64,000 nucleotides of DNA from Deltaproteobacteria bacterium (GTDB lineage Bacteria; Desulfobacterota; RBG-13-43-22), in assembly GCA_016219225.1 (NCBI GenBank), contig JACRBX010000048.1:11952-75951 (forward strand). Reading direction: 5' to 3'. Numbering within the stretch: position 1 is the first letter of the stretch; each line of letters begins with the position of its first letter. A program made the position numbers and the translations under genes. Below are positions 1-64,000 of this stretch, piece by piece. Below the pieces are notes generated by a model. That model was not told the origin of the DNA. It searched no databases and saw only the letters and a list, made by a program, of their open reading frames with translations.

Positions 1-1891
1 CATCAAAAGCATCGAGGAATACCAAAAAATCTATAACTGGTCGGCGGAGAATACCGAGGAATTCTGGGCCAGGATGGCCGGGGAGCACCTGACCTGGTAC
101 AGAAAGTGGGACAAGGTCTGGGACTGGGATTTTTATAAACCCTCTGTCCAGTTTTTTGTGGGCGGCAAATTAAACGCCTCCTACAACTGCCTGGACCGGC
201 ACCTGGGTTCCCCGCTGCGCAACAAGGCGGCCCTCATCTGGGAAGGGGACCTGGGGGACTACAAGACCTATACCTACCAGCAGCTCTATACCGAGGTGAA
301 CCGCTTCGCCAACGTGCTGAAGAAAAACGGGATCACCAAAGGCGACCGGGTGACCATTTACCTGCCCATGATCCCGGAACTGCCGATCGCCATGCTGGCC
401 TGCGCCCGGATCGGGGCCATCCACAGTATCGTCTTCGGAGGCTTCAGCCCTTCTTCCCTCAGGGACCGGATCCAGGACTGCCAGTCGACCCTGGTGATCA
501 CCGCCGACAACGGCCTGCGGGGAAACAAACTGGTGCCCTTGAAAACCAACGCCGACGAGGCCCTCAAGGAGTGCCCTTTCGTCGGGAAGGTCATCGTGGT
601 CAACCGGGCCGGGAAGACCGAAATGCAGACCGGCCGGGATCTTTGGTGGCACGAACAGATGAAGGCCCCGGATATCGGCAATTACTGCGAACCGGAGGTG
701 ATGGACGCCGAGGACCCCCTGTTCATTCTCTATACCTCCGGCTCCACCGGCAAACCCAAAGGGGTGCTGCACACCACCGGCGGCTATCTGCTCTATACCA
801 ACCTGACCTTTAAGTGGATCTTCGACTATCACGAGGAGCTGACCCATTTCTGTACGGCCGATATCGGCTGGGTGACCGGGCACAGCTACATCGTCTACGG
901 GCCCTTATCGGCCGGGGCCACCAGTCTGATGTACGAAGGCATCCCGACTTATCCCAATGCCGGCCGGTTCTGGGATATTGTAGACAAACACCAGGTCAAC
1001 ATCATCTATACGGCCCCCACAGCCATCCGGGCCCTGATGCGGGAGGGGACGGACTGGGTCACCAGGCATGATCTGTCTTCGCTGCGATTGCTGGGTACGG
1101 TAGGTGAGCCCATCAACCCCGAGGCCTGGATGTGGTATTACAAATATGTCGGGAAGGAGAAGCTGCCCATCGTAGACACCTGGTGGCAGACCGAGACCGG
1201 CGGGATACTGATCACCCCCCTGCCCGGGGCCATGACCCTCAAACCCGGTTCGGCCGCCGGGCCTTTTCCTGGCATATTCCCCAAGGTGATCAAAGAAGAC
1301 GGCTCGGCGGCCAAGGCCAATGAGGGGGGATATCTGATTATCGAAAAGCCCTGGCCCGGTATGCTGCGGGGCACTTACGGCGATCCGGAAAACAAGCGGA
1401 TCAAGGAAGTCTACTTTTCCCGGTTCCCCGGGATGTATATGACCGGTGACGGGGCCAGGGTGGACCAGGACGGTGACTACTGGCTCCTGGGCCGGATCGA
1501 CGACGTCATCAACATTTCCGGACACCGTCTGGGAACGGCGGAAGTCGAGTCGGCCCTGGTCAGTCACCAGTCGGTGGCCGAATCGGCCGTGGTCGGCTTT
1601 CCCCACGAGATCAAGGGTGAGGGCATTTATGTCTTTGTAACCTTGAAAGAGGGCTTTGTCCCTACGGATGAATTGAAGAAGACCCTGGTGGCCCATGTCC
1701 GCAAGGTGATCGGACCCATTGCCTCACCGGACAAACTGCAGTTTACTTCGGGGTTACCCAAAACCCGTTCGGGAAAGATCATGCGCCGGATCCTGCGCAA
1801 GATCGCCCAGGGCGACGTGGAGGAGCTGGGCGACGTCTCGACCCTGGCCGATCCGAGCGTAGTAGGGAGCCTGGTTAAAGAGAGATTATAG
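1..1891 (+). CDS. acs: Acetyl-CoA synthetase (AMP-forming), 5' end cut by window edge
   Basis: The reading frame is open from position 2 ([29 protein letters not shown]...), matching the Acs N-terminal region. AMP-binding motif [12 protein letters not shown] and C-terminal [11 protein letters not shown] are present; stop at 1889-1891. Confidence 0.9.
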
Positions 1892-1892
1892 A

Positions 1893-2060
1893 AAAAAGCG
1901 AATGTCGAATATCGAATACTGAATAATAAATGTCGAAGGAAGGAAAATACAACCCACTTCATGATTTGAAATTCGATGTTCGATTTTTAATATTCGTTTT
2001 TTCGTTCTAAACTCTCATGCCTCCAGAGGCACCACGAAGCATGAAAATTTCTTTCGCCAG
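1893..2060. repeat. Intergenic repeat tract: 7-mer CGAATAT-type tandem array plus the core module TCATGCC..GGCACCACGAAGCATGAAAAT (2015-2048)
   Basis: Direct reading: tcgaatatcgaatactgaataataaatgtcgaagg followed by catgcctccagaggcaccacgaagcatgaaaat. The same module recurs at 17716, 18111, 22305, 32263 and 38599. Confidence 0.7.
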
Positions 2061-2186
2061 ACATCGATTTTAAGGGTTTTTTTACTTACTTTGAGCTTTC
2101 AGCTTTGAGCTATTTTCGCAATAAAATACCCGGGGGCCCGCTAAGGAAAAGCGGCGCCTCGCCAGGTCTTCATCAGTGGAGGGACC

Positions 2187-2381
2187 ATGCCTGACAGTTC
2201 GCAGATCCAGAAAACGCGGAAAAAATCGCCATTTAAAAAGACCCCACCGGAATCCCGGCAGGAGCCCCTTTCTCAGGAAAAACAGAGAAAGCTCAAAGAA
2301 TTGGATGATTATATCGAAAGTGTCCTCCAGGAGGCCGGTGAAGATTTCTTAGATCGTTTCAAACAGGTCGAAGGGGAATAG
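2187..2381 (+). CDS. Pup/UBact-like small protein modifier candidate (64 aa, C-terminus ...FKQVEGE)
   Basis: SD GGAGGGACC precedes the ATG. Disordered basic N-terminus, then an acidic helix LKELDDYIESVLQEAGEDFLDRFKQVEGE that resembles the Pup ligase-binding region and ends in Glu. The stop is 2 nt before the PafA-like gene. Confidence 0.55.
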   Translation: MPDSSQIQKTRKKSPFKKTPPESRQEPLSQEKQRKLKELDDYIESVLQEAGEDFLDRFKQVEGE

Positions 2382-2382
2382 G

Positions 2383-3858
2383 TTGCGTCACAGGATCTTC
2401 GGAACCGAAAACGAATATGCCCCTTTTGACCATAACCAGACGGCAACGCCCCAGGTCCCGCTATCCAACAGGGGTTGGCCCGAGGATCAAGGGGAATTGG
2501 CCGCCGGCCTGATCGAAGGCCTTCAGGGGTGCCAATACCCTCGGGCCGGAGAATTTTTGGGCAACGGTGGCCGATTGTACCTGGATCGGGGCGGGCACCC
2601 GGAATACGCTACCCCGGAGTGCCGCACGGTAAAAGACCTGGTGGCTCATGAAAAGGCCGGGGACGTCCTTATCCAGGCACTGGTGGAGAAGGTGCGCTCC
2701 CAACAACCCCACAACCGCCTCCATGTATACAAGAACAATTGCGATTCTTATGGCCACACCTATGGCGGCCATGAGAATTACCTGGTCACTTCCCTGGCCA
2801 TGAAGCATCTCGATCGTCTCGTCCCTTTCCTGGTTACCCGCCAGATCTATACCGGTACGGGCAAGATCATGACTTCCCCGCTCTGCAGCCTTCCGGCCTT
2901 CCAAATCAGCCAGCGGGCCGATTTTTTCGACGCAACCTTTTCCGACCGGACCTCCGAGACCCGGGGCATCATCAACATCCGTAAACGCGAAATAGCCCGG
3001 CCCGGAGAAAACCAGCGCCTGCATATCATCGTGGGCGACAGCAACATGTCCCAACCGGCCCTGGCCCTCAAAATAGGAACCACGGCCCTGATATTGCGGC
3101 TGTTGGAAGAAGAGGCCCTGGGCGAGGTCTTGGCCCTGGGCGCACCGGCCCAGGCCATCAAAGCGATCTCCCGTTCTTTGAAGGCCCCGGTGGCCATCCG
3201 GCGTCAAGGGCGGACCTTGCAGTACACGGCTTTAGAGGTCCAATCCCTGTATTTGGAAAAAGCCCTTCGATTCTGTGCCCGTCCGGGCACCGACCCCGAA
3301 GAGATCCGCTGGCTGGGCCTCTGGGAATATGTTTTGAAGGCCCTTAAATTTTTGGAAATCTCTCAGTCCGAGATGCTTCTTATCAACGACCCGGGAGAAT
3401 TGAAAAGAAAAATCGACTGGGTACTTAAACTCTGGCTCCTCAGCCGCTCCCGGTCCAAGGGTGCCGATGATCGGCAATTGAAACTCCTGGATCTGATATA
3501 CCACGACCTGGACCCTGCCTCCGGGCTCTTTGAACGTTGTCAGGCCCTGGGGCTGGTAGACCGGCTTGTGGACGAGGAGCGCATCCGACAGGCCCGGCGC
3601 AATCCTCCTGCGGACACCCGGGCCAGGCTGCGGGGCCTGATCATACAAAAAGCTTTTCATCAAAACGTGGACGTCCAGGTGGAGAACTGGGAAAGCATCC
3701 AGGTCCGGGCCCATCATCGTCGGGCCGGGATAAACCACCCTTTCCGCAACCTTACCACCGCGATGAACAAACTGGGGATCCGTCTGGATGACCCCTTCCA
3801 GGGAGAAAATCCCCAGGCCCTGGAGGAACTGGAACAATTTATTTTGGCCTGGGGCTGA
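2383..3858 (+). CDS. Pup-ligase/deamidase family protein (PafA/Dop-like, carboxylate-amine ligase)
   Basis: Motifs shared with PafA/Dop: N-terminal RIFGTENEY, GGRLYLDRGGHPEYATPEC, GGHENYL, LVPFLVTRQI, RLHIIVGDSNMS, DTRARLRG. No long Dop-loop insertion is apparent. Confidence 0.85.
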   Translation: MRHRIFGTENEYAPFDHNQTATPQVPLSNRGWPEDQGELAAGLIEGLQGCQYPRAGEFLGNGGRLYLDRGGHPEYATPECRTVKDLVAHEKAGDVLIQALVEKVRSQQPHNRLHVYKNNCDSYGHTYGGHENYLVTSLAMKHLDRLVPFLVTRQIYTGTGKIMTSPLCSLPAFQISQRADFFDATFSDRTSETRGIINIRKREIARPGENQRLHIIVGDSNMSQPALALKIGTTALILRLLEEEALGEVLALGAPAQAIKAISRSLKAPVAIRRQGRTLQYTALEVQSLYLEKALRFCARPGTDPEEIRWLGLWEYVLKALKFLEISQSEMLLINDPGELKRKIDWVLKLWLLSRSRSKGADDRQLKLLDLIYHDLDPASGLFERCQALGLVDRLVDEERIRQARRNPPADTRARLRGLIIQKAFHQNVDVQVENWESIQVRAHHRRAGINHPFRNLTTAMNKLGIRLDDPFQGENPQALEELEQFILAWG

Positions 3859-3864
3859 TAGACT

Positions 3865-4581
3865 ATGGATGGTCCGGATAAAAAAATCGTAAATATCAAT
3901 AGAGACCTCGAACGCAGCCGGGTGCGTCACGTCGTGATCGGCCAGTATATGCTGCACGAGGTCCAGCACCATTCCTTGCAGCACACCGGTTCTCCTTCCC
4001 TGATCCCCAAGGCCCACAGCCCGATGGATATATACAAGTGCCTGCATCAGGGGGAATTCGGCGTGGGCCACAGCCTGGATTATCCCAAACGGTTCCGGCA
4101 GCGTCTGGTCCGGGAAACGATGGAAGACGAGCCGGAAGAAGGCGCCCAGGAACCGGCCTTGGAAGACATCTCGGCCGAAGGCCGGGTACTGCGGGTGAAC
4201 CTGCGCGCTTTTAGAGGCCTTTTTAATCACGAAATAGACAAGCGTATCGACCAATTGGCCCAGGTCTGTTTTGAATCCGCGGAAACCGCCCGAGGGAGTG
4301 AGACCCGTTTCAGGGAAACGCTGGCTTTTTTTAAGGACCTCAATCAGGCCAATGAATTGAGGATCGGAAGGCAGTCCTTCGCCTTTCCCGGAGAAATGGT
4401 CGATCGATTCCTGCTCGAGGTCCATGATTTAACCCGACGTCTGGGGCAGGTCCCGATCTTCGGTCATTCGCCGGACTACCGCCGGCTCAATCATCCGGCC
4501 TACCGGGTAGTAGATCGGACGGTCCTGGAAAAATCGCCTTTGGCCGGACTTTTGAAAAAGACGCCGGAACCGACCAGGTAA
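3865..4581 (+). CDS. Hypothetical protein (238 aa), co-operonic with Pup-ligase homologue
   Basis: Begins 7 nt after the PafA-like stop; codon usage is coding-like. The overlapping minus-strand ORF 3232-4425 is antisense to the PafA-like gene and is taken as spurious. Confidence 0.5.
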   Translation: MDGPDKKIVNINRDLERSRVRHVVIGQYMLHEVQHHSLQHTGSPSLIPKAHSPMDIYKCLHQGEFGVGHSLDYPKRFRQRLVRETMEDEPEEGAQEPALEDISAEGRVLRVNLRAFRGLFNHEIDKRIDQLAQVCFESAETARGSETRFRETLAFFKDLNQANELRIGRQSFAFPGEMVDRFLLEVHDLTRRLGQVPIFGHSPDYRRLNHPAYRVVDRTVLEKSPLAGLLKKTPEPTR

Positions 4582-4594
4582 CGGAGGAAGATCC

Positions 4595-4906
4595 ATGGAT
4601 ATCAAAACCGCGGCGGCGGAGTTTCACGGGGCCTGTCTGGCGATTCTGGATCAACCAGAACTCCCAGCAGAATTAGCCTACCGGATGCAGCGGATCATAG
4701 ACCGCTTCCTGCCGGTGGCGGATAAGATGTATCTCAAGACGGTAAAAGGCTTCCAAACCGTTTTGCAGTGCACCCAGCAGGCCAGGACCATTACAGATCA
4801 CCTGCCAGCCGGCCGGTACCTTTTCTATCGGCAGGTTACGGATCTGGAAAATACCCTGGAGGAACTCCTCAAGGCGGCCTACGCATTTCGCATCAAGGCC
4901 GGCTGA
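4595..4906 (+). CDS. Hypothetical protein (103 aa)
   Basis: ORF 14 nt after the previous stop on the same strand; no recognisable motif. Confidence 0.45.
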   Translation: MDIKTAAAEFHGACLAILDQPELPAELAYRMQRIIDRFLPVADKMYLKTVKGFQTVLQCTQQARTITDHLPAGRYLFYRQVTDLENTLEELLKAAYAFRIKAG

Positions 4907-5067
4907 AATGAACCTGCCTTGGATTGTGGAGTTCGGAGTTCAAAGGAGTTTTCGATTGAAGAGTTAAGATCTAAGATATACGGATTTGATTTTGACTTCC
5001 TTCGACATTCATCATTCGTTATTCGATATTCGATATTCGCCTGTTTTATAAGGGTTCAAGAGAAAAT

Positions 5068-6900
5068 ATGGAAAATTCAAGCACTTCCTTCCAGGCCCTT
5101 TTACTGCAACCTCCCCCGGGAGATTTGACCGGCCCTTATCCGGCCCTGGGCTATTTGAAATCCTACGCCGCTCACCAGGGATTTTGCGTGAAAGTCAAAG
5201 ATCTGGGGATCGAAGCCCTGGATCATTTAACCCGGCCAGACCGGATCGCCCCCCTTCTCGACCAGGCCCGATCCATGCTTGGAGGGCTCAAGGCCCAAAA
5301 AGCCTTGGATGCCTCGGCACAGCAGCATTACCGCTTTTTATTGGCCGCCCTGGCGGCCGGACGACCGCCTCAATGGTTCTCCACCAACCTGGAAATTTTC
5401 CGGGACCCCGACCGGTTTTATGACTATCGGGAATATCAGAAGGCCCGGCTGGCCTTGAATGCCTTTTTCGGTCTGCTCAGCGCCGTCCATTTTCCCACCG
5501 TTCTGACTGCCGCCGAGTATCCCACGGCCGGCAGTCTCAAGACCTGGCCGGCTATCCTGGAACATTGCCAGGCCAGGGTCAACCCTTATGTGCATTACTA
5601 CGAAGAGGTCCTCTTCCCCCTGTTAGCCGCCCATCCGCCGGCCCTGGTAGGCATCTCCATGGTCTTTGCCAACCAGTCGGTCCAGGCCCTGGTCCTGGGC
5701 CGCCTGATCAAGAGGCACTTCCCCCAGATCCAGGTGACCATGGGAGGCGCCTATCTTTCCCAATGGGTCATGCTCCTGGAAGGTGCCCGGCTGGAAGAAT
5801 TTTTTCAGTGCACCGATTCCATCGTTATCGGGGAAGGAGAAAAACCCTTTGCCCGGCTGCTGGGAAAAATTAGCAACGGCCAGGGGCTGGAGGCGGTCCC
5901 AAATTTAGTCTATCGCCAGCGGTCAACGGGGAGGATCCATCGGTCGGCCGCTTTTGAATATACGGATATCGCTCACCAGCCTCCCCCTGATTTTTCCGAT
6001 CTCGACCTGGCCGCCTATTTGAGTCCCCAGCCTGTTATCCCCTACTGCATCAGCCGGGGTTGTTATTGGGGGAAATGTGTCTTTTGCCAGAACCGCTACG
6101 GGGACCGGCAAGTTCGCCGCTATCAGGTGGTTCCCGTAGATAAAGCCATCGAAGAACTATCGGCCTTGGCGGACCGATACGGCTCGAACCATTTTAATTT
6201 CAGTAACGACGTGATCGATCCGAAATATCTGAAGCGGTTCAGTCAGGCGGTCGAATCCTCCGGCCGGAAGTTTGTCTGGAATACGGATTTACGGGCGGAG
6301 AAGGCCTATACCAGGGATGTCTGCCGACTGATGGCCAGGGCCGGGTTAAACGCTGTGGCCATCGGGTTTGAAAGCGGCTGCCAGAAGGTCCTGGAAGCCA
6401 TGGATAAAGGCAATCGGGTGCCTACCACCCGGCAGGTCTTGAAAAATTTATACCAGGCCGGGGTGGCCACCCAGGCCATGGGCTTTTTTGGATTCCCCGG
6501 AGAAACGGAAGCAGACGGAGAAAAGACCGTTCGGTTTTTGGAGGAAAACATCGCCTGTATTTCTTATTATGTTATGGGTCTTCTGCTGGTGCTTCCCGGC
6601 TCCAGGATGTACGAAGACCCCCGGCGGTTCGGGGTAACCGCTCTCCGATACGAAGGCAATTCCCTGATGACCCCGGAGCCGGTCTGGAAATCAGATATCC
6701 GTATGTCCATGGCCGCGGTCAATCGTCTCTATCAGCGGTTGAGCCGGCTGGAAGCCCTTTATCTCCTGGATGACTATCCCTACGTGGGAGGCTTATCCAC
6801 CAATCATGGTTTTCTTTATTTTAAGTCCGGACCGGACATCCTCAAGGTCCTGCGAAAGCAGGAAAAGGAAGGAACCCATCAACAGATGCTGGTTGCTTGA
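5068..6900 (+). CDS. B12-binding domain radical SAM protein (cluster motif CYWGKCVFC = CX4CX2C)
   Basis: N-terminal Rossmann-like B12-binding region (ALVGISMVFANQ...VTMGGAYLS), then SRGCYWGKCVFCQN and a radical SAM barrel. 610 aa. Confidence 0.8.
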   Translation: MENSSTSFQALLLQPPPGDLTGPYPALGYLKSYAAHQGFCVKVKDLGIEALDHLTRPDRIAPLLDQARSMLGGLKAQKALDASAQQHYRFLLAALAAGRPPQWFSTNLEIFRDPDRFYDYREYQKARLALNAFFGLLSAVHFPTVLTAAEYPTAGSLKTWPAILEHCQARVNPYVHYYEEVLFPLLAAHPPALVGISMVFANQSVQALVLGRLIKRHFPQIQVTMGGAYLSQWVMLLEGARLEEFFQCTDSIVIGEGEKPFARLLGKISNGQGLEAVPNLVYRQRSTGRIHRSAAFEYTDIAHQPPPDFSDLDLAAYLSPQPVIPYCISRGCYWGKCVFCQNRYGDRQVRRYQVVPVDKAIEELSALADRYGSNHFNFSNDVIDPKYLKRFSQAVESSGRKFVWNTDLRAEKAYTRDVCRLMARAGLNAVAIGFESGCQKVLEAMDKGNRVPTTRQVLKNLYQAGVATQAMGFFGFPGETEADGEKTVRFLEENIACISYYVMGLLLVLPGSRMYEDPRRFGVTALRYEGNSLMTPEPVWKSDIRMSMAAVNRLYQRLSRLEALYLLDDYPYVGGLSTNHGFLYFKSGPDILKVLRKQEKEGTHQQMLVA

Positions 6901-6950
6901 TATTGGGGTAGAGATTTTATCCAGCATCCCGCATCCAGCATCCAGCCCTT

Positions 6951-8975
6951 CTAATGCTCGCTGCTGAGGTGAGGCAGGTGACCATAGCCGGTTTGAATCT
7001 TGTACAGGATACGCAGGAGTTCAGCGCAGGCAATGGGTTTGCGCACCACCCGATCGACCCCGCAACGGGACAGTTCGGCCGGATCAAGCTTTTTATCCAC
7101 ACCGGTATAGAGCAGAAAAGGGGTTTTCGGACGTCCGGTCTGTCTGGCGTAATCCAGGGCGGCCCGCCCGAGTTCCAGTCCATTCATCCCGTCCATGCCA
7201 AAATCACACAGGATCACATCATAACGGTCCCCATAAATAGAGGCCAGACCTTTCTCGGCTGTACCGGCGGTCGTAAGATCGACCGGGGAATCTTCAAAGA
7301 ACATCTCCATCATCTTGAGAATATTCTTTTCGTCGTCGATGAGTAAAAATTTTATTTTTGTTTCGTTTGAGGTTCGTTCGCCGGGGATATTTTCCTTCTC
7401 TTCTATGGCCGGAGCCTGGGACCGGGGCAGGATGATGGTAAAAGTGGCCCCTTTCCCCGGACCGCTGTTAACAACCATGTCCCCCTGGTGTTTCTTAATG
7501 ATGCCATAACTGGAAGAAAGGCCCAGACCGCTGCTCTTTTCCCCTTTGGTTGTAAAAAAGGGCTGGAAAAGACGTTGCCGGTTTTCTTCTAAAATCCCTT
7601 CCCCCGTATCGCTGATCGACAAAAGAACATGTTCCGGTCGGTTCTCGGGAGAGATCGTCAGGACACCCCCTTTCGGCATGGCCTCCAGGGCGTTTTTGAT
7701 AAGGTTCACCAGAACTTCGTACAGTTCGGACGGATTACCCCTGACCCGGCCTCCCAAAGGCCGGATATAGTTCAGACGATATTTGCCCGGGTTGGCCGGA
7801 TTGGCCCAGAGTGAAGAGGTGAGCTGCACGGCTTCGGATACCAGGTCACCCAGATCGAACACCTTGGCCTCTTCGATTTTATCGGTCTTGGCTGCGGTAA
7901 ATTCCTTGATCCGCCGGACAATATCGGCTCCTCGATGGCAGGCTTCCATCATGGTCAGAATGGCCTCGCGGCTTTTTCGGATTTCTCCGGAAGCCAGCTT
8001 GTTCAGGGCCGCTTCGCCGCCCCCCAGGATCATTTGAAGAAGGTTATTGAAATTGTGGGCCACGCCGCTGGCCATTTCCCCAACGGCCGACAACCGTTCG
8101 CTTCGAATCAGTTTTTCTTCCATCCGTTTCCGGGCGCTCAAATCCCGGGCAACGCTCAGCACCGCCGGTTTGCGTTGAAAATCGATAAGCCGCGAATGAA
8201 ATTCATAGGGGATGATCTCACCGGATTGGGTAATTGTTTCGAGTTCAAATTGAACCGTTTCTCCGGAGCGGACTTTTTCGCCCATACGCCGCAAAACCTT
8301 TAATTGCGTCGGCCGGACAATGTCGGTAAAGGTCAGGTTAAGCAACTGCTGGCGGGTGTATTGCAGCCGGAGGCAGGCCACGTCGTTGACCTCCAGAAAG
8401 GCTCCCTGGGAATGACTGATAAAGACCGGATCGATGACGTTATCAAACAGTTCCTTATAGCGCAGCAGCCCTTCGTTTTTTTTACGTTCGGTGATATCCC
8501 GGGCCAGGGCTACAAAACATTTTTTCTCCTGAACCTCCACAACCATGCCGGTGACTTCGGCATCGACCAGATCCCCGTCCCTTTTGCGAAAGCTTCTTTC
8601 TTGAATGTGAACAACGCCCTCGGCCACTGCCTTGCGAATATTCTCGATGACCCCTTCGGCACCCGGGGCGAGAATATGTTCGATCCCCATGGTCAGGAGC
8701 TCGGCCCGGGAATAGCCCAACCATCGCAGGGTAAAAGGATTGCAGTCCAAGATGCCGTGGCTCTCCATATCCAGGATATAGATGGCCTCTGGGGCATTTT
8801 CTATAATGGCCCGGAAGTTGGCTTCCGAAGTACTGACCTTTTCCAGGACTTGATTGAATTCAGCGGTGGCTTCCTTGAGCAGGTTGGTCAGGATGTCCGA
8901 CTTACGCTCAGATTGCTCCAGAAGCTCTTCCAACTCCTGGATCCGTTGTTCGAGGCTTTGGATCCTTTCCATCAT
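6951..8975 (-). CDS. Hybrid sensor histidine kinase (coiled-coil, PAS, HisKA/HATPase, C-terminal receiver)
   Basis: H-box SGVAHNFNNLLQ, ATPase motifs DTGEGI...GLGLS, and a C-terminal receiver domain LLIDDE...DVILCDFGMDGMNGLEL. Confidence 0.85.
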   Translation of the reverse strand: MMERIQSLEQRIQELEELLEQSERKSDILTNLLKEATAEFNQVLEKVSTSEANFRAIIENAPEAIYILDMESHGILDCNPFTLRWLGYSRAELLTMGIEHILAPGAEGVIENIRKAVAEGVVHIQERSFRKRDGDLVDAEVTGMVVEVQEKKCFVALARDITERKKNEGLLRYKELFDNVIDPVFISHSQGAFLEVNDVACLRLQYTRQQLLNLTFTDIVRPTQLKVLRRMGEKVRSGETVQFELETITQSGEIIPYEFHSRLIDFQRKPAVLSVARDLSARKRMEEKLIRSERLSAVGEMASGVAHNFNNLLQMILGGGEAALNKLASGEIRKSREAILTMMEACHRGADIVRRIKEFTAAKTDKIEEAKVFDLGDLVSEAVQLTSSLWANPANPGKYRLNYIRPLGGRVRGNPSELYEVLVNLIKNALEAMPKGGVLTISPENRPEHVLLSISDTGEGILEENRQRLFQPFFTTKGEKSSGLGLSSSYGIIKKHQGDMVVNSGPGKGATFTIILPRSQAPAIEEKENIPGERTSNETKIKFLLIDDEKNILKMMEMFFEDSPVDLTTAGTAEKGLASIYGDRYDVILCDFGMDGMNGLELGRAALDYARQTGRPKTPFLLYTGVDKKLDPAELSRCGVDRVVRKPIACAELLRILYKIQTGYGHLPHLSSEH

Positions 8976-10135
8976 CCAATTTCAAGAAGACTCAAGGTAA
9001 TCGTTTCGTTATGGAAATAATTCGGCCCTCCGGCCGAGATCCGGCAGTATTCACCGTAGGTATAAAATCCGATGATGGGAACCGACAGACCGATTTCAGT
9101 CCGAACTCTTTGGATTTCTTCTTCGGTCCGGCGACCCAGAACGATCTTCCGGGCCATGCAGGAATAGCAGAAGGCTATAGACGGGGAATGGCCGCTCAAG
9201 GCGGATTTGGCCAGACCGGTGGCCTGATCGGCGGCCTCCAGGATGGAGGAGACATCACCACAGGTCAGATGGACCAGGGCCCCTTCGGTGATCTCCCCGG
9301 CAAAAGTAATGGAACGCTCCTCCCGGTTGACGGCCATTGTGGCCCGGATCAGATGGTAGTCCTCCTGGCCATCTTCCCCGCACCGTTCCAGAAGACCGAG
9401 CGGATATTCTACCCCAATGACCGGCAGCTTTTCGGCATGACGCCCCAGAAAGCGTTCGTAGACGTTCAAAGCCGGTTCACCATTCAATTCGTAGAGCACA
9501 TTACCCCGGGAACGGGTAACCCGTTTGGCCAGCCCGATCGGCGACCAGCCGCTGCGTACCCCTGTTCCAAGACGGAAATCCCCATAAAAGGCGATGCCGC
9601 AAAGGGTATCCGTGTAGACCTGATCGCCGGCAAATTGCAGGGTCTTCAGAAATTTGCCGTTGTCCCCGGCGGTTCCTCCGGCGATGGGGATATGCCCGCC
9701 CAGGACAGAGGTGATACCCTTTAAGATGGCGCAGCCGTCTCCGGTCAGTCCGTCTGAAAAAATCTGTATATACCGGGGTGGTTTGGAGAAGGCCCCGGCC
9801 AGCCGCCGGCCAGCCCCTTCGCTGTCCTGACCGAGCCCCTGTACCGTGGCGATTTCAAAATCGATCTGATCGGTGGCGATACCCCCCAGGACGACCGAAT
9901 TGGTGCTCAAGCCGTCTCCCGAGATCTCACCGTCAGTGGTACAACCCACCAGATTCTGACTGCCCAGGCTTTCCCCGATACCCTTAAGCAATTCCGGAAT
10001 CCCTGAAGACGGCGCAGAGAATAACCAACAAGCCTTGGGGGTTTGCCCCAGCTCCCTTTCCAGGGTCTGGCCCAGTCGATGGCCCAGGTGCCGGGAAGGT
10101 GACTCGTTGGATCGGATGGTTGCTGCCTTAAACAT
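8972..10135 (-). CDS. FIST domain sensory protein
   Basis: About 387 aa with an architecture typical of FIST N- and C-domains; its stop overlaps the kinase start (ATGA). Confidence 0.7.
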   Translation of the reverse strand: MFKAATIRSNESPSRHLGHRLGQTLERELGQTPKACWLFSAPSSGIPELLKGIGESLGSQNLVGCTTDGEISGDGLSTNSVVLGGIATDQIDFEIATVQGLGQDSEGAGRRLAGAFSKPPRYIQIFSDGLTGDGCAILKGITSVLGGHIPIAGGTAGDNGKFLKTLQFAGDQVYTDTLCGIAFYGDFRLGTGVRSGWSPIGLAKRVTRSRGNVLYELNGEPALNVYERFLGRHAEKLPVIGVEYPLGLLERCGEDGQEDYHLIRATMAVNREERSITFAGEITEGALVHLTCGDVSSILEAADQATGLAKSALSGHSPSIAFCYSCMARKIVLGRRTEEEIQRVRTEIGLSVPIIGFYTYGEYCRISAGGPNYFHNETITLSLLEIG

Positions 10136-10187
10136 TACGATTCCCCTATTCCATGTTCCCTTTTCCGGTCTATGCCCTGCTCTTGCC

Positions 10188-10796
10188 TTACCCGAACAGG
10201 ACCTGAAGCCGCACCAGTCCCTGACCTTCGGACCAGTCCCGCAAAGATAACTCTGGCGGATCCAAAGGCTGCTGATTCATCTCAGCCCCTGTGCAGCTCT
10301 GCCAGCCCTCCTCCGCCAGCCGATTAAAAAGGTCTTTCATCTGCTGGAGGGAGATCAGTATCCCCCGGTTTAAAAAACAGGGACCCAGGTCTTTGATCAA
10401 CAGGTTGAACAACTTAATGGTCAGAAGGCCCCCCGGATGACTGATCCGGTCCGGGATTTCCTGATAGGTAATGGTGTTACGAAAACAGGCCAGCAGGCCG
10501 CCCGTGCGCATGGTGGCTCCCACCAGCCCCGGCAGGGCCGCGGAAAGGGCCAGGGTATCCCCATTTTTGACTACGGCTGCTCCCATTTCGTCCACCGGCT
10601 TTCCATTTAGAAAAAGGGTCTGGATCTTATTGCCTATCTGCCTGGGGCTGAGCCCGTAAACTTCACAGAGAATATCCCGGATGGTCTGGCTTTGTTCGAT
10701 AAACACACCGAACCCCTGCTGCAAGATAGGAAAGAAAGGGATCATCTGCCCGGTTTTGATAAATAGGCGAATATCGGCCATCTCAGGGGCCTTCAT
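10188..10796 (-). CDS. Hypothetical protein (202 aa) upstream of FIST-HK
   Basis: ORF on the same strand 52 nt upstream of the FIST gene; no clear family. Confidence 0.45.
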   Translation of the reverse strand: MKAPEMADIRLFIKTGQMIPFFPILQQGFGVFIEQSQTIRDILCEVYGLSPRQIGNKIQTLFLNGKPVDEMGAAVVKNGDTLALSAALPGLVGATMRTGGLLACFRNTITYQEIPDRISHPGGLLTIKLFNLLIKDLGPCFLNRGILISLQQMKDLFNRLAEEGWQSCTGAEMNQQPLDPPELSLRDWSEGQGLVRLQVLFG

Positions 10797-10949
10797 GGTT
10801 CATCTCCTTATTCGATATTTTTATTTTTCGCTGGTGTGCCACAGGAGGTATGGATATTTGATAATAATAGGTTAATCCTGGTCGGAAATCAAGAATTTTA
10901 AGGGCCGGTGCCAGGTCTGGCCCCGGCCCTCCGAAACCGGTCGAATCCT

Positions 10950-10995
10950 TCTCCCATTTTATAAAACCGGAGAGCCCCGATCAAAGGGGCTCCCC
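10950..10995 (-). terminator. Putative intrinsic terminator downstream of the aor gene
   Basis: Hairpin ggagagcccc-gatcaaa-ggggctcccc lies 3' of the aor stop and is followed on the minus strand by a T-rich stretch. Confidence 0.35.
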
Positions 10996-11021
10996 GATAA
11001 ACGGACCCGGAGGAAAAAGGT

Positions 11022-12764
11022 CTACCAGTTGAAAACAGTATCCAGATCTTCGTCTTTGACCTGAAAAGTCACATTGTGGGGCGGAAGCATCTCGGTCTTG
11101 AAAAATCGGGGTAGCCGGTCGTGTTCGGAAGTAAACCCGGCCTTCTTGTTGAACTCTCTTTCGCCCTTCAGAATCGACTTGCCCAATTCTCCGACATCAT
11201 TGGCCGTCAGGTTCAACCCATAAAAGGCATTGATCATGTCGATCAGGGCCTGAAAGGTCTCCGGCTGATCCAGGACGGCAAAGGCAATGAAAAGGCACAT
11301 CCCCGTGGCATCGACAGCCGCTGTGGCAATTTGCAGATTCCGGGAAAGTTCGATCTGCCCTTCAGGCTTGAGGGGGTCAACCGTACCCCCCACCCCCAGG
11401 ATATTGGTGGCCACGGCATATCCGGCCGTATGGTCAGCCCCCATGGGACTGGTGGCATAGGTCACCCCGATCCCTTGGACCCCCCGGGGGTCATAGGCCG
11501 GCATTGCCTGACCCTTGACAACCGGCACCCGTTCAACACCGAAGACTTTACCGGTAACGGCCGCGCCGTTGCCCAGGATCCTCCCCAGATGCGTCCCCTG
11601 CCCCACTTCATTGAGCAACTGGATGGCGGCCGCGGCATCCCCAAAGGGTACCAGGCCGGCCTCCATGGCCACTCCGATGGTGGCGCCCATTTCGATGGTG
11701 TCCAGACCGAAATCGTCGTCCATCCGGTCCAACCGGGCGATGACATCGATATCGCTGATCCCGCAGTTGCCCCCGTGGGCCCAGACCGTTTCATACTCGG
11801 GCTGCTTGGTTAAAAAGGCCCCGTCTTTGTCATAGAAGGTGCCGGAGCAGCGGATGATGCAGCCCCGATGGCAGGGGTGGGTGGCGCTTCCCTTGCCCCC
11901 CCGTTGTTCTTCCAGGGCGGCCAGAGTCTCGCCGCTGATCATGGAACAATTATCAAAGCGACCCCACATGAAGTTTTTGGTCGGATAGGCACCGGCTTCA
12001 TTGAGGACGTTGGTCAGCACATTGGTACCATAGGCCGGGAGGCCTTCTCCGGTGACCGGATGCTTCTTCAGACCGGCCACGAAAACCTGGTTGGCTTCTT
12101 TGAATTTTTCGGGATCTTTGGGCGGCCGCATATTCAGGCCGCTGTCATCGAGCACAATGGCCTTGACGCCCTTGGAACCCATGACCGCACCCACGCCGCC
12201 GCGGCCGGCGTGACGGGTAGGTCTCAGTTCCATATCGGTGACCGCCACGGAGGCCGCACTCATTTTCCGCTCACCGGCCGGACCGATGGAGATGACGGTA
12301 ATCTTGTCACCATATTGCCCTTTCATCCGGTCCACCAGGTCATAGTTGCCGAGATAACGCAGCCCGTTGTCCGCATTGACTTGGACACCGTCCTTGTTGA
12401 TATAGATGTGATACAGGGTATCGTCCGCCGGTTTTCCCTCCAACACAATGGCCGCATAGCCCAGCCTGGCCAGTACCTGTGCGCCCTGTCCCCCGGCGTT
12501 GGCTTCTTTGATCCCGCCGGTCAGGGGGCTCTTGCACCCGACGGACAACCGGCCGGACATGGCGGCCGTCGTTCCGCTCAACAGGCCCGGGGCGATGACC
12601 AGCTTGTTTTCCGCGCCCAGAGGATGACAGAGCGGCGGCACCTCCTTGGCTATGACAGCCGATGTCATGGCCCGTCCGCCTGCCCCGGCGTAATCCCCCA
12701 GGGATGAAACAGTCGTTTGGGGTTCACCATCCGGTCCCATAATGATTCTTAAGATTTTGTCCAT
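11022..12764 (-). CDS. aor: Aldehyde:ferredoxin oxidoreductase (tungsten-containing AOR family)
   Basis: 580 aa; N-terminal domain with MGPDGEP...GLLSGT and a C-terminal AOR domain. Confidence 0.8.
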   Translation of the reverse strand: MDKILRIIMGPDGEPQTTVSSLGDYAGAGGRAMTSAVIAKEVPPLCHPLGAENKLVIAPGLLSGTTAAMSGRLSVGCKSPLTGGIKEANAGGQGAQVLARLGYAAIVLEGKPADDTLYHIYINKDGVQVNADNGLRYLGNYDLVDRMKGQYGDKITVISIGPAGERKMSAASVAVTDMELRPTRHAGRGGVGAVMGSKGVKAIVLDDSGLNMRPPKDPEKFKEANQVFVAGLKKHPVTGEGLPAYGTNVLTNVLNEAGAYPTKNFMWGRFDNCSMISGETLAALEEQRGGKGSATHPCHRGCIIRCSGTFYDKDGAFLTKQPEYETVWAHGGNCGISDIDVIARLDRMDDDFGLDTIEMGATIGVAMEAGLVPFGDAAAAIQLLNEVGQGTHLGRILGNGAAVTGKVFGVERVPVVKGQAMPAYDPRGVQGIGVTYATSPMGADHTAGYAVATNILGVGGTVDPLKPEGQIELSRNLQIATAAVDATGMCLFIAFAVLDQPETFQALIDMINAFYGLNLTANDVGELGKSILKGEREFNKKAGFTSEHDRLPRFFKTEMLPPHNVTFQVKDEDLDTVFNW

Positions 12765-12811
12765 ACGTTCTTCTCCTTTCTGAGTAGTTACTGGTTGGGA
12801 CTTCTGTTTTT

Positions 12812-14011
12812 TTAGAGCTCTTCCTGCTGAACCATCTCCGAGGCCTTACATTGCGCCTCTTCCCATACCTTTTTTATTGGCACATGCTGTTCCCGGGCGA
12901 TCCGTTTACAATCCTCATACTCCGGGGCGATGTTGACGGCCCGGTTATCGAACCGGGCCACTTTGCACTGGACCCGCCCGAAGCGGGTGCTGACCTCCTG
13001 GATCTTTCGGTTGAGCCGCAGACGCTGATCCAGACGCCAGCGCAGTCCGATGGTCGTGGTCTCCCGAAAAATAAAATCGGCCAGACCGGGCAGTTGTTCG
13101 AGACGGCAGAGGATGGTCACCAGGACCCCGGTGCGGTTTTTTTTCATCTGCACCGAAGTGAAAAAAATATCCAGGGCGCCCTGTTGTAAAACCCTTTCAA
13201 TCAAAAAATCATAGAACTGCGGGTTCATGTCATCGATGGTCGTTTCAATAACCGCCGTTTGTTCCACTTCGTATTGGGTCAACCCCTGGGCCGTTTGTCC
13301 GATAAAAAGACGCAACAGGTTGGCCAGGGAGCGATCGGCGGTTCCTGCGCCCTGTCCGACCTTTTCCACGGTCATGGCCGGCATGGGCCCGAATTCGGTC
13401 GCCAGGGTGGTCAAAATTGCGGCCCCGGTCGGGGTAAGCAATTCCCCTTGAACCCCGGTAGCATAAACCGGCTTCCCGATGATCAACTCAGCCGTGGCCG
13501 GGGCCGGCACCGGCAGAAGGCCATGAGCGCATTCCACGGTTCCTGTTCCCACATGGAGTGGCGAGCAATGGATCTTCTCGATCCCCAGTCCCCGTATACC
13601 GATAGCCGCACCGACCACATCAATGATGGCGTCCATGGCGCCTACCTCGTGAAAATGGATGGAAGCCACCTCCGTCTGGTGCACTTTGGCCTCGGCCTCG
13701 GCCAGACGGCTAAAGATCTTCAGACTGTCGTCTTTAATAGCCTGATCCAGACGGCTTTCTTCAATGATCGCCCGAATGTCTTCCAGGTGTCGATGATGAT
13801 GATGGTGATGATCCTGGTCGATAGTCACCAGGGCCTGGCTGCCGGACAACCCTTTTTTAACGACCTTCACGACCTTAAGGTCGTAGTGGGACAACGACAG
13901 CTTGGACAGTTCATTTTGTAGATACTCCAGGGGCAATCCCGCATCCAGGAGGGCCCCCAGAATCATATCGCCGCTGGCTCCGGAAAAACAATCAAAATAA
14001 GCGATCTTCAT
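12812..14011 (-). CDS. larC: Nickel-pincer cofactor biosynthesis protein LarC (DUF111 nickel insertase)
   Basis: N-terminus MKIAYFDCFSGASGDM is typical of LarC; a His-rich linker (DHHHHHHRH) is present; 399 aa. Confidence 0.8.
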   Translation of the reverse strand: MKIAYFDCFSGASGDMILGALLDAGLPLEYLQNELSKLSLSHYDLKVVKVVKKGLSGSQALVTIDQDHHHHHHRHLEDIRAIIEESRLDQAIKDDSLKIFSRLAEAEAKVHQTEVASIHFHEVGAMDAIIDVVGAAIGIRGLGIEKIHCSPLHVGTGTVECAHGLLPVPAPATAELIIGKPVYATGVQGELLTPTGAAILTTLATEFGPMPAMTVEKVGQGAGTADRSLANLLRLFIGQTAQGLTQYEVEQTAVIETTIDDMNPQFYDFLIERVLQQGALDIFFTSVQMKKNRTGVLVTILCRLEQLPGLADFIFRETTTIGLRWRLDQRLRLNRKIQEVSTRFGRVQCKVARFDNRAVNIAPEYEDCKRIAREQHVPIKKVWEEAQCKASEMVQQEEL

Positions 14012-14876
14012 TTTCCATTTTCTCCTTTCTGTTCAGGAGGCTTCCATCCGGGTCCAGGGTTGTTAACCGGGAAAGATCGTTATGGCCGACAGGAGGTTCA
14101 AGAGGTTTTTGCTCTTGGCCGGCCGCGAGCTGATTAATGAGGCTGGCTTGATATCCTGCTCCGAAACCGTTGTCGATATTCACCACAGAGACCCCCGAGG
14201 CGCAACTGTTCAGCATGGAAAGCAGGGCGGCCACCCCCCCAAAACTGGCCCCGTAACCCACGCTGGTCGGAACCCCGATCACCGGACAGGAAACCAGCCC
14301 GCCGACAACGCTGGCCAAAGCCCCTTCCATCCCGGCGATGACGATAGCCACCTTGGCCTTGAATAAATCTTCGCAGGAATTCAGAAGGCGGTGCAGGCCG
14401 GCCACCCCCACGTCGTACAGGCGGTCGACCCGGTTGCCGAGGGTTTCGGCCGTAATGGCCGCTTCTTCGGCTACGGGAATATCGGAAGTGCCGGCACAAA
14501 CCACGGCAATCCGGCCGGATTTTATAACCGGCCTGGGCTTGACGACCACAATGCGGCCCATGGGGTGAAATTGACAGTCGGTGGTGATTTCCAAGATAGC
14601 CTCATGGACCAGGCGGTCGGCGCGGGTGGCCAGGATGTTGCCGTGGTGTTTGGCCATCCTCTCCACTATTCCCTGAATCTGCTCCAGGGTTTTACCTTGA
14701 CAATAGATGACTTCCGGGACACCATTGCGCAGACAGCGATGGTGATCCACCTTGGCATAACCCAGATCTTCGAAAGGCAATTTTTTTAAACGCTCCAGAC
14801 CGGTATCGACACTTACCCGCCCCCCCTGGATATTTTCCAATAGATCTTTCAGTTGCTGTCTGTTCATCTTTTCCAA
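13992..14876 (-). CDS. larB: Nickel-pincer cofactor biosynthesis protein LarB (PurE-like carboxylase/hydrolase)
   Basis: Motifs VVCAGTSDIPVAEEA, DVGVAGLHRLL, IAGMEGALASVVGGLV, IGVPTSVGYGA and LNSCASGVSVVNIDNGFGAG match LarB. Confidence 0.8.
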   Translation of the reverse strand: MEKMNRQQLKDLLENIQGGRVSVDTGLERLKKLPFEDLGYAKVDHHRCLRNGVPEVIYCQGKTLEQIQGIVERMAKHHGNILATRADRLVHEAILEITTDCQFHPMGRIVVVKPRPVIKSGRIAVVCAGTSDIPVAEEAAITAETLGNRVDRLYDVGVAGLHRLLNSCEDLFKAKVAIVIAGMEGALASVVGGLVSCPVIGVPTSVGYGASFGGVAALLSMLNSCASGVSVVNIDNGFGAGYQASLINQLAAGQEQKPLEPPVGHNDLSRLTTLDPDGSLLNRKEKMENEDRLF

Positions 14877-16411
14877 TTCCTGTTTCCGTTTTTCGAAAAA
14901 CGGGCTTTAGCGGTAAAAGGGTTCTGCCAGGGATCCGGCGGTTCAAGGCGAAAGAGGATTACCCGGCCAAAAACGATCCGGTAGAGCCGAAAACTTTTCT
15001 GTTTGATACATCCCCAAAAAACGCCGCTCTGGTAAAAAGCCTGCTCGGATAAAAAGAAGAAAGCAAAAAACGGAAACCCGAGCCTCGGTTTCTTGCGCAG
15101 GTATTCTACCAGGGTCGGGAAGACTATCAAGGCCGTCCCAATCAGCGCCCAATCGCTGAAGGCCCATAATAAAACAAGGATAAGCAGCAGGTAATAGCGG
15201 ATCAGATGATAAGTCAGAAAAAAAATCAAGTGGAAATGGCCTCTGACTACGGCCTCAAAAACCAGACCCCAGCCCGGAATTTGATCCATTTTCCCGCCTA
15301 AACGAATCCGTCGGTAAATAGTCTCGGCTGCCAGGATTCCGATGGCTGGGACCAGCCAGTAAACCGAGCGCGTCCAAAGGGCCGTCAGAACCGCCAGAAA
15401 GAGGCCCAGTCCGCCGGCCTGCCAGGGAAATCGCTTGGAAATCTTGGGGTACCGTTCATACAAGAGGGCCTCGGAGGTACCATAATCGAACCGGCGCCGG
15501 TACCCGGCCATAAAACGGTTGCGGTGTTTATGCCGGACAACGCCTTTGGGAACATAGGTCAGATGATGTCCTGCAGCCATCAGTTTCCAGCATAAATCCA
15601 CGTCCTCGCCCACTCTCAGATCTGCATCCAGCCCGCCGTGCCGATTAAGGGCCTCTTTGCGGACGAGCAAGTTACAGGTGGGGACATAAAAAGGGGAGTG
15701 CTCCCCTTGACCCATGATCGGACGGGGTCCCATATCCAGAGCCGAGCAGACTGCTTCATAACGGTCCATCCGGCTTTCCCGAAAAAAGCCCTCCACCCGC
15801 CCGCCCACCAGGACCAGCCGAGGGTCTTGAAAATAGGGGACCAGATCCTCCAACCACCCCGGATCGGCCAGACAATCGCTATCGATAAAGGCGATGATTT
15901 CTCCCCGGGCCGCGGCCGTGCCGGCATTGCGGGCCGCTGCCGGCCCTTGATTACGGGAAAGGGTAATCAACTGGACCCCGAAGCCTTTAACCACCGCCGC
16001 GCTATCATCCTTTGAAGCGTCATCCACCACGATGATTTCCAGTTTGGACCGGGGATAGCGGAGGGCGGACAACGATTCGAGGCAGGCCGCGATCTCGGCC
16101 GCCCGGTTATAGACCGGAATGATGATAGTGACGAAGGGATAAAAAGGTGCTGGAGAGGGGGCCCATTCCAGAAGGCCGGCCTGATGGAGCCTATCCAGAA
16201 AAGCCCTTTCGGCCGGCCGATTAACGAGGTCTTGATTCTGATCCTGCAAGATACCCTGCTCCAATTTCTTTAGCATCTCAAAGGCCGGGCCATTGACTTT
16301 GATGAGCCTCAACGGATTTTCCTGAATAACCATTCCCCCTTCGGCCGCCGGTTGGAGTCGCACCCCGGACTTCAGGGAATAAGTGCCTTGAAAAGCTGAG
16401 CCGCTCATCAT
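14864..16411 (-). CDS. mftF: Mycofactocin-system-type family 2 glycosyltransferase (MftF-like) with a C-terminal membrane region
   Basis: GT2 core IIIPVYNRAAEI...VVDDASKDDS...IDSDC...GGRV. The start ATG at 16411 overlaps the mftC TGA (ATGATGA), and the gene's 3' end overlaps the larB start by 13 nt. Confidence 0.7.
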   Translation of the reverse strand: MMSGSAFQGTYSLKSGVRLQPAAEGGMVIQENPLRLIKVNGPAFEMLKKLEQGILQDQNQDLVNRPAERAFLDRLHQAGLLEWAPSPAPFYPFVTIIIPVYNRAAEIAACLESLSALRYPRSKLEIIVVDDASKDDSAAVVKGFGVQLITLSRNQGPAAARNAGTAAARGEIIAFIDSDCLADPGWLEDLVPYFQDPRLVLVGGRVEGFFRESRMDRYEAVCSALDMGPRPIMGQGEHSPFYVPTCNLLVRKEALNRHGGLDADLRVGEDVDLCWKLMAAGHHLTYVPKGVVRHKHRNRFMAGYRRRFDYGTSEALLYERYPKISKRFPWQAGGLGLFLAVLTALWTRSVYWLVPAIGILAAETIYRRIRLGGKMDQIPGWGLVFEAVVRGHFHLIFFLTYHLIRYYLLLILVLLWAFSDWALIGTALIVFPTLVEYLRKKPRLGFPFFAFFFLSEQAFYQSGVFWGCIKQKSFRLYRIVFGRVILFRLEPPDPWQNPFTAKARFSKNGNRNWKR

Positions 16412-17439
16412 CCTGTCCCGGCCATCAGAGGTTTGATCTGGACACAGTTCACCAGACATCCGGGGTCCGGCAATCCCAGCCTTCTTTGGGTGTGGTAGGC
16501 AATGGCCGGACAGCCTCCGTGGCACAGGTCGAAGCGGTAACAGCTTTCACAGGATTGTATTTCCAGTCCACGAAAAGACTGAAACACGGCAGAGGTCTCC
16601 CAAATGAAACCGAAGTCTTCCTCCGGCAGCCTTCCGGCCAGAAACTCCAGCTCCTGTAAAAAGGCACAGGGGTAAACCTGGCCCTCGGGAGACAGACAAC
16701 AGGTGAGCTTGCCGGCCCCGCACATGTTTAATCCTAAAGAGCGCCGTTCTTCAGAGGTGACCGAAAAAAAGGAATCTCCGGTGGAAACAGCCAGGTGACG
16801 GCCCAGCCAAAGAGAGAAATCGGCCATTTGCTCAGGGGTGACATTCAGCCCGGACCAGAACCGTTTTCCTCGGCCGGAAGGTCTGAACCGCGAGACCCGC
16901 AGCTTAGCCCCGTAAGCGGCTGCCAGGCCGACCAGCTTGTCTAATTCCGGAAAACTGTATCGGGTCAGGACCGTGTTGATGCTGACCTCGATGTCTCGTC
17001 GGCGTAAACAGTCCAGGGCCTTGAGCACCCGCTGGAAACTCCCCGGACCCCGAACAGCATCATTGGAAGAGGCCGTGGCCCCATCCAGACTGACCTGGAT
17101 ATAGACCAGCCGATGATCCAATCTCCGGGCCGTCTCTTCGTCGATCAAGGTGCCGTTGGTACTGATGCAGGTGACTATCCCTTTTTGATGGGCATAATCC
17201 ATTAAGTCCAAAAAATCCGGGCGCAGGAATGGTTCCCCGCCCCCGATATTCACTTGAAAAACCTTGAGTCCGGCCAACTGATCGATGATTCCGAACCCCT
17301 GGTCCGTGGAAAGCTCGCCCGGTTGTTTTTGCCCGGAATCGGAAAGACAGTGCAGACAACTCAAATTACAGGCATAAGTCACCTCCCAGGTGACGTTTAC
17401 CGGGGCCGAAAGGCCCATCTCAACAAACCGATTCCCCAT
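16408..17439 (-). CDS. mftC: Mycofactocin maturase radical SAM/SPASM enzyme MftC
   Basis: CNLSCLHC cluster motif; FQVNIGGGEPFLRPDF, VQVSLDGATASSNDAVRGPGSF, LRVSRFRPSGRG, GLNMCGAG and C-terminal SPASM cysteines align closely with MftC. Confidence 0.9.
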   Translation of the reverse strand: MGNRFVEMGLSAPVNVTWEVTYACNLSCLHCLSDSGQKQPGELSTDQGFGIIDQLAGLKVFQVNIGGGEPFLRPDFLDLMDYAHQKGIVTCISTNGTLIDEETARRLDHRLVYIQVSLDGATASSNDAVRGPGSFQRVLKALDCLRRRDIEVSINTVLTRYSFPELDKLVGLAAAYGAKLRVSRFRPSGRGKRFWSGLNVTPEQMADFSLWLGRHLAVSTGDSFFSVTSEERRSLGLNMCGAGKLTCCLSPEGQVYPCAFLQELEFLAGRLPEEDFGFIWETSAVFQSFRGLEIQSCESCYRFDLCHGGCPAIAYHTQRRLGLPDPGCLVNCVQIKPLMAGTG

Positions 17440-17701
17440 GAATGAGACCTTTTTCTTCCAGAAGTTGTATCAGTTGCCTTAGCTGCCGGTCGATCCATTC
17501 CCGGGGCCGGGTGCTTCCGGCCTGCAGCGCTTCCGCCCAGTCATTGATCCGCGTTCTCCCCTCAAAAAGACCTTCGTCGAGAAACTCTCCGCTGGCCAGA
17601 AAATAAAGCCGGGGCCCCCGGTAGTTATAAAAAAGAAGGCCGAATTTTTCCCGGCGCACCTGAACCCCGACCTCTAAATGATAAATCCGATTGGATTCCA
17701 T
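17420..17701 (-). CDS. mftB: Mycofactocin chaperone MftB (PqqD-family RRE protein)
   Basis: 93 aa; the motif EKFGLLFYNYRGPRLYFLAS matches the MftB FGALxYHxxxRRLxFL signature. Confidence 0.8.
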   Translation of the reverse strand: MESNRIYHLEVGVQVRREKFGLLFYNYRGPRLYFLASGEFLDEGLFEGRTRINDWAEALQAGSTRPREWIDRQLRQLIQLLEEKGLIHGESVC

Positions 17702-17715
17702 ATTAAATCCTCAAA

Positions 17716-17746
17716 GCCCCAGGGGGCACCACGAAACATGAAAAAG
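17716..17746. repeat. Intergenic repeat module copy (GGCACCACGAAACATGAAAAA) between mftA and mftB, with 8-mer tandem tail to 17940
   Basis: agccccagggggcaccacgaaacatgaaaaagg, followed by gattcaagg and ggaatcct arrays. Confidence 0.7.
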
Positions 17747-17942
17747 GATTCAAGGGGTCCAGGGGCCAAGGATTCAAGTGAAAGGCGTGGAATTTAAAAC
17801 CCTGCGATTCCCCGGAGGGGAACCTTTTCTATAGCTCGACGAATCGGCTCCCAAAAGGGGGCCTCTTCGGAAGCTCGGCAGAGCCGAGCGGGTCGAGCGG
17901 CTGAACCCTCGAATCCTGGAATCCTGGAACCCTATTTTCGAA

Positions 17943-18077
17943 CTAATATATCCCGCAAATGCCGTCTACGGCCAGTTCTTCAAGAACAAAATCCTCGAGG
18001 ATCTTCGGCTGTTCCTGAATCTGCTCATCGGCCCTGATTTCTATGGTTTTGTTTTCCATTTCCAGTACTGAGATCAT
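17943..18077 (-). CDS. mftA: Mycofactocin precursor peptide MftA (44 aa, ends VDGICGIY)
   Basis: C-terminus EELAVDGICGIY versus canonical IDGMCGVY. Start chosen at MISV... because GGAGAAATACC precedes that ATG; the longer tracked ORF is treated as an upstream extension. Confidence 0.75.
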   Translation of the reverse strand: MISVLEMENKTIEIRADEQIQEQPKILEDFVLEELAVDGICGIY

Positions 18078-18110
18078 GGTATTTCTCCTTTGCTGTTTTC
18101 GTATTAAACC

Positions 18111-18155
18111 GCCATGCCCCGCCTTTTGGGGCATGGCACCACGAAGCATGAAAAT
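18111..18155. repeat. Intergenic repeat module copy (hairpin gccatgcccc..ggggcatggc + ACCACGAAGCATGAAAAT) with a partial second copy and GAACTCC 7-mer array to 18285
   Basis: Direct reading; located between the SDR gene and mftA. Confidence 0.7.
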
Positions 18156-18291
18156 AGGCTCCTTGGAAGACGGATGCTATTTTCGAACTAAACCGTCATG
18201 CCCCTGGACGCCAAGAAGCATAAAAAAATTTTCTCCGAACTCCGAACTCTAAACTCCTAACTCCGAACGACGAACACCGAACGGCATTTTC

Positions 18292-19101
18292 TTACGGCGC
18301 CTTGGCTGTCCAGCCGCCATCAACGGTAATCATGTTGCCGGTGATGCAGCGGGCTTCGTCGGTCACCAGCCAGCGTACAGCCCGGCCGATATCCTCGGGG
18401 GAGACCTCGGGGTCTTTGATCATGTGGCCGGCAAAAAATTGTTGCTTGGCCTCTTCCCCCTCCAGTCCGAAGTAAGCGGCTATTCCTTGCATCATGGGGG
18501 TCCAGACCGTGCCGGGACAGACCACATTGCAGCGGATATTGTGATCGGCCACCTCCATGGCTATTGATTTATTGAGACCGATGATCCCGTGTTTGGCCGC
18601 ACAATAATGGCCGCCCATGCCAAAGCCGCGCTGGCCGCCCACTGAAGAAATGCTGACCACGTTGCCACTATGCTGCTCAATCATATGGGGGAGAACATAC
18701 CGGCAGCATAAAAAGGTTCCCTTCAGATGGGTGTCCAGGACCTCGTCCCAGATTTCTTCGTCCATTTCGGCTATAGCCACCATGGAGGTGTTGCCGGCAT
18801 TATTGACCAGGATGTCGATCCGGCCGAAGACCTCCATCACCTGTTCCACCATGGCTTCCACGTCGCCCCTCTGCCGGACATCACACTTGAGTCCCATGGC
18901 CCGGCGCCCCATAGCCTGGAGGCCGGCCACAGCCTCGTTCATTGATTCTTCAGTGGACATATCGTAGGGGATGGTATCCATGTTGGCACAGATGTCGGCC
19001 ACGGCGATATGGGCCCCTTCTTCGGCCAGACAGCGGGCAATCGCCAAACCGTTGCCCCTGGCTCCTCCGGTGACGATGGCCACCTTACCTTCCAGTTTCA
19101 T
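18292..19101 (-). CDS. Mycofactocin-coupled short-chain dehydrogenase/reductase (SDR subfamily)
   Basis: N-terminus KVAIVTGGARGNGLAIARCLAEEGAHIAVADIC matches the mycofactocin-associated SDR signature (TGAARGQG...DIC); immediately upstream of mftA. Confidence 0.7.
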   Translation of the reverse strand: MKLEGKVAIVTGGARGNGLAIARCLAEEGAHIAVADICANMDTIPYDMSTEESMNEAVAGLQAMGRRAMGLKCDVRQRGDVEAMVEQVMEVFGRIDILVNNAGNTSMVAIAEMDEEIWDEVLDTHLKGTFLCCRYVLPHMIEQHSGNVVSISSVGGQRGFGMGGHYCAAKHGIIGLNKSIAMEVADHNIRCNVVCPGTVWTPMMQGIAAYFGLEGEEAKQQFFAGHMIKDPEVSPEDIGRAVRWLVTDEARCITGNMITVDGGWTAKAP

Positions 19102-19161
19102 GCATTGGCTCCTTTCATTGCATTCAGCAGTTTATATCATCCAAATTCCAAATTATCCGGT

Positions 19162-19473
19162 TTAAAATTTTTGCAGCAGTTCCTGGAGCATGCGGATATC
19201 CTCGGAGGCCACACTGGCGCCATACTCAGCCACCTGAAAATCCAGCTCCTGCTGCAAGGAAGACAAAATCATCAAGGCATCCAGGTAATAGACCAGCTGC
19301 GGATTATGTTTAAAATCATCCTGATACCGTTCTAACAGGCTGTTGACCTCCAGCGCTTTCAACCGGTCGAAATAAGTCGCCTGATCGATCCGGTCCCGCA
19401 GGAAGCCGTCCATGAGATCGATGGCCTGATGGGCCGCCTTAACCACAGGTTCATGAATCGGATGGGGCATCAT
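19162..19473 (-). CDS. Hypothetical protein (103 aa)
   Basis: ORF overlapping the next gene by 4 nt. Confidence 0.4.
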   Translation of the reverse strand: MMPHPIHEPVVKAAHQAIDLMDGFLRDRIDQATYFDRLKALEVNSLLERYQDDFKHNPQLVYYLDALMILSSLQQELDFQVAEYGASVASEDIRMLQELLQKF

Positions 19474-19799
19474 ATAGGCCTTTCGGGTGAAGATTCAAGT
19501 CCATAACGGGCCAGGCTGGCCTCAGCCCTGGGGGTGATGATAAAACGGATGACGGGGCCGCTATCCGGTCGATCCACCCGCTCCCGCTCGACCAGCCCCA
19601 GGCGAAGCAGCGTCATTAACCGGTTCTTCACCCCCTGGGAGGAGATATTCAGGATCCGGCCGAAGGTATGGCAGTGAAACTCCCCAGGTTTGCGGTGGTG
19701 GCAGGTGCCGGTACAATAAGTGCCGCCTTCTTTTTTCAAAATATTCAGGATCTCGATCAAATCTGCACTTAATGGCGGCCCGGCCATGGCCATATTCAT
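19470..19799 (-). CDS. Putative Cys/His-containing winged-helix DNA-binding protein
   Basis: HTH-like segment RILNISSQGVKNRLMTLLRLGLVERE and a CTGTCHHRKPGEFHCH motif. Confidence 0.4.
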   Translation of the reverse strand: MNMAMAGPPLSADLIEILNILKKEGGTYCTGTCHHRKPGEFHCHTFGRILNISSQGVKNRLMTLLRLGLVERERVDRPDSGPVIRFIITPRAEASLARYGLESSPERPI

Positions 19800-20158
19800 C
19801 AGGTCATCCGGACTACAAACGTTTTGGTCTTATGGATCAATTGGTCCAACTCAGCGGTGAGATCTTTGGTGATCTCCAGAGACTTCGCCTCGTCACCAGC
19901 GGTCATGCTGTCCTTCAGCTCCAAGGCCTTTTCCTTCATGTCCCAGGCGGTTTCCCCGGCCTTAACGGTTTTCAGGTAGGCCATTTTAATTATTTTTTCA
20001 AGTTCAGCACTCCGTTCCCCTAATTGAGAGGTGATCAGCAAAGCGGCTTCCTGGGATAATCCCTGGGAGTTGGCTTGAATGGCCTGGAATACCTCCAGCA
20101 TTTCACGAGTCAAGGTAGGGCCTTTACCCACCACGTTCGGTCTGCTCTTTTCCGTCAT
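19799..20158 (-). CDS. Hypothetical protein (119 aa)
   Basis: ORF directly abutting the adjacent genes on the same strand. Confidence 0.4.
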   Translation of the reverse strand: MTEKSRPNVVGKGPTLTREMLEVFQAIQANSQGLSQEAALLITSQLGERSAELEKIIKMAYLKTVKAGETAWDMKEKALELKDSMTAGDEAKSLEITKDLTAELDQLIHKTKTFVVRMT

Positions 20159-20161
20159 TGA

Positions 20162-21088
20162 TTAACTGCTCCTTTCCATGGCTTCTTGATAGCCTTGTAA
20201 CTTTGGCTTATGATGATCACGACCCATTTCCCAGGGCCGCTCTGACACCACTACTTTTTCACGTGGCGGCAATTGCAAAAGCAGCCGGTCGGCAATCCCC
20301 ATCATGGCTTTGGCCGACAAAGACTCCGGATTTTTATAGACAATGGGTATACCGCTGTCGGCCGCTTCGGAATATTGTCCATCCAGAGGGATCCCCCCTA
20401 AAAAAGGGATTTCGAAAGTTTTGGCCAGCCGCTCGCCGCGGTCTTTTCCAAAAAAGTGTTCGATCCGTCCACAATCCGGACATTGGTAGTGGTTCATATT
20501 TTCAATGAGTCCCAGAATGGGCGCCTTCAATTCCCGGGCGGCATTAATGGCCTTGCTGCAGACAATGGTGGAGATCTCCTGGGGTGTGGTGACCACGATC
20601 ATGCCGTCCAGGTCCGGTATGGACTTCATGATGGTGATCGGTTCATCCCCTGTCCCCGGCGGCAGGTCCACGAATAAAAAATCCATTTCATACCACTTGA
20701 TGGAACTCAAAAACTGCCTGAGCACCCGGGCCTTATATTGTCCACGCCACATGATGGGGGTCATCTCTGTCGGCCAGATCAAGGCCACAGACATAACCTT
20801 CAACCCCTGGGCGGTTATGACCGGATCGATTCCGTGAGAGCCGTGCAGGATATCCCGCATCTCAGTCCGGATGCCGACCATCTTGGGAACGCTCGGACCA
20901 TGGACGTCGGCATCGAAAATCCCCACGACCAGATCTTTCTTGCGAACGGCGGCTGCCAGGTTGACCGTCACACTGGTCTTGCCCACGCCGCCTTTTCCGC
21001 TGATAATGGCGATTTTATAATTGACCTTGGCCATGGCATCGCGAATAGGGCCATGGTGATGATGCGGCTGGTGATCCATTGAATCCAT
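20162..21088 (-). CDS. apbC: Mrp/NBP35 (ApbC) family Fe-S cluster carrier ATPase
   Basis: Walker A IAIISGKGGVGKTSV, a CPDCG motif and an N-terminal His-rich stretch. Confidence 0.85.
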   Translation of the reverse strand: MDSMDHQPHHHHGPIRDAMAKVNYKIAIISGKGGVGKTSVTVNLAAAVRKKDLVVGIFDADVHGPSVPKMVGIRTEMRDILHGSHGIDPVITAQGLKVMSVALIWPTEMTPIMWRGQYKARVLRQFLSSIKWYEMDFLFVDLPPGTGDEPITIMKSIPDLDGMIVVTTPQEISTIVCSKAINAARELKAPILGLIENMNHYQCPDCGRIEHFFGKDRGERLAKTFEIPFLGGIPLDGQYSEAADSGIPIVYKNPESLSAKAMMGIADRLLLQLPPREKVVVSERPWEMGRDHHKPKLQGYQEAMERSS

Positions 21089-21184
21089 CAGGTTAACCTC
21101 TCCTTCGAGTGATATTTCTTAAATTCAAAACGCGCAATAGGCGCTTAAATTGCCATTCAAATAGGTTTGGCTGGTGTTTATCCG

Positions 21185-22294
21185 CTATCCTGCGGAAAAA
21201 AATTCAAAAGTCCGGCTTCCGAGTCCTGATTGCTCGGCGTAGGCCAGCAGGTGTTCGGGGGTCTGGCCGGTGATGGCCTTAATTTTATCTTCCCCCTTGT
21301 CCAGGACCTTCAGGTCCTGGGCGATGGATCCTGGTATTCCCGGACTCCGAAGGATCATCTGGGTCGTGGCCCAATCGACAGCCACGGGATCACTGGATGC
21401 GATAATGCCGAGATCCGGCACGAACGGGATATCGGAAAAAGGGAATTCATCGGGCTGGGGGGTGACGGAACTCAGAAAATTGATAAAGAAGGCCTTCCCC
21501 CGCAGTTGGCTGAGGACCGTCTGGGCCGCCTCGATGACACATTCCTGAAAGATTGGCAAGCCCTCCGGCTGGATATGAATCGCCCGGCTTGGACAGCTTA
21601 CAAAACACCCCAGACAACGGTTGCAGACCCGGGGGTCGAATGTTACCCGGCCGGGTTCACCGGCCATGGCCTTGGTGGGACAAAAGGACAGACAAATGCC
21701 GCAGTGATCACATTTTTCGGCCTCGTACTCGATTTGCAGACAGGCATGGACCTTGAGTTTTCCGGAAGCGGTCAGAAAGCCCAGTCCGAGGTTGTAAAGG
21801 GCGCCGGCAATCCCGAGCAGCGGATGGGCGGTAATGTGTGAAACAACGATCAGATTACCGGTGTCGGTTAGCAAGCTGCCGATGTCGATACCGGCTAAAT
21901 GCCGGCCATCGGCCGGCCAGAATTTACCTTCTTCGTTGGTATAGCCCCCTGATTGCAGCAATTGGTTATGAAAGGTCTCTCCGCTGCTGAACCCCTGCAG
22001 TAAAGCCCCATCAACCCAACTGTAGCCATCAAAGCGCGAGCCCTTATAAAGGCTGCAACCGTCGGTCAACAGGGGCTTGGCACCCTGGGACCGGGTTTTT
22101 TCAAACAAGGTGCTGAAGATGACCGGCGGAAGATAATGACCGTAGCCCATTTCGCTTAGATTAAACTTAATGGCCAGGCTGATCTCCGGGACCACCAGGG
22201 AGGCCAATTCTTCCAGGCTCAGCAGGGTGTCGATCTTGCTGATGAGATTTTTTTCACAGGTTTCTGATCGGCCTTTAATCCAGTAGACATTCAT
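21185..22294 (-). CDS. DUF362 domain protein with 2x[4Fe-4S] ferredoxin domain
   Basis: CDHCGICLSFCP and CNRCLGCFVSCP motifs embedded in a DUF362-like fold; 369 aa. Confidence 0.7.
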   Translation of the reverse strand: MNVYWIKGRSETCEKNLISKIDTLLSLEELASLVVPEISLAIKFNLSEMGYGHYLPPVIFSTLFEKTRSQGAKPLLTDGCSLYKGSRFDGYSWVDGALLQGFSSGETFHNQLLQSGGYTNEEGKFWPADGRHLAGIDIGSLLTDTGNLIVVSHITAHPLLGIAGALYNLGLGFLTASGKLKVHACLQIEYEAEKCDHCGICLSFCPTKAMAGEPGRVTFDPRVCNRCLGCFVSCPSRAIHIQPEGLPIFQECVIEAAQTVLSQLRGKAFFINFLSSVTPQPDEFPFSDIPFVPDLGIIASSDPVAVDWATTQMILRSPGIPGSIAQDLKVLDKGEDKIKAITGQTPEHLLAYAEQSGLGSRTFEFFSAG

Positions 22295-22304
22295 ACTAAG
22301 CCCT

Positions 22305-22375
22305 CATGCCCTTTTAAGGCACCATAAAGAATGAAAATGGTTTTCTCCGAACTCCGAACTCTTAACTCCGAACTT
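22305..22375. repeat. Intergenic repeat module copy (tcatgccc..GGCACCATAAAGAATGAAAAT) plus GAACTCC 7-mer array
   Basis: Begins 10 nt upstream of the DUF362 start codon; its reverse complement supplies GAGGG as a likely SD. Confidence 0.65.
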
Positions 22376-22467
22376 TATTGTTGTACTGAAATTTTTCTGA
22401 AAAGGGTTTCATCCCCGGGGATGCGGACAGGGTCTGAACCCCGCCCGCATCCCTTATCACCTAAAGA

Positions 22468-23826
22468 TTAGATGGTTGGGTCAAAATTTTTCCAATCCCC
22501 GAGCCACTTGTCGAGGGGTTCGCGGTTGAAGGGAAACTCCCGGGCGATGTGATGGTTCTTGAATACATGCCGCATGGGCGTAACGGTCATCGGAATCTTG
22601 CGGATCTGCCACTTGGCGATATTCTCCGGATTGAGCTCCGGTTCATATTCGATCAATTCGTAATTCATGGTCCCCATGCCGATCTTCTCGGCCGCCTTGA
22701 GCTGAATTCGAGGCGTAAAGGCGTTGACCGCTTTAAATTTGTCTTCGCCCGGTTTGAGTCCCAGTTCCTCGGCCCTGGAGTTGGGGCCGATGGGGGCCTT
22801 GTCGATCATGTCGCAGACGGCCGAATCGATGGCCACCGGGTCTTTGGAGGCGAACACCCCCACATCCGGCGCCACATAGGTGCCGTTCCAGGGGAAGCAG
22901 TCACACTCCGGGGCAATGTCGAAGGCATAGGCCATGTAACCGATCTTGCCCGGTTTAAAGGTTTTGATACAGCCCAGGGCCGCGTCCGACATGGCGATTT
23001 GGGCCAGCGGGAAATAATCATCCCGAAAACCGATACCTTCCATCCCGGTAAACATACAGGTCACCTGGCAGGAATAGCACAGGCAGCACTTGGCATAGTC
23101 GATCACCACCCCATCGGGTTTGACGGTGATGGCCTCATCCGGGCAACTGTCTTCGCACATCTTGCTGAAGGGACACTCGGTGCCCTTACAGGAAGTCCGG
23201 TTGACCTTGGGATAGCCGATGGCTTCTTCCGGATCGCCCCAAAAGGCCAGGTGCGTCTGGTACTTGCCCCGTTTGGACTGGGCCCCGATGCCGAAGTTTT
23301 TGATGCATCCGCCATAGGCGGTAATGGGATGTCCCTTGGCGTGGGCCAGGTTAATGATGGCATCCGCTTCGTAGATCCCGCGGCCGATATAGGTCTCTTT
23401 TAAGATGTTGCCTTCGGGCAGTTCCACCCGGAGGTCGTCTTCACCGAAAAAACCATCGGAGATGATGAAAGGCGCGCCCAGGCTGGCCCAGTTCAAACCA
23501 TGACGATTGGCGCCTTCCTGTTCCAACTGCCCGGTGCAGCGGTTGTTATAGAGATGATAGGTCAGCGTGGTGGTGTCGGTGACAAAGGGCCGACCGCCGC
23601 AGGCCTTCACTTCTTCCACGATGGCGGCCACAAATTCCGGTCGCAGACAGGCGGTTCGATTCCATTCGCCGCAATGAACCTTTACCGCGACGCTGTCGTC
23701 CTTTTCAATGCACTGGTCAAGGCCGGCGGCATAAAAAAGATCCTTGGCCTTGCAGATGGTGCTTTCCGTCCAGTTCGTCGCGCCGGAGGCCGCGAACCAG
23801 ACCTTGGAGGATTTATTTTTGGACAT
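22468..23826 (-). CDS. DUF362 domain protein with 4Fe-4S ferredoxin domain (paralogue)
   Basis: CKGTECPFSKMCEDSCP and CCLCYSCQVTC motifs; 452 aa. Confidence 0.7.
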   Translation of the reverse strand: MSKNKSSKVWFAASGATNWTESTICKAKDLFYAAGLDQCIEKDDSVAVKVHCGEWNRTACLRPEFVAAIVEEVKACGGRPFVTDTTTLTYHLYNNRCTGQLEQEGANRHGLNWASLGAPFIISDGFFGEDDLRVELPEGNILKETYIGRGIYEADAIINLAHAKGHPITAYGGCIKNFGIGAQSKRGKYQTHLAFWGDPEEAIGYPKVNRTSCKGTECPFSKMCEDSCPDEAITVKPDGVVIDYAKCCLCYSCQVTCMFTGMEGIGFRDDYFPLAQIAMSDAALGCIKTFKPGKIGYMAYAFDIAPECDCFPWNGTYVAPDVGVFASKDPVAIDSAVCDMIDKAPIGPNSRAEELGLKPGEDKFKAVNAFTPRIQLKAAEKIGMGTMNYELIEYEPELNPENIAKWQIRKIPMTVTPMRHVFKNHHIAREFPFNREPLDKWLGDWKNFDPTI

Positions 23827-24074
23827 TACTGATCTCCTTTCTTACTTGCAAAGTAGTGGATGGTCATATTTTCCAGATTAAAAAGTTTCCGATAGATCGA
23901 GCCGGATGGAAGGTCGTACCAACCCCCTTTCGGTGTTTTAGACTTGATAAATCGATGCCGTTCTCCGGATCCCCGGAATACCCGCTGAGGACTTCGATCG
24001 TTCGCATCGTTTCATCGGTCCGGATTTATCTCTGCAAGAAATAAGGTCAGCAGACATTATATGGCGGGGACAAA

Positions 24075-24089
24075 GCAAGTATCGTGCCT
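24075..24089 (-). promoter_or_regulatory. Sigma-54 (-24/-12) promoter candidate directed at the DUF362 gene
   Basis: Minus strand reads AGGCACG-ATAC-TTGCT, matching TGGCACG-N4-TTGCW with correct GG/GC spacing; lies between the NtrC-type regulator gene and the DUF362 gene. Confidence 0.5.
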
Positions 24090-24395
24090 GCCTGTCCCAT
24101 GGTTAAAACGAGGGACCGGCGGACATCCTGTTTTATAATTGATTTTATATAGATAAAAAATTACCCCCCTGAACCTGAGGAGGGGAGGCCGGGGCCGGTA
24201 AAGGGAAAGGAACCGGAGGGAGCCGAGAAAAAAGCCCCCGCCCGGAGGGGGAAGAACAACATCCAACTATTTGAATTTATAATTTTTTATTATTTTTTAC
24301 CCCCATGGGGTTAAATGGGACAAAAGGCCACAATACAATTTGATAAACGCTCTTCGGTTTCGCTGAAGGCTGAAAGCTGATTGCTGACCGCTCTT

Positions 24396-25730
24396 TTACG
24401 AAAATATCTTATAGGTTTTGATTTTTTTGTAGAGGGTCTTGCGGTTGATTCCCAGGACTTCGGAGGCCCTGGTCTGGTTGCCTTCTGTTTCGGCCAGAAC
24501 GTTCATGATGTGTTCTTTTTCCATATCCTCCAGGGTCTTGGGCTGACGTGAGGTATCATAATGCCTGGCCTTCACCTGGGCCGGAAAATCCTCGGCCCGG
24601 ATCATTGAGTCGGCCAATAAAGCGGCCTTGCCGATGACGGCCTTCAACTCCCGAATATTCCCAGGCCAGGGATAATCGGCCAAGACCCCCAGGGCCTCTT
24701 TGGAAATATCCATTTTCTGTCCGTCTTTAACATAATGGCCTAAAAAATATTTGGCCAGGATGGCAATATCTTCAGGCCTTTCCCGCAGCGGAGGGATCGG
24801 TATCACAAATTCGGTCATGCGGTAGAACAGATCGCTTCGCAGGTCTCCCTTGCGGATGGCTTCCTGCAGATCCAGATTGGTGGCCAGGATGATGCGGGTG
24901 TCGATGTGTTGTTCTTTCACCTCACCAATCCTCCGGAACCGGCGGGTCTCTAAAAAGCGCAGAAATTTTTTCTGCAGCTCCATGTCGATGTTGCCGATTT
25001 CATCCAGAAAAAGAGAGCCGGCGTGGCTTTTTTCCACCAGCCCCAGCTTGGCTTCGGTGGCCCCGGAGAAAGCCCCTTTACGGTGGCCGTAGAGCTCGCT
25101 TTCAGCCAGATTATGAGAAAGGAGCCCGCAATCCACCGTCACAAAAGGCCCGTCCTGGCGCAGACTTTGTTGATGGATCTGGAAGGCCAGCACGTCTTTC
25201 CCGACACCGGTTTCCCCTTGGAGCATAACGGTGTAATCGGTTTTGGCCACCCGGGCGATCAGGTCGTAGACCTTTTCCATGCCCGGGCTCGGACAAAGGA
25301 CGATAGGCGGGGTTTCCGAAGGCCTTTCCCCGGTCCATTCCGGTTTGGACAGAGATTTTTCCCGAACCTCCTGGACGGCTTTTTTGACGATGGAAAGCAA
25401 TTCATCGAGTTTGAACGGCTTGGTCAGGTAATCCCGGGCCCCTAACTTAAGGGAATCCACGGCTGTTTGAATATCTCCGTAAGCCGTGATCATGATCACT
25501 TCAGGAGCGGGATCCTTTTTTTTCAACCTCCGGAGGACTTCGATACCGTTCATTCTCGGCAGCCGGATATCCAGCAAGACCACATCAAAAGAATTTTCCT
25601 CGAATAATTTCAGCCCCTCTTCTCCGCTTCCGGCCGTGGTGACCTTGAAGCCTTCCAGGGAAAATTCATTCCTGATCAGATGCCGGATATTCGGCTCGTC
25701 ATCGATGGCCAGAATTTTTCCCTGATCCAT
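24396..25730 (-). CDS. Sigma-54-dependent response regulator (NtrC family)
   Basis: Receiver ILAIDDE...VLLDIRLP, AAA+ domain GETGVGKDVLA and GAFSGA, C-terminal HTH. Confidence 0.9.
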   Translation of the reverse strand: MDQGKILAIDDEPNIRHLIRNEFSLEGFKVTTAGSGEEGLKLFEENSFDVVLLDIRLPRMNGIEVLRRLKKKDPAPEVIMITAYGDIQTAVDSLKLGARDYLTKPFKLDELLSIVKKAVQEVREKSLSKPEWTGERPSETPPIVLCPSPGMEKVYDLIARVAKTDYTVMLQGETGVGKDVLAFQIHQQSLRQDGPFVTVDCGLLSHNLAESELYGHRKGAFSGATEAKLGLVEKSHAGSLFLDEIGNIDMELQKKFLRFLETRRFRRIGEVKEQHIDTRIILATNLDLQEAIRKGDLRSDLFYRMTEFVIPIPPLRERPEDIAILAKYFLGHYVKDGQKMDISKEALGVLADYPWPGNIRELKAVIGKAALLADSMIRAEDFPAQVKARHYDTSRQPKTLEDMEKEHIMNVLAETEGNQTRASEVLGINRKTLYKKIKTYKIFS

Positions 25731-25764
25731 GACTTAATCTCTCCTTGAAAATTTAACCAGTCTC

Positions 25765-26955
25765 TCAGGACAGGCTCGCCGGGAAACGGATGGTAAAGAC
25801 GTATCCCCTGCCTTCCTGAGCGGTATAATAGAAATCACCTTGGTGGTTTTTTATGATGTTGTAACATAATGAAAAATCGACTCCGGAGTCTATCTGCCGG
25901 CTGGGACAGGAAGGTTCATCCCCCGGTTCGGATGGTCCGGGTACCGAAAGACGCCCTGTGCTTGAAATCTGGATCTCAATGCTGTTTCCTTCGTTTCTGG
26001 CCGACAGGATGATCTCTCCGCCGTTTTCCATGGTTCTGAAGCCGTAATTCAGGAGATTTAAAAATACATGTTTCAACTGGGATTCGTTTCCCAGGACCTC
26101 TTTGAGGCCGGCAACCAGGTTATCCTTAAGGATGATTTGGATAGCGCTGTCCTTGGCATGCTGCCGAATGAGGGCCACCGTATCGTTGATGATATCGCCG
26201 ATCCCCACCACCTCGTAATCGTCGCTGGAGATTCGGCTGAATTCCTGCAGATTCCGGACGATATCATTACAGCGATAGGCTTCGTGATTGATAATTTCCA
26301 GATACTCCTTGAAATATTCCCTCGTTTTAGGGTCTCCCCATTCCGGAAGGCTGGCCAGCCGCTTGAGTAGTCCTTCCGAAAAACCGGCAATGGAAGCCAG
26401 GGGATTGTTGATCTCATGGGCGATACCGGCCGCTAAAAAGCCTACGGCGGCCAGTCGGTCGGCTTGAATCAGTTTAAATTCGGTGTTTTTTCTTTCCGTG
26501 ATGTCCCGCCGGTGGAGGAGAATTTCATTCAAGTGACCGTAGGGATTCTTGATAGGGGAAGTGGTCCATTCATAATAGCGTCCGGAAAAAACCCCCTTGG
26601 TGATGAGGACTTCCCCGTGGAAAATCTCTTCGGTCTCCAGGGTGCGCAGAGCCGGGCATTCTTTGCAGGTCCGGCTTTTTCCGTAATAGATCCGGTAACA
26701 TTTTTCACCGATGACCTTGGGAAACCGGTTCCTTTGTACCTGATTGGCAAAGACAATGTTCAGGTCCCGATCCAATATGGTCAGCCAGTCGCTCATGCTG
26801 TTGAAAATGGCTTCCAGTTGATTATGCCGTCGCGCCAGCTCGATATTCAGATCTTCCAGTTCCCGGATTTTGGAACGGACTTCCTTGAAGTAACCGATTT
26901 TGGAAAAACCGATACCCTTCAGGTCGACATGAATCGGTTTTGATTCTGGGCTCAT
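25765..26955 (-). CDS. PAS-domain sensor histidine kinase
   Basis: PAS region, then H-box AHEINNPLASIAGF and an ATPase domain. Start placed at the internal Met (MSPESKP) to avoid overlap with the ADH gene end. Confidence 0.75.
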   Translation of the reverse strand: MSPESKPIHVDLKGIGFSKIGYFKEVRSKIRELEDLNIELARRHNQLEAIFNSMSDWLTILDRDLNIVFANQVQRNRFPKVIGEKCYRIYYGKSRTCKECPALRTLETEEIFHGEVLITKGVFSGRYYEWTTSPIKNPYGHLNEILLHRRDITERKNTEFKLIQADRLAAVGFLAAGIAHEINNPLASIAGFSEGLLKRLASLPEWGDPKTREYFKEYLEIINHEAYRCNDIVRNLQEFSRISSDDYEVVGIGDIINDTVALIRQHAKDSAIQIILKDNLVAGLKEVLGNESQLKHVFLNLLNYGFRTMENGGEIILSARNEGNSIEIQISSTGRLSVPGPSEPGDEPSCPSRQIDSGVDFSLCYNIIKNHQGDFYYTAQEGRGYVFTIRFPASLS

Positions 26956-26966
26956 GGCATCCCCGT

Positions 26967-28127
26967 TTACCATACCTCTCGATAAATTTTCTCGATTTCG
27001 GCCACGGAATAGTGGTAGGGATTGGTCAGCATGCACACTTCTTCCTTGGCCATTTGAGCCAGCGTGGGAATATCTTCTTTTTTTACACCGAGTTGGGAAA
27101 GCCTGTCCGGCAGGCCGAGCTCTTCGATCAGCCGGCTGATTTTCTCCGGCACCTCTGAGGCCAGATCCTTGACGTCCATCCCCCTGGATTTTACCCCCAT
27201 GGCCCTGGCTACATTGGCGAACTTATCCTGGGCATGTTCCATATTCTGGCGGACCACGACGGGAAGCAGGATCGAATTAATCAAGCCGTGGTGCAGGTCG
27301 TACATGCCGCCCAGAGGATGAGCCAGGGCGTGCACCGCACCCAGGATGGCATTGGAAAAAGCAATTCCGGCCTCCAGGCTGGCTACGGTCATACCGCTTA
27401 AGGCGTTGAGATCCCGGGTTTGGGCGGCTCGGACCAGATTGCCGGAGGCCAGCTTAACCGCGTGAATAGAGTGGGGATCGGTCAACGGCCAGGAAAGGGA
27501 GGATACATAAGCTTCGATGGCATGGGTCAGGGCGTCCATACCGGTGCTGGCAATGAGCTCTTCGGGCAGGGTAAGCAGGAACCGGGGATCGATAATGGAA
27601 ATATCCGGCATGATGGCCCGGCTGAGAATGGTCATTTTCATGCTCCGACGGGTATCGGTAACGATGGCAAACTGGCTGACATCCGCACCGGTACCGGCCG
27701 TGGTGGGCAGACAGACCATGGGAGGAACCGGCTGGGTGATGAGGTTGCACCCTTCGTAGTCGTAAATCCGGCCGTTGTTGGAGGCCAGGATGCCGATGCC
27801 TTTGGCCGTATCAATGGGGCTGCCGCCGCCCAGGGCTACAATCACATCGCATTTTTTCTTCAGATAGAGATCGACGCCTATTTCGACCTGGAAATCCCGC
27901 GGGTTGCTTACCACGTTGTCATAAAGAACGTATTTCAAATCCTCTTTTTCAAGGTATTTGATGGTCTCATCCAGCCATCCGGCCTTTATCACCCCCGGAT
28001 CAGTGACCAGAAGAACCCGCTCACCTCCCAGGCGCCTGGCGCACTCCCCGACTACGGACAGCGATCCGGCGCCGTGGATGATCTCCGGAACTTCAAATTT
28101 AAGCAAACAGTCGTCAAGGTTGGGCAT
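26967..28127 (-). CDS. Iron-containing (type III) alcohol dehydrogenase
   Basis: GGGSPIDTAKG nucleotide loop and conserved His metal ligands (ALTHAIEAY, AVHALAHPLGG). Confidence 0.85.
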   Translation of the reverse strand: MPNLDDCLLKFEVPEIIHGAGSLSVVGECARRLGGERVLLVTDPGVIKAGWLDETIKYLEKEDLKYVLYDNVVSNPRDFQVEIGVDLYLKKKCDVIVALGGGSPIDTAKGIGILASNNGRIYDYEGCNLITQPVPPMVCLPTTAGTGADVSQFAIVTDTRRSMKMTILSRAIMPDISIIDPRFLLTLPEELIASTGMDALTHAIEAYVSSLSWPLTDPHSIHAVKLASGNLVRAAQTRDLNALSGMTVASLEAGIAFSNAILGAVHALAHPLGGMYDLHHGLINSILLPVVVRQNMEHAQDKFANVARAMGVKSRGMDVKDLASEVPEKISRLIEELGLPDRLSQLGVKKEDIPTLAQMAKEEVCMLTNPYHYSVAEIEKIYREVW

Positions 28128-28542
28128 TGAATAAATCCTGATTGAATGAGGACGCTGATTTTCGCCGATACCCGCAGATAACTATTCTTTATATTCAAAA
28201 TCTTGGCAATCTGCGTCCAAGAAGGAATTTCCTATACTATTGAATTAGGAAATTTCAATACAATTCAGCCAATTGGTTTTCATCCGGAAACTCAAAATTC
28301 CCGGCTGAAGCTTGGCTCACAGGCTTTTAGAAGGAGGTTGTCGTATGGTTGGGCCGCCTGTGATTAGACGAATTGATTCAATTCTTAGTATTTTTCAAAA
28401 AAGGAGTCAAGGATTATATTTTGTCAGGCACTGCTTCGAGGTGCCAAGGGTGCTCTTCTCGACGGCTATGACCGGAGGCGGGACAGGTTGCAAGAGGGCC
28501 TGACCCGCCAGGGGGCCGGGCACTCTTGCTCTTAAGGAGAGT

Positions 28543-30219
28543 TTACTTCGGAGAAATCTTATAGACGGCGTTTTCCACATCGCTGGTTACATAAATGGCC
28601 CCGGAGTCGGAGACTGCGACGCCGGTCAGCATATAGGCCGGCATGAATCCGGACGGAACAGGAAGGCCGACAGCCAGATTGATGACCAAGGGTTTCGCCT
28701 CTCCGGTGGCCGGATCAATCTGGATGAGTTGTCTGGTTCCGGTATCAACCACCAGTATCTTGCCGTCCGGTTTCACGGCGATCCCCTTAGGGGCCGAAAG
28801 TCCCGAAGCAATGACCTTCTTGCTTCCGGTTTTAAGATCGATTTTGGTAACCCGGCCGGCCCCGAACTCGGTGACATACACGGCCCCAGGTCCGGCTTTG
28901 GCCAGATAGGTCGGAACGGCCAGGTCTTTGGCGATCGGGGTCCGCTGTTTGCCTTCTTTGTCTGCAACCCGCAAAATACTTCCCGTACCGACCTCGGCCA
29001 CCAGGATACTCCCGTCATCCAGCATCAGGGTGCCGGTGGGGGTTTTGAATCCCCTGATAACATACAGCAGGTTATCCGTCTTACGGTCAAAGACCTGAAC
29101 GGCATTGGTGAACCAACCGGACATCAAAACAGTATCCCCGTGGATGGAAGCGGTGTTCGGGAAGGCCGCGCCCTTGTTGGGATCTTTGATCGATCCGGTA
29201 AATCCGTCAATCCTTTTATAAGTAAAATTGTCCGCCACGTAAAGGGTGTCTCCATCGGGATCCGTTGCGACGGCGATCCCTTGAGGACAGGCCAATTTCC
29301 CTTCTATGACGGTCCGGACCTTTCCTGTTTTCACATCCACCTCATAGAGACTGTTATTTCCCATATTACTGACAAACATCCGGTCTTTCGAATCGATGGC
29401 CAGGTTGTCGAGATGGGACTCCAATTGGGCGACCACCTTTTTTTTACCGGTCCTGATGTCCACCTGGACCACCTCGCCCGTGGCTGTGTCCAGGACAAAA
29501 AGATTTCCCTTGGAATCAAACTTGGCCGCTGCCGGGACCTTGAAGCCGTCGGCGACAATCTCCACTTTACCGGTTTGCACATCTACTTTGGCCACCTGTC
29601 CCTTGAACCATAGAGGCCCATAGATGTAGCCATCGGCCCCGACCCGGAAGGCATTGAGACCGCCGAGCTTTTCGGCAATTTTTCGGTTCTTCTGCCCTCC
29701 CGAGAGGTCCATCTCCCACAGGGCATCCCCCAGGAATACCTGGGATACAAAAACGCGTCCGTCTTTACTGGCCGCTATGGAGTTGGCCCCGGGCATATTA
29801 TCGGCCAGGGTGACAGTTTTTCCATCCGCACCTTTAGCAAAGACCTTTCCCAAAAAAAAGGCGTTCCAGATAACCCTTCCACCCGGTTCAAAAATGAGGT
29901 CATCGGCGCCGCCGGTGGGAGGAGGTAAAAACATCATGGTCTCGCCGGTTTCTTTATTGATGCGATAAGTTGCCAGACCGGCCACGGTGCCTCCATAAAG
30001 GGTATCCTGGCTGTCAAAGGCCAAACCGTTCAGACCGGTAAAATGGCAACCGGGAACGAGGACCTGGATCTTGTACCCTGGATCCAGAACGGTCGGCATG
30101 GTGGTGCTAAATGCTTTGACTTGTGCCGGGGCAAGAATAAGGAAACAGAAACCAATGAAAATGACCATAGATCTTACGACAAGACTCCCTGAAACCAGTT
30201 TCCAATTCTTTTTCTTCAT
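28543..30219 (-). CDS. Secreted beta-propeller repeat protein (NHL/YncE-like)
   Basis: N-terminal signal peptide, then repeated G..YV.D....V..D-type propeller blades. Confidence 0.6.
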   Translation of the reverse strand: MKKKNWKLVSGSLVVRSMVIFIGFCFLILAPAQVKAFSTTMPTVLDPGYKIQVLVPGCHFTGLNGLAFDSQDTLYGGTVAGLATYRINKETGETMMFLPPPTGGADDLIFEPGGRVIWNAFFLGKVFAKGADGKTVTLADNMPGANSIAASKDGRVFVSQVFLGDALWEMDLSGGQKNRKIAEKLGGLNAFRVGADGYIYGPLWFKGQVAKVDVQTGKVEIVADGFKVPAAAKFDSKGNLFVLDTATGEVVQVDIRTGKKKVVAQLESHLDNLAIDSKDRMFVSNMGNNSLYEVDVKTGKVRTVIEGKLACPQGIAVATDPDGDTLYVADNFTYKRIDGFTGSIKDPNKGAAFPNTASIHGDTVLMSGWFTNAVQVFDRKTDNLLYVIRGFKTPTGTLMLDDGSILVAEVGTGSILRVADKEGKQRTPIAKDLAVPTYLAKAGPGAVYVTEFGAGRVTKIDLKTGSKKVIASGLSAPKGIAVKPDGKILVVDTGTRQLIQIDPATGEAKPLVINLAVGLPVPSGFMPAYMLTGVAVSDSGAIYVTSDVENAVYKISPK

Positions 30220-30241
30220 TTCCTTTCCTCCTTTTCGTTAT

Positions 30242-30460
30242 TGATGGAATCGTAAAAAAACGCTGAAACCCGCATCACGTCATTCCGGCGAAAGCCGGAA
30301 TCCAGGGAATTCAACTATTCCTGGACCCCGGCTTTCGCCGGGGTGGCGGCCTCGGGAAATTTTTACATAGTCATCTGTATTGATGAGTTCGTAAAAAACC
30401 CTTGAGACCTCAATTGTGTCATTCCCGTAGTCATCAGTATTGTGCCTGTCTTTTGTCCAA
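30242..30460. repeat. Imperfect ~100-bp direct repeat containing a 22-bp-arm palindrome
   Basis: attgatggaatcgtaaaaaaac...gtcattcc and attgatgagttcgtaaaaaacc...gtcattcc; the first copy carries ccggcgaaagccggaatccagg...cctggaccccggctttcgccgg. Confidence 0.6.
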
Positions 30461-30466
30461 TACGTT

Positions 30467-31774
30467 TTACTTCCCGAGCATCAAATCGGGCAGAAAGGTG
30501 GCTAATTGGGGGAACAGGAAAAGCAAGGCCCCCACGACGACAAAACTGGCCAGAAAGGGAACCACGCCGGAATAGATGACATTAAAGGACTCGCCGGTGA
30601 TGTTCTTAACCACAAACACACTGATGGCCACCGGCGGGATGATCGTCCCGACCATCAGGGTAACCCCGATCATAACGCCGAACCAGATAGGGTCATAGCC
30701 GAGCTTTTGGACCGCCGGATAGAGGATCGGCGTGACCAGGATCATAAAGGCCAGGTCATCGATAAAGGACCCGCCCAGCAGGTAGAAGAGAAAAATGATG
30801 ACCATGACGAGCACCCGAGGGAAAGGGAGAGCTGCCAGCCAATCGCCGGCGGTCTGGGGGATTTGGGTGATAGCCAGAAAGTGGCCCAGAATGGCCGAGC
30901 AGGCGATGAGGATAAGGACCATCACCGCCGCCCTCAGGGACTCATCGATAGACTTGACAAATCCCTTGAAGGTCAGGCTCCTCCGGAGTAAGGCCAGGAT
31001 CAGGACCGCAATGGTTCCGATGGTCCCGGACTCGGTCGGGGTAAAGATACCGGCCATCAGACCGCCGATGACGATCCCGAAGATGATGGCCACGGAAATG
31101 AATTCCGGCAGGGAACGCATTTTTTCTCCAAAGGTGAATTTTTCTGTGCTCCTCGGACCAAGGGTCGGGTCGACCTTGCACCAGACGTAGATAATACCGA
31201 CAAAAAAGGTGCAGATAAGCAATCCGGGTATGAGGCCGGCCAGAAAAAGACGGCCGATGGATTGCTCAGTCATGATGCCATAAATAATCATGGTGATACT
31301 CGGCGGGATGAGAATGCCGATGGTGCCGACACTGGCCACAATTCCGGTGGACAACTTTCTGCTATAATTATACCGGGTCATTTCCGGGACGGCCACACTG
31401 GAAAAGGTGGCGGCCGTGGCCAGGGTCGAGCCGCACATGGCCTTAAAAAGAGTAGCGGCCACGACGGTGGCCATAGCCAGGCCGCCGGGGACGCGGCCCA
31501 CCAGTTTGTAGGCCGCTTCATAAAGCTTCTTGGCGATGCCGGCGTTAAAGGCAATCTGTCCCATGAGCATGAAGAGCGGAACGACGGTCAGGCTATAGGA
31601 GGACAGAACGTCAAAAAAATCCTGGGCCATGAGACTATAGGCGGCGTCAAAACCGGAGAGAATGGCAAAGCCGCAAATACCGACCATGGCGATTCCAAAG
31701 GCGATCTCAACCCCGGTGAGGAAGAAAAAAATCAGGAAAAGACAAGCCGAAAGGCCTAAGACATATTCATTCAT
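30467..31774 (-). CDS. dctM: TRAP transporter large permease DctM
   Basis: 435 aa polytopic membrane protein with typical DctM sequence. Confidence 0.85.
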   Translation of the reverse strand: MNEYVLGLSACLFLIFFFLTGVEIAFGIAMVGICGFAILSGFDAAYSLMAQDFFDVLSSYSLTVVPLFMLMGQIAFNAGIAKKLYEAAYKLVGRVPGGLAMATVVAATLFKAMCGSTLATAATFSSVAVPEMTRYNYSRKLSTGIVASVGTIGILIPPSITMIIYGIMTEQSIGRLFLAGLIPGLLICTFFVGIIYVWCKVDPTLGPRSTEKFTFGEKMRSLPEFISVAIIFGIVIGGLMAGIFTPTESGTIGTIAVLILALLRRSLTFKGFVKSIDESLRAAVMVLILIACSAILGHFLAITQIPQTAGDWLAALPFPRVLVMVIIFLFYLLGGSFIDDLAFMILVTPILYPAVQKLGYDPIWFGVMIGVTLMVGTIIPPVAISVFVVKNITGESFNVIYSGVVPFLASFVVVGALLFLFPQLATFLPDLMLGK

Positions 31775-32238
31775 TTTTCCCCTCCCTGGTCATAAAAAAT
31801 TTCAGCCACCGATACGAGGCACTGGGCCAGACTACTGATGGCCAGGCCAAAAACCACCGGGTAGAAAGGGAGTCTCAAGCTGAGGGTCACCGACCGGGTG
31901 TCGATAAACTTTTTCCCCATGAGGATAAAATACCAGGCCGCTATGAGAAACATGCAAAACACCAGGATTCTTGTGATGATTCGAAGGATCCTCCGTGGTC
32001 GGGGCCCAAGCTTATCAATCAGAAGATCCACATAGACCTGGGCCTTCATCTGTGATGCCCGGGGCAGGGCAAATCCGGTAACCAAAGCCCCTAAGAAAGC
32101 GACGACTTCGTAGACCCCGACGATCGGTCTCCCCACAAATCGCAGAACAATGTCCGAGAAGGTGAGCACCATCATGATGAGCAGGACTATCCCGGCAATC
32201 ACGGACAATAAGCTGGACAAACGATTGACCCATACCCG
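31771..32238 (-). CDS. dctQ: TRAP transporter small permease DctQ
   Basis: Start placed at MRVWVNRL with AGGAGG 7 nt upstream; the tracked ORF's N-terminal extension runs into the intergenic repeat. Confidence 0.7.
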   Translation of the reverse strand, partial: RVWVNRLSSLLSVIAGIVLLIMMVLTFSDIVLRFVGRPIVGVYEVVAFLGALVTGFALPRASQMKAQVYVDLLIDKLGPRPRRILRIITRILVFCMFLIAAWYFILMGKKFIDTRSVTLSLRLPFYPVVFGLAISSLAQCLVSVAEIFYDQGGEK

Positions 32239-32262
32239 CATAGGTATCCTCCTTGACTGTAT

Positions 32263-32370
32263 TAAGCCTTCATGCCCCATGGGCAAACCACAAATAATGA
32301 AATATCGAACATCGGATGTCGAAGGAAGGCAAGAACAAATTATTTCATGATTCGAAATTCGATATTCAAA
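32263..32370. repeat. Intergenic repeat module copy plus CGAATAT-type 7-mer array
   Basis: taagccttcatgccccatgggcaaaccacaaataatgaaatatcgaacatcggatgtcgaagg...ttcgaaattcgatattc. Confidence 0.65.
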
Positions 32371-32550
32371 GCGTCCAGGGGCCAGGGGTTCAAGGGGCAA
32401 GGTTTTTACACTTGCAACCTGCAACTTGAAACGTGTATCTTTCTTCTTTAACTCAACCCTGCCCCCTGATCCCCGACCCCTGAATCCTGATTCCGTTCTT
32501 CATGCGTGCAACCGCAACTTGAAACTTACAACTTGCAACTTTTTTTCTCA

Positions 32551-33579
32551 TCACGGATTAGGATTGGCTTTCAGCCAGTCCTGAAGGAATTTCAGGGATT
32601 CCTCTCCGGGCAATCCCAGCTTTTTCATGCTTTTCACATAATCATCCAGGATGGGTTTCATCTTCTGACCTGACAGGGCGACCTCTTCTTTGGAGATCTT
32701 AAAGACCTTCGCGCCTTTGGAAACCGCGAAATCGATGCCCTCCTTGTCGATATCGTCCCAGGCCAGGGCGGTTTTCTCGATCCATTCCTTACTGACCTGC
32801 TCCAAGGCCTTTTGAAATTCCGGCGGCAAAGCGGCCCACTTGGCTTTATTCATCACCACGCCCATGGCGTTGGTATAGCCGATACCGTCATTGATCTGCA
32901 CCCCCCGGAGCAGGTCGCCGAATTTCCACCCCTTCAGGCTTTCCACCGGCAGCAGGGAACCGGCGATGACGCCCCTCTGAAACCCTTCATAAGAGTCAGC
33001 CAGGGGGATGGAAACGGGTATGCCGCCCATGGCCGTAACGATCTTGGCCGTGTCACCGGCGCAGCGCACCTTGACCCCTTTCAGGTCATTGATAGAGGCC
33101 AACGGTTTCAGGGTCGCAAAATGTCCCGGGCTGGTGGTATAGAAATAAAGGATCTTGACGTCATCGTATTCCTTGGGCTTGAACTTTTCATACCAGGCGT
33201 TGAACATCCGGGTGCCCTGACGGGCGCTCTTCACCCCCAATGGAAGGTAGATGGCCTCCGTCAATGGGAAACGGCCGGCGTTATATTGCTGGGTAACCAT
33301 GCTGATATCCGCTATGCCCTTGACAGCCGCCTCATAGGCCTGATTGGCCGGGACCAGGGTGCCCCCCGGAAGATAGGTGATCTTAACCTTTCCATTGGTG
33401 CGCTTTTCCACTTCCTTGCACCACTGATCCGCCAGGACAGCCATCTTGTGGACCGGCGGGAAAAAGTTGGCATACTTGAAGCGAAATTCCTTTTCTTCAG
33501 AACGGGCCGGACTACCGGCAGCCAAAACAAAAAACATAGCCAAACTGCAAATCAAACTAACCATTCCAAGTTTTTTCAT
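32551..33579 (-). CDS. dctP: TRAP transporter substrate-binding protein DctP
   Basis: Signal peptide plus DctP-family periplasmic domain; 342 aa. Confidence 0.8.
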   Translation of the reverse strand: MKKLGMVSLICSLAMFFVLAAGSPARSEEKEFRFKYANFFPPVHKMAVLADQWCKEVEKRTNGKVKITYLPGGTLVPANQAYEAAVKGIADISMVTQQYNAGRFPLTEAIYLPLGVKSARQGTRMFNAWYEKFKPKEYDDVKILYFYTTSPGHFATLKPLASINDLKGVKVRCAGDTAKIVTAMGGIPVSIPLADSYEGFQRGVIAGSLLPVESLKGWKFGDLLRGVQINDGIGYTNAMGVVMNKAKWAALPPEFQKALEQVSKEWIEKTALAWDDIDKEGIDFAVSKGAKVFKISKEEVALSGQKMKPILDDYVKSMKKLGLPGEESLKFLQDWLKANPNP

Positions 33580-33724
33580 AATGTCCTCCCTTTATAAAAA
33601 ATCTGATTTTTCAAAACTCCCAAAATTTCTTCCGGTTTTTTTTCCTCTTCGAATAAAGCCCATCGCCTCCTTCGTCTACAAAAATGGATTGCTTTTAAAT
33701 TCCGAAATCCGAAATTGAAACGCC

Positions 33725-35377
33725 TTACCCCTTTTTTTCTTCCTCCACCAGCATCCGCCTCAGTATCTTTCCGGCGGCACTTTTAGGAAGTTCCTGTTTG
33801 AACTCAATGGCCCGGGGCCGCTTGTAGGCGGACATGTTGTCCTTGCACCAGGAAAGGATTTCCGCCTCCGTGATTTTGCCGGCATAGCCCTCCTTTAAAA
33901 TGATAAAGGCCTTGGGGGTCTCACCCCGGTAAGGGTCGTTCACTCCGATCACGGCGGCTTCTTTCACCGCCGGGTGCTTATATAGGAGGTCTTCCACCTC
34001 GGCCGGAAAAACGCTGAATCCGGAACACTTGATCATTTCCCTGGAACGGCCCAATAATTTCAGGTACCCTTCCTCGTCCATAAGCCCTATATCTCCGGTA
34101 TGAAGCCAGCCGTCTTTGAGGACTTGACTGGTCTCCTCCGGTTTGTTCCAGTAGCCCTCCATCATGGAACCCGCTTTGATAATGACCTCTCCTTCCTCGT
34201 TTGGTCCCAGCTCCTTTGTCCCGGTCTCCCGGTCAACGATCTGGAGTACATTATTAGACCCTGGAATACCCACAAAACCGGGCTTGTAGCGGAACAGGGG
34301 GGTGCAGGTGCCGCCTGAGGACATGGTTTCCGTGAGCCCATAGCCTTCACCGATGACCGTGTTAGGCATGAGGGCCTTTAATTTTTTTTGGAGCTCCACG
34401 GAGATGGGTGCCCCGCCGGTCCAGAGACACCGGAAGGAGCTGAAGTCATAATCCTCGACATTGGGCAGGTTCAGCAGGGCAATCACCATGGTGGTAGCGC
34501 CGACCCAATAGGTACACCGATACCGGGAAATGGCCTGGGCCACCACCTCCGGGACGAAGCGGGCTAAAATAACGACCCGGGCGCCGGCCGCCAGCGGGGT
34601 GCACATCAGGTTGATCTGACCCATGACATGAAAAAAGGGCGCCACCCCCAAGAAGATATCGTCTTCCCGGTGGTGGTACCAATGGAGGGACACAAAGCTC
34701 GCCGAAGCCAGGGCATAATGGCTGATCATGGCCCCTTTGGGGGTGCCGGTCGTGCCTCCGGTATACTGTAAAACCGCCAGCTCTTTTTTCAGATCGGTTA
34801 CCTGGCACAGGGGTTCATCTTTAGACTGTCTGATGAAAGTCTCAAAAGCCAGGGTATCGGGAAAAGACCGGCCGGCCAGGCCGGCTTCCGGCGGCAGAGG
34901 CAGCAGGGGCTTTTCCGGAAGATAGTCTTTGAGAGAAGTAAGGATAACCTTTTTTAGGGGCGTCCGGGACCTTACTTTTTCCACTTCCGGGTAAAGGGCG
35001 TCCAGACCGATCAGGGTCTGGGCCCCGGCGTCGTTCAGTTCGTGTTCCAGTTCGGCCTGCTTGAACATGGGGTTGACCGGGACGACGATGGCGCCGGCCC
35101 TTTGTATCCCGAAATAGGCCATAACGAACTGGGGACAGTTCTCCATATGAAGGGCCACCCGATCGCCCTTCTTGACCCCCAGATCGACCAGCCCCCAGGC
35201 TATGGCGTCAATGGTTCGATTAAGCTCCTGATAGGTGATGTCCCGGCCATAAAAGGTGAGGGCTATCCGTTCGGGTGTCAGTGCCGCCCATTCCCGTATA
35301 TATTCGGACGTGGGCTTATCCACGGTAAAGGTCTTAGGGACCCAAGAGGGCCAGACTTTGTACCATCTGTATTCCAT
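33725..35377 (-). CDS. AMP-dependent acyl-CoA synthetase/ligase
   Basis: AMP-binding motif LQYTGGTTGTPKGAM and C-terminal PKSAAGKILRR. Confidence 0.85.
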   Translation of the reverse strand: MEYRWYKVWPSWVPKTFTVDKPTSEYIREWAALTPERIALTFYGRDITYQELNRTIDAIAWGLVDLGVKKGDRVALHMENCPQFVMAYFGIQRAGAIVVPVNPMFKQAELEHELNDAGAQTLIGLDALYPEVEKVRSRTPLKKVILTSLKDYLPEKPLLPLPPEAGLAGRSFPDTLAFETFIRQSKDEPLCQVTDLKKELAVLQYTGGTTGTPKGAMISHYALASASFVSLHWYHHREDDIFLGVAPFFHVMGQINLMCTPLAAGARVVILARFVPEVVAQAISRYRCTYWVGATTMVIALLNLPNVEDYDFSSFRCLWTGGAPISVELQKKLKALMPNTVIGEGYGLTETMSSGGTCTPLFRYKPGFVGIPGSNNVLQIVDRETGTKELGPNEEGEVIIKAGSMMEGYWNKPEETSQVLKDGWLHTGDIGLMDEEGYLKLLGRSREMIKCSGFSVFPAEVEDLLYKHPAVKEAAVIGVNDPYRGETPKAFIILKEGYAGKITEAEILSWCKDNMSAYKRPRAIEFKQELPKSAAGKILRRMLVEEEKKG

Positions 35378-35391
35378 ATTCCACCTCCTGA

Positions 35392-36846
35392 TTAATTTAA
35401 AAAATAACCGATGACATTTTCACCGGCCAGCCATCCGGACACCAGGGCAAACCCGCAGGCCGCCCCGGCGGCGATCATATCGTAACTATCCCCGTACAGC
35501 CCGCCAGCATCGTTGCCGACCGCATAGAGACCGGGGATGACCTGGTCGGCATGGTCGAGGACCTCGGTTTTCTCATTGATCTTAATGCCTCCATTGGTCC
35601 CGCAAAAATCGCCAAAGCACTTGAAGGCGTAGAAGGGAGGTCTTTGAACCGGCCGTAGATACAACCGATCCTTAGCAAAGGCCTCGTCGTAACCTTTTTC
35701 ACAGAACCGGTTGTAGACCTCGACGGTTTTTTTAAAAACTGCGGGGGTGACCTCCATCTTCAAGGCCAGATCTTCGATGGTCCCGGCCACCATGATGTTC
35801 CGATTCTTTTTGGCCAGGGCTTCCTTCAATTCATCATCGAAACCGGTTAACCGGGTCCCGGGGGGCACAAACATGCCCACACCGACATCGACCCCTTTTT
35901 CCACAAAATAGTGCCGGGCCTGGTCATCAAAGATCCTGAAGACGAAGCCCCCTTTCTGGCGGGCCATGGCATTTCCGCAATAAATCGAATTATGGACAAT
36001 GGCCTCGTCGCAGAAGCGGAGACCCTGCTGGTTGATCCATAGCTCGGGCTGGCGAACGGCGGCCACGATATGTCCGGCCGGTTTTAGGCCGGGTCCGACC
36101 GGACCGCCGGAGGAAAAATTGAGCACTCCCAGGCCTTCCTTGGCTGCCCCGACGGCCCAGGCCATACGGAGACCCTCACCGTATTTCTCAAAATTCCCCA
36201 GGGGAAAAAGATTGCCCCGGAGGTCCAACCCCGTATATTTTTTGATCAGCTCCGGGTCATTGGCATAACCGCCGGTGGCAATGATCACCGCCCTGGCCGA
36301 GACCGCAGTCTGCCGGCCTTCCTGATCTTCCACCAGGACACCGGTAACCGGGCCGTCGTCCTGCCGCCTAAGCTGTTTGACGGCGGTCTGGTATTGTATG
36401 GCAACCCCTTTTTCGACGGCCCGAGAAAGCAGGACCTTGATCACAGCCGCGCCGCGTCCTTTGAAAAGGTGCCAGGTCCTGGGGGCCCCTGGCCAGAAAG
36501 AAGAGGGCTCGGTGAATTCAACACCCATCTGTTCAAGCCAGTCGATAGTAGCGGCCGATTTATCCACAAAGGCCCTGACCAGGGAAGCGTTGGCCTTCCA
36601 ATGACTATAGTCCATGATGGCTTTAAAGGCCTCGTCCCGGGTGACCCGTACATTCCGTTTCTTCTGCAGGGTGCTTTCGGCCCCGAACATGCCTTCAGGG
36701 AACCGGGTACTGCCGCCGGCCACGTTCATCTTCTCATAGACTTTGACCCTCAGATCGCTTTCTGAAAGGGCGAGGGCCGCCATGAGACCGGCCCCCCCGG
36801 CCCCGGCTATCACTACATCGCACTTTGTTTTTTCGTCATTACCCAT
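35392..36846 (-). CDS. FAD-dependent oxidoreductase (fumarate reductase/KstD-like flavoprotein)
   Basis: CDVVIAGAGGAGLMAA dinucleotide-binding motif; start set at MGNDEK with AAGGAGG 9 nt upstream. Confidence 0.7.
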   Translation of the reverse strand: MGNDEKTKCDVVIAGAGGAGLMAALALSESDLRVKVYEKMNVAGGSTRFPEGMFGAESTLQKKRNVRVTRDEAFKAIMDYSHWKANASLVRAFVDKSAATIDWLEQMGVEFTEPSSFWPGAPRTWHLFKGRGAAVIKVLLSRAVEKGVAIQYQTAVKQLRRQDDGPVTGVLVEDQEGRQTAVSARAVIIATGGYANDPELIKKYTGLDLRGNLFPLGNFEKYGEGLRMAWAVGAAKEGLGVLNFSSGGPVGPGLKPAGHIVAAVRQPELWINQQGLRFCDEAIVHNSIYCGNAMARQKGGFVFRIFDDQARHYFVEKGVDVGVGMFVPPGTRLTGFDDELKEALAKKNRNIMVAGTIEDLALKMEVTPAVFKKTVEVYNRFCEKGYDEAFAKDRLYLRPVQRPPFYAFKCFGDFCGTNGGIKINEKTEVLDHADQVIPGLYAVGNDAGGLYGDSYDMIAAGAACGFALVSGWLAGENVIGYFLN

Positions 36847-36912
36847 GTTCATCATCCTCCTTGGCCTATTGCCGGCAGGAGTGCTTCGGGCCTTCATAAA
36901 GAGAAACTTCCC

Positions 36913-38403
36913 TTATAGCTTGGGAGGAAAGGCCGGAAGTTCATCGAATAAAGGGTGTCCTTCCCGGTTCTCCACCCTGGCCGCCCGCTTAGCCGCGGCT
37001 TTGTAGCGGGGAAAATCGGCCAACTGCAATATGGACATCTTCTGGGCCTCGAGCGAACCCTCGGCATGAATGGTCAGCACATCTTCATAGGAAGAAGTCA
37101 GGTCCCTGACCAGCTTGACCATGCGCAGCCGTTCTTCCGTGGGGACACCGGCCTTGCCACCCAGATATTTGTCCAGAAGGTCATGAGTCTCGGGATTGAA
37201 AAAGTCTTTGGCCGAGGGACAGGTGGCCACGATCCCGCCGGCGATGTCCTGGATATATTTGGTGGCTTCATGCCAGTTATTGGCGAACTGATATTTGCAG
37301 ATATTGGCGATCATCGGATTGGGGTAAACAAAATCCGAATCCTCCTCCTTAATGCAATGTTCCACTGCCGCCCGGCCCAGGGTCTCGATCATCTCCGTAT
37401 ACATGACCAGCCAGGTGAGTTTTTCACGGATGTGGGATACCTTTTCAATGCCGTTGTACTCGGCCATCAGGGCCGCGGCACCGGTAAAAAGCTCCAGCTC
37501 CATGGCCTTGTAGGTCTCGGCGCTTAGACGATGGAAATTGGCGAACATATAGGCCACCTGACCGGCAAATTCCCATTCGCCTTTCAGAAAGAGGCGCTCG
37601 TTAGGGATAAAGACATCATCAAAAATGATGGTGGCGTCATTGATAAAGACGCTGCCGGCAATGTGGTGATCGAATAAACTCACCCCTTCGCTCACCTCCG
37701 GCTCGGCCGAAATAAGGGTGATGCCTTTGGCATTGAGGGGTGCCCCGAAGGCGAGGGCATAAGCCTTGTCATCCTCTTTCATGGCCCGGCAGGGGGCGAT
37801 CAACACTTCATTGCATAAGGGGGCCTGGCTGATATGGGTCTTGGCTCCGCGGACGATGACGCCGTCTTCCCGTTCTTCGACGATCCGCAGATAATAGTCC
37901 TGATGTCCTTTCTGCTGTGAGGGGCGCAGACTCCGATCGCCCTTGACATCGGTCAAACCCATGGCAAAGGATAGATCGTTTTTTTGCAGATGCCGGCGGT
38001 AGGCCTCCACATTGGCGGCGTAATGGGTGCCATATTTTTTATCGATCCTGCGGCTGACTACGGTCACCGAATTCAGGCCGTCCTTGGCCACGAACTTGGC
38101 CCCGGAGGGTTTTCCGAAACTAACCCTGGCCCAAAGTTTGACCATCTCCCGGAGCCGGAAAAGGTCCTCTTGGGTCCGCTGAGGCATGAGGGCGAAACTG
38201 ACCCTTTCGCCGTCTTCATCCAATTCCGTGAGAAGGTCCTGGTACCTGGGGTCCTGATTGAGGACATAATCCATGGCCACCCAATCGCGGCAGATCTTCA
38301 GAATCGGGTGTTCGGTCACATCGGGAATTTTTTCGCCGTTTAAGTACATGACCCGGCCGTCTTTCAGGCTGTTGATGTATTCTTGTGGTGTTTTAAGTGC
38401 CAT
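36913..38403 (-). CDS. 4-hydroxybutyryl-CoA dehydratase/vinylacetyl-CoA isomerase (AbfD)/HpaB-family flavoenzyme
   Basis: Family-typical length and sequence; start set at MALKTPQEY with AGGAGA upstream. Confidence 0.7.
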   Translation of the reverse strand: MALKTPQEYINSLKDGRVMYLNGEKIPDVTEHPILKICRDWVAMDYVLNQDPRYQDLLTELDEDGERVSFALMPQRTQEDLFRLREMVKLWARVSFGKPSGAKFVAKDGLNSVTVVSRRIDKKYGTHYAANVEAYRRHLQKNDLSFAMGLTDVKGDRSLRPSQQKGHQDYYLRIVEEREDGVIVRGAKTHISQAPLCNEVLIAPCRAMKEDDKAYALAFGAPLNAKGITLISAEPEVSEGVSLFDHHIAGSVFINDATIIFDDVFIPNERLFLKGEWEFAGQVAYMFANFHRLSAETYKAMELELFTGAAALMAEYNGIEKVSHIREKLTWLVMYTEMIETLGRAAVEHCIKEEDSDFVYPNPMIANICKYQFANNWHEATKYIQDIAGGIVATCPSAKDFFNPETHDLLDKYLGGKAGVPTEERLRMVKLVRDLTSSYEDVLTIHAEGSLEAQKMSILQLADFPRYKAAAKRAARVENREGHPLFDELPAFPPKL

Positions 38404-38598
38404 TTTTATTCTCCTTTGAATTTTATAGTTAATCAGTTGTGAACGATTTGGAAAAAGTTGAAAAATGCCCTGCCGGGTTTCCCCTTCAGGCCCAACCGGT
38501 CCTTCGAAGGGCCTTTTAGAGACCCTGCCCATATCAACTACTGAACGGTCAGTCTATCATTTAGGCAAAAAAAACAGTGCCCCTATTGCTTTGTTCTT

Positions 38599-38700
38599 CT
38601 AAGCCCTCATCCCCTAGGGGCACCACGAATCAAATAATGAATGTCGAAGTAAGGTTGGTTTTGAACCCGCAACCCATAACTCGTAACCCGTAACGCTATC
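38599..38700. repeat. Intergenic repeat module copy plus TAACTCG 7-mer array
   Basis: ctaagccctcatcccctaggggcaccacgaatcaaataatgaatgtcgaagtaagg ... cataactcgtaacccgtaacg. Confidence 0.65.
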
Positions 38701-38715
38701 TTCGTATTCCCCCCT

Positions 38716-40035
38716 CTACCCCCCGGCTAACAATTTCCGGGGCAGCCAGGTGGCCAGCTCCGGAATCAGGATAACGATAATCAGACACAAGGCCTGGATG
38801 CCCACAAAGGGTATGACCGAGCGGATAATATCCCCCATGGAAATATGAGGTGGCACAATGGCTTTCATATAGAAAAGATTGAAGCCAAAGGGTGGGGTCA
38901 GATAAGCCATTTCCATGTTGACGATAAACAGCAGGCCGAACCAGACAGGATCGAAGCCCAGGGTCTTGATTACCGGGACGAAGACCGGCGTACAGATCAT
39001 GATGATCCCTCCCGGATCCAGCAACATCCCGAGGATGAAGAGCACCACCTGCATGCCGATTAGGATCATATACTTTGAAACCGGCAGGGTGGCGATCAAT
39101 CCCTGAATGAAGTCCACGGCCCCGATGGCCGTATAGAGGGAGGTGAAGGCAGTGCCCCCGATAATGATCCAGACCACCATACTGCTGAGCCGCAGAGTGG
39201 CGTAACTCGATTCCTTGATCACGCTCCAGGTGAGGCTACGGGATACGGCGGCGCAGAGTATGGCCCCCAGGGCGCCCAGGGCCGCAGCCTCAGTGGGAGT
39301 GGCGACTCCTTTGAAGATGGACCCCAGGACCAGGGCGATGAGGACCAGGGGCAGAACCACGGCCCGCAGGGATTCGAATTTTTCCTTCCAGGTGGCCCTT
39401 TTATCTTTGGGAAGGGCCGGTCCCAGATCTTTCTGAAAAAAACAGCGGATCAGGATATAGAAGATGAACATCAGACCCAGCAGGATCCCCGGGACAATAC
39501 CGCTGGCGAAGAGGGCGCCGATGGATTCCCCGGAAAAGAGGCCGTAGAGGATAAAAGGGATACTGGGCGGGATCAGGACCCCCAGTGCCCCGCCGGCGCT
39601 GATGCAGCCGATGGAAATGTCTTTGTTGTAGCCCCGCTGCAGCATGGAAGGCAGGGCGATGAGCCCCATGCTCACTGTGGCCGCCCCGCTGACCCCGACC
39701 ATGGCGGCGAAGATCATACAGATGATCACCGTCCCCACAGCCAGTCCGCCCCGAACCCCGCCGAACCAGCGATACATCATTTCATAGAGGGCTTTGGCCA
39801 ACCCGGACTGTTCGAGGACTACGCCCATGAAGATAAAAAGGGGGATAGCGATGAGGATAAAATTCTGCATGACCCCGAAGGAATTGGACGAGATCTGCAT
39901 CAGTCCCTGCGACCCCCAGAGCAGGTAGGAAAAGATGACCGCTGCCCCGCCCATGACCATTACCAGGGACGCGCCGGTGGCCAAAAAAAGGAGCAGCCCG
40001 GCGAACAAAAGCGTTGTGATCAGTCCGAGGTCCAT
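38716..40035 (-). CDS. dctM: TRAP transporter large permease DctM (second system)
   Basis: 439 aa polytopic DctM-family sequence. Confidence 0.85.
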   Translation of the reverse strand: MDLGLITTLLFAGLLLFLATGASLVMVMGGAAVIFSYLLWGSQGLMQISSNSFGVMQNFILIAIPLFIFMGVVLEQSGLAKALYEMMYRWFGGVRGGLAVGTVIICMIFAAMVGVSGAATVSMGLIALPSMLQRGYNKDISIGCISAGGALGVLIPPSIPFILYGLFSGESIGALFASGIVPGILLGLMFIFYILIRCFFQKDLGPALPKDKRATWKEKFESLRAVVLPLVLIALVLGSIFKGVATPTEAAALGALGAILCAAVSRSLTWSVIKESSYATLRLSSMVVWIIIGGTAFTSLYTAIGAVDFIQGLIATLPVSKYMILIGMQVVLFILGMLLDPGGIIMICTPVFVPVIKTLGFDPVWFGLLFIVNMEMAYLTPPFGFNLFYMKAIVPPHISMGDIIRSVIPFVGIQALCLIIVILIPELATWLPRKLLAGG

Positions 40036-40039
40036 GGGA

Positions 40040-40624
40040 CTACCCCTTTCTACCTATAGAACTAAGGGTTTGGCAATCGCGGATGAATTTGGCGATGGCC
40101 TGTAAGAGGAACAATAAGGCCCCCAGGGGGAGCATGATCCGGAAGGGATAGAGCGGCGGTCCCCATTGCGTGGAATCATGCTCCAGGGTGACCAGCGACC
40201 GCCAGGCCCCTTCTCCCCCTTTCCAGAGCAGGATGCCCAGGAACGGGACGGTCAGCATGAAAAAAGTGATAATGTCCAATATGGCCCTTCCCCGCACGGA
40301 AAAGCGGTTGTAAAAGATGTCCATGTTGACGTGTTTATTTTCCTTGGCCGTGTAGGCTCCGCCCAGGATGATGAAGGTGCCGAACAGCATGGCCGACATT
40401 TCCTGTGCCCAGACGGTCGGCCGTCCGAAAAAATAACGCATGACTACGTCGTAACTCACCATCAGGGCCAGTACCACGATCAATAGTCCGGCCATTTTCC
40501 CCACCGACTCGCTGAGCCAATCGATGCCGGTCAGCAGGCCGCCCCCGCTCTTTGGTGGACGGGGAACGGTCTGGGTCTCCGGCGCGACACCAGGCAGGGA
40601 GGTTCCTTTTTCTTCCCTGTTCAT
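40040..40624 (-). CDS. dctQ: TRAP transporter small permease DctQ (second system)
   Basis: 4-TM small subunit located between the dctM and dctP genes. Confidence 0.7.
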   Translation of the reverse strand: MNREEKGTSLPGVAPETQTVPRPPKSGGGLLTGIDWLSESVGKMAGLLIVVLALMVSYDVVMRYFFGRPTVWAQEMSAMLFGTFIILGGAYTAKENKHVNMDIFYNRFSVRGRAILDIITFFMLTVPFLGILLWKGGEGAWRSLVTLEHDSTQWGPPLYPFRIMLPLGALLFLLQAIAKFIRDCQTLSSIGRKG

Positions 40625-40638
40625 GCCTCGCCTCCTGA

Positions 40639-41655
40639 TCAGCGGCCTTTTTCTTTCCGCAATTCCTTAAGCAGGTTGATCGCCTTGGCGGACAGGGCAT
40701 CCTTCTTGGCCATCTCCATCTCCATGCCCTCGCTCACCTTATCCATTTTTTTCTGCTCGGCCTCGGGCAGGTTGACGAATTGGACCTTCCATTTTTTGGC
40801 CATTTCCTCTTTGGCGGTTTTGGTCAGGGCCCGGGAACTGTTAAAGCCGGCCATACCGCATTTCTGCAAGGCCGATTCCAGGGCAGCCCGTTGTTCCGGT
40901 TTCAGTTTTTTCCAGAGGTCCAGGTTGATCATGATGTTGTTCCAGGAGCCGATGATCGGTTCCGGTTCCATGTAGTTTTTCAAGACTTCCTGAAATTTCA
41001 TTTCGTACATGGGGCCCGCGTCGCCCCAATGGGCGCCGTCAACCACGCCTGTGGCCAGTGCGGTATACAACTCCCCGGCGGCCACAACCGTCGTGGAGGC
41101 CCCCAACTTGCCCAGGAAATCGGCCATGACCCCCATGGCCCGTAGTTTCATTCCTTTCAGGTCCTCCACCTTGTTGACCGGTTTTTTGGTCATCAGGCCC
41201 ACCGAAAAGGGTTCGTAAGGGATGATGTAGACGTTGTGCTTGGCATAGCCTTCACGCAGGAGGTTTATGAACCCCTTCTTGAACATGAATTCCCGGACTT
41301 CGTCAAAGTTTATGAAGGAATAAGGCAACCCCTGACCGACTTCGCTCACCGGGATGGCCTTGTACCAGAAGCCTTCCGGATAAAGGGCCATATCCAGGGT
41401 CCCTTTGCCGACGGCGTCCATCATCTCCTTCACCGGGACTATCGAGCCCGCTGGAAAGATGGAGACCTCCAGGGTCCCCTTGGAGGCCGCGGCCACATCC
41501 TGGGCAAAGGTGCCCATGGACCTTTTGGTCTGGGTAGGGATCAGGTGGGTCTGCATCCGGATTTTCACTTTGGGTTCTTCAGCGGCCTGGCTGTAACTCC
41601 CCGTAGCCAGCGCTACCACCATTACCAGGGCCAGTAAAATCTTTCTAGACGTCAT
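40639..41655 (-). CDS. dctP: TRAP transporter substrate-binding protein DctP (second system)
   Basis: Start placed at MTSRKILLAL with GGAGGAAGG upstream; signal peptide plus DctP domain. Confidence 0.8.
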   Translation of the reverse strand: MTSRKILLALVMVVALATGSYSQAAEEPKVKIRMQTHLIPTQTKRSMGTFAQDVAAASKGTLEVSIFPAGSIVPVKEMMDAVGKGTLDMALYPEGFWYKAIPVSEVGQGLPYSFINFDEVREFMFKKGFINLLREGYAKHNVYIIPYEPFSVGLMTKKPVNKVEDLKGMKLRAMGVMADFLGKLGASTTVVAAGELYTALATGVVDGAHWGDAGPMYEMKFQEVLKNYMEPEPIIGSWNNIMINLDLWKKLKPEQRAALESALQKCGMAGFNSSRALTKTAKEEMAKKWKVQFVNLPEAEQKKMDKVSEGMEMEMAKKDALSAKAINLLKELRKEKGR

Positions 41656-41824
41656 CTTCCTTCCTCCTTGATAAATAATTAAATTGCTATTCTGAAAATT
41701 TAGTGCAAACTTTTTAAACGGCGAGGCCATCTGCCTCTGGCCGGACCATCCCAGAGACCTGATCCAATATCCTCGACCGGAACCCTGTGGACTGAACGAT
41801 CAGTCGAGATTAACCTCAAAAAAT

Positions 41825-42433
41825 TTAAGGCCCTTTTTGAGTCAGGCCTTTCAAAATAAAATCTCGAACCGTTTTTACAAAGGCCCGTGCATCCAGCGAT
41901 TCCCCCTTCACCAGCCATTGGACCAGCATCCCGGTATGACAGGCTATGACGGCATGGGCATAAAGGGCTGAATCCACATCCCGGTTCACCGAGCCGTCCC
42001 GTTTCCCGGCTTCCAGCATGCCCTCAACAATGATATCGAACTTCCCATAAACCGCCTTGGCCACCTTCTCGGCCTCGGTATGGGTGCCGGATATCTCATT
42101 TAAAAGGGTGTTGAAGGCCAGGCACAGGTCCCGGTTATCCCGGGCAAATTCTGTTGAGTACTTATGAAAAAGGCGATACCTGACGGTGAAATCTCCTTTA
42201 CAGCCTCGTACCGTTTCGCTTAATTTGTCCAACAATTCGGTTTCAAATTTTCGAAAAATAGTGATCAGGATTTCTTCCTTGCTCTTGAAGTACCAGTAAA
42301 GGGTACCTCTTCCGATGCCAGCCGCTTCGGTGATCTCTTTTACCGACGTTCCCCGAAAACCATTGGCCAGGAAAAGTCGTGTACTTTCACGGATTATTGC
42401 TTCTTTGACGTCGCTGGTTTTAGGTTCGTGCAA
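41825..42433 (-). CDS. TetR/AcrR family transcriptional regulator
   Basis: N-terminal HTH FRGTSVKEITEAAGIGRGTLYWYF. Confidence 0.8.
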   Translation of the reverse strand: MHEPKTSDVKEAIIRESTRLFLANGFRGTSVKEITEAAGIGRGTLYWYFKSKEEILITIFRKFETELLDKLSETVRGCKGDFTVRYRLFHKYSTEFARDNRDLCLAFNTLLNEISGTHTEAEKVAKAVYGKFDIIVEGMLEAGKRDGSVNRDVDSALYAHAVIACHTGMLVQWLVKGESLDARAFVKTVRDFILKGLTQKGP

Positions 42434-42591
42434 GTTCTTTGCCTATTCTTTATTGACCGTTCAGTCCATGATTTATTCCCTTTAATATATCGAAAAAAGG
42501 ATGTCAAGAAAAAAAATTCCCTTTCAAAAAAAATCCGGGGAGAATAAAGGGGCCCATGAGGGCTTAACGGGAAACAGACTATCCGACCGAT

Positions 42592-43053
42592 TCAGATCAT
42601 CTTTTGACTGTTCTGGATCAATCTTCTGACGTTAGTCAGGAGATCCTGTTTTTCCTCAGGAGAAAAGCCTTTCAACATCATTTTCAAACACTGGTCGCGC
42701 TCTTTTTCGATCTTTTTCAGGGTTTCTTTTCCCTTAGCGGTGATTTCGAGCAGAGTGACCCGCTCGTCTTTAATGTCCGATTTTTTGAGGATAAAGCCGT
42801 TTTTTTCCAGCCTCTTGGCTATGCCGGTCATATTGGCACCCGGGACGAGCATGATGCGGCTCACCTCGGTGATCCGGCTTTGTCCATCGGTTGAGGCATC
42901 CAAAACCCTCAGGACATTGTATTGGGGGAAGGAGAGGTCCTGGTTCCTGAAAATGGTCGATATGGCCCTTTTAAAGATCTCGGCCGCTCGGACCACGGCC
43001 ATCAGGACCTTCTCGTCCCCGCTTAAATCGCTTCGATAGTTGACAACTCTCAC
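42592..43053 (-). CDS. MarR family transcriptional regulator
   Basis: 153 aa winged-helix MarR-type sequence. Confidence 0.75.
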   Translation of the reverse strand: MRVVNYRSDLSGDEKVLMAVVRAAEIFKRAISTIFRNQDLSFPQYNVLRVLDASTDGQSRITEVSRIMLVPGANMTGIAKRLEKNGFILKKSDIKDERVTLLEITAKGKETLKKIEKERDQCLKMMLKGFSPEEKQDLLTNVRRLIQNSQKMI

Positions 43054-43077
43054 AAATAATCCTCTAACCCTTACAAT

Positions 43078-45351
43078 CTATTTTTCTTTCCGCAGACCCT
43101 GTAAAATCTTCTCCGGCGTTATGGGCAAATCCAGACACCGGTAACCGGTGGCATGATAGACCGCATCGGAAATGGCCGGAGCGGTGGGGGAGGCCAGGCC
43201 TTCTCCGCATTCTTTGGCCCCCATGGGGCCTTCCGGTTCGTAGGTGTCCACGTGAACCACTTCACTGGGGGGCATATCCAGGGCGTTAGGCATCTTATAG
43301 TCCAGGAAGTTGTTGTTCAGGGTCTTGCCCCCGTCCATGACAAACTGCTCGGAAAGGGCATAGCCCAGACCCATCTGGATGGATCCGGCCAACTGTCCCT
43401 CCACGGCCCGGGGGTTGATCACCGTGCCGCAGTCATGGGCCGTCCACATCTTTTTCACTTCCACCAGACCGGTCTCCTGATCGACTTCGACCTGGGCCAC
43501 CTGGGCCCCGAAGCCGAAGGCCGGAGTGACCAGCCCCTTGTCCCGGGGGGTATAGGAACCCCTGGCCACCAGGGGCTCCCCCCGGTTGGCCTTCTGCACC
43601 ATGGCCACCGCCTCCCCGAAAGATAACCCTTTATCCGGCCGGCCCTTGGCCTGGACCCGGTTGTTCAGGCACTCAAATTCATAGATGACATTTAAATTGA
43701 ACCGGGCCGAGACGGCCCCGAACAACTGGGCCTTGATCTTTTTGGCCGCATCGATCACCGCGTTTCCGGCCATCAGGGTCACCCGGCTACCCCAGGAGCC
43801 CAGGTCGGCCTGGGGGGTCATGGCGGTATCGGCCGAGGTAATCCGGATGTCCTCCATCCGCAGTCCCAGCTCTTCGGCCAGGATCTGTTTGAGGGCCGTA
43901 TCCGATCCCTGACCAATGTCGGAGGCCATGGTCAGCAGGTGGACGGTGCCGTCGGTAAAGGCCCGGACTTCGGCAGCCGAAAAGGGATATTGGGTATTGA
44001 ACCAGTTAAAGACCCCTCCGGAAATAAAGCTGTAGCAGCCGATACCGATCCCCTGCCCCGGTTTGAGATTTTTCCGTTTTTCCTTCCAGCCGCTCATCTT
44101 GGCCACGGTCTTGATGGAATCGATAAAGCCGCAACTGGAAATGGTGGCCACGTCCGGGATCTTATCTCCGCTCACCTGGGCGTTTTTGATCCGCAGATCC
44201 ACCGGGTCGATCCCCAATTCCTCGGCCGCACTATTCATCTGGATCTCGGTGGCGTAAAGCGACTGGGGAGCACCGAAACCGCGCATGGCGCTGGCCGGGG
44301 GCTTATTGGTGTAAACGTGTTCCCCGTGAAACCGGTAGTTGGGATAGCGGTAGAGCATGGCCCCGAAATTGCCGCACAGGAAAGTGGCCGTGGGTCCCAT
44401 GGCATTATAGGCCCCGCCGTCTAATTGAATTTTCAGGTCTTTGGCCATCAGGGTCCCATCTTTCTTGAAGCCGACCCTGGAATGGAGCTTCATGGGGTGT
44501 CTGCGGCGTCCGGCCAGAAATTCTTCTTCCCGGCTGAGGGTGAACTTGACGGGCTTGCCGGTTTTTTTGGCCATCAGGGCGGCACAGAATTCCCAGGTCC
44601 TGAGTTCCATCTTGCCGCCGAAGCCGCCGCCGACAAAGGGTTTGATCACCCGGATATCATTTTCCCGCATACCCAGGGCCGAGGCCAGAAGACACTGGAC
44701 GATATAAGGAACCTGGGTCGAGGTCCAGAGGGTAATCCGGCCGTCCTGATCAGCCTGAGCCAGGGCCGAGCAGGGCTCCAGATAGGCATGACTGACCGCA
44801 TGGACCGTAAAGGTGTCCTCCCGGATATAATCCGATTCCGCAAAGCCCTTTTCCACATCGCCGTATTGGATCTTCCGGTTGACGCTGACATTATTGGAGC
44901 AATAGTCATGAATGACCGGGGCCCCCGCTCCTCTGGCTGCGTCCACGTCAAAGACGGCCGGCAATTCTCCGTATTCCACGATAATTTTTTCCAGGGCTTC
45001 CTGAGCCGTGTCCGGGTCTATGGCGGCCACTGCGGCCACTTCATCCCCGATAAAACGCACCTTGTCCACGGCCAGGGGGTATTCGTCCTGGGTTTCCGGA
45101 AATAGCCTCCAGTTGCCGTATTTGATCTTGGGCGTATCCTCGCAGGTCAGTACGCACTTGACCCCCAGCATGGCCTTGGCCTTACTGGTATCGATATATT
45201 TGATCTGGGCATGGGCCAGGGGACTTCGGAGTATCCGGCCGTAAAGCATCCCCGGCAGTTTCAGGTCGTCCGTATATTGGGCCCTGCCTCTGGCTTTGGC
45301 CTCGGCATCGTTCCTGGGCACCTCTTTTCCGATAATATTGAATTGTTCCAT
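43078..45351 (-). CDS. Molybdenum hydroxylase family large (molybdopterin-binding) subunit
   Basis: 757 aa belonging to the xanthine dehydrogenase/aldehyde oxidase/4-hydroxybenzoyl-CoA reductase alpha-subunit family. Confidence 0.85.
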   Translation of the reverse strand: MEQFNIIGKEVPRNDAEAKARGRAQYTDDLKLPGMLYGRILRSPLAHAQIKYIDTSKAKAMLGVKCVLTCEDTPKIKYGNWRLFPETQDEYPLAVDKVRFIGDEVAAVAAIDPDTAQEALEKIIVEYGELPAVFDVDAARGAGAPVIHDYCSNNVSVNRKIQYGDVEKGFAESDYIREDTFTVHAVSHAYLEPCSALAQADQDGRITLWTSTQVPYIVQCLLASALGMRENDIRVIKPFVGGGFGGKMELRTWEFCAALMAKKTGKPVKFTLSREEEFLAGRRRHPMKLHSRVGFKKDGTLMAKDLKIQLDGGAYNAMGPTATFLCGNFGAMLYRYPNYRFHGEHVYTNKPPASAMRGFGAPQSLYATEIQMNSAAEELGIDPVDLRIKNAQVSGDKIPDVATISSCGFIDSIKTVAKMSGWKEKRKNLKPGQGIGIGCYSFISGGVFNWFNTQYPFSAAEVRAFTDGTVHLLTMASDIGQGSDTALKQILAEELGLRMEDIRITSADTAMTPQADLGSWGSRVTLMAGNAVIDAAKKIKAQLFGAVSARFNLNVIYEFECLNNRVQAKGRPDKGLSFGEAVAMVQKANRGEPLVARGSYTPRDKGLVTPAFGFGAQVAQVEVDQETGLVEVKKMWTAHDCGTVINPRAVEGQLAGSIQMGLGYALSEQFVMDGGKTLNNNFLDYKMPNALDMPPSEVVHVDTYEPEGPMGAKECGEGLASPTAPAISDAVYHATGYRCLDLPITPEKILQGLRKEK

Positions 45352-45372
45352 GTTCCTTCCTTTCCCCTTAGG

Positions 45373-46248
45373 CTAACGTTTCCTGGCCCGTTTTTGGGCT
45401 TCTAATAAGGCTCGACGGGTCAATACGGCGACCATCATTTTCCGATAGGCCGCGCTGGCCCGAACATCAGAGATGGGCTTGGCTTCTTCGACGGCCTGTT
45501 TACCGGCCTTTTCGATGAGTTCCGGTGTCCACTGCTGCCCTTGTACCAGCCCTTCCGTCTTTTTCGCCCGCAACGGGATAGGGCCCACGGCACCCAGGAC
45601 AATCCGGGCCTCGCGGCAGGTTTCCCCGTCAAAAATAGCCATAACCCCAACGCAAACGGCTGCGATGTCCACCTTGCCCCGGGCCGAGACGTGCTGGTAG
45701 GCCGTTCCGGAATGGGGGGGAGGAATTGGAACAAAGATACCGGTCATGATTTCATCCGGCGCCAGGGCGGTAAGTCTCGGTCCTTTAAAAAACTGATCCA
45801 AAGGCAGGCGCCTTTCTCCCTTCGGGCCGGCCAGGAGGGCTTCCCCCTTCATGGCGATCAGGGTCGGGGCGTTATCGGCCGAGGGAGCGGCATTGCAAAG
45901 GTTTCCGCCCACGGTCCCCATATTGCGAATCTGCACATTGGCCGTTTCCAGCGCGGCGTAGGCCACAGCCGGATAATGCTTTTTGATGTCCGGATGGTCG
46001 GCCACCTCGGACAGCTTGGCGGTTGCCCCGATGGTCAATCCTACCTTGGGTTGGTAGCGAATCGCCTTAAGGGCCTCAATGCCCTCCAGGGCGATAATCG
46101 CCTGGGGTTTTAAAAGGCCGGCTTTCATTCGGATGAGCAGATCCGTTCCGCCGGCTAACAACCGGGCCCCCTCTCCTTTTTCGGTTAAAAGGCGCAGGGC
46201 CTCTTCCAGGGTTTGGGGTGCAAAGTAATCGAATTTAGGCAATCTCAT
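45373..46248 (-). CDS. Molybdenum hydroxylase FAD-binding medium subunit (CoxM-like)
   Basis: LLAGGTDL and GTVGGNL motifs. Confidence 0.8.
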   Translation of the reverse strand: MRLPKFDYFAPQTLEEALRLLTEKGEGARLLAGGTDLLIRMKAGLLKPQAIIALEGIEALKAIRYQPKVGLTIGATAKLSEVADHPDIKKHYPAVAYAALETANVQIRNMGTVGGNLCNAAPSADNAPTLIAMKGEALLAGPKGERRLPLDQFFKGPRLTALAPDEIMTGIFVPIPPPHSGTAYQHVSARGKVDIAAVCVGVMAIFDGETCREARIVLGAVGPIPLRAKKTEGLVQGQQWTPELIEKAGKQAVEEAKPISDVRASAAYRKMMVAVLTRRALLEAQKRARKR

Positions 46249-46742
46249 GACTCCACCTCTTTTGTTTGACTGTCCTTCATTTTTTCCCCCGCCACCGAGA
46301 TGGCCTCCACAATCTGGTTGTAGCCCGTGCAGCGGCAGAGGTGTCCGGAAAGACCTTCCCTGATTTCTTTTTCACTGGGTGTTGGGTTCTGGTTTAACAG
46401 ATATAACCCGGACATTTCCATCCCGGCGGTGCAGAATCCGCACTGGATGGCCCCGGTTTGAATAAAGGCCTCCTGAATCGGATGCAGCTCTTCACCCGAA
46501 GGGGCCAGGCCTTCCACGGTTTTGATGGACTTGCCGTCCACGGACACGGCCAATGTCAGGCAGGAACTGACGGTCCGGCCGTCCACCAGGACCGTGCAAG
46601 CCCCGCAATCGCCGGTGCCGCAGCCAAGTTTTGTGCCGGTCAAGTTCAGGTCTTCCCGAAGCACCTCATTCAGAGTCTGCCTGGGATCCACCGACAGCGA
46701 ATAGTCATCCCCATTCACATTAATGTTGATTTGGTGTTTCAT
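46245..46742 (-). CDS. Molybdenum hydroxylase [2Fe-2S] small subunit (CoxS-like)
   Basis: CGTGDCGAC and CGFCTAGM cluster motifs. Confidence 0.85.
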   Translation of the reverse strand: MKHQININVNGDDYSLSVDPRQTLNEVLREDLNLTGTKLGCGTGDCGACTVLVDGRTVSSCLTLAVSVDGKSIKTVEGLAPSGEELHPIQEAFIQTGAIQCGFCTAGMEMSGLYLLNQNPTPSEKEIREGLSGHLCRCTGYNQIVEAISVAGEKMKDSQTKEVES

Positions 46743-46897
46743 AAACCCTCCATACCATTTCCTTCTAATAATTTATGTTCTGGGTATACCTTAATACGAT
46801 CCTAAGTTATTTAAAACCCTTTTTTCTTTTTCTCTCCGGAATTCCTCACGGATTACCTGGCTGAGGCGCTTTCGATCGGATGGCCAAAGCTATTCCC

Positions 46898-48052
46898 CTA
46901 TGAAGAAAACCCCAGTCCGCGGCTGATAATCAGCTTCATGATTTCACTGGTGCCGGCGAAAATCGACAGGCAGCGCACATCGCGATACAATTTACAGACC
47001 CGGTATTCTTCCATGTAGCCGTAACCGCCGTGGATCTGGACCGCCTGATAGGCGATCCGGTTTACCATTTCACCGAGCCAGTATTTGGCCATGGAAACCC
47101 TCTGGACGATATTTTTGCCTCGAAGGTGGTCCCTGATGAGGCTGTCCAGGAAGGTGCGGCCCAGTTCGACCTCGGTGGCCATGTCGGCCAGGCGGAAGGC
47201 ATTATACTGGAAATTGCCGATCGGCTTTCCAAAGGCCTCACGCACTTTGGCATAATGGAGCGCCTCTTTCAGGGCCTCTTCGGCCAGGACCATACACTTG
47301 ATGGATACTTCCAGCCGCTCCTGCTGCAGCTTGGCCATCATGTATTTAAACCCCTGCCCTTCCTCTCCCAGCAGGTTGCCGACCGGTACCCGGCAGTCTT
47401 CGAAAAAGAGCTCGGCCGTGTCCTGCATGTGATAGCCCATTTTAGACAGTTTCCGGCCCCGATGAAATCCGGGGGCGTCCTTGTCCACCAGGATCAGGCT
47501 GATACCCCGGTGGCCGGCCTCGGGGTCCGTTTTAACGGCTACCACAATCAGGTCCGAAAAATAACCGTTGGTAATAAATGTTTTCTGTCCGTTGATGACA
47601 TAGGAGTCCCCGTCTCGCACGGCCCGGGTGCGAATGGCGGCCAGATCGGAGCCGGCGTTGGGCTCGGTCAGCCCGATGGCCGTCACCACTTCCCCGGTGG
47701 TGCACCCGGGTAGCCAGCGCTTTTTCATTTCGGGAGAGGCAAAGGAATAGATATAAGGCGTTGCGACATCGCTGTGGAGGGGCACCTCCACCCCGAAGGC
47801 GTTCCCGCGCAGCAGCTCCTCGTTAATGATGACCGAATATTCGAATCCCAAACCCAATCCCCCGTATTCCTCGGGAAGCCAGGGACACAAATAACCTTCT
47901 TCCCCCATCCTTCGCCAGATATGCCGGGGTACGGCGCACTGGGCCTCCCATTCAGGGACGTTGGGCGTAATCTCCCGGGCCACAAACTTGCGAAAGGCAT
48001 CACGGAAAATCTGATGTTCCTCACTGTTATAGATGGTTTCGTCCATATCCAT
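46898..48052 (-). CDS. Acyl-CoA dehydrogenase
   Basis: 384 aa ACAD fold, with GLTEPNAGSD and QIHGGYGY motifs. Confidence 0.9.
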   Translation of the reverse strand: MDMDETIYNSEEHQIFRDAFRKFVAREITPNVPEWEAQCAVPRHIWRRMGEEGYLCPWLPEEYGGLGLGFEYSVIINEELLRGNAFGVEVPLHSDVATPYIYSFASPEMKKRWLPGCTTGEVVTAIGLTEPNAGSDLAAIRTRAVRDGDSYVINGQKTFITNGYFSDLIVVAVKTDPEAGHRGISLILVDKDAPGFHRGRKLSKMGYHMQDTAELFFEDCRVPVGNLLGEEGQGFKYMMAKLQQERLEVSIKCMVLAEEALKEALHYAKVREAFGKPIGNFQYNAFRLADMATEVELGRTFLDSLIRDHLRGKNIVQRVSMAKYWLGEMVNRIAYQAVQIHGGYGYMEEYRVCKLYRDVRCLSIFAGTSEIMKLIISRGLGFSS

Positions 48053-48075
48053 TCTCCTTACTATTCCTTATTTCC

Positions 48076-49659
48076 TCAGACCGTTTTCGGCGACCCGTAA
48101 CGGTTCCTGAGCACCCGATGAAGGATTTTGCCCGTAGCCGTTCGGGGCATCTCTTCATCGCTTATAAAGTCGATGCTCTTTGGCCGCTTGTATCCGGCGA
48201 TCTTCCCCCGGGCAAAATCGATAATCTCCCGGGCTAAGGCCTCTCCGGTCTCGTAGCCCTCATGAAGCACCACCAGGGCCTTGATGGCCTCCCCCCATTT
48301 TTTATCCGGCAGGCCGATAACGGCCACGTCCTTAACCGCCTCATGCAACCGGAGTATCCCTTCCACCTCGGAAGGATAAACGTTTTCGCCCCCGGTGATG
48401 ATCATATTGGCCTTCCGGTCGACCAGGGTGAGGTACCCCTCCTCGTCCCGTCTGGCCATGTCCCCGGCGGAAAACCACTGGCCTTCAAAGACCTCCCGGG
48501 TCTTTTCTGGATCTTTCCAATATTCCTTAAAGACACAAGGTTCCCGGGTAAATAATTCTCCTACTTCCCCATCCGGAACCTCCCGGCGGTTTTCATCCAG
48601 GAGCCGGAAGCGATCCACTCCGAAAATTTCCCGGCCGATGGAACCGAGTTTCCGCAATTGATCTTCCGGCCGGAGCAGAGTCCCGAGTCCTCCTTCCGTG
48701 CTGCCATAAGCCTCCCAGAGTTCGGCATTTTTGAAATAATCCATAATGGCCAGTTTGAGCGCTTTATCGGCCGGAGCCGAGGAGATCAGCAGTTGCCGAA
48801 TGGAGGTGACATCAGCGTTTTGTTTAACGGGTTCCGGCAAATCCAGGATCATCCGGTAATGGGTGGGAACCAGAGAGGTATAGGTGATCCGATATTGATC
48901 AATGGTCCTGAGCAGATCTTCCGGATCAAAACTTATCCTATTGTAGACAAAGACCGGTGCCGTCACCAGGGTATAGGGGAAGGAGTATTGCAGGGAATTG
49001 ACGTGACACATGGGCATGACCAGCATCACCTTATCCGTAGGCCGGACCCCCATATTGATATTGCTCAACAGATAATGGGCTATATGGCTCTCATGGGTCC
49101 GGACTACTCCTTTGGGCCGGCCGGTTGTGCCCGAGGTATATATGATGTTCCAGACATCATCGCCCTGCACCAGGCCTTCCGGCTCTTCCGGCGAAGACTT
49201 GGACAGAAGCTCTTCATAACCGGTATAGCCTTCCGGCACCGGCCCTTCGCCTAAATAGATATAAGCGTCATTAGGAACCCGGAGCTTGTCCCTGATGCGG
49301 TTGATCCGGTCCACAAATGGGGCTTCGACGATAAGTCCCCGGCATTCCGAATGATTGACGATATATTCGATTTCAGGCCCTTCCAAACGAAACATGACCG
49401 GCACCACCACCTGGCCGCCCTTGGCGCAACCGGCATAGATATCCATCCACTCCCCGCGGTTGTAGGCCAAAACGGCAAAGGTATCTTTATAACCCACACC
49501 CAATCCTTTAAGACCATTGGCCAGACGGTTGGAGCGTTCGCTCCATTCTTGAAAGGTGAATTCCCGGTTGCTGTCCTGCCAGCCCAATTTCTCCGGATAG
49601 TTGAGGGCATTCATCTTTAAAATCGTACCGACGGTGATCCACCGGCTACTGCTCATCAT
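48076..49659 (-). CDS. AMP-dependent acyl-CoA synthetase/ligase
   Basis: YTSGTTGRPKGV motif. The tracked TTG-initiated N-terminus translates the GAAATCC repeat, so the start is moved to MMSSSRW. Confidence 0.8.
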   Translation of the reverse strand: MMSSSRWITVGTILKMNALNYPEKLGWQDSNREFTFQEWSERSNRLANGLKGLGVGYKDTFAVLAYNRGEWMDIYAGCAKGGQVVVPVMFRLEGPEIEYIVNHSECRGLIVEAPFVDRINRIRDKLRVPNDAYIYLGEGPVPEGYTGYEELLSKSSPEEPEGLVQGDDVWNIIYTSGTTGRPKGVVRTHESHIAHYLLSNINMGVRPTDKVMLVMPMCHVNSLQYSFPYTLVTAPVFVYNRISFDPEDLLRTIDQYRITYTSLVPTHYRMILDLPEPVKQNADVTSIRQLLISSAPADKALKLAIMDYFKNAELWEAYGSTEGGLGTLLRPEDQLRKLGSIGREIFGVDRFRLLDENRREVPDGEVGELFTREPCVFKEYWKDPEKTREVFEGQWFSAGDMARRDEEGYLTLVDRKANMIITGGENVYPSEVEGILRLHEAVKDVAVIGLPDKKWGEAIKALVVLHEGYETGEALAREIIDFARGKIAGYKRPKSIDFISDEEMPRTATGKILHRVLRNRYGSPKTV

Positions 49660-49699
49660 AAAAACAGCTCCCATAGAGTTGCAGGTTGCAACTCTATTT

Positions 49700-49745
49700 G
49701 GGTTTCTTTTAAATTCCGAAATCCGAAATCCGAAATCCAAATTCT
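49700..49745. repeat. GAAATCC heptamer tandem array
   Basis: aaattccgaaatccgaaatccgaaatccaaattc. Confidence 0.7.
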
Positions 49746-50682
49746 ATTTTCGAAGATACTTGTCCTCCATGGCCTTGACCAGATTCGTCATGGTACTATA
49801 ATAAGGGGTTGGGATACCCAACTCCCGGGCGTATTCCACGACTTTTCCGCCCAGAAAATCGATTTCCGTGGGGGTCTTATGGGCGACGTCATAGCACATG
49901 GAATCCTTGTGGACCCCTACCTTTTCGAGATAGGCCACGGCCTGTTTCAAGTAATCTTCGCCCAGGTCGTACCCCTTGGCCTTGGCCACGGCCAGCACTT
50001 CCCTAAAACAGCCCTCGGCGATCTCCCGGGTGGGTGGAAAATCCAGGGCTTCTTTGATGGTTTTGTCGGTTACGGCGCAGATAGAGGCCATGGTGCATTT
50101 CATGATCATCTTTTTCCAGACATACAGTTTGATGTCTTCCACGAACTCTGTATCCAAACCACCGGCGGTAAATAATTCCGCCAGGCGCCGCCCCGGTTCC
50201 CTGTCCCCGGGCAGCAGGCTGCCGAGATGATTTGGCTTGTTAAAAAAGGCCATTTCGATCTCCCCCGGCCCTTTTAAGGACACCCCATAATTCAAGGACA
50301 TGCGGAAGGCACTCTCGGCACCGAACCGCTCGCCGATCAAATCTTCCGTCCCCAGGCCGTTATGGGTGCTGATGATCTTGGTTCCCTTCTGAAATACCGC
50401 CTTCAGATCCTCCAACACCCGGGGTAGATGAAAAGTTTTTGTGGCCACAAAAATGACATTCGGACTGAAGCTTTTCAGCATCCCGATCTGTTCGAAAAAA
50501 TGGTGGACCGGGACCTGGTAGGTCACCGCCCCTGAAATTTTGAGGCCTTTTTTTCTTATGGTTTCCCCAAGTTCAGGATTAGGATCTACCAGCATGGTTT
50601 CAGGATCCTGTTTGAGCAGGGCAGCGGCCAAAACAGCCCCCGTTGCCCCAATCCCCACAACGGCTATTCTAAGATTGTCCAT
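49744..50682 (-). CDS. 2-dehydropantoate 2-reductase (PanE/ApbA) family oxidoreductase
   Basis: N-terminus IAVVGIGATGAVLAA; start set at MDNLRI with GAGGTG upstream. Confidence 0.7.
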   Translation of the reverse strand: MDNLRIAVVGIGATGAVLAAALLKQDPETMLVDPNPELGETIRKKGLKISGAVTYQVPVHHFFEQIGMLKSFSPNVIFVATKTFHLPRVLEDLKAVFQKGTKIISTHNGLGTEDLIGERFGAESAFRMSLNYGVSLKGPGEIEMAFFNKPNHLGSLLPGDREPGRRLAELFTAGGLDTEFVEDIKLYVWKKMIMKCTMASICAVTDKTIKEALDFPPTREIAEGCFREVLAVAKAKGYDLGEDYLKQAVAYLEKVGVHKDSMCYDVAHKTPTEIDFLGGKVVEYARELGIPTPYYSTMTNLVKAMEDKYLRK

Positions 50683-50699
50683 GGTACACCTCACTACAG

Positions 50700-50795
50700 A
50701 AAAAAAGGATTCAAGGGGTCGAGGGGCCCAGGATTCAAGTGAAAGGCATGGAATTAAACCCTTGAATCCTTGAATCCTGGAATCCTTGACCCCTA
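50700..50795. repeat. 8-mer tandem array (GATTCAAGG/TTGAATCC family)
   Basis: ggattcaaggggtcgaggggcccaggattcaagtgaaagg...cttgaatccttgaatcctggaatccttgacccc; a near-copy lies at 17740-17940. Confidence 0.7.
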
Positions 50796-52397
50796 TTACT
50801 TTGGCAGATCCTCCGGGGATTCCCAGTCCTTCATGTGGTGCATCCAGGGGGCCCTTTCCACGAAAACGTCATGGGCCAAAGGAACCGGCGGATGGGACTT
50901 CCATTTGGGGTCGAATTCGTTTTTCACCTTGAGCAGGAACTCGTGGTAATTCGGTCCATATTTCGGTCCGGTGAGATAAAGAGGCTGATGGGGACCGAGC
51001 AAAGAGGTGTAATAACGGTTTTTGATGTTCATCTTGGATGTGTCCACGTAGAACTGGTCCACGGCGTTGGTATCATCGTCGGGATCCCAGTAAACCAGAA
51101 ATTCAGAATAGCCCTGGTGGCCCAGTTCGAAGCTCTGGAACCAGCCGGGATCGCCGTAGTCGGGCATCAGAGGCGGGGTGTATTTCTTCTTCAACTCGGC
51201 ATAGGACGGGCCGTGGTCCGGGGACTGGGACAATGTTTCAATGACATAGTCTACTGAGACATAGCCCCCGCACATAAGCCACATACCGGCCGAATCGGCG
51301 TTTTTGATCCAGGACTCATCGGAGGGTTTGGTCCGCCGGGCCTGGCCACCCACCTCATTCATGATGTCCATCAGGACCCGTTCATCATACTCCATCTGTT
51401 CCTCCGAGGTGTAGCCGATCAGAAGGACCCGGACGATAAAAAAGTTGGCTACGGTTTCCTCGTTTTCCTTGCCCCAAAGGTCCCAGAATTCTTCCTTGGA
51501 CTCGGCCTTGGCAATGGCCCGCCAGAAGAGAGGCACTTTAGTAACGGCGCCACCGATCTCGGCATGGCCGATTTCCCTCATGGCCTTTACCTGGGCCTCT
51601 TTGGAAGACACGATGAAATTGATCCACTTGACCCGTTTTTCCGGCAAGGCCAGGGCGGTATTGGGCGAAATACCCGTGGGCTCCAGACGTTCGGGTTGAA
51701 AGGGCAAAGTCTTGATAGCCATGCGGGTGACGATCCCCAGGCAACCCCTCAACCCCGTATAGCCGCGCAGCAGCCCTCTCAAGTCCGGCCCTGGGCCTTC
51801 ACCCCAAAAGGGGTCATCGCCTTCGGCCAGAGAACCCATTTTGAGGAGTTCGCCGTCCGGCATGACAATCTCGGTTCCCAAGATCCGCCGGTGAGGCAGC
51901 CCGATTCGATGGCTTAAGGGCGACCAGCCGTCGCCGATCAGATTGGCAATGGCCGAGGCCTGGGCCCCGCCGCCCCCGATGACCACATAGGCCCCATGTT
52001 TCATGCAGACCTCCTGGATGGGCGAATAGATCATCCCGGGGCCTACCTCTACGTAAAAGTGCTTTTCGTCGAGCACAAAATCGTTCATACGCTTGAGATC
52101 GATCAGCAGGGCATCCTCCACATGGGGATGCGAGCGAGGTCCGTAAAATCCCGTACTGTAGGGTACGTAAGGAATGTCATTACGATAGCAGACCTTGACG
52201 ATCCTCTGGACTTCCGCCGTTGTTTTGGGCAGGATGACACAGCCCGGGATCGTGGTCATGACCCGCTCATATCCCAGACCGGTCTCGTAACCCCCTGGGC
52301 CGCTTCGATAGCCCTCACAGATTACCGGGTCGTTGGAGAGGTACTCAGAACCGACAATGGCTTCCAGGGCTTTATAAATTTCTTTGGCAATGGCCAT
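50796..52397 (-). CDS. FAD-linked oxidase (PCMH-type FAD-binding, GlcD-like)
   Basis: 533 aa with an N-terminal FAD-binding domain. Confidence 0.7.
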   Translation of the reverse strand: MAIAKEIYKALEAIVGSEYLSNDPVICEGYRSGPGGYETGLGYERVMTTIPGCVILPKTTAEVQRIVKVCYRNDIPYVPYSTGFYGPRSHPHVEDALLIDLKRMNDFVLDEKHFYVEVGPGMIYSPIQEVCMKHGAYVVIGGGGAQASAIANLIGDGWSPLSHRIGLPHRRILGTEIVMPDGELLKMGSLAEGDDPFWGEGPGPDLRGLLRGYTGLRGCLGIVTRMAIKTLPFQPERLEPTGISPNTALALPEKRVKWINFIVSSKEAQVKAMREIGHAEIGGAVTKVPLFWRAIAKAESKEEFWDLWGKENEETVANFFIVRVLLIGYTSEEQMEYDERVLMDIMNEVGGQARRTKPSDESWIKNADSAGMWLMCGGYVSVDYVIETLSQSPDHGPSYAELKKKYTPPLMPDYGDPGWFQSFELGHQGYSEFLVYWDPDDDTNAVDQFYVDTSKMNIKNRYYTSLLGPHQPLYLTGPKYGPNYHEFLLKVKNEFDPKWKSHPPVPLAHDVFVERAPWMHHMKDWESPEDLPK

Positions 52398-52569
52398 ATT
52401 AAACCTCCTTTTGATTCAAAAATGGATTGGGCTATAGGCTATAGGCAATGGGCTAAAAGATTCTCTTGATCCTTCTTTCCCTCTCGCCTCGTGCCTCATG
52501 CCTGATTTTCTTTCTTGGGCTTTCAGCTTTGAGATCTTCTCGCCGAACGCTAAACGCCGAACAGTATTT

Positions 52570-53892
52570 TCATCCAATCGCTGCGCAGATCACTTCCGAG
52601 ATGTCCAGGACCTGGACATCGTTGCCGCCGGCTTTAACGGCCTGGGCGAAATTATTCTTGCACCAGGGGCAGGCGGTGACCAGCGTCTCGGCCCCCACAT
52701 CCCGGACCTCTTCCAGACGCTGGTTTGCGGTCCACTGGGCAAAATCCGGAAAGGCCTCCTGTGCCCCACGACCGGCCCCGCAGCAGAAGGCATTTTCCCG
52801 GGTCCTGGGCATTTCCACCAGGTTTACTCCGGGGATGGCCTTGAGGAGGTCTCTGGGCTGAGCATAGATCCCTTTGTCTCCCCGCCGGCGTTTAAGCCTC
52901 GGTTCCACGCAACCCATCCAGCCCCGCTTGCCTTCATAGGGGGTCCAGGGGTCGCTCAAGCGGCTGAGACTGCAGGCATCATGATAGGTCACACGGGTCG
53001 AAAGGGGCTTTTTCATTTTCAACAAGCCATTTTTAACCTTCTCGTCCGCATATTCCACCAGGTGGACCACCTTGAAGCCCAGGTCATCGGTGGAGATATT
53101 AAGCAGTTTCGGATAATCGACCTTCCACATACGGTACCCCTCGGCGCAGCTTAAGAGCAGGGTCTTGGCCCCGGTCTTCCGGACTTCCTCGACATTGCGC
53201 TGGGCCAGGGCCTTGGCCTGGTCGTAAAGGCCTACGGAAAAAATGGTGTTGCCACAGCACCATTCATCGGGCATAAGCATGAAATCCGTACCGGCCGCCT
53301 TGAGGATCCTGGCCGTGGACCGGGCGATTTCTTTGTTCCGGTATGAGGCCGTACAGCCTACAAAATAAAGGACCTCGGCCTTTTCGGCCGGGGTGATCCC
53401 CTCGGAGATCCATTCGGTCCGTTTTCCGTGAGGCGCTCCATAGAGGTTGTGCATCTGGGCGATATTTTCGGCGATCTTCTTGTGGGCCGGCATGGGTCCC
53501 ACGCCGTCCTGGACCGCCTTGACCCTCAGAGATTCCAGGGTAAGCCCGATTTCCAGGTCCAGGTTCCGTTTGCAGCCCACGTCGCAGGCCCCGCACAGAG
53601 TACAGGCATACATAACCTCCAGGGCCTTTTCATTCCAGCCCAGGACCCCTTCGGCCATGGCATGGCCGATGCGCATTTTCCCGTAGGCCCCGTAAGCGTC
53701 AAACTCATACTTGGCCGCGCTGGGACAGCGGGTCATGTGCTTCGTATCGGGCATGTAGGTATGATCCACCCAGGTGCAGCCTTTGCATTTGATGCAGCGG
53801 CTCATGTCATAAACAAAATTCTGGATATCGGTGATATCCAGTTTAAATTCTTCTTTGGGTTTGTAATATCGAAAAGGCATTTCATTAGCCAT
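52570..53892 (-). CDS. (Fe-S)-binding oxidoreductase with CCG domains (GlcF/heterodisulfide-reductase-like)
   Basis: CIKCKGCTWVDH and CTLCGACDVGC ferredoxin motifs plus two CCG-like cysteine clusters; start at MANEMPF with GGGAGGGAG upstream. Confidence 0.8.
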   Translation of the reverse strand: MANEMPFRYYKPKEEFKLDITDIQNFVYDMSRCIKCKGCTWVDHTYMPDTKHMTRCPSAAKYEFDAYGAYGKMRIGHAMAEGVLGWNEKALEVMYACTLCGACDVGCKRNLDLEIGLTLESLRVKAVQDGVGPMPAHKKIAENIAQMHNLYGAPHGKRTEWISEGITPAEKAEVLYFVGCTASYRNKEIARSTARILKAAGTDFMLMPDEWCCGNTIFSVGLYDQAKALAQRNVEEVRKTGAKTLLLSCAEGYRMWKVDYPKLLNISTDDLGFKVVHLVEYADEKVKNGLLKMKKPLSTRVTYHDACSLSRLSDPWTPYEGKRGWMGCVEPRLKRRRGDKGIYAQPRDLLKAIPGVNLVEMPRTRENAFCCGAGRGAQEAFPDFAQWTANQRLEEVRDVGAETLVTACPWCKNNFAQAVKAGGNDVQVLDISEVICAAIG

Positions 53893-53906
53893 GATTTCTC
53901 CCTCCC

Positions 53907-55364
53907 CTAAAAACACAGATTTGAAGGATTCATAATATTGTTCGGGTCAAAAACCTTCTTCAACCGCTTGAGATGAGCGGTATAGGAAGCGGCCCGTTCA
54001 TAAACGATGGGCGCCAGGTCCCCGTAAGGCCGGGTAAAGACGGCCCCCATATTGAGGCAGGCCGTGGCCGCCTCCTGGTAAAGGGCGCGCATAGCAGCCT
54101 TTTCGGCTTCATTTTCCGGATCATAGAAGAAGGTGAACTCCGGCCGGCAGGCCCGGTTATGTTCTATGGGCTGAATGTAGATCCCGATATCTCCGGGAGC
54201 ATATCCATGACCGGCACTGATGGCTGCCAGCTTGTCTACGAATTGCCGGGCCTTTTCCGGCCGGGTGTGGAAAAAGAGCATCTGGGCGGCCCCTTTGACC
54301 TGGTTCTTCCAAAAAGGCCGGTCGGCCGGCCAGGGGTTCCGGAGGATTGTCAGGAGCTTTTCCGGCACCCCGGGGAAACCGGGCAGGGTCTCCCCCAGCC
54401 TCAGGTTGGGGAATTCGTTTTTCAGGACCCCGGCCAGGAAGTTTTCTTCATAGGCGATCTTTTCTTCGGGTCGTCTTTTGAGCCCGCTGATCACCAGAAT
54501 CAGGGTCCAGGGGGGCAGAGCGGCTTTTAATTTTTCAAAGTCCCCGGGCCAATTCTCGGCCAGGATGGCGGCCAGATCCACATTATTCAAGATCAGGACC
54601 TCCTGACCGATCCGGCGCGGCAGGATCCGATACAGAAAATTAATGGCATAATCAAGGTCTTGAACCGGTGCGAAGAGGATCTTGTCCATCCTGGGGATGG
54701 ATTCGATCTTCAGATTCGTCCAGGTCACCACTCCCATGGTCCCCTGGGCGCATTGGAAAAAGCGGTAAAAATCCAGACCCGGCCCCGAGGGATTCCCCCC
54801 CTTGGAGGGAGAGTCGGGATAGCCGTTGACGCTGGCCGAGCCCATCCGAAAGATCTCACCGGTGGGCCAGACCACTTCCATGGCTTCCAGGGGTTCGCCG
54901 TAATCATACACCTGGTTGGTGGGCTCTTCGCGCTCCAGGAAGTCGGTCAGCACGGAGCGTTCGGCCGGAGGGGTTAAAGGCATCAAAACCCGGAAGCCCT
55001 CCTTTTGCAAGGCCCTGGTCATCTGTTCCCAGGTGACGCCGGCTTCGAACCTGACCCGTCGGTTGTCCGGGTCGATTTCCAGGATCCGGTTCATCCTGGA
55101 CATATCCAGGACCAGCCCCCCCTCCTTCGGAATAGTGGCCCCGTAGAAATGGACCTTGGAACTGCAAGGCACCACGGGGATGCTGTTCTCGTTGCAGCAT
55201 TTGATAACCTCGGAGACTTCCTCGGAACTCCCCGGTTTGGCCAGATAATTGGCGGCCCCGGCCGGGGTGTAACTGAAATCGGTCTCATAGGTTAACAACT
55301 GAACAGGGTCATCGGAGAAATTTTCAGTTCCAACGACTTGGGATAATTTCGTTTTAATGTCCAC
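53907..55364 (-). CDS. FAD-linked oxidase (GlcD/D-lactate dehydrogenase-like)
   Basis: 485 aa with an FAD-binding PCMH domain. Confidence 0.7.
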   Translation of the reverse strand: MDIKTKLSQVVGTENFSDDPVQLLTYETDFSYTPAGAANYLAKPGSSEEVSEVIKCCNENSIPVVPCSSKVHFYGATIPKEGGLVLDMSRMNRILEIDPDNRRVRFEAGVTWEQMTRALQKEGFRVLMPLTPPAERSVLTDFLEREEPTNQVYDYGEPLEAMEVVWPTGEIFRMGSASVNGYPDSPSKGGNPSGPGLDFYRFFQCAQGTMGVVTWTNLKIESIPRMDKILFAPVQDLDYAINFLYRILPRRIGQEVLILNNVDLAAILAENWPGDFEKLKAALPPWTLILVISGLKRRPEEKIAYEENFLAGVLKNEFPNLRLGETLPGFPGVPEKLLTILRNPWPADRPFWKNQVKGAAQMLFFHTRPEKARQFVDKLAAISAGHGYAPGDIGIYIQPIEHNRACRPEFTFFYDPENEAEKAAMRALYQEAATACLNMGAVFTRPYGDLAPIVYERAASYTAHLKRLKKVFDPNNIMNPSNLCF

Positions 55365-55579
55365 TTTTAACCTCCATGTTTTTATTAATGTTCAAAACAT
55401 AAATAGTATAAGTTTTGATAGTCAATATGTTTAGTATTTTTTCATACCCCAGTCCCAACCCCTTGTCAAGCTTTTTTTTACCCGTTCTGCCACTAAGACA
55501 CGAAGGCGCAAAGAAGGGATATAGAGAATTATTATTTAACCTTTGTGGCTTTGTGACTTGGTGGCTGAACTATTACTTT

Positions 55580-57220
55580 TTACCACGGATCGACGAAAGA
55601 GTGTCCGGTCCCCTTCCTGCCTTCAGCCGGGACGGATCTCAAGCCTTCCAGAAGCCAGCGGCGGGTCTCGGCCGGATCAATTACGGCATCGATTTCGAGA
55701 TGGGAGGCCATATTGATGGCCTTTCCCCTCTCATAGAGTTGGGCAACCAATTTTTCGTAGAGCGCTTCACGCTCCTTGGGATTTTCAATAGCCGCAAGCT
55801 CTTTCTTGTATCCGGCTTTAACCGCGCCTTCCAGCCCCATGCCCCCGAATTCTCCGGTCGGCCAGGCCACCGTGAAGAACGATTCATGAAAGCCCCCCCT
55901 GGCCATAGCCATGGCTCCCAGACCGTATCCCCGGCGTAAAACAACCGTAAAGTACGGTATGGTTAGATGAGCGCCGACAACAAACATACGGCAAACATGG
56001 CGAACCTGGGCCCGTTTCTCGATCTCCGGCCCCACCATGAATCCCGGGGTGTCGCACAAAGACAGTATCGGCAGGCCATGGGCATTGCAAAGCTGCATCA
56101 GGCGCACGGCTTTGTCGGCATCTTCGGCTTCGATAGCTCCGCCCATATGCTTGCAGTTGTTGGCGATCAGACCGAAAGGTCTTCCTTCGATGCGGATCAG
56201 GCCCGTAACCATTCCGGGTCCGAATTGGGGCCGAAGCTCCAGAAACGATCCCGTATCGGCAAGCGTTTTAATCACGGTCCGCACTTCATAAACCCGGCGC
56301 CGGTTTTCCGGCAGCAAGCCCCGCAGAATACCCTGGTCGGCGGCCTCCCAGGGGGAAGTCGTTCCCTGGAAATAAGAAAGATATTGCCTGGCCGCGGCCA
56401 CCATCTCCTGATCATCCGCCACAGCGATATCGACTACGCCGTTTTTGGTCTGCACCTCAATGGGGCCAACCTCCTCCGGTCTGAAAACCCCGAGTCCGCC
56501 GCCTTCAATCATCACCGGTCCGCCCATACCGATATTGGAATTCCTGGTGGCAATAATCACATCGCAGCAGCCGAGCAGGGCTGCATTGCCTGCAAAACAG
56601 GGTCCTGATACGAGGCCTATCATCGGAACCCGGCCGCTGAGTCTGGCGAACAAGGCGAAGGTCGATAAATCCAGCCCTGCCACTACGACCCCGTCGGCAT
56701 CAACATCGCCCGGCCTTCCACCGCCGCCTTCCCCGAAAAAAATCAGGGGCAGGCGCTGCTCATAGGCCAGCTTCAGTATACGATCCTTCTTTTTGTGGTT
56801 AAAATAACCCTGGGTGCCGGCCAGAACGGTATAATCATAGGCCATCACCAGACAGCGGGCCTGGTCATCTCCGCATTGGGAGCCGTTTACCGACCCGATG
56901 CCTGTGATCAGGCCGTCGGCCGGGGTCTTGCTGATGAGGTCTTCCATGGAACGCCGCCCCCGTTGGGCGGCGATGGCGAGTGCGCCGTATTCAATGAAAC
57001 GTCCCGGGTCGCAGAGGTCCTCTATGTTGGCGCGGACCGTGCGCTGGTTTTTTTGCCGCCGCCGGGCCACCGCCTCGGGGCGATTTGCATCAAGGCCGAA
57101 AGAATGGCGCTGGATCACCTCGGCCAGTTCAGGACGTATCGGATGCCGGTCGGTTTTTTTATCAATGGGCGGGCCACTCTTTCCGGCCATCGCTTCTTCT
57201 TTATCTTTAGATGTTTTCAT
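55580..57220 (-). CDS. Acyl-CoA carboxylase carboxyltransferase subunit (PccB/MmdA-like)
   Basis: Both halves of the carboxyltransferase domain are present; start set at MKTSKDK with AGGTG upstream. Confidence 0.8.
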   Translation of the reverse strand: MKTSKDKEEAMAGKSGPPIDKKTDRHPIRPELAEVIQRHSFGLDANRPEAVARRRQKNQRTVRANIEDLCDPGRFIEYGALAIAAQRGRRSMEDLISKTPADGLITGIGSVNGSQCGDDQARCLVMAYDYTVLAGTQGYFNHKKKDRILKLAYEQRLPLIFFGEGGGGRPGDVDADGVVVAGLDLSTFALFARLSGRVPMIGLVSGPCFAGNAALLGCCDVIIATRNSNIGMGGPVMIEGGGLGVFRPEEVGPIEVQTKNGVVDIAVADDQEMVAAARQYLSYFQGTTSPWEAADQGILRGLLPENRRRVYEVRTVIKTLADTGSFLELRPQFGPGMVTGLIRIEGRPFGLIANNCKHMGGAIEAEDADKAVRLMQLCNAHGLPILSLCDTPGFMVGPEIEKRAQVRHVCRMFVVGAHLTIPYFTVVLRRGYGLGAMAMARGGFHESFFTVAWPTGEFGGMGLEGAVKAGYKKELAAIENPKEREALYEKLVAQLYERGKAINMASHLEIDAVIDPAETRRWLLEGLRSVPAEGRKGTGHSFVDPW

Positions 57221-57354
57221 GGGCTGCACCTTTCCCTTAATTCCCTCCGGAGTTTTTCCCGCAAAAGGCAGGAACGGAATTTTAAAAATCTATACCAAGA
57301 AATCCACAAAGTCAAAATGTTTGGACCCGGCGTTTAAAGACAAGAAGCACTGTT

Positions 57355-57545
57355 TCGGGTTGCGAGTTACGAGTTACGGCCCCCCTCCCTCACCTTCCCC
57401 ATCGAGGGGGAGGCCAGGGGTAGGGCACTATGTATCATGAAAAAAGCTTTTGCCGACCCCTGCTCCCCGATCCCGGTCTTCATACTTGCATCTTGCAACT
57501 TGAAACTTGCAACTTCATCTGACTGACCCCTGATCCCCGCCCCCC
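57355..57545. repeat. Cluster of 7-mer arrays (CGAGTTA, CAACTTG, TGATCCCC)
   Basis: gcgagttacgagttacgg; cttgcatcttgcaacttgaaacttgcaacttc; tgacccctgatccccgccccccgatcccc. Confidence 0.65.
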
Positions 57546-57990
57546 GATCCCCGAAGAATCTTATCGGTCAGTTTTTCCGTCTTTCCTGTTCCATGACCCC
57601 TCCTTTGGGGAGAGGAAGCCCAAAAAAAAATCCCCGGCCGGGCATCTGCCGGTCGGGGAACCATTTTTGAACCCCCTCACCGGTCTTTACCTCGAAGACG
57701 TTTTCGTGAGGAGATCCAGGCAGGTTTCCTGACTCAGGGATTATTCTCCCCCTGCCCTTCCCATTCCACCCTCAGCCATCCTCGGGTGAAACAGTGGTTA
57801 TTGCAGGGATTGTACCCCTTTACAGTGGCGGGACCGCGCCGGTCTTTCACCGGCTTCCCTATTGACGTCCTTCTTAAGGACACCTGGATCTAACGCTATT
57901 TAATTAATCAGAATCATCGAGGCTTGTCAATTCCCTTTTTCAGCCTCCCTTTTTCCTTTTGTCTTTCTGTCCCTTCCTAAAAAGGAGCCT

Positions 57991-58021
57991 GTAGGGTGGG
58001 GGCAGCGAAGCGTAACCCACC
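57991..58021. repeat. 31-bp palindromic motif copy 1 (gtagggtggg-N15-aacccacc)
   Basis: Near-identical copies lie at 61986-62016 (inverted) and 62084-62115 (direct). Confidence 0.7.
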
Positions 58022-58176
58022 ACAAAAACAAGGTATTCACTTCATTTTTATATCAGTGGGTGAAACGAAGTTCCACCTGTCTTACAGGAGATCCGTCTCA
58101 GATAAATTTATCTTGAAATAAACTCTGTTATGTATTATTTTTAAATAAAATTTAGTCTAAAGGAGGTGAGGATACC

Positions 58177-58338
58177 ATGTGTTGCCATACCAAAGAGAAA
58201 CATGAACACGAGCATGAGCATACCGAGGAGGCTCATACCCACGATGGGCATGAACACAAGCATGAACCGCAAAAGCATGCCCATGAGCATCGTCATGATG
58301 ACGACCATCATGACCACCAGCATCAGTGCTGCCATTAA
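58177..58338 (+). CDS. Histidine-rich micro-protein (53 aa, MCCH...CCH), putative metal-binding
   Basis: Absent from the ORF track (below 60 aa). Strong SD AAGGAGGTGA lies 7 nt before the ATG. Product MCCHTKEKHEHEHEHTEEAHTHDGHEHKHEPQKHAHEHRHDDDHHDHQHQCCH; a hairpin plus T-tract follows the stop. Confidence 0.6.
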   Translation: MCCHTKEKHEHEHEHTEEAHTHDGHEHKHEPQKHAHEHRHDDDHHDHQHQCCH

Positions 58339-58365
58339 AGGGAAGCCACAACTTTAGTTACAAAA

Positions 58366-58428
58366 GAAGCCACGAAGGCAATCACCTGGTCTGAAGATCG
58401 GGAGGTTTTCGTGGCTTCCCTTTTTTAG
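58366..58428 (+). terminator. Intrinsic terminator after the His-rich ORF, with an alternative 5' pairing partner
   Basis: gaagccacgaa...ttcgtggcttc followed by ccttttttag. An upstream gggaagccac (58341-58350) can also pair with the same 3' arm. Confidence 0.55.
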
Positions 58429-58477
58429 AGAGGGATTACGTTGATGTACCTTTTCAAGAACAAGGATTCTTTTTTTA

Positions 58478-58508
58478 TTGACATCTGAGGAGAAACTGTC
58501 GTATTAAT
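58478..58508 (+). promoter_or_regulatory. Sigma-70-type promoter candidate for the TonB-dependent receptor operon
   Basis: TTGACA, 18-nt spacer, TATTAAT. Confidence 0.45.
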
Positions 58509-58567
58509 TTGTTTCAGGAAGGCTACGAAGGCCATTCCTTGTTTGATTAAAAGCAAGTATCTTAGTT

Positions 58568-58625
58568 AAGGCCACGAAGGCCAGGGCTGAAAAACAGCCG
58601 GGTTTTCTTGGCCTTTTTTATTTCA
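58568..58625 (+). promoter_or_regulatory. Leader hairpin plus U-tract (attenuator/riboswitch-like) in the receptor 5' leader
   Basis: aaggccacgaaggccagggctgaaaaacagccgggttttcttggccttttttatt. The GCYACGAAGGC motif is repeated three times (58369, 58524, 58571), which allows alternative pairings. Confidence 0.4.
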
Positions 58626-58862
58626 GGGGAAAGGACTTTACGCTGATCAAGCGTGCGTTTTAAGTGACATACAAGGAGGTGTTGGAGGAGATGAAACTCC
58701 AATGCCTATAAGGAAATGGGTAAAGATAAGAAGCCGGCAGGGCCACAACCTTTGGCCAGGGGCGCCCTGCCGGCAGGAGTAACGTCGTACCGAACAAACG
58801 CCCCCCTTTTTAGTTAATACCAGAAAGGGGGTGAAAAAACAAAAAGAAAAAGGAGGAAATCT

Positions 58863-61172
58863 ATGAGGTGGTTCCTTACTGTTTTTATGAGCCTTCTTCT
58901 GAGTTGGATTATTAATATGCCATTGTCGCAGGCCGAAGAGATAATGGAAAAGCCCGGACAGGAAGAAACCAAACTTGAGCTTGAGGAGATTGTCGTCACC
59001 CCCACCGGCAGGATATCGAATGAAGCCTTGGTCAACATCCCCGCCGTAGTCGAATCCTTAACCCCCGAAGGTATTGAGCGGATCAATGCCATTGATACCT
59101 CGGATGTCTTCAAGTACCTGCCCGGTTCCTATTTACGTAAACTTGCCCCGGGCTCCACCAACAGGCCTTTGATCATCCGGGGCAATGCCTCGTTTCTGAC
59201 CGCCCGGACCCTGGTGCTGGCCGACGGAATCCGGATCAGCGATTTTCTGGCCGCCGGAAACAGCAACGGACCCAAATGGCAGATGGTGGCACCCGAGGAG
59301 ATCGAGCGGGTGGATGTCATTTACGGCCCCTATTCGGCGGCCCTCAGCGGCAATTCGCTTTCCGGTACGGCTATGATCACCACCCGCTTTCCTCAAAAGA
59401 GGGAAATCCGGGCCGATGCCAATACCTTCTATCAGAACTTCCAGGAATACCATACCAATCTGGACCTCCGGGGATACACGGCCAACGTCTCCTATGGAGA
59501 TAAAATCGGGGGGCTTTCTTTCCTGGCCTGGTATGACCGGCTTGAGACGGACGTCCAGCCAACCACCTACATTACCAGGCAGGCCTCGGCCGGAGGTGTC
59601 TCCGGGGGCAGTGCAGTCACCGGATGGGTATCCGATTCGGATCCCAAGGGAGCGAAAAGATACATTCTGGGAAGCTACGGGAAGCAGGAACTGGTGAACA
59701 ACACCCTTAAGGTCAAAATGGCCTATGATTTAACCTCCGAGCAACAGATCCGTTTTATCTGGGCTTTTTGGGACAGCCGGCAACAAAACGGCGCACCAGA
59801 AACCTATTTGCGGGACGCCCAGGGAAGGCCGGTCTACTCAGGACCGGTGGTCATAAACGGTAAGAGTTATAATCTGGCTGCCAACACCTTCACCTACCAA
59901 AAGGCAGAAAAACAGGACTTTCTCTATGCCCTCACTTATGGGCTCAACTCGGCAACCGGTCTGAAACTGTCGGTCTCCACCAGCTTCTATAATCTGGCCA
60001 AAGACATCACCCGTCAATCGGGCGTAAGCCCTACGGTGTCCGAAAGCGGAGGAGCGGGCAAGGTAACGGATAATGACAATGGCTGGAATACGGCCGATCT
60101 GAAAGGTTCATACGATCTTAAATGGCTTGGTGTGCATACCCTTGGGACCGGTTACCACTTCGACCGTTATTATGTAGACTCGTCGACCTGGAACGCCTCG
60201 GATTGGGATAGGGACATCCGGACCAGTCTCAGTCAAAGGGATCAAGGGAAAACGGAGACCCATGGTTTTTTTCTGGAAGACACCTGGAACCTCGACAAAC
60301 AATGGTCCGTCTATCTGGGAGGCCGGTATGAATGGTGGAAGGGATTCGACGGGGCCAAATCGACCGACGGACTTACCGGACGCATCACAACCGGTCTGGC
60401 CGATAAAAACGAAAAGGGGTTTTCCCCGAAATTCTCAACCACCTTTAAACCATCGGAGGACTGGCGGCTCCGTTTTTCCCTCGGATTGGCCAATCGATAC
60501 CCCACAGTCGGGGAACTCTATTACGGGGGGATTACCTCCCAGGGAATGATCAACAACGGCAATCCTGATCTGAAGCCGGAGAAGATCTTCGCCAAGGATT
60601 TCACCATTACCCGCGCCCTTGGCAGTCTGGGGGATACCCGTCTGACCTTTTTCGAAGATGACGTCAAGGACGCCATTAACAACCAAACCAGCTTCTATAC
60701 CAATTGGACCAACTACCAGAACGTCGATGAGGTCAGGACCAGAGGGATCGAGTTGGCTGTAAATCTGCAAAGATTCCTGATCCCCGGTCTGGGATTATTT
60801 ACCAATGTCGCCTGGACCGAGTCGGAGATTCTGAGGAACGACAATGTCCCGGCCAGCGTCGGTAAGACCTTCCCCCGGGTGCCGAAATGGCGGCTGAAAT
60901 GCGTTCTGGACTATGCCCCTTCGGAACGCTGGTTTGTGACCTTCAGCGGGCATTATGCCAGCAAACAGTTCGGAACGCTGGACAACAGCGATACCAACGA
61001 CGGATATGGTGCAATCGATCGTTTCCTGGTTTTTGACACCAAGTTTTCCTATAAACTGCACAAGAATCTGACGGCCGCCGTCGGGGTCGACAACCTCACC
61101 AACGTATTATATCACGTTTCCCACCCCTATCCGAGAAGGACCTTTTTTGCCAATTTGAAATTTAATTTTTAA
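58863..61172 (+). CDS. TonB-dependent outer-membrane receptor
   Basis: Signal peptide, plug domain, a 22-strand-barrel-like region and a terminal aromatic residue (...LKFNF); 769 aa. Confidence 0.9.
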   Translation: MRWFLTVFMSLLLSWIINMPLSQAEEIMEKPGQEETKLELEEIVVTPTGRISNEALVNIPAVVESLTPEGIERINAIDTSDVFKYLPGSYLRKLAPGSTNRPLIIRGNASFLTARTLVLADGIRISDFLAAGNSNGPKWQMVAPEEIERVDVIYGPYSAALSGNSLSGTAMITTRFPQKREIRADANTFYQNFQEYHTNLDLRGYTANVSYGDKIGGLSFLAWYDRLETDVQPTTYITRQASAGGVSGGSAVTGWVSDSDPKGAKRYILGSYGKQELVNNTLKVKMAYDLTSEQQIRFIWAFWDSRQQNGAPETYLRDAQGRPVYSGPVVINGKSYNLAANTFTYQKAEKQDFLYALTYGLNSATGLKLSVSTSFYNLAKDITRQSGVSPTVSESGGAGKVTDNDNGWNTADLKGSYDLKWLGVHTLGTGYHFDRYYVDSSTWNASDWDRDIRTSLSQRDQGKTETHGFFLEDTWNLDKQWSVYLGGRYEWWKGFDGAKSTDGLTGRITTGLADKNEKGFSPKFSTTFKPSEDWRLRFSLGLANRYPTVGELYYGGITSQGMINNGNPDLKPEKIFAKDFTITRALGSLGDTRLTFFEDDVKDAINNQTSFYTNWTNYQNVDEVRTRGIELAVNLQRFLIPGLGLFTNVAWTESEILRNDNVPASVGKTFPRVPKWRLKCVLDYAPSERWFVTFSGHYASKQFGTLDNSDTNDGYGAIDRFLVFDTKFSYKLHKNLTAAVGVDNLTNVLYHVSHPYPRRTFFANLKFNF

Positions 61173-61182
61173 AGGAGATCCA

Positions 61183-61980
61183 ATGAAAAAGATGATAGAC
61201 CAAAAATCGTTCCGGATGTTTTTTATTGTTTTTCTGTTTTCGATGGTCCCTGTGGGGTTAAGCCAGGCACATGACACCTGGATCAATATGCAGAACTACC
61301 GGCTCAACCAATCCGATCCGGCAGTACTTAGTGTGACCAATGCCCACAGCTTCGTGATCCCCGGCAAGGAGTTGCTGCCGTCAGGCCAGGTGGACACAGT
61401 CTTGTTTTTAAGCCCTGATGGTAAGGAAATCCCTTCCATACCGGAAGGAAACGAGAAATATAAATCCAACCTTCCCCTCAAGACCGATGGGTCCTATATG
61501 GCGGTCGTTAAAAAAAAGGTCTTGTTTTCCAGCAAGACCGTGGATGGCTACCAACGGGGAAAGAATAAAAGAGACCTGAAGGACGTCATCGAGTGCAGCC
61601 ATTCGGAGAAATATGCCAAGGCCCTTTTCACGGTTGGGGTTGCGGCAGGGGACGTTTACTCAAAGGTCCTGGGCCATCCGATGGAAATAGTTCCCTTGCA
61701 GGATCCAGGCAAACTCAAAGCAGGCGATCTATTGATGGTCAAGATCCTCATTCGGGGAAATCCGGCCAGGAACACCCTTTATGGGACCTATGCCGGATTT
61801 TCCACTGAGCCCAACACCTTTGCCTATACCACTTCGACGGATAAAGAGGGGGTCGCCAGGATCAGGCTCCTTAAAGAGGGCCTATGGCTGCTGATCGCCC
61901 GGCAGGATTTTGCTTACCCGGATCCGACGGTCTGCGACAAACAATCCTATGCGGCTTCCCTGACTTTCCAGGTCAGGTAG
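61183..61980 (+). CDS. DUF4198 (CbiK/NikK-like) periplasmic Ni/Co uptake component
   Basis: Signal peptide, then a mature N-terminus AHDTWIN. This family is typically linked to TonB-dependent Ni/Co transporters. Confidence 0.7.
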   Translation: MKKMIDQKSFRMFFIVFLFSMVPVGLSQAHDTWINMQNYRLNQSDPAVLSVTNAHSFVIPGKELLPSGQVDTVLFLSPDGKEIPSIPEGNEKYKSNLPLKTDGSYMAVVKKKVLFSSKTVDGYQRGKNKRDLKDVIECSHSEKYAKALFTVGVAAGDVYSKVLGHPMEIVPLQDPGKLKAGDLLMVKILIRGNPARNTLYGTYAGFSTEPNTFAYTTSTDKEGVARIRLLKEGLWLLIARQDFAYPDPTVCDKQSYAASLTFQVR

Positions 61981-61985
61981 CAATT

Positions 61986-62115
61986 GGTGGGTTACGCTTC
62001 GCTGCACCCACCCTACGGGAATATTGCCATAGGATCGAAAAAAACTTTGTCCAGGTGGATTGCCCCATCGCCTAACCCAAAATGTAGGGTGGGTGGAGTG
62101 ATAGCGGAACCCACC
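61986..62115. repeat. ~130-bp palindrome made of two inverted copies of the 31-bp gtagggtggg...aacccacc motif
   Basis: ggtgggttacgcttcgctgcacccaccctac ... gtagggtgggtggagtgatagcggaacccacc, flanked by caattgg/ccaattaat. Confidence 0.7.
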
Positions 62116-62135
62116 AATTAATAAGGAAATTCCAT

Positions 62136-62642
62136 ATGAGAAAACCCAATTTTTTTTATTACAACCAGACCTGTAGGGCCGGGGTCATCCAAACCGGCCT
62201 GCTGGTCATGATTATCGGGATAGTAGCCGGACTCAGCCCTCCGGCCACGGCCCACACCATTCAATATCAGGTCGAAAACAAAGGGATCAGCGTCAGGATT
62301 TTTTCCGGACCGGATAAGCCGATAAGTTATTCCGCCTATGAAATCTTCGGCCCTTCCGATAAAATTCCCCACCAGAAAGGCCGGACGGATAAAAACGGTT
62401 TTGTCTCCTTTCTGCCCGACCGGCAGGGGAAATGGGTGGTCCAGGTTCAGGAAGATTCCGATCACGGCCCCCACGGAGCCCGGATCACGATCGAAGTCAA
62501 TCAAAACCTTTTCATGAAATCCTTTAAAAAACCTCTGGTCGCCCAATATACCAAAGGCCTTGTCGGCGTCAGCTTTATCCTGGCCATTTTCGGGATTTGG
62601 GCCTTATTGAAATCGAAAAGGAGAAAAAATGGATTGGCTTAA
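62136..62642 (+). CDS. Membrane-anchored periplasmic transthyretin/CarboxypepD_reg-like protein
   Basis: Signal peptide (cleavage near ATA-HT), a TDKNGFVSF motif and a C-terminal TM helix ([16 protein letters not shown]). Confidence 0.55.
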
Positions 62643-63063
62643 AATGGCCGTAGATTACGGTATCATTGGATTTTTAATTATTCTCAGCATGATTGCCATT
62701 GGGATCGCCATTGAAAGGTTTTTCGTTTTCAGGCAGATCCGGATCGAGGGTTTTCCGGACCAAAAGACCCTCGAGCTGGAACTCACCCGAAAGCTCCATC
62801 TCATCGCCACGATCGGCAGCAACGCCCCCTATATCGGTCTTCTGGGTACGGTCCTGGGTATCATGCTTACTTTTTATACCATCGGGCAGGAGGGCTTTAT
62901 GGATACGGGCAAGATCATGGTCGGCCTGGCCCTGGCCCTGAAAGCCACGGCCGTCGGTCTTCTGGTAGCCATTCCTTCCGTATCGTTATACAATTTTCTG
63001 CTTAGAAAAATTAAGGTTTTGCTGATGTCTTGGGAGATTGAACATGGAAGAAAAGTCCTTTGA
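62629..63063 (+). CDS. exbB: ExbB/TolQ/MotA family proton-channel protein (short form)
   Basis: 144 aa with 3 TM segments and an ExbB-like signature ([10 protein letters not shown]). Confidence 0.7.
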
Positions 63064-63424
63064 TTATATCAATGTCATCCCCTTAGTGGATGTCATGCTG
63101 GTCCTCCTGACCATTACCCTGACCACCTCTTCCTTTATAGCCAGCGGGATGATCCCCATGGATCTGCCTAAGGCCCATCGAAGCCAGGGAGAAATACTGA
63201 AGACCCAGACGGTGGAAATCGATAAGGCAGGAAAAATTTATCTGAATACCAAACCGGTATCTCTGGAAGGGTTGAAAACCAGCCTGGCCTCCATGAACAA
63301 AAAAGTCCCGGTCCTGATTCGGGCCGATCGGCAGCTCATCCTGCAGACCTTTGTCAGTGTCCTGGATGTGGTCAAGGGTCTGGAATTTTCCAGGGTGAGT
63401 CTGCAGACCGAGGAGGTAAAATGA
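63038..63424 (+). CDS. exbD: ExbD/TolR biopolymer transport protein
   Basis: 128 aa with a single N-terminal TM ([14 protein letters not shown]) and a periplasmic domain. Confidence 0.8.
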
Positions 63425-64000
63425 GAGTCCAGGTCAAAGCCTTCCAGATCTCCTTTTTGTTTCATAGCATCCTGTTGGTCGCCGCCCTGGGTCTAAGCAC
63501 CCAAATGGGAGTGTCAATAAAGATAATGGTCCTGGACTTCAACTTGTACAAACCGGAACCTTTAGTCAAAACAGTCGCCTCGCCCCCCACGGCTCCCCTC
63601 CCCCGGAAAAAAGAGATGAAAACCAACCAGGCTCAAAGCTTAACGAAAAATGAACCCCTTGAGCAGGTTAAAAAACCCGAAGCAGCCCCACCCGTGGACA
63701 TTCCACCAGTGGTGAACCCCCCGGAAGTCCAAAGTACGGAAAGCCCGTCCCTGGGTCTAAGAATGGTTGTCGGCACAAAGTCCGCCCAGGAGGGCGTCGC
63801 GGGTACTCCTGGTCGGGTGAGGGACGGGACCGGAACCGGCCTGGGGACAGGCCAAGTTACAGGCGGCGGAGAAAATCCAGGTTCGGATGGCAAGACCGAG
63901 GCAGCCAAAGCCCGATATCTTAAAGAACACTTCGCCTATATCCGGGATAAAATTCTTAATAATATCAGCTACCCGACACTGGCGCGCCGTATGGGCTGGC
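63421..64000 (+). CDS. tonB: TonB energy transducer, 3' end beyond window
   Basis: N-terminal TM, a Pro-rich spacer (PPTAPLPRKKE...PPVDIPPVVNPPEV) and the start of the C-terminal domain; the ORF is still open at the window end. Confidence 0.7.
   Translation, partial: MRVQVKAFQISFLFHSILLVAALGLSTQMGVSIKIMVLDFNLYKPEPLVKTVASPPTAPLPRKKEMKTNQAQSLTKNEPLEQVKKPEAAPPVDIPPVVNPPEVQSTESPSLGLRMVVGTKSAQEGVAGTPGRVRDGTGTGLGTGQVTGGGENPGSDGKTEAAKARYLKEHFAYIRDKILNNISYPTLARRMGW

What the first reader, a model, noticed from the sequence alone, without database searches (positions are those of the whole stretch)
12812..16411. Nickel-pincer cofactor genes larB-larC translationally coupled to the mycofactocin glycosyltransferase
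mftC-mftF overlap by ATGA, mftF-larB overlap by 13 nt and larB-larC overlap by 20 nt, which makes one operon spanning two normally unrelated cofactor pathways. No larE or larA is present in the window. Co-expression of a peptide-derived redox cofactor with NPN-building enzymes has not, to my knowledge, been described. It hints at a shared client enzyme (the adjacent AOR, Fe-ADH and SDR are candidates) or a hybrid product.
Basis: partly seen in the sequence, partly recalled or inferred. Interest (0 to 1): 0.7.

Follow-up and report, generated by a model that had tools for sequence, protein, structure and literature searches.

The report
Nickel-pincer genes inside variant mycofactocin operon
In a group of uncultured sulfate-reducer relatives, the genes that build the nickel-pincer cofactor sit in one operon with genes for a variant of the peptide-derived cofactor mycofactocin and two lactate-racemase-like iron-sulfur proteins. 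This points to an undescribed anaerobic redox system that uses both rare cofactors.

Summary
mftC/mftF overlap by ATGA, mftF/larB by 4 or 13 nt, and larB/larC by 20 nt. All four genes pass curated family cut-offs.

The linkage is not strain-specific. In an MftF-anchored scan of species-representative genomes, 23 of 80 loci carry larB-larC after mftF, all from Desulfobacterota. In 19 of these, larE lies between mftF and larB; the window's lineage has lost it.

Lar-linked loci have a variant precursor ending GIY: 20 of 20, against 0 of 21 GVY loci.

The unit is larger than reported. It is a co-directional gene string behind a sigma-54-type promoter, in this order:
- two DUF362 Fe-S proteins, an Mrp Fe-S carrier and three small proteins
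- a mycofactocin-coupled SDR and mftABCF
- larBC
- AOR

Best reading: Lar enzymes supply NPN to DUF362a, which works in one redox chain with the SDR and variant mycofactocin. NPN loading and the substrate are inferred, not shown.

No paper found links mycofactocin with lar genes.

The parts
25765..27036 (-). PAS sensor histidine kinase at the head of the cluster
   Evidence: Pfam PAS_4, HisKA and HATPase_c. Syntenic in relatives.
24396..25730 (-). Sigma-54-dependent response regulator
   Evidence: Pfam Response_reg, Sigma54_activat and HTH_8. Found directly upstream of DUF362a in most related loci.
24074..24089 (-). Sigma-54-type -24/-12 promoter-like site, AGGCACGATACTTGCT
   Evidence: The only 1-mismatch match to TGGCAC-N5-TTGCW in the window. 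GGCAC-N5-TTGC lies 200-440 nt upstream of DUF362a in 31 of 90 loci. It is found upstream of mftB in 0 of 56, larB in 0 of 51 and AOR in 0 of 16.
22468..23826 (-). DUF362a: LarA-fold protein with a 2x[4Fe-4S]-type ferredoxin insert; proposed NPN client
21185..22294 (-). DUF362b with a 4Fe-4S dicluster domain
   Evidence: Pfam DUF362 plus Fer4 families. It keeps both His positions, but the Lys-tether position is Tyr or variable.
20162..21088 (-). Mrp/NBP35-type Fe-S cluster carrier ATPase
   Evidence: Pfam ParA (NUBPL) at 285 bits. NCBIfam MrpORP and ApbC hits fall below their cut-offs.
19799..20158 (-). Small conserved protein sm119
   Evidence: No family hit. Conserved in the clade and in Pelotomaculum. 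The C-terminus is always V(V/I)RMT.
19470..19799 (-). Small conserved protein sm109 (weak wHTH signal)
   Evidence: Weak MarR_2 and HTH_24 hits. Conserved in the clade. Homologue in L086.
19162..19473 (-). Small conserved protein sm103
   Evidence: No family hit. Conserved in the clade and in the Firmicutes clusters L084 and L086.
18292..19101 (-). Mycofactocin-coupled SDR, subfamily 3
   Evidence: NCBIfam NF040490 at 542 bits vs cut-off 385.
17943..18077 (-). mftA, variant-type mycofactocin precursor (44 aa, ends VDGICGIY)
   Evidence: ORF preceded by an AGGAG ribosome-binding site. NF040489 variant_MftA at 58.4 bits vs 30; TIGR03969 at 27.6 vs 25.
17420..17701 (-). mftB (RRE-type chaperone)
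   Evidence: TIGR03967 at 48.4 bits vs 33.
16408..17439 (-). mftC radical SAM/SPASM maturase
   Evidence: TIGR03962 at 367.5 bits vs 265.
14864..16411 (-). mftF glycosyltransferase
   Evidence: TIGR03965 at 376 bits vs 280. Its 3' tail runs into what is the 3' end of larE in L001.
13992..14876 (-). larB (P2CMN synthase); start at TTG 14876 or ATG 14867
   Evidence: NF033503 at 299 bits vs 175. 252 bits to solved LarB 7mj0. dN/dS 0.10-0.17.
12812..14011 (-). larC (CTP-dependent nickel insertase; fused LarC1+LarC2; His-rich stretch HHHHHHRH)
   Evidence: TIGR00299 at 224 bits vs 90 and NF052512 at 142 vs 50. 373 bits to full-length LarC 12bi.
11022..12764 (-). Tungsten-type aldehyde:ferredoxin oxidoreductase; 47-nt gap after larC, with a ribosome-binding site
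   Evidence: Pfam AFOR_N at 189 bits and AFOR_C at 260 bits. Present after larC in about a third of related loci.
10188..10796 (-). Conserved hypothetical protein (202 aa) that follows AOR
   Evidence: No family hit. Found with AOR in L001, L003, L004, L013 and L081.
8972..10135 (-).
   Evidence: Pfam FIST at 157 bits and FIST_C at 105 bits.
6951..8975 (-). PAS hybrid histidine kinase/response regulator; 4-nt overlap with the FIST gene
   Evidence: NCBIfam histidine-kinase families. Syntenic in relatives.

Best explanation
larB and larC are genuine nickel-pincer nucleotide (NPN) biosynthesis genes. They belong to a conserved, probably sigma-54-driven operon of uncultured Desulfobacterota.

The operon joins three modules:
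1. Two LarA-fold DUF362 iron-sulfur proteins, an Mrp/NBP35 Fe-S carrier and three small proteins.
2. A mycofactocin-coupled SDR plus the genes for a variant mycofactocin: MftA ending GIY, MftB, MftC and MftF. No MftD or MftE is present.
3. larE-larB-larC, often followed by a tungsten AOR. larE has been lost from this position in the window's lineage and must act in trans.

Most likely mechanism:
- The Lar enzymes make NPN.
- NPN is loaded into DUF362a, which keeps the His/Lys/His that hold NPN in LarA.
- DUF362a uses NPN to accept or donate a hydride and relays the electrons through its [4Fe-4S] clusters.
- The likeliest hydride partner is variant mycofactocin. Its redox centre is an alpha-keto/alpha-hydroxy amide, chemically like LarA substrates.
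- DUF362a would thus connect the SDR (and AOR) to ferredoxin-level carriers.

On this reading the two cofactors serve one redox chain rather than forming a hybrid molecule.

Shown: gene identities, coupling, conservation, the LarA fold and the motif.
Inferred: NPN loading of DUF362a, its substrate and the direction of electron flow.
For: Gene identities and junctions.

Conservation:
- 23 of 80 MftF-anchored species genomes carry lar genes right after mftF. All are Desulfobacterota.
- GIY precursor with lar genes: 20 of 20. GVY precursor with lar genes: 0 of 21.

One unit:
- 17 co-directional genes with short gaps or overlaps.
- A sigma-54 site lies only at the head of the string and recurs in relatives.
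- No convincing internal terminator.

DUF362a as client:
- Pfam clan CL0471 holds both DUF362 and LarA's DUF2088 (PMC11770544).
- H166, K176 and H192 are invariant over homologues of 38-85% identity.
- These residues align in the same register with LarA H174, K184 and H200 in three separate alignments.
- DUF362a is the most constrained protein of the cluster.
- The cluster DUF362a-DUF362b-Mrp-SDR-small proteins-larB-larC-larE occurs without mft genes nearby in Pelotomaculum thermopropionicum SI and in two metagenome loci.
- Of the DUF362a-anchored contigs with at least 9 kb held downstream, 18 of 23 carry lar genes.

Independent second link:
- In 14 Chloroflexota loci (mostly Dehalococcoidia) and one Desulfatiglandales locus, a true LarA homologue lies within a few kb downstream of mftF. 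It scores 181 bits on Lar_N and keeps the H-x9-K-x15-H motif.

larB and larC stay under purifying selection despite the loss of larE.

Precedent: NPN enzymes outside LarA have been found from lar gene neighbourhoods (PMC13524815).
Against: - DUF362a does not reach the Lar_N gathering score (13 vs 23.3 bits).
- hhalign probabilities are only 3-4%, so the residue equivalence rests on register, spacing, invariance and fold.
- LarA His108 has no conserved counterpart.
- Three lar+mft loci have no DUF362a within 10 kb upstream: L007, L013 and L021.
- More distant DUF362a homologues of about 40% identity (L168, L169), and also L086, have no larBC within 10 kb.
- No larE lies in the 64-kb window, so NPN synthesis here depends on an unseen gene.
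- No transcript or biochemical data exist.
- All relatives are MAGs or metagenome contigs.
Confidence: 0.5

Rival explanations
1. The lar genes are only co-located or co-regulated with the mft genes. NPN goes to an unlinked canonical LarA-type racemase elsewhere in the genome and has no biochemical connection to mycofactocin, the SDR or DUF362a.
For: - Many genomes carry larBCE away from larA (stated in PMC13524815).
- Only 64 kb of this genome can be seen.
- L086 and L087 show a canonical LarA homologue 8 kb from a DUF362a cluster.
Against: - The lar position after mftF or mftC is conserved across several Desulfobacterota families.
- There is a perfect GIY/lar association.
- Start and stop codons overlap.
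- No canonical LarA lies within 10 kb in any lar-linked locus.
- larBCE also lies next to DUF362a in Firmicutes.
Confidence: 0.2
2. The NPN-type cofactor, or an adenine dinucleotide variant of it, is used by the SDR in place of NAD. The 'mycofactocin-coupled' SDR3 would then be a nickel-pincer enzyme.
For: - An SDR-type protein is the most constant neighbour. This is SDR3 in the clade and in L123, and an extended SDR in Pelotomaculum and in the distant DUF362a-small protein-SDR trios.
- The minimal loci L007 and L021 contain SDR3, mftABCF and larBC but no DUF362a.
- NAD(P)-type oxidoreductases often neighbour lar genes, and one AKR and one ornithine cyclodeaminase are reported to use pincer cofactors (PMC13524815).
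Against: - SDR3 keeps the glycine-rich motif, the Asp after strand 2, NNAG and the Ser/Tyr/Lys catalytic residues of NAD-dependent SDRs (read from the sequence).
- It scores 285 bits on the actinobacterial mycofactocin-SDR model TIGR03971, just under its cut-off of 300. From my knowledge of the family, those actinobacterial enzymes work with NAD; I did not check whether their genomes carry lar genes.
- No His/Lys pincer motif was identified in it.
Confidence: 0.12
3. Lar enzymes take part in making the variant mycofactocin itself. This could be a hybrid or nickel-bearing product, or a replacement for the missing MftD/MftE steps.
For: - Direct coupling to mftF or mftC.
- Strict association with the GIY precursor.
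- No MftD or MftE in the window or the loci.
Against: - LarB and LarC are canonical equivalogs close to enzymes that act on NaAD-derived nucleotides.
- The same lar genes sit in DUF362a clusters with no mft genes nearby.
- GVY-type loci of anaerobes also lack MftD and MftE within the DNA examined, so that absence is not specific to lar-linked loci.
Confidence: 0.08
4. After the loss of larE, larB and larC in this lineage are decaying remnants without function.
For: larE is absent from the window and from its closest relatives L081-L083. A deletion scar is visible.
Against: - Both reading frames are intact.
- dN/dS is 0.10-0.17 between larE-less relatives.
- Four other lineages also keep larBC without an adjacent larE.
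Confidence: 0.03

Closest known systems
Lactate racemase system LarA/LarB/LarC/LarE of Lactiplantibacillus plantarum (NPN cofactor)
   Same: LarB and LarC are clear orthologues. LarE is present in most relatives. A LarA-fold protein with the His/Lys/His positions is encoded in the same gene string.
   Different: - The LarA-like protein is a DUF362 family member, not DUF2088.
- It carries a two-cluster ferredoxin insert and lacks a His108 equivalent.
- LarE of the relatives has the CXXC-C motif of the [4Fe-4S]-dependent type (PMC9283937).
- The genes sit inside a mycofactocin operon.
- There is no 2-hydroxy-acid racemase context.
Mycofactocin system mftABCDEF (plus MftG) of mycobacteria
   Same: MftA, MftB, MftC, MftF and a mycofactocin-type SDR nicotinoprotein are all present above curated cut-offs.
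   Different: - The precursor ends GIY, not GVY (NCBIfam 'variant-type' model NF040489).
- There is no MftD, MftE or GMC-type MftG.
- The hosts are strict anaerobes.
- lar genes and DUF362 Fe-S proteins are part of the operon.
GVY-type mft loci of Actinomycetota, Chloroflexota and Firmicutes MAGs that carry 'mycofactocin system' OYE2 plus ETF alpha/beta plus FixC
   Same: Same mftABC(F) core, with a redox accessory module attached to it.
   Different: The accessory module is flavin-based instead of DUF362/Mrp/Lar. The two module types are almost mutually exclusive at the locus level (exceptions L126, L149 and L153).
[quoted passage not shown]
   Same: These are candidate or proven pincer enzymes outside the LarA family, found through lar clusters that lack LarA. 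They catalyse hydride-transfer chemistry.
   Different: The folds differ (TIM barrel and Rossmann). They have no Fe-S relay and no link to mycofactocin.
LarA homologue next to mftF in Dehalococcoidia (found here; loci such as L054, L062, L064, L067, L069 and L080)
   Same: A LarA-superfamily protein with H-x9-K-x15-H sits at a mycofactocin locus.
   Different: It is a true DUF2088 LarA homologue, convergent to mftF. No lar biosynthesis genes lie within 10 kb. The precursor is GVY and the OYE2/ETF/FixC module is present.

Membership tests
LarB (P2CMN synthase) | Score above the curated equivalog cut-off of NF033503 | tested here: met
   299.3 bits vs 175.
LarB (P2CMN synthase) | Full-length similarity to an experimentally characterised LarB | tested here: met
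   252 bits; residues 8-250 align with residues 6-249 of L. plantarum LarB 7mj0.
LarB (P2CMN synthase) | Carboxylation and hydrolysis of NaAD | not testable with these tools
   Needs an enzyme assay.
LarC (nickel insertase) | LarC1 and LarC2 domains above curated cut-offs, fused in one protein | tested here: met
   TIGR00299 at 224 bits vs 90; NF052512 at 142 vs 50. 373 bits to full-length LarC 12bi.
LarC (nickel insertase) | His-rich nickel-binding stretch in the N-terminal part | tested here: met
   The sequence reads DQDHHHHHHRH at residues 65-75.
LarE (sulfur insertase) | PP-loop (SGGxDS) protein matching TIGR00268 near larB/larC | tested here: not met
   None in the 64-kb window. Present between mftF and larB in 19 of 23 related genomes, at 312-321 bits vs 150.
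LarA / DUF2088 (NPN-dependent racemases) | Pfam Lar_N (PF09861) at the gathering threshold | tested here: not met
   DUF362a scores 13 bits vs 23.3. No other window protein matches.
LarA / DUF2088 (NPN-dependent racemases) | LarA fold | tested here: met
LarA / DUF2088 (NPN-dependent racemases) | Cofactor-holding residues: catalytic His174, tether Lys184 and nickel ligand His200 | tested here: met
   H166, K176 and H192 are invariant in 18 homologues. They fall in the same register in three alignments. The alignment statistics themselves are weak.
LarA / DUF2088 (NPN-dependent racemases) | Second catalytic His (His108) | tested here: not met
   hhalign places LarA His108 on F127 of the DGFFG stretch (low confidence).
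LarA / DUF2088 (NPN-dependent racemases) | Binds NPN | not testable with these tools
   Needs protein mass spectrometry and metal analysis.
Mycofactocin system | MftA precursor with the conserved C-terminal core | tested here: met
   NF040489 variant_MftA at 58.4 bits vs 30; TIGR03969 at 27.6 vs 25.
Mycofactocin system | C-terminal Gly-Val-Tyr | tested here: not met
   The window peptide ends Gly-Ile-Tyr, as in every lar-linked locus with a detected precursor except L126.
Mycofactocin system | MftB, MftC and MftF above curated cut-offs | tested here: met
   48 vs 33, 367 vs 265 and 376 vs 280 bits.
Mycofactocin system | MftD (FMN oxidase) and MftE (creatininase-type peptidase) | tested here: not met
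   No FMN_dh or creatininase family hit for any ORF of the window or for the called genes of L081. The rest of the genome is unseen.
Mycofactocin-coupled SDR | Score above the NF040490 cut-off | tested here: met
   542 bits vs 385.

The most novel reading that the evidence does not exclude
DUF362a is the first nickel-pincer enzyme that carries out net redox chemistry through an iron-sulfur relay. Its substrate is variant mycofactocin. It would oxidise the alpha-hydroxy amide (or the amine precursor) by hydride transfer to NPN and pass the electrons to ferredoxin-level carriers. In that role it would be the anaerobic counterpart of MftG, or of the O2-dependent MftD. Two rare cofactors would then be wired into a single electron-transfer chain. 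The LarA homologue next to mftF in Dehalococcoidia would be a second version of the same link.
Probability: 0.3. Interest if true: 0.9.

Novelty: new variant of a known kind. Interest (0 to 1): 0.78.

Why it matters
Two open questions become testable.

1. Which enzymes use the nickel-pincer cofactor in the many organisms that have larBCE but no LarA? This locus nominates DUF362, a large family of unknown function. The nomination rests on fold, motif and gene-neighbourhood evidence, and the family includes a version with a built-in Fe-S relay.

2. How is mycofactocin made and recycled in strict anaerobes, which lack MftD, MftE and MftG? The GIY-type system is tied to NPN genes. The GVY-type system is tied to OYE/ETF/FixC or, in Dehalococcoidia, also to a LarA homologue.

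A functional link between the two cofactors would be new biochemistry. It would also give a defined gene set for heterologous reconstitution.

Tried and rejected
- **PDB sequence and profile searches with DUF362a** found only ferredoxin domains, not LarA. The LarA link came from structure.
- **hhalign of the DUF362a alignment** against one LarA homologue and against a five-sequence LarA alignment gave the same register, but probabilities of only 3-4%.
- **LarE search in the window** by motif and by tblastn found nothing.
- **MftD/MftE reference sequences** were sought in actinobacterial (L027) and Pelotomaculum (L022) loci. Those loci carry OYE2, ETF and FixC instead.
- **Rfam scan** of 8-25 kb gave no match.
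- **The NPAD ornithine cyclodeaminase paper** is not held. Supplements of PMC13524815 are not held either, so I could not see whether DUF362, SDR or radical SAM families appear in its neighbour lists.
- **An anaerobic benzene-cluster paper** (PMC13101534) proved unrelated.
- **'Chance adjacency' and 'different PurE/DUF111 subfamily'** were both rejected on the evidence.
- **Not checked:** whether larE lies elsewhere in the genome of the window's lineage.

Full report
**1. Observation.**
On the minus strand the window encodes mftA (17943-18077), mftB (17420-17701), mftC (16408-17439), mftF (14864-16411), larB (13992-14876 or -14867), larC (12812-14011) and an AOR (11022-12764).
- mftC and mftF share an ATGA overlap.
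- mftF overlaps larB by 13 nt if larB starts at TTG 14876, or by 4 nt (again ATGA) if it starts at ATG 14867. Gene callers used the ATG form in the closest relatives. The upstream codon is ATG in L001 and L083.
- larB overlaps larC by 20 nt, with AGGAG about 10 nt before the larC ATG.

**2. Gene identities.**
All pass NCBI's curated cut-offs:

| Protein | Bits | Cut-off |
|---|---|---|
| MftB | 48 | 33 |
| MftC | 367 | 265 |
| MftF | 376 | 280 |
| LarB | 299 | 175 |
| LarC1 | 224 | 90 |
| LarC2 | 142 | 50 |
| SDR upstream of mftA (NF040490, mycofactocin-coupled SDR subfamily 3) | 542 | 385 |

- LarB aligns end to end with solved L. plantarum LarB (252 bits). LarC aligns with solved full-length LarC (373 bits). 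The 'different PurE/DUF111 subfamily' escape is therefore closed.
- MftA matches the curated 'variant-type mycofactocin precursor' model NF040489 (58 vs 30 bits) better than the classical model.

**3. Extent of the unit in the window.**
Seventeen genes run in the same direction, with overlaps or short gaps. In order they are: DUF362a (22468-23826), DUF362b with a Fer4 domain, an Mrp/NBP35 ATPase, three small proteins, SDR3, mftA, mftB, mftC, mftF, larB, larC, AOR, a 202-aa protein, the FIST protein and a hybrid kinase.
- A sigma-54 response regulator and a PAS kinase lie immediately upstream.
- The only 1-mismatch match to the sigma-54 consensus in the whole window lies 250 nt upstream of DUF362a.
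- GGCAC-N5-TTGC recurs upstream of DUF362a in 31 of 90 related loci. It occurs upstream of SDR3 in one locus, L021, which lacks DUF362a. It never occurs upstream of mftB, larB or AOR. About 0.15 chance matches would be expected upstream of DUF362a (my estimate from pattern length).
- No convincing terminator lies inside the string.
- Co-transcription is therefore likely, but it has not been shown.

**4. Conservation.**
An MftF alignment was used to scan one genome per species, giving 80 loci.
- tblastn shows larB and larC directly after mftF in 23 loci. All are Desulfobacterota: Desulfobacteraceae, Desulfomonilaceae, Syntrophaceae, Syntrophobacteraceae, Desulfobaccales and Ca. Desulfacyla.
- None of the other 57 loci has them. 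These are Actinomycetota, Chloroflexota, Pelotomaculum and other Desulfobacterota.
- Every lar-linked locus in which the precursor could be read has MftA ending CGIY (20 of 20). Every precursor in a lar-free locus ends CGVY (21 of 21).
- These counts are not phylogenetically independent, but they span several families.

**5. larE.**
- In 19 of the 23 loci an 850-bp gene lies between mftF and larB. It is LarE (TIGR00268, 312-321 bits vs 150). It has the CXXC-C motif of the [4Fe-4S]-dependent type (PMC9283937).
- The window and its closest relatives (L081-L083, MftF 85-94% identical) lack it. L001 (80% identical) has it.
- The last 25 nt or so before larB in the window match the 3' end of larE in L001. 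The mftF reading frame now runs through them. The mftF-larB coupling is therefore a secondary result of a larE deletion.
- larB and larC remain under purifying selection in the larE-less lineage (dN/dS 0.10-0.17). This implies a LarE function supplied from elsewhere in the genome.

**6. The DUF362 proteins.**
- DUF362a is 84-91% identical across the clade, where MftF is about 50% identical. It has the lowest dN/dS of the cluster (0.036).
- Pfam places DUF362 and LarA's DUF2088 in one clan (PMC11770544).
- DUF362a gives a sub-threshold Lar_N hit covering profile positions 144-203.
- H166, K176 and H192 are invariant in homologues of 38-85% identity. Their spacing (10 and 16) matches LarA His174, Lys184 (cofactor tether) and His200 (nickel ligand).
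- The LarA positions were read from the alignment to 8ezf/5huq. The register is the same in the Pfam hit and in two hhalign runs, although the hhalign probabilities are low.
- LarA His108 has no conserved counterpart.
- DUF362a also carries a two-cluster ferredoxin insert.
- DUF362b keeps the two His positions but not the Lys.

**7. Which module do the lar genes follow?**
- In Pelotomaculum thermopropionicum SI the order is sigma-54 regulator, DUF362a, DUF362b, Mrp, an extended SDR, two small proteins, larB, larC, larE. No mft genes lie nearby. That genome is reported to have an mft cluster (PMC3023750).
- Two metagenome loci, L116 and L120, have the same order.
- A DUF362a-anchored metagenome scan gave 23 contigs with at least 9 kb held downstream. 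Eighteen carry lar genes, 16 of them with mftC.
- One subgroup runs mftC-larE-larB-larC with no mftF. L123 has DUF362a, Mrp, SDR3 and larEBC with no mft genes.
- Conversely, L007, L013 and L021 have SDR3, mftABCF and lar genes but no DUF362a within 10 kb.
- Distant DUF362a homologues of about 40% identity form a DUF362a-small protein-extended SDR trio with no lar genes nearby.
- So there are three modules that combine: DUF362/Mrp, SDR/mft and lar. The lar genes associate with both of the others.

**8. Two further comparative results.**
- First, GVY-type mft loci carry 'mycofactocin system' OYE2, ETF alpha/beta and FixC. At the locus level this module and the DUF362/Mrp/Lar module are nearly mutually exclusive (exceptions L126, L149 and L153).
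- Second, in 14 Chloroflexota loci (mostly Dehalococcoidia) and one Desulfatiglandales locus, a true LarA homologue lies within a few kb downstream of mftF. It is often directly convergent to mftF. It scores 166-181 bits on Lar_N and keeps H-x9-K-x15-H in all 15 loci.
- This is an independent second association between mycofactocin loci and LarA-superfamily proteins.

**9. Mechanism.**
- Shown: gene identities, coupling, conservation, the LarA fold and the motif of DUF362a.
- Inferred: LarB, LarC and a trans-encoded LarE make NPN. NPN is loaded into DUF362a. DUF362a performs hydride transfer and relays electrons through its Fe-S clusters, with Mrp as a possible cluster donor.
- From published mycofactocin chemistry (my own knowledge), the redox-active group of mycofactocin is an alpha-keto/alpha-hydroxy amide. 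This is close to the 2-hydroxy/2-keto acids handled by LarA enzymes. Mycobacterial MftD and MftG depend on O2 or on respiration.
- A pincer/Fe-S enzyme that oxidises or reduces variant mycofactocin would close the SDR-mycofactocin cycle in an anaerobe. This last step is speculative (about 0.3).
- The Ile-for-Val change predicts an ethyl-methyl instead of a gem-dimethyl lactam.

**10. Rivals.**

| Rival | Confidence |
|---|---|
| Mere co-location, with an unlinked LarA elsewhere | 0.2 |
| SDR3 as the pincer client | 0.12 |
| Lar enzymes acting in mycofactocin maturation or forming a hybrid product | 0.08 |
| Decaying remnant after larE loss | 0.03 |

Evidence for and against each is given in the rival section.

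**11. Literature.**
- No paper in the searchable library holds 'mycofactocin' together with LarB, LarC, LarE, lactate racemase or nickel-pincer.
- DUF362 appears in the NPN literature only as an outgroup for the LarA tree.
- The 2026 NphT paper shows that lar neighbourhoods reveal non-LarA pincer enzymes. It does not mention mycofactocin, DUF362, SDR or radical SAM.
- NCBI already curates 'variant-type MftA' and 'SDR subfamily 3' models, so the variant mycofactocin system is recognised at the annotation level. Its tie to lar and DUF362 genes appears to be undescribed.

**12. Limits.**
- All relatives are MAGs or metagenome contigs.
- Only 64 kb of this genome is visible.
- The residue mapping between DUF362a and LarA rests on weak sequence alignments plus a strong fold match.
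- There are no expression or biochemical data.

Noticed in passing
window 19799-20158 (-); homologues in L002-L023, L081-L112 and L084: The small protein sm119 always ends in V(V/I)RMT before the stop codon. This holds in 37 of 37 Desulfobacterota homologues and in the Pelotomaculum-type ones. The 109-111 aa proteins next to distant DUF362a homologues (L168, L169) end in GT(I/V)LT. A strictly conserved C-terminal tail suggests that the C-terminus itself is functional.
   Followed up: partly
L038, L041, L049, L050, L052, L054, L062, L064, L065, L067-L069, L078, L080 (Chloroflexota, mostly Dehalococcoidia) and L048: A true LarA homologue lies next to or a few kb downstream of mftF, often convergent to it. 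It scores 166-181 bits on Lar_N and its H-x9-K-x15-H motif is intact. These loci have a GVY precursor and OYE2/ETF/FixC, and no larBCE within 10 kb.
   Followed up: partly
L022, L027-L036, L044-L047, L053-L055, L065, L068-L071, L078, L079: GVY-type mft loci outside mycobacteria carry 'mycofactocin system' OYE2, ETF alpha/beta and FixC between mftC and mftF. No MftD or MftE was found in the stretches examined.
   Followed up: partly
window 14864-14960 compared with L001 1980-2120: This looks like a scar of a larE deletion. The 25 nt or so before larB match the 3' end of larE in L001. The former larE stop codon TGA is now TGG. The mftF frame reads through this stretch, which gives MftF a longer C-terminal tail.
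   Followed up: yes
window 17725-17744, 18091-18154 and 18175-18226: Three copies of a roughly 50-nt element lie around mftA: two upstream of mftA and one upstream of mftB. The element contains a GC-rich hairpin (GGCACCACGAAxCATGAAAA ... CCATGCCCC/GGGGCATGG). It may act in RNA processing, attenuation or stability. There is no Rfam match.
   Followed up: partly
window 18233-18282: Three and a half tandem copies of a 14-nt unit (CTCCGAACTCCGAA-like) lie just downstream of the SDR3 stop codon.
   Followed up: no
window 58863-61980 (+), with small ORFs up to 63424: A TonB-dependent receptor is followed by a DUF4198 protein. From memory, this family is associated with nickel or cobalt uptake. Small membrane-protein ORFs follow and were not scanned. 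This could be a metal supply system for the nickel cofactor.
   Followed up: no
window 2383-3858 (+) and 5068-6900 (+): A Pup-ligase family protein (375 bits) is unusual outside Actinomycetota. Downstream of it lies a B12-binding radical SAM protein of the RiPP C-methyltransferase type. That radical SAM gene is divergent from the hybrid kinase gene at the end of the cluster and is syntenic in L001 and L081.
   Followed up: no
window 8972-10135 (-): The gene read as Fe-ADH by the first stage is a FIST plus FIST_C sensor protein. It overlaps a PAS hybrid histidine kinase by 4 nt. This pair is conserved at the 3' end of the cluster in most relatives.
   Followed up: yes
window 33725-57229 (-): This is a long catabolic gene string. 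It holds two TRAP transporters, three acyl-CoA ligases, an HpaB-like hydroxylase, a xanthine-dehydrogenase-type molybdoenzyme (three subunits), an acyl-CoA dehydrogenase, FAD-linked oxidases with a CCG/Fe-S subunit, and a carboxyltransferase. It has no obvious link to the finding.
   Followed up: no

Follow-up and report, generated by a model that had tools for sequence, protein, structure and literature searches.

For mycobacteria, mycofactocin biosynthesis is considered solved, and MftE and MftD are regarded as indispensable in it. PMC11778925 describes what MftC, MftE, MftD and MftF do in the canonical pathway. MftD and MftE are not universal, as some species lack them, and the dehydrogenases associated with the pathway depend on it (Haft 2011). 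A variant type of the pathway is already curated in NCBIfam as a precursor model and a short-chain dehydrogenase (SDR) model (NF040489 and NF040490), and NCBI names homologous peptides in Desulfobacterota MAGs "variant-type mycofactocin precursor"; the variant is thus less new than the first-pass annotation had taken it to be. The window analyzed here, a 64-kb stretch of DNA, comes from an anaerobic member of the Desulfobacterota of the sulfate-reducer type. The SDR, MftA, MftB, MftC and MftF-type GT2 that had been recognized in it are all encoded on the minus strand where they had been placed, and all score above the NCBIfam curated cut-offs, as follows.

18292-19101, minus strand: SDR, mycofactocin-coupled short-chain dehydrogenase subfamily 3 (NF040490, 542 bits against a cut-off of 385), presumed to use the cofactor
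17943-18149, minus strand: mftA open reading frame (NF040489 "variant-type mycofactocin precursor", 56.9 bits against 30)
17943-18077, minus strand: mftA, variant-type precursor of 44 aa, MISVLEMENKTIEIRADEQIQEQPKILEDFVLEELAVDGICGIY (NF040489)
17420-17701, minus strand: mftB, precursor-binding chaperone (TIGR03967, 48.4 bits against 33)
16408-17439, minus strand: mftC, radical SAM/SPASM maturase (TIGR03962, 367.5 bits against 265)
14864-16525, minus strand: mftF, GT2 glycosyltransferase, open reading frame (TIGR03965, 375.8 bits against 280)

The NF040489 precursor and NF040490 SDR, each above its cut-off, form the pair that defines membership of the variant system. The start of mftA is most likely the ATG at 18077, which is preceded by an AAGGAG ribosome-binding site seven bases before, and public assemblies contain the exact 44-aa peptide. 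The mftF gene most likely occupies 14864-16411 (minus strand): its presumed ATG, at 16411, and the mftC stop codon overlap as ATGA, and a second ATGA overlap links the mftF stop codon to the start of larB. The 3′ end of mftB overlaps the 5′ end of mftC by 20 nt, and the start of larC overlaps the end of larB by 20 nt as well; these overlaps, from mftB/mftC through mftC/mftF and mftF/larB to larB/larC, indicate that the genes are co-expressed. MftC, aligned with four canonical MftC proteins (approximately 45% identity), retains the CX3CX2C motif (C24, C28 and C31) and the SPASM cysteines. In 23 of 27 related loci, the SDR gene is the immediate upstream neighbor of mftA.

The precursor does end in Ile-Tyr rather than Val-Tyr, as had been noted from its GICGIY terminus. 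The C-terminus of the window MftA is DGICGIY, preceded by V (VDGICGIY; tail ...EELAVDGICGIY), and it departs from the canonical IDG-x-CG-Val-Tyr ending (Haft 2011), as Ile takes the place of Val. MftA barely exceeds the cut-off of TIGR03969 (26.2 against 25), compared with its 56.9 bits for the variant model. When MftA C-termini were compared among close relatives of the window MftC (at least 69% identity), Ile-Tyr was found in 24 of the 25 loci whose precursor is on the contig, with the nearly invariant tail EEL[AD][VI]DG[IV]CGIY, a pattern that speaks for purifying selection. Ile-Tyr at the terminus thus stably marks the variant MftC clade; the one close relative with a Val-Tyr tail (L041) has the same gene context.

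The first-pass annotation had also reported that mftD and mftE are absent from the cluster, and this holds well beyond it. The material comprised 64 kb of the source genome and at most 10 kb on either side of related loci. A Pfam scan of approximately 45 ORFs of at least 150 aa, covering the whole 64 kb, revealed no FMN_dh or creatininase domain, and tblastn of the window with three MftD, two MftE and one MftG references gave a best E of 0.4. No match to MftD or MftE at E ≤ 0.05 was found by tblastn in the window and 51 related loci (620 kb of flanks), and the locus contains no MftR. The locus comparison covered 93 non-redundant mftC loci in three groups. Within readable flanks, MftD/MftE occurred in 0/27 loci with a close MftC relative and 0/25 loci of a second, anaerobe-type clade with Val-Tyr tails, against 20 of the 41 canonical loci; the difference between groups is significant among loci with at least 3 kb downstream (Fisher p = 4.6e-4). 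As the Ile-Tyr and Val-Tyr clades lack MftD/E alike, the lack is clade-wide and not tied to Ile-Tyr, so that a coupling of the Ile-Tyr tail to MftD/E loss is not supported, also in view of L041. The modified maturation route that had been suggested fares better: with the MftD/E absence and the Ile-Tyr signature both clade-wide, a non-canonical route is a fair inference.

An alternative account is that the standard pathway operates with dispersed genes, mftD and mftE lying elsewhere in the genome, and that the product is mycofactocin plus one methylene. The 64 kb are a part of the genome; in Thermomicrobium roseum another gene separates mftD from mftABCF and no mftE is annotated nearby; and among canonical loci with at least 3 kb downstream, 12 of 26 also show no D/E in their flanks. 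This account is nevertheless unlikely when set against the complete absence from both anaerobe-type clades over 620 kb of flanks at E ≤ 0.05, the presence of MftD/E in 9 of the 11 canonical loci that have at least 4 kb on both sides, and the existence of species without MftD/E (Haft 2011).

The absence of two canonical genes, together with that of MftF in some relatives, might also suggest a decaying, non-functional remnant left after the loss of mftD and mftE. The conservation data already contradict this reading, whose probability is negligible: every ORF is intact and above curated cut-offs, the overlapping start and stop codons are preserved, and the precursor tail and MftC motifs are conserved over many lineages at 70-95% identity. 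Precursor and maturase are under clear constraint despite the missing MftD, MftE and MftG.

The mft cassette is nested in a conserved DUF362/LarB-LarC/AOR operon and translationally coupled to larB-larC, and this is the most informative feature of the locus, one that the first-pass annotation had overlooked. The surrounding features, in the direction of transcription, are listed below.

26967..28127, minus strand: iron-type alcohol dehydrogenase family protein (Pfam Fe-ADH; NCBIfam ErcA, 491.5 bits against 550)
25765..27036, minus strand: PAS sensor histidine kinase (Pfam PAS_4, HisKA and HATPase_c; syntenic in relatives)
24396..25730, minus strand: sigma-54-dependent response regulator (NCBIfam AtoC/NtrC-type matches; orthologues with a Sigma54_activat domain)
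24075..24089, minus strand: sigma-54-type promoter-like site AGGCACGATACTTGC, with the first DUF362 gene 263 nt downstream
22468..23826, minus strand: DUF362a, LarA-like fold with an inserted ferredoxin-like cysteine-rich domain
21185..22294, minus strand: DUF362b, with a 2×[4Fe-4S] ferredoxin insert (Pfam DUF362 and Fer4 families)
20162..21088, minus strand: Mrp/NBP35-type P-loop ATPase (Pfam ParA/NUBPL; NCBIfam MrpORP, 288.8 bits against 450; ApbC), a probable Fe-S cluster carrier
19162..20158, minus strand: three small conserved ORFs of 119, 109 and 103 aa (ORF calls; conserved in relatives)
13992..14867, minus strand: larB, nickel-pincer nucleotide biosynthesis carboxylase/hydrolase (NF033503, 299 bits against 175)
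12812..14011, minus strand: larC, fused LarC1 and LarC2, nickel insertase (TIGR00299, 224 against 90; NF052512, 142 against 50)
11022..12764, minus strand: aldehyde:ferredoxin oxidoreductase (AOR) family protein (Pfam AFOR_N and AFOR_C; syntenic in relatives)
10188..10796, minus strand: conserved 202-aa protein 3′ of AOR (conserved in L003, L006, L009 and L010)

Contigs of Desulfobacterales, Syntrophobacteraceae, Desulfosarcinaceae and Olavius symbionts share the gene order that runs from the ADH-like gene to AOR. The Fe-ADH protein has the regulatory ErcA family as its best match, at a score below the ErcA model cut-off, and its gene is the first of a conserved ADH, kinase and sigma-54 regulator trio that is found upstream in related loci too. 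The motif GGCA[CT]-N5-TTGC occurs once in the 64 kb and lies 250-455 nt upstream of the orthologous DUF362 gene in 8/11 related loci, including that of Pelotomaculum. Terminator-like hairpins of the regulator gene sit just ahead of the sigma-54-type site. The whole operon is probably driven by sigma-54 and possibly responsive to alcohols or aldehydes. PDB sequence matches of DUF362b are confined to its ferredoxin domains. The small ORFs have weak MarR_2 and HTH_24 matches only, with a weak winged-helix signal in the 109-aa ORF, and pairs of ORFs of 100-120 aa also occur 3′ of the ATPase gene in Pelotomaculum, a Thermococci MAG and a Desulfobaccales MAG. As judged by equivalog models, LarB and LarC are bona fide, and lar genes are present in all 14 related loci having enough downstream sequence, among which mftF is absent from four (approximately 30%). 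Pfam scans of the window revealed no LarA (DUF2088). With the L001 LarE as a tblastn query (TIGR00268, 318.5 bits against 150), a threshold as permissive as E ≤ 10 gave no match in the window, L006 or L003, and LarE was found in most other related loci. The 202-aa protein has no Pfam or NCBIfam match.

The locus is probably a working variant-type mycofactocin system whose core is finished by enzymes that are not orthologues of MftD/E, and this route is likely to be oxygen-independent. The following scheme is inferred as regards the chemistry of MftC on Ile-Tyr, the way in which the core is released and oxidized, the use of the product as a cofactor and the enzymes that replace MftD/E. The 44-aa MftA would be presented by MftB to the radical-SAM enzyme MftC, which would decarboxylate the C-terminal Tyr and then cross-link it to the β-carbon of the preceding Ile, giving a 4-ethyl-4-methyl analogue of the AHDP lactam. 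The core would be freed and oxidized to a redox-active keto-amide by enzymes not orthologous to MftE/MftD, and MftF, where present, may glycosylate the product, which is expected to re-oxidize the NAD(H) bound tightly by the neighboring subfamily-3 SDR. The cassette is one module of a larger operon comprising AOR, two LarA-fold Fe-S proteins and nickel-pincer biosynthesis genes. Because the MftD/E absence is clade-wide and shared with the anaerobe Val-Tyr clusters, it points to an alternative finishing route and not to a consequence of Ile-Tyr. The absence of MftF from approximately 30% of relatives and of LarE from the window implies that some steps can be dispensed with or have their genes at other sites. 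Against this explanation stands the window Fe-ADH, whose motif VVSNPRDFQVE is unlike the mycofactocin-linked TSNPKDYEVH (Haft 2011).

The conserved block shows no candidate peptidase, which also weighs against the favored scheme, and encodes no deaminase, and approximately 30% of loci do without MftF, whose canonical substrate is the released core. The MftC product might accordingly never be released or deaminated, remaining a peptide-bound factor or another RiPP instead of a small redox carrier. We consider this very improbable, as most loci retain MftF and the subfamily-specific "mycofactocin-coupled" SDR adjoins the cassette in 23/27 loci, such an adjacent SDR being the hallmark of a cofactor-user pair in the analysis of Haft.

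As for the enzymes that would finish the core in the favored variant-type system, one tentative proposal is that DUF362a and DUF362b carry the nickel-pincer nucleotide produced by LarB/LarC/LarE and stand in for MftD, perhaps for MftE and MftG as well. They would take a hydride from the α-carbon of the lactam, present as an amide, amine or alcohol, and their [4Fe-4S] clusters would receive the electrons, such that the keto-amide would be both made and re-oxidized without oxygen. DUF362 and the LarA N-domain belong to one Pfam clan, and H166, K176 and H192 of DUF362a are invariant, with spacings of 10 and 16 residues that equal those of the functional residues H174, K184 and H200 in the LarA sequence. 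The mft cassette has the DUF362 genes on one side and larB/larC on the other, with translational coupling to larB, lar genes accompany it in 14/14 loci, and DUF362a/b adjoin larB/C(/E) in Pelotomaculum and the Thermococci MAG. No DUF2088-type LarA was found in the window by the Pfam scans. The field expects nickel-pincer proteins still to be discovered, approximately 15% of genomes having larBCE without larA, and the mycofactocin couple, an α-hydroxy/α-keto amide, would be chemically near LarA substrates.

Several observations weigh against this proposal, which we regard as unlikely. Aligned profile to profile, DUF362a and LarA give no significant match (probability 0.06%, E 0.73), although the alignment path pairs H166 with H174 and K176 with K184; DUF362b has, by inspection, a Tyr at the position of DUF362a K176. 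The DUF362 module occurs without mft in the Pelotomaculum locus and the Thermococci MAG and without adjacent lar genes in Desulfobaccales L110; in DUF362 modules without mft or lar, the constant neighbor is AOR. The window lacks LarE, and to our knowledge no nickel-pincer enzyme is a net dehydrogenase. The wider claim, that the variant mft cassette and the nickel-pincer genes are parts of a single system in which DUF362a/b act on the α-carbon of the MftC-made lactam, replacing MftD (possibly MftE) and MftG in strict anaerobes, is rather improbable. If true, DUF362a/b would be the first non-racemase nickel-pincer enzymes, LarA-fold Fe-S dehydrogenases, and a peptide-derived carrier would be wired to ferredoxin-level electron transfer beside AOR.

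In two whole MftC clades, on contigs from anaerobic lineages, none of the flanks that could be read encodes MftD, MftE or MftG. This turns the question of an oxygen-independent finishing route, or of another final cofactor, into a concrete, testable problem, and the predicted product is an Ile-derived analogue with a mass shift of +14 Da. The larB/larC coupling and the LarA-fold Fe-S proteins provide named candidates for nickel-pincer users, which concern the approximately 15% of genomes with larBCE and no larA.

Among known systems, PQQ biosynthesis (PqqA, PqqD and PqqE) likewise yields a peptide-derived redox cofactor by means of a chaperone and a radical SAM/SPASM enzyme, and PqqE is a detectable homologue of the window MftC (123.6 bits). 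The PQQ protease is often encoded outside the PQQ operon, so that a cofactor cluster lacking its own peptidase gene has a precedent. PQQ differs in its precursor, its cross-link and its final chemistry, and there are no PqqB/PqqC homologues at the window locus. With the LarA/LarB/LarC/LarE lactate racemase system the window shares LarB and LarC, and most related loci share LarE; the LarA fold is common to DUF362a. Neither a DUF2088-type LarA nor LarE was found in the window, however, and its LarA-fold proteins carry ferredoxin-like inserts and show no detectable sequence similarity to LarA.

The Val-Tyr anaerobe clusters (Geobacter/Desulfotomaculum type; Haft 2011) have an MftC clade 50-60% identical to that of the window, and they also lack MftD/MftE in all 25 loci, often contain MftF and have adjacent alcohol dehydrogenases; in L046, the Fe-ADH motif TSNPKDHEVH is close to the mycofactocin-linked motif of Haft. 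They differ in keeping Val-Tyr, in having no SDR subfamily 3, DUF362 or larB/C, and in encoding an Old-Yellow-Enzyme-type FMN and FAD protein directly 3′ of mftC (19 loci) or EtfAB and FixCX after mftC (6 loci). The canonical mftABCDEF(G) system of Mycobacteria and other Actinobacteria has the same MftA, MftB, MftC and MftF families, a dedicated nicotinoprotein SDR, an MftC approximately 45% identical with the same Fe-S motifs, and the same DG-x-CG-x-Y precursor terminus. By contrast, the window locus has Ile-Tyr in place of Val-Tyr, lacks MftD, MftE, MftG and MftR, encodes an MftC that is shorter at both termini, is associated with a sigma-54 two-component system in place of the TetR-type MftR, and is embedded in the DUF362/Lar/AOR operon. 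From the NCBIfam variant type (NF040489 and NF040490, Desulfobacterota MAGs) it shows no membership-level difference and is a member of that type. No description of the clade-wide MftD/E absence, the optional MftF or the Lar/DUF362/AOR context was found in the searchable literature, and these are the features that the present comparison adds to the variant type.

Regarding the mycofactocin cassette, five ORFs are located on the minus strand at 14864-19101, and each of them scores above its curated NCBIfam cut-off, in agreement with the first-pass annotation, which had recognized an SDR-mftA-mftB-mftC-mftF locus at this position.

Genes of the mycofactocin cassette, with NCBIfam scores
18292-19101, minus strand: SDR, NF040490 'mycofactocin-coupled SDR, subfamily 3', 542 bits versus a cut-off of 385
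17943-18149, minus strand: MftA ORF ending in DGICGIY, NF040489 'variant-type mycofactocin precursor', 56.9 versus 30
17420-17701, minus strand: MftB, 48.4 versus 33
16408-17439, minus strand: MftC, 367.5 versus 265
14864-16525, minus strand: MftF, 375.8 versus 280

The precursor was also correctly read as ending in IY instead of VY, and the standard MftA model gives it a score of merely 26.2 versus a cut-off of 25. Reading of the DNA refines the mftA start to the ATG at 18077, 3′ of an AAGGAG site, giving a 44-aa peptide that is already on record in identical form in public assemblies, and refines the MftF start to 16411, where the start codon and the mftC stop overlap as ATGA. In alignments, the window MftC shares approximately 45% identity with four canonical MftC proteins and retains both the CX3CX2C motif and the SPASM cysteines, the main difference being its shorter termini. 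The closest genome match to this MftC is found in a Thermodesulfobacteriota MAG (95% identity), and the clade is abundant in Desulfobacterota metagenomes, comprising hundreds of clusters at 74-95% identity. That such a cassette represents a dead cluster is extremely improbable. The variant-type precursor and the SDR are each already modelled in NCBIfam, and the NCBI name 'variant-type mycofactocin precursor' is attached to homologues of the peptide in MAGs of Desulfobacterales and Syntrophobacteraceae; the locus is a member of an annotated yet uncharacterised variant of a known system. A literature search found no description of this variant, its maturation or its gene context, and no publication tying mycofactocin to Desulfobacterota or to the nickel-pincer nucleotide. 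New here are the statistics across the clade, the finding that MftF is optional, and the embedding of the cassette in a sigma-54/DUF362/Lar/AOR operon (Lar, nickel-pincer nucleotide biosynthesis; AOR, aldehyde:ferredoxin oxidoreductase family protein).

Repeat units flank mftA at 17725-18282. A unit of approximately 30 nt occurs twice upstream of the gene (18091-18120 and 18175-18204), and a 15-nt core is found again at the stop codon of mftA (17932-17946); three copies of a 20-nt unit lie at 17725, 18135 and 18207, and a tandem with a 14-nt period at 18233-18282. Searching 9000-29000 against Rfam at E ≤ 0.1 returned no RNA families, leaving these repeats unmatched. They may act on the precursor transcript, as stability or attenuation elements.

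The reported lack of mftD and mftE in the cluster was borne out across the window, in which no FMN_dh or creatininase domain was detected among approximately 45 ORFs of at least 150 aa, and reference MftD, MftE and MftG proteins (from annotated Tsukamurella, Thermomicrobium, Mycolicibacterium and Haloterrigena plasmids) gave no match better than E = 0.4. Related loci were pooled from exact-protein look-ups, a genome scan and an alignment-based metagenome scan, those with an identical MftC sequence were dropped, and the remainder were sorted by identity to the window MftC. As the single-protein scan of genome contigs yielded 11 true relatives, the statistics rest on the alignment-based metagenome scan.

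Compared mycofactocin loci; Lar counts in group 1 and all MftF counts refer to loci with at least 3 kb downstream
Group 1, close relatives, MftC identity at least 69%, 27 loci: tails IY 24, VY 1 (L041), precursor off contig 2; MftD or MftE 0/27; Lar genes 14/14; MftF 10/14
Group 2, VY-tailed anaerobe clade, MftC identity 50-60%, 25 loci: tails VY 21, precursor off contig 4; MftD or MftE 0/25; Lar genes none; MftF 9/9
Group 3, canonical loci (IDG[ML]CGVY), MftC identity <50%, 41 loci: tails VY 26, FY 1, not found 14; MftD or MftE 20/41; Lar genes none; MftF 18/26

Since MftD or MftE is found in none of the group 1 or group 2 loci versus 20 of the 41 in group 3, their absence is a trait of entire clades rather than a peculiarity of the window contig. 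Where 3 kb or more of downstream sequence is available, group 3 retains MftD or MftE in 14/26 loci, differing from group 1 (Fisher, p = 4.6e-4) and from group 2 (p = 5e-3); where each flank extends 4 kb or more, the proportion in group 3 is 9/11. In the 620 kb of sequence covered by groups 1 and 2, MftD, MftE and MftG gave no matches even at E ≤ 0.05. It is conceivable that mftD and mftE are dispersed elsewhere in the genome, where these loci would not reveal them, and we regard this as unlikely. One group 1 locus (L041, 9164-9608 region) carries a precursor ending in GICGVY beside an MftC of 70% identity, with the SDR, Lar, DUF362 and AOR surroundings unchanged, and Ile and Val are thus interchangeable within this architecture. 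Because the VY-tailed group 2 and this VY-tailed member of group 1 also lack MftD and MftE, the missing genes are not tied to Ile-Tyr. Comparison of MftA C-termini therefore supports IY as a clade marker, and not as the cause of gene loss; the first-pass proposal of a modified maturation route or a different cofactor is partly supported, the absence of MftD and MftE holding clade-wide without being linked to the IY tail.

In canonical mycofactocin biosynthesis, MftC performs decarboxylation and cyclisation of Val-Tyr, MftE releases AHDP, MftD deaminates AHDP to the redox-active keto-amide, and MftF adds glucose units (PMC11778925). Acting on Ile-Tyr, MftC would generate a 4-ethyl-4-methyl lactam that is 14 Da heavier; it is expected to handle Ile because this residue, like Val, has a tertiary beta-carbon. 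Release and oxidation of the core would be performed by enzymes non-orthologous to MftE and MftD, the replacement for MftD being presumably oxygen-independent, and the subfamily-3 SDR would be the client of the cofactor according to the dependency argument of Haft. A peptide product that is never released also comes into consideration, and it is rated as quite improbable. We rather favor an Ile-derived mycofactocin-like cofactor, finished by non-orthologous enzymes and used by the SDR.

The gene order is constant in all group 1 loci with enough flank: an ErcA-like Fe-ADH, PAS histidine kinase, sigma-54 response regulator, DUF362a, DUF362b and Mrp-type ATPase are followed by two to three small ORFs, the SDR, mftA, mftB, mftC, mftF and larE (the last two in some loci), and then by larB, larC, AOR, a 202-aa ORF, and a FIST protein with a kinase. 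LarB and LarC of the window exceed their equivalog cut-offs. Translational coupling joins the mycofactocin genes to the nickel-pincer genes through 20-nt overlaps (mftB/mftC and larB/larC) and ATGA overlaps (mftC/mftF and mftF/larB). A sigma-54-type promoter-like site, AGGCAC-N5-TTGC, is located at 24075-24089 (minus strand), 263 nt upstream of DUF362a and 3′ of terminator-like hairpins of the sigma-54 regulator gene; it is the sole such site in the window, and an equivalent site recurs in 8/11 related loci. Gene content varies within the clade (window 12812-16411 compared with L001, L003, L010, L014 and L016): mftF is missing from L003/L004, L010 and L016, with a remnant alone left in L014, and larE, found in most relatives, is not present in the window, L006 or L003. 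The Fe-ADH was considered as a mycofactocin-dependent dehydrogenase and dropped, as its motif is unlike that of Haft and the family it matches best, at a score below the cut-off, is the regulatory ErcA. The ATPase likewise matches MrpORP, which would connect it to the Desulfovibrio 'orange protein' complex, below the cut-off.

DUF362 and the LarA N-domain belong to the same Pfam clan. H166, K176 and H192, invariant across the DUF362a family, are spaced by 10 and 16 residues, as are H174, K184 and H200 of LarA, for which 2015 work by Desguin and colleagues reportedly established roles in catalysis (H174), cofactor tethering (K184) and nickel binding (H200). When the PDB was searched by sequence with DUF362a, DUF362b or the profile of the DUF362a family, ferredoxin domains were the only matches, and LarA was not among them; the family HMM was not significant against LarA motif peptides, nor was the hhalign alignment with LarA, along the path of which H166 falls opposite H174 and K176 opposite K184. 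Because the profile comparisons were not significant, the residue-level equivalence is one that we infer from spacing and fold. Oxidation of the core by DUF362a/b with the nickel-pincer cofactor is weighed as a possible route, and an unlikely one. The module of DUF362a, DUF362b, Mrp-type ATPase and two small ORFs also occurs without mft genes: in Pelotomaculum thermopropionicum SI with larB/larC and the same ADH-kinase-sigma-54 trio, in a Thermococci MAG with larC, larB and larE, and in a Desulfobaccales MAG with AOR and no lar genes nearby; more distant homologues have neither. As mft-free and lar-free instances exist, the module is independent of mycofactocin, and its association with Lar is frequent, not universal. 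Since AOR is a frequent neighbor, the module may instead serve AOR.

Two features lie in the outer window. A Pup-ligase family protein is encoded at 2383-3858 (plus strand; Pfam Pup_ligase, 375 bits) in this apparently Desulfobacterota genome; the family is best known from Actinobacteria. Upstream of the locus, 30467-57229 (minus strand) is a long run of catabolic genes, including two TRAP transporter sets, three acyl-CoA synthetase-like genes, an HpaB-family protein, a three-subunit xanthine-dehydrogenase-type molybdoenzyme, FAD-linked oxidases with a CCG Fe-S subunit, and a carboxyltransferase.

Group 2 (L042-L062, L064, L067, L071 and L075; for example L058, 6880-20377) has a different neighborhood. 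In 19 loci, an Old-Yellow-Enzyme-type FMN and FAD protein lies directly 3′ of mftC, the canonical mftD position; EtfA, FixC, FixX and EtfB follow in six, and one lineage has a true LarA homologue approximately 9 kb away. The FMN/FAD architecture is common to trimethylamine and histamine dehydrogenases, which oxidize C-N bonds and reduce ETF, making this protein a plausible oxygen-free stand-in for MftD. Haloterrigena likewise has Etf and Fix genes, there adjoining mftF, and mftABC thus appears to be paired with different electron-transfer modules in different anaerobic or archaeal lineages.

Follow-up and report, generated by a model that had tools for sequence, protein, structure and literature searches.

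A CCH-capped, histidine-rich small protein family at nickel and cobalt import loci, and a conserved RNA element that follows its long-form genes

In a stretch of 64,000 nt from a Deltaproteobacteria bacterium (contig JACRBX010000048.1; this whole stretch is called the window below), a short His-rich ORF lies on the plus strand upstream of genes for a TonB-dependent uptake system. The sequence-only reading of the window had proposed an untracked micro-protein acting as an Hpn-like metallochaperone or storage peptide, or else as a metal-sensing leader. This raises the question whether the ORF is a gene at all and, if so, what its product and the RNA structure that follows it may do.

The ORF runs from the ATG at position 58177 to the TAA at 58336-58338 (+), and its translated product is MCCHTKEKHEHEHEHTEEAHTHDGHEHKHEPQKHAHEHRHDDDHHDHQHQCCH. 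This 53-aa protein carries four modules of the HxHxHxH type and, as had been read from the letters, is capped at both ends by Cys-Cys-His, with CC pairs at residues 2-3 and 51-52 and a His after each. Histidine accounts for 19 of the 53 residues, which is 36% and not the 40% given earlier. There are also 9 Glu, 5 Asp, 4 Lys, 1 Arg and 4 Cys, making the peptide acidic (14 Asp+Glu versus 5 Lys+Arg), and neither a signal peptide nor a hydrophobic segment was found in it. In the DNA of the gene, the modules appear as three repeats with a spacing of 48-60 nt. The Shine-Dalgarno sequence AAGGAGGTGA (58160-58169, +), previously called near-perfect, is indeed fully complementary over 10 nt to the canonical 16S 3' tail and is located 7 nt 5' of the ATG. 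A promoter scan revealed a promoter-like site, TTGAAA-17-TATTTT, at 58113-58141 (+), and in homologous loci a TTGACA-type -35 box is found at the same place. Two antisense ORFs of 64 aa on the minus strand (58141-58335 and 58157-58351) were rejected as genes and are by-products of the His/Glu codons; the antisense frame in register with the peptide gene contains a stop in one homologue and has a pN/pS above 1.

Single-sequence protein searches with the 53-aa peptide (a word-index search and full HMMER against 1.84 billion representatives) gave no match; filters against biased composition and small ORFs that were never called are the probable reason. The protein databases have no record of the exact product, and a tblastn search of plasmids left the peptide unmatched as well. 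Homologues came from three other sources. A scan for His-rich ORFs around relatives of the receptor, which is the kind of search suggested earlier for CCH-capped ORFs near TonB-dependent receptors, uncovered a 53-aa ORF in a Nitrospira MAG (L001) that is 75% identical and has the same MCCH...CCH ends. A degenerate-pattern metagenome scan added eight further homologous loci, and a profile search at relaxed E-value yielded 18 called proteins, several of which are frameshifted fragments. The distribution of the family obtained in this way is under-sampled and possibly skewed, since compositional bias hides much of it from protein searches. Nevertheless, homologues with matching length and caps, on which purifying selection acts, exist in more than 20 other loci, and thus the ORF in the window lies far beyond what chance would produce.

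It had also been asked whether the ORF, as opposed to just the DNA, is conserved. In nine full-length homologues the variable columns are distributed over codon positions 1, 2 and 3 as 19, 17 and 47. For the annotated frame, a pN of 0.15 over a pS of 0.77 (saturated) gives a pN/pS of 0.19. All nine genes are open in this frame and in one other only, and that other frame has a pN/pS of 1.33; the remaining frames contain stops or show a pN/pS above 1, and none of them is both open and constrained. Conservation is thus found at the protein level and in the annotated frame only. Start, stop, length, SD and the TTGACA-type -35 box are all kept among the homologues, and the SD core AAAGGAGG is invariant in 10 homologous loci. 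This selection pattern and the kept signals identify the ORF (58177-58338) as a genuine protein-coding gene under purifying selection with a promoter of its own, and its promoter, strong SD and terminator predict that it is transcribed independently. We looked for a shared operator of the NikR, Fur or ArsR type at the promoters of the peptide genes, and none was conserved across lineages. The palindrome over the -35 region differs by lineage, being TTTCCTTGACATTAAGGAAA in L010-L014 and TGACTTAAAGTCA in L001, while AT-rich repeats are present in the window.

Profile searches of Pfam, NCBIfam and the PDB left the family unmatched, and a few of the homologues are called 'hypothetical protein'. 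A CCH-capped His-rich family is not described in the literature searched, and a study of nickel homeostasis in cable bacteria has no such protein among those it lists. The family is thus undescribed in the databases and papers searched and missed by the domain databases, and the description 'untracked' was largely right.

The family exists in two forms, a long one of 53 aa and a short one of 38 aa, which share the same layout: an N-terminal CCH cap, alternating-His HxHxHxH modules (four in the long and three in the short form) and a C-terminal CCH. The consensus of the short form, as obtained from the profile search, is MCCHxxDKHEHAHxHxGEKHVHEHIHDGxHKHGHKCCH. Invariant positions in 18 bacterial and archaeal sequences are M1, C3, H4, K8, H9/11/13/15, H34/36, E37, H38/40, H45/47/49 and C51-C52-H53. 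The AlphaFold2 model of the peptide is of low confidence (pLDDT 62, pTM 0.27) and shows short strands at the HxHxHxH modules; such a model fits a peptide whose structure would depend on metal, or one that would be disordered without it. An assignment to the bacterial metallothioneins (SmtA/BmtA) was rejected, since these are defined by a Cys-rich zinc cluster and the peptide has four Cys only and matches no Pfam or NCBIfam model, that of metallothionein included.

What surrounds the gene in the window? Downstream and on the same strand lies the gene of a TonB-dependent receptor with Plug and beta-barrel (58863-61172, +; TonB_dep_Rec and Plug matches), relatives of which, at 57-66% identity, occur in Desulfobacterota and Nitrospira MAGs. 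It is followed by a gene for a periplasmic metal-binding protein of the DUF4198 (NikK) type (61183-61980, +), identified by domain match, in which ...SQAHDTW is the sequence around the predicted signal-peptide end. Next come a 168-aa membrane protein (62136-62642, +) with a weak match to the NikL family (NF058648, E = 2.6e-7, 30.8 bits against a curated cut-off of 100), ExbB (62629-63063, +) and ExbD (63038-63424, +), both recognised by domain matches, and a Pro-rich TonB (63421-64000, +), which was recognised from its translation and runs off the end of the window; its homologue in L001 has a TonB_C domain. Together these co-oriented genes have the layout of a TonB-dependent uptake system of the Ni/Co type. 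Binding of Ni with nM affinity has been demonstrated for DUF4198 proteins (PMC12537917), and so has binding of Zn, for which they can be specific (PMC12663993). The peptide gene had been placed directly upstream of this operon. Strand and block were described correctly, but 524 nt separate the ORF from the receptor gene, and this gap holds a second unit of promoter and terminator. Likewise, the peptide gene heads the locus in the window, but this is incidental, since elsewhere it is found in the middle or at the end of the locus.

No NikR gene was found in the window, and tblastn did not detect relics of cbiK, nikR, cbiM or the efflux membrane-fusion gene there. The only cobalamin riboswitch of the window, which is full-length (57702-57902, -; 115 bits), lies upstream of the peptide gene at a distance of 275 nt and is directed away from the uptake locus. 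The next convincing gene on its strand, 470 nt further on, encodes a carboxyltransferase (55580-57229), an unusual target. In related loci, a cobalamin riboswitch precedes the gene of the periplasmic CbiK, and relatives of the uptake locus in the window are found near such a riboswitch-controlled cbiK (L002). Further, at 12812-14876 (-) the window encodes LarC (Ni_insertion), which contains a run of HHHHHH, along with a LarB-like AIR carboxylase; the organism thus makes the nickel-pincer cofactor and has a demand for nickel.

Across the family, the peptide gene was found in several settings of Ni/Co genes. In one, the TonB-dependent kind, the L001 gene lies within the homologous block, between the NikL-like gene and tonB, with a NikA-type binding protein and two DUF4198 genes nearby. 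In another, the peptide gene comes straight after ECF transporters of the CbiM/NikMN type, CbiM(-PDGLE)-CbiQ-CbiO (L020, L022, L023, L024/25, L026 and L029); in L017 only the ATPase gene of the transporter is visible beside it, and one JGI contig has the order NikL-CbiQ-CbiO-x-DUF4198, peptide gene, Fur-family gene. Elsewhere, it is arranged tail-to-tail with the gene of a CbiK chelatase with signal peptide (L010, L011, L012, L015 and L016), and a cobalamin riboswitch lies ahead of cbiK in L012, L015 and L016. In L019, a 3.9-Mb archaeal contig, the methyl-coenzyme M reductase operon and a DUF4198 gene flank the peptide gene, and both CbiM-PDGLE and NikR are encoded no more than 8 kb away; in L024 the distance to NikR is 1.5 kb. 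A CusB/HlyD-type efflux gene occupies the other flank in L012 and L014. L013 (1 kb of DNA) and L028 are the sole loci with no Ni/Co gene within the short DNA examined. The long-form genes occur in cobalt/B12-flavoured contexts and the short-form genes in NikR/MCR contexts. Judged by these neighbourhoods, the family is tied to the import and use of Ni/Co, and three unrelated kinds of importer together with NikR, CbiK and the F430 enzyme as neighbours point to Ni and/or Co as the likely metal. Zn is a less likely candidate, in view of the DUF4198 proteins that are specific for it.

Two further kinds of small genes were noticed in such loci. A conserved protein of 122-125 aa without Pfam match, carrying the Cys/His motifs HKWPLCCSFYH ... 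KWHHSCQLC, is always encoded between the ECF transporter and the 38-aa peptide gene (L020 9124-9492, L021 722-1090, L022 3676-4044, L024 7260-7628, L026 7112-7480 and L017 1060-1437). Small ORFs rich in His/Glu/Lys, free of Cys and unrelated to the CCH family (MEGKHDHTHEHEHGHRHEH..., MTEKHEHEHKPEKMHEH...) were seen in Ni/Co loci of these kinds, and a strong SD precedes each of them; they are located at L004 8955-9172 (running off the contig end), L020 8981-9088, L022 3459-3641 and L024 6947-7129.

Taking sequence, gene context and analogy together, we consider it likely that the peptide is a cytoplasmic buffer, store or chaperone for Ni/Co, which binds several Ni(II) and/or Co(II) ions per chain. 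A 6-kDa protein of this kind would serve as buffer, reserve or hand-over point for freshly imported metal. Its Met1 is probably removed, since Cys is a small second residue, and this would leave an NH2-Cys-Cys-His N-terminus. The N-terminal and the C-terminal Cys-Cys-His could then form high-affinity thiolate/imidazole/amine (N/S) sites, while the HxHxHxH modules would offer sites of lower affinity and higher capacity, for roughly 4-6 ions in each chain. In its metal-free state, the peptide is probably disordered. By capturing incoming Ni/Co, it would limit the level of free ion and stock metal for client enzymes or chelatases. The proposed binding mode follows the established chemistry of Hpn, the SlyD tail, the HypB N-terminus, which carries a CxxCGC metal site, and ATCUN motifs.

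The closest known counterpart is Hpn, which has His-rich runs and -CC- motifs, binds 5 Ni per monomer, stores nickel and is induced by NikR (PMC4671568). Like Hpn and Hpn-2, which are about 60 aa long, the peptide is predicted to be cytoplasmic, is very rich in His, contains acidic residues, has a small gene of its own and is linked to NikR-controlled nickel traffic. Hpn-type proteins are small, with more than 30% His and one or two -CC- motifs (PMC4671568), and the peptide has 53 aa, 36% His and two CC pairs. The two differ in several respects, however. The -CC- motifs of Hpn are at one end and those of the peptide cap both termini; Hpn has poly-His runs and the peptide has alternating HxHxHxH modules, the length and register of which are strictly kept. 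Hpn belongs to gastric Helicobacter, the peptide to bacteria of the Desulfobacterota/Nitrospira type and to an archaeon encoding MCR, where its gene, unlike that of Hpn, lies inside or adjoins import loci. Homology is undetectable (BLASTP with an H. pylori Hpn query, 11.9 bits, E = 0.74). Thus, of the earlier designation 'Hpn-like', the role of metallochaperone or store is favoured by the comparative evidence (the pN/pS of 0.19 and the Ni/Co contexts) and by analogy, and a common origin is not.

His/Cys-rich stretches that bind Ni and feed the maturation of Ni enzymes are also present in E. coli SlyD (its C-terminal tail), HspA, CooJ, UreE and HypB. They resemble the peptide in being rich in His/Asp/Glu and broken by Cys pairs, and several Ni are bound by such tails. 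Those stretches are appendages of folded chaperones or GTPases, however, whereas the members of the peptide family are free-standing proteins of 38-57 aa without any other domain. To our knowledge, cytoplasmic storage of nickel by small His-rich proteins was so far a peculiarity of Helicobacter. The CCH-capped family would be a simple, conserved candidate for holding Ni/Co in bacteria and archaea, and the step proposed here, the holding and routing of newly imported metal, would take place in anaerobes with a heavy demand for Ni/Co (hydrogenases, CODH/ACS, F430, B12 and the Lar cofactor). Moreover, with short, strict CCH caps and HxHxHxH modules the family could provide a compact model for the coordination chemistry of Ni/Co.

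The main rival to a function in storage or buffering is a regulatory one, in which the small protein would not store metal: it would sense cytoplasmic Ni/Co, bind a transporter or regulator and thereby adjust import or export, similarly to MntS. MntS is a manganese-homeostasis protein of 42 aa, which is made from the rybA transcript and has an exporter as its presumed target. The likeness lies in a tiny protein made from a monocistronic, sRNA-like transcript and devoted to the homeostasis of one metal, although MntS is not His-rich and is unrelated in sequence. A regulatory role on the transporters could explain the genomic association equally well. It would agree with the position of the peptide gene directly after the ECF ATPase gene in at least six loci, with the Fur-family gene adjoining it on the JGI contig, with NikR near it in L019 and L024, and with caps that are kept more strictly than a bulk content of His would need. 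On the other hand, repeated modules with 36% His are typical of a capacity binder, high abundance is suggested by the very strong SD together with the consensus promoter, and there is no partner common to the TonB receptor, ECF and CbiK contexts. Thus, we regard a regulatory role as improbable, though as the strongest of the alternatives.

The RNA downstream of the ORF suggests another possibility. The predicted terminator was found, with the G+C-rich stem and U-run of an intrinsic terminator (58400-58426), yet it is not a plain hairpin. The complete 3' element (58337-58426, +) consists of an outer stem of 13-15 bp, in the window formed by 58337-58349 and 58411-58423, which begins with the AA of the UAA stop codon and encloses two small hairpins. 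It folds with an MFE of -36.7 kcal/mol (z = -5.5) and is followed by T6 (58421-58426). The first of the inner structures is contained in an invariant box, AAGCCACGAAGGC (58367-58379), which can form the mini-hairpin GCC-ACGAA-GGC, and the second is the hairpin CUGGUC-UGAA-GACCGG (58385-58402). The 3' arm, UUCGUGGCUU(U)CC, can pair either with the copy by the stop codon or with an inner copy; in the latter case an alternative inner terminator is formed, which in the window folds at -31.1 kcal/mol. An element of about 90 nt is present right after the stop codon of every 53-aa gene. In the alignment of nine sequences 95.5% of the cells are paired, versus at most 53% in slid controls, and compensatory changes were found at three pairs. 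The U-run is interrupted in L010, L012, L013, L014 and L016. Since it is so in these five loci, and since the box is invariant despite saturated synonymous sites, the conserved element is more than a terminator.

The same box was also found in units that lack the ORF. In the window, such a unit occupies 58478-58621 (+) in the gap between the peptide gene and the receptor gene. It comprises the promoter TTGACA-18-TATTAA (58478-58508), a hairpin (58516-58539) displaying CUACGAAGG, a terminator with the box GGCCACGAAGGCC (58570-58582) and a T-run (58614-58619), and it matches our covariance model R1 with 23 bits. Covariance model and motif search revealed homologous ORF-less units in 11 other loci. 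Most of them have a promoter of the TTGACA/TATAAT type (none is evident in L002), and they share a first hairpin with the loop A(A/U)(C/U)GAA or CACGAAG and a strong terminator with U6-10, the 5' arm of which is the invariant GCCACGAAGG. While this 5' arm is unchanged between the copies, the 3' arm varies mainly from G-C to G-U and the inner hairpin is free to change. Of the matches to C[CT]ACGAAGG, 21 of 24 in the first 253 kb of related-locus DNA lay inside box elements, as did four of five in loci examined later.

The ORF-less units are always co-oriented with the next gene. This gene encodes the TonB-dependent receptor in the window, in L002 (box at 3415) and in L003 (box at 1135), and it is tonB in L001 (unit 8826-8965, box at 8911). 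In L023 and L029 (boxes at 7032 and 5064) it is cbiM, which begins about 95 nt after the U-run, and in L027 (box at 7789, -) a 248-aa gene, whose SD lies 15 nt after the U-run, precedes cbiM. An efflux membrane-fusion gene follows in L012 and L014 (boxes at 2102, -, and 1663, -), and a 178-aa ORF of uncertain identity in L015 (box at 2490, -). These tabulated units represent about eight independent loci; units on the minus strand were also counted at L010 and L013. Between the unit of the window and the receptor gene, the remaining 240 nt contain a leader (58640-58860, +) with more stable hairpins, GCCGGCAGGGC...GCCCTGCCGGC at 58733-58774 and CCCCCTTT...AAAGGGGG at 58802-58831, and no recognisable promoter.

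Rfam gave no match to 58330-58630 of the window, even at E values up to 10, nor to the box RNA of related loci at gathering thresholds. The idea that the 3' element is part of a cobalamin riboswitch was rejected, since the likeness (GGGAAGCC, GCCAC, GAAGGC) is superficial and has no Rfam score behind it. With the NiCo (czcD) and cobalamin riboswitches the CACGAAGG-box RNA has in common that a structured RNA with a terminator precedes Ni/Co transport genes. Unlike them, it has only about 100 nt, and what is conserved in it is the terminator's own 5' arm; neither a ligand pocket nor an antiterminator could be deduced for it. We regard the unit as a candidate for a 5' leader/attenuator or for a small RNA linked to Ni/Co loci, of which a copy is located at the end of the peptide mRNA. 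That the CACGAAGG-box is a new cis-regulatory RNA of Ni/Co uptake, either an attenuator sensing a metal or protein or a small RNA, with the peptide gene in the same circuit, is a rather unlikely extension. If true, peptide and importer would be controlled together by one RNA signal, and these anaerobes would have a post-transcriptional control of Ni/Co import which is absent from Rfam 15. The box would then offer a possible handle on the regulation of Ni/Co import in organisms lacking obvious NikR sites.

If the RNA came first, the transcript would be a dual-function mRNA in which the 3' element with the CACGAAGG-box does the work and the peptide has a secondary role. All nine genes carry the 13-nt box unchanged despite the saturated synonymous sites, and an identical box is present in promoter-bearing, ORF-less units beside Ni/Co genes. 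The ORF, however, is clearly selected as a protein, and the 38-aa subfamily lacks the RNA element entirely, which means that the peptide functions without it. An RNA-first role, which would be compatible with storage or buffering by the peptide, therefore seems to us a little less probable still than the regulatory one.

As a small gene for a Cys-containing peptide adjoins those of a TonB-dependent receptor and of periplasmic metal-binding proteins, one may also think of an exported metallophore or RiPP precursor, which would be re-imported via the receptor according to a logic like that of methanobactin. This is very unlikely. The peptide has no signal peptide and no split into leader and core but is conserved along its entire length, and the gene tables of the loci show no modifying enzyme (MbnB/C, YcaO, radical SAM or MNIO) and no exporter kept alongside. 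Moreover, archaea lack an outer membrane, yet family members adjoin ECF importers both in L019, from an archaeon that encodes MCR, and in loci whose promoters look archaeal.

Least tenable of all is a metal- or histidine-sensing leader peptide, by which translation of the His-rich ORF would control termination before the TonB receptor operon: a short ORF rich in His codons and followed by a terminator does recall hisL, the terminator's 5' arm begins at the stop codon, and both the window and L001 have a co-oriented operon further downstream, but the next gene (cbiK) is convergent in five loci (L010, L011, L012, L015 and L016), so that there is nothing to attenuate, the peptide gene is the last of its operon at the ECF loci (L020-L029), selection acts on the whole peptide and not merely on a run of codons, in the window two terminators and one promoter lie between the ORF and the receptor gene, a 14-bp terminator (-31.1 kcal/mol) still forms when 15 nt after the stop are masked as by a ribosome, and an antiterminator pairing was sought without success. 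The metal-sensing leader proposed from the sequence is thus not borne out, and storage or buffering of Ni/Co by the peptide remains our preferred explanation.

Finally, frameshifts and REP-like repeats were noticed in some copies of the gene and around it. In L023 (9976-10138 and 10140-10460) the peptide gene contains a frameshift, and an insertion of about 200 nt, made up of REP-like palindromes, interrupts its 3' element; in L029, a close relative, the 3' element is intact and the ORF is likewise frameshifted. These frameshifts could be errors of long-read assembly or real decay. In the window, a REP-like palindrome of about 35 nt, CGTAGGGTGGGKGCAGCGAAGCGTAACCCACCA, is present in two inverted copies (57994-58021, +, and 61986-62013, -), the only two in 64 kb. 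The pair brackets the peptide gene, the ORF-less RNA unit and the genes of the receptor and the DUF4198 protein, and could either mark a mobile or rearranged segment or represent ordinary REP elements.
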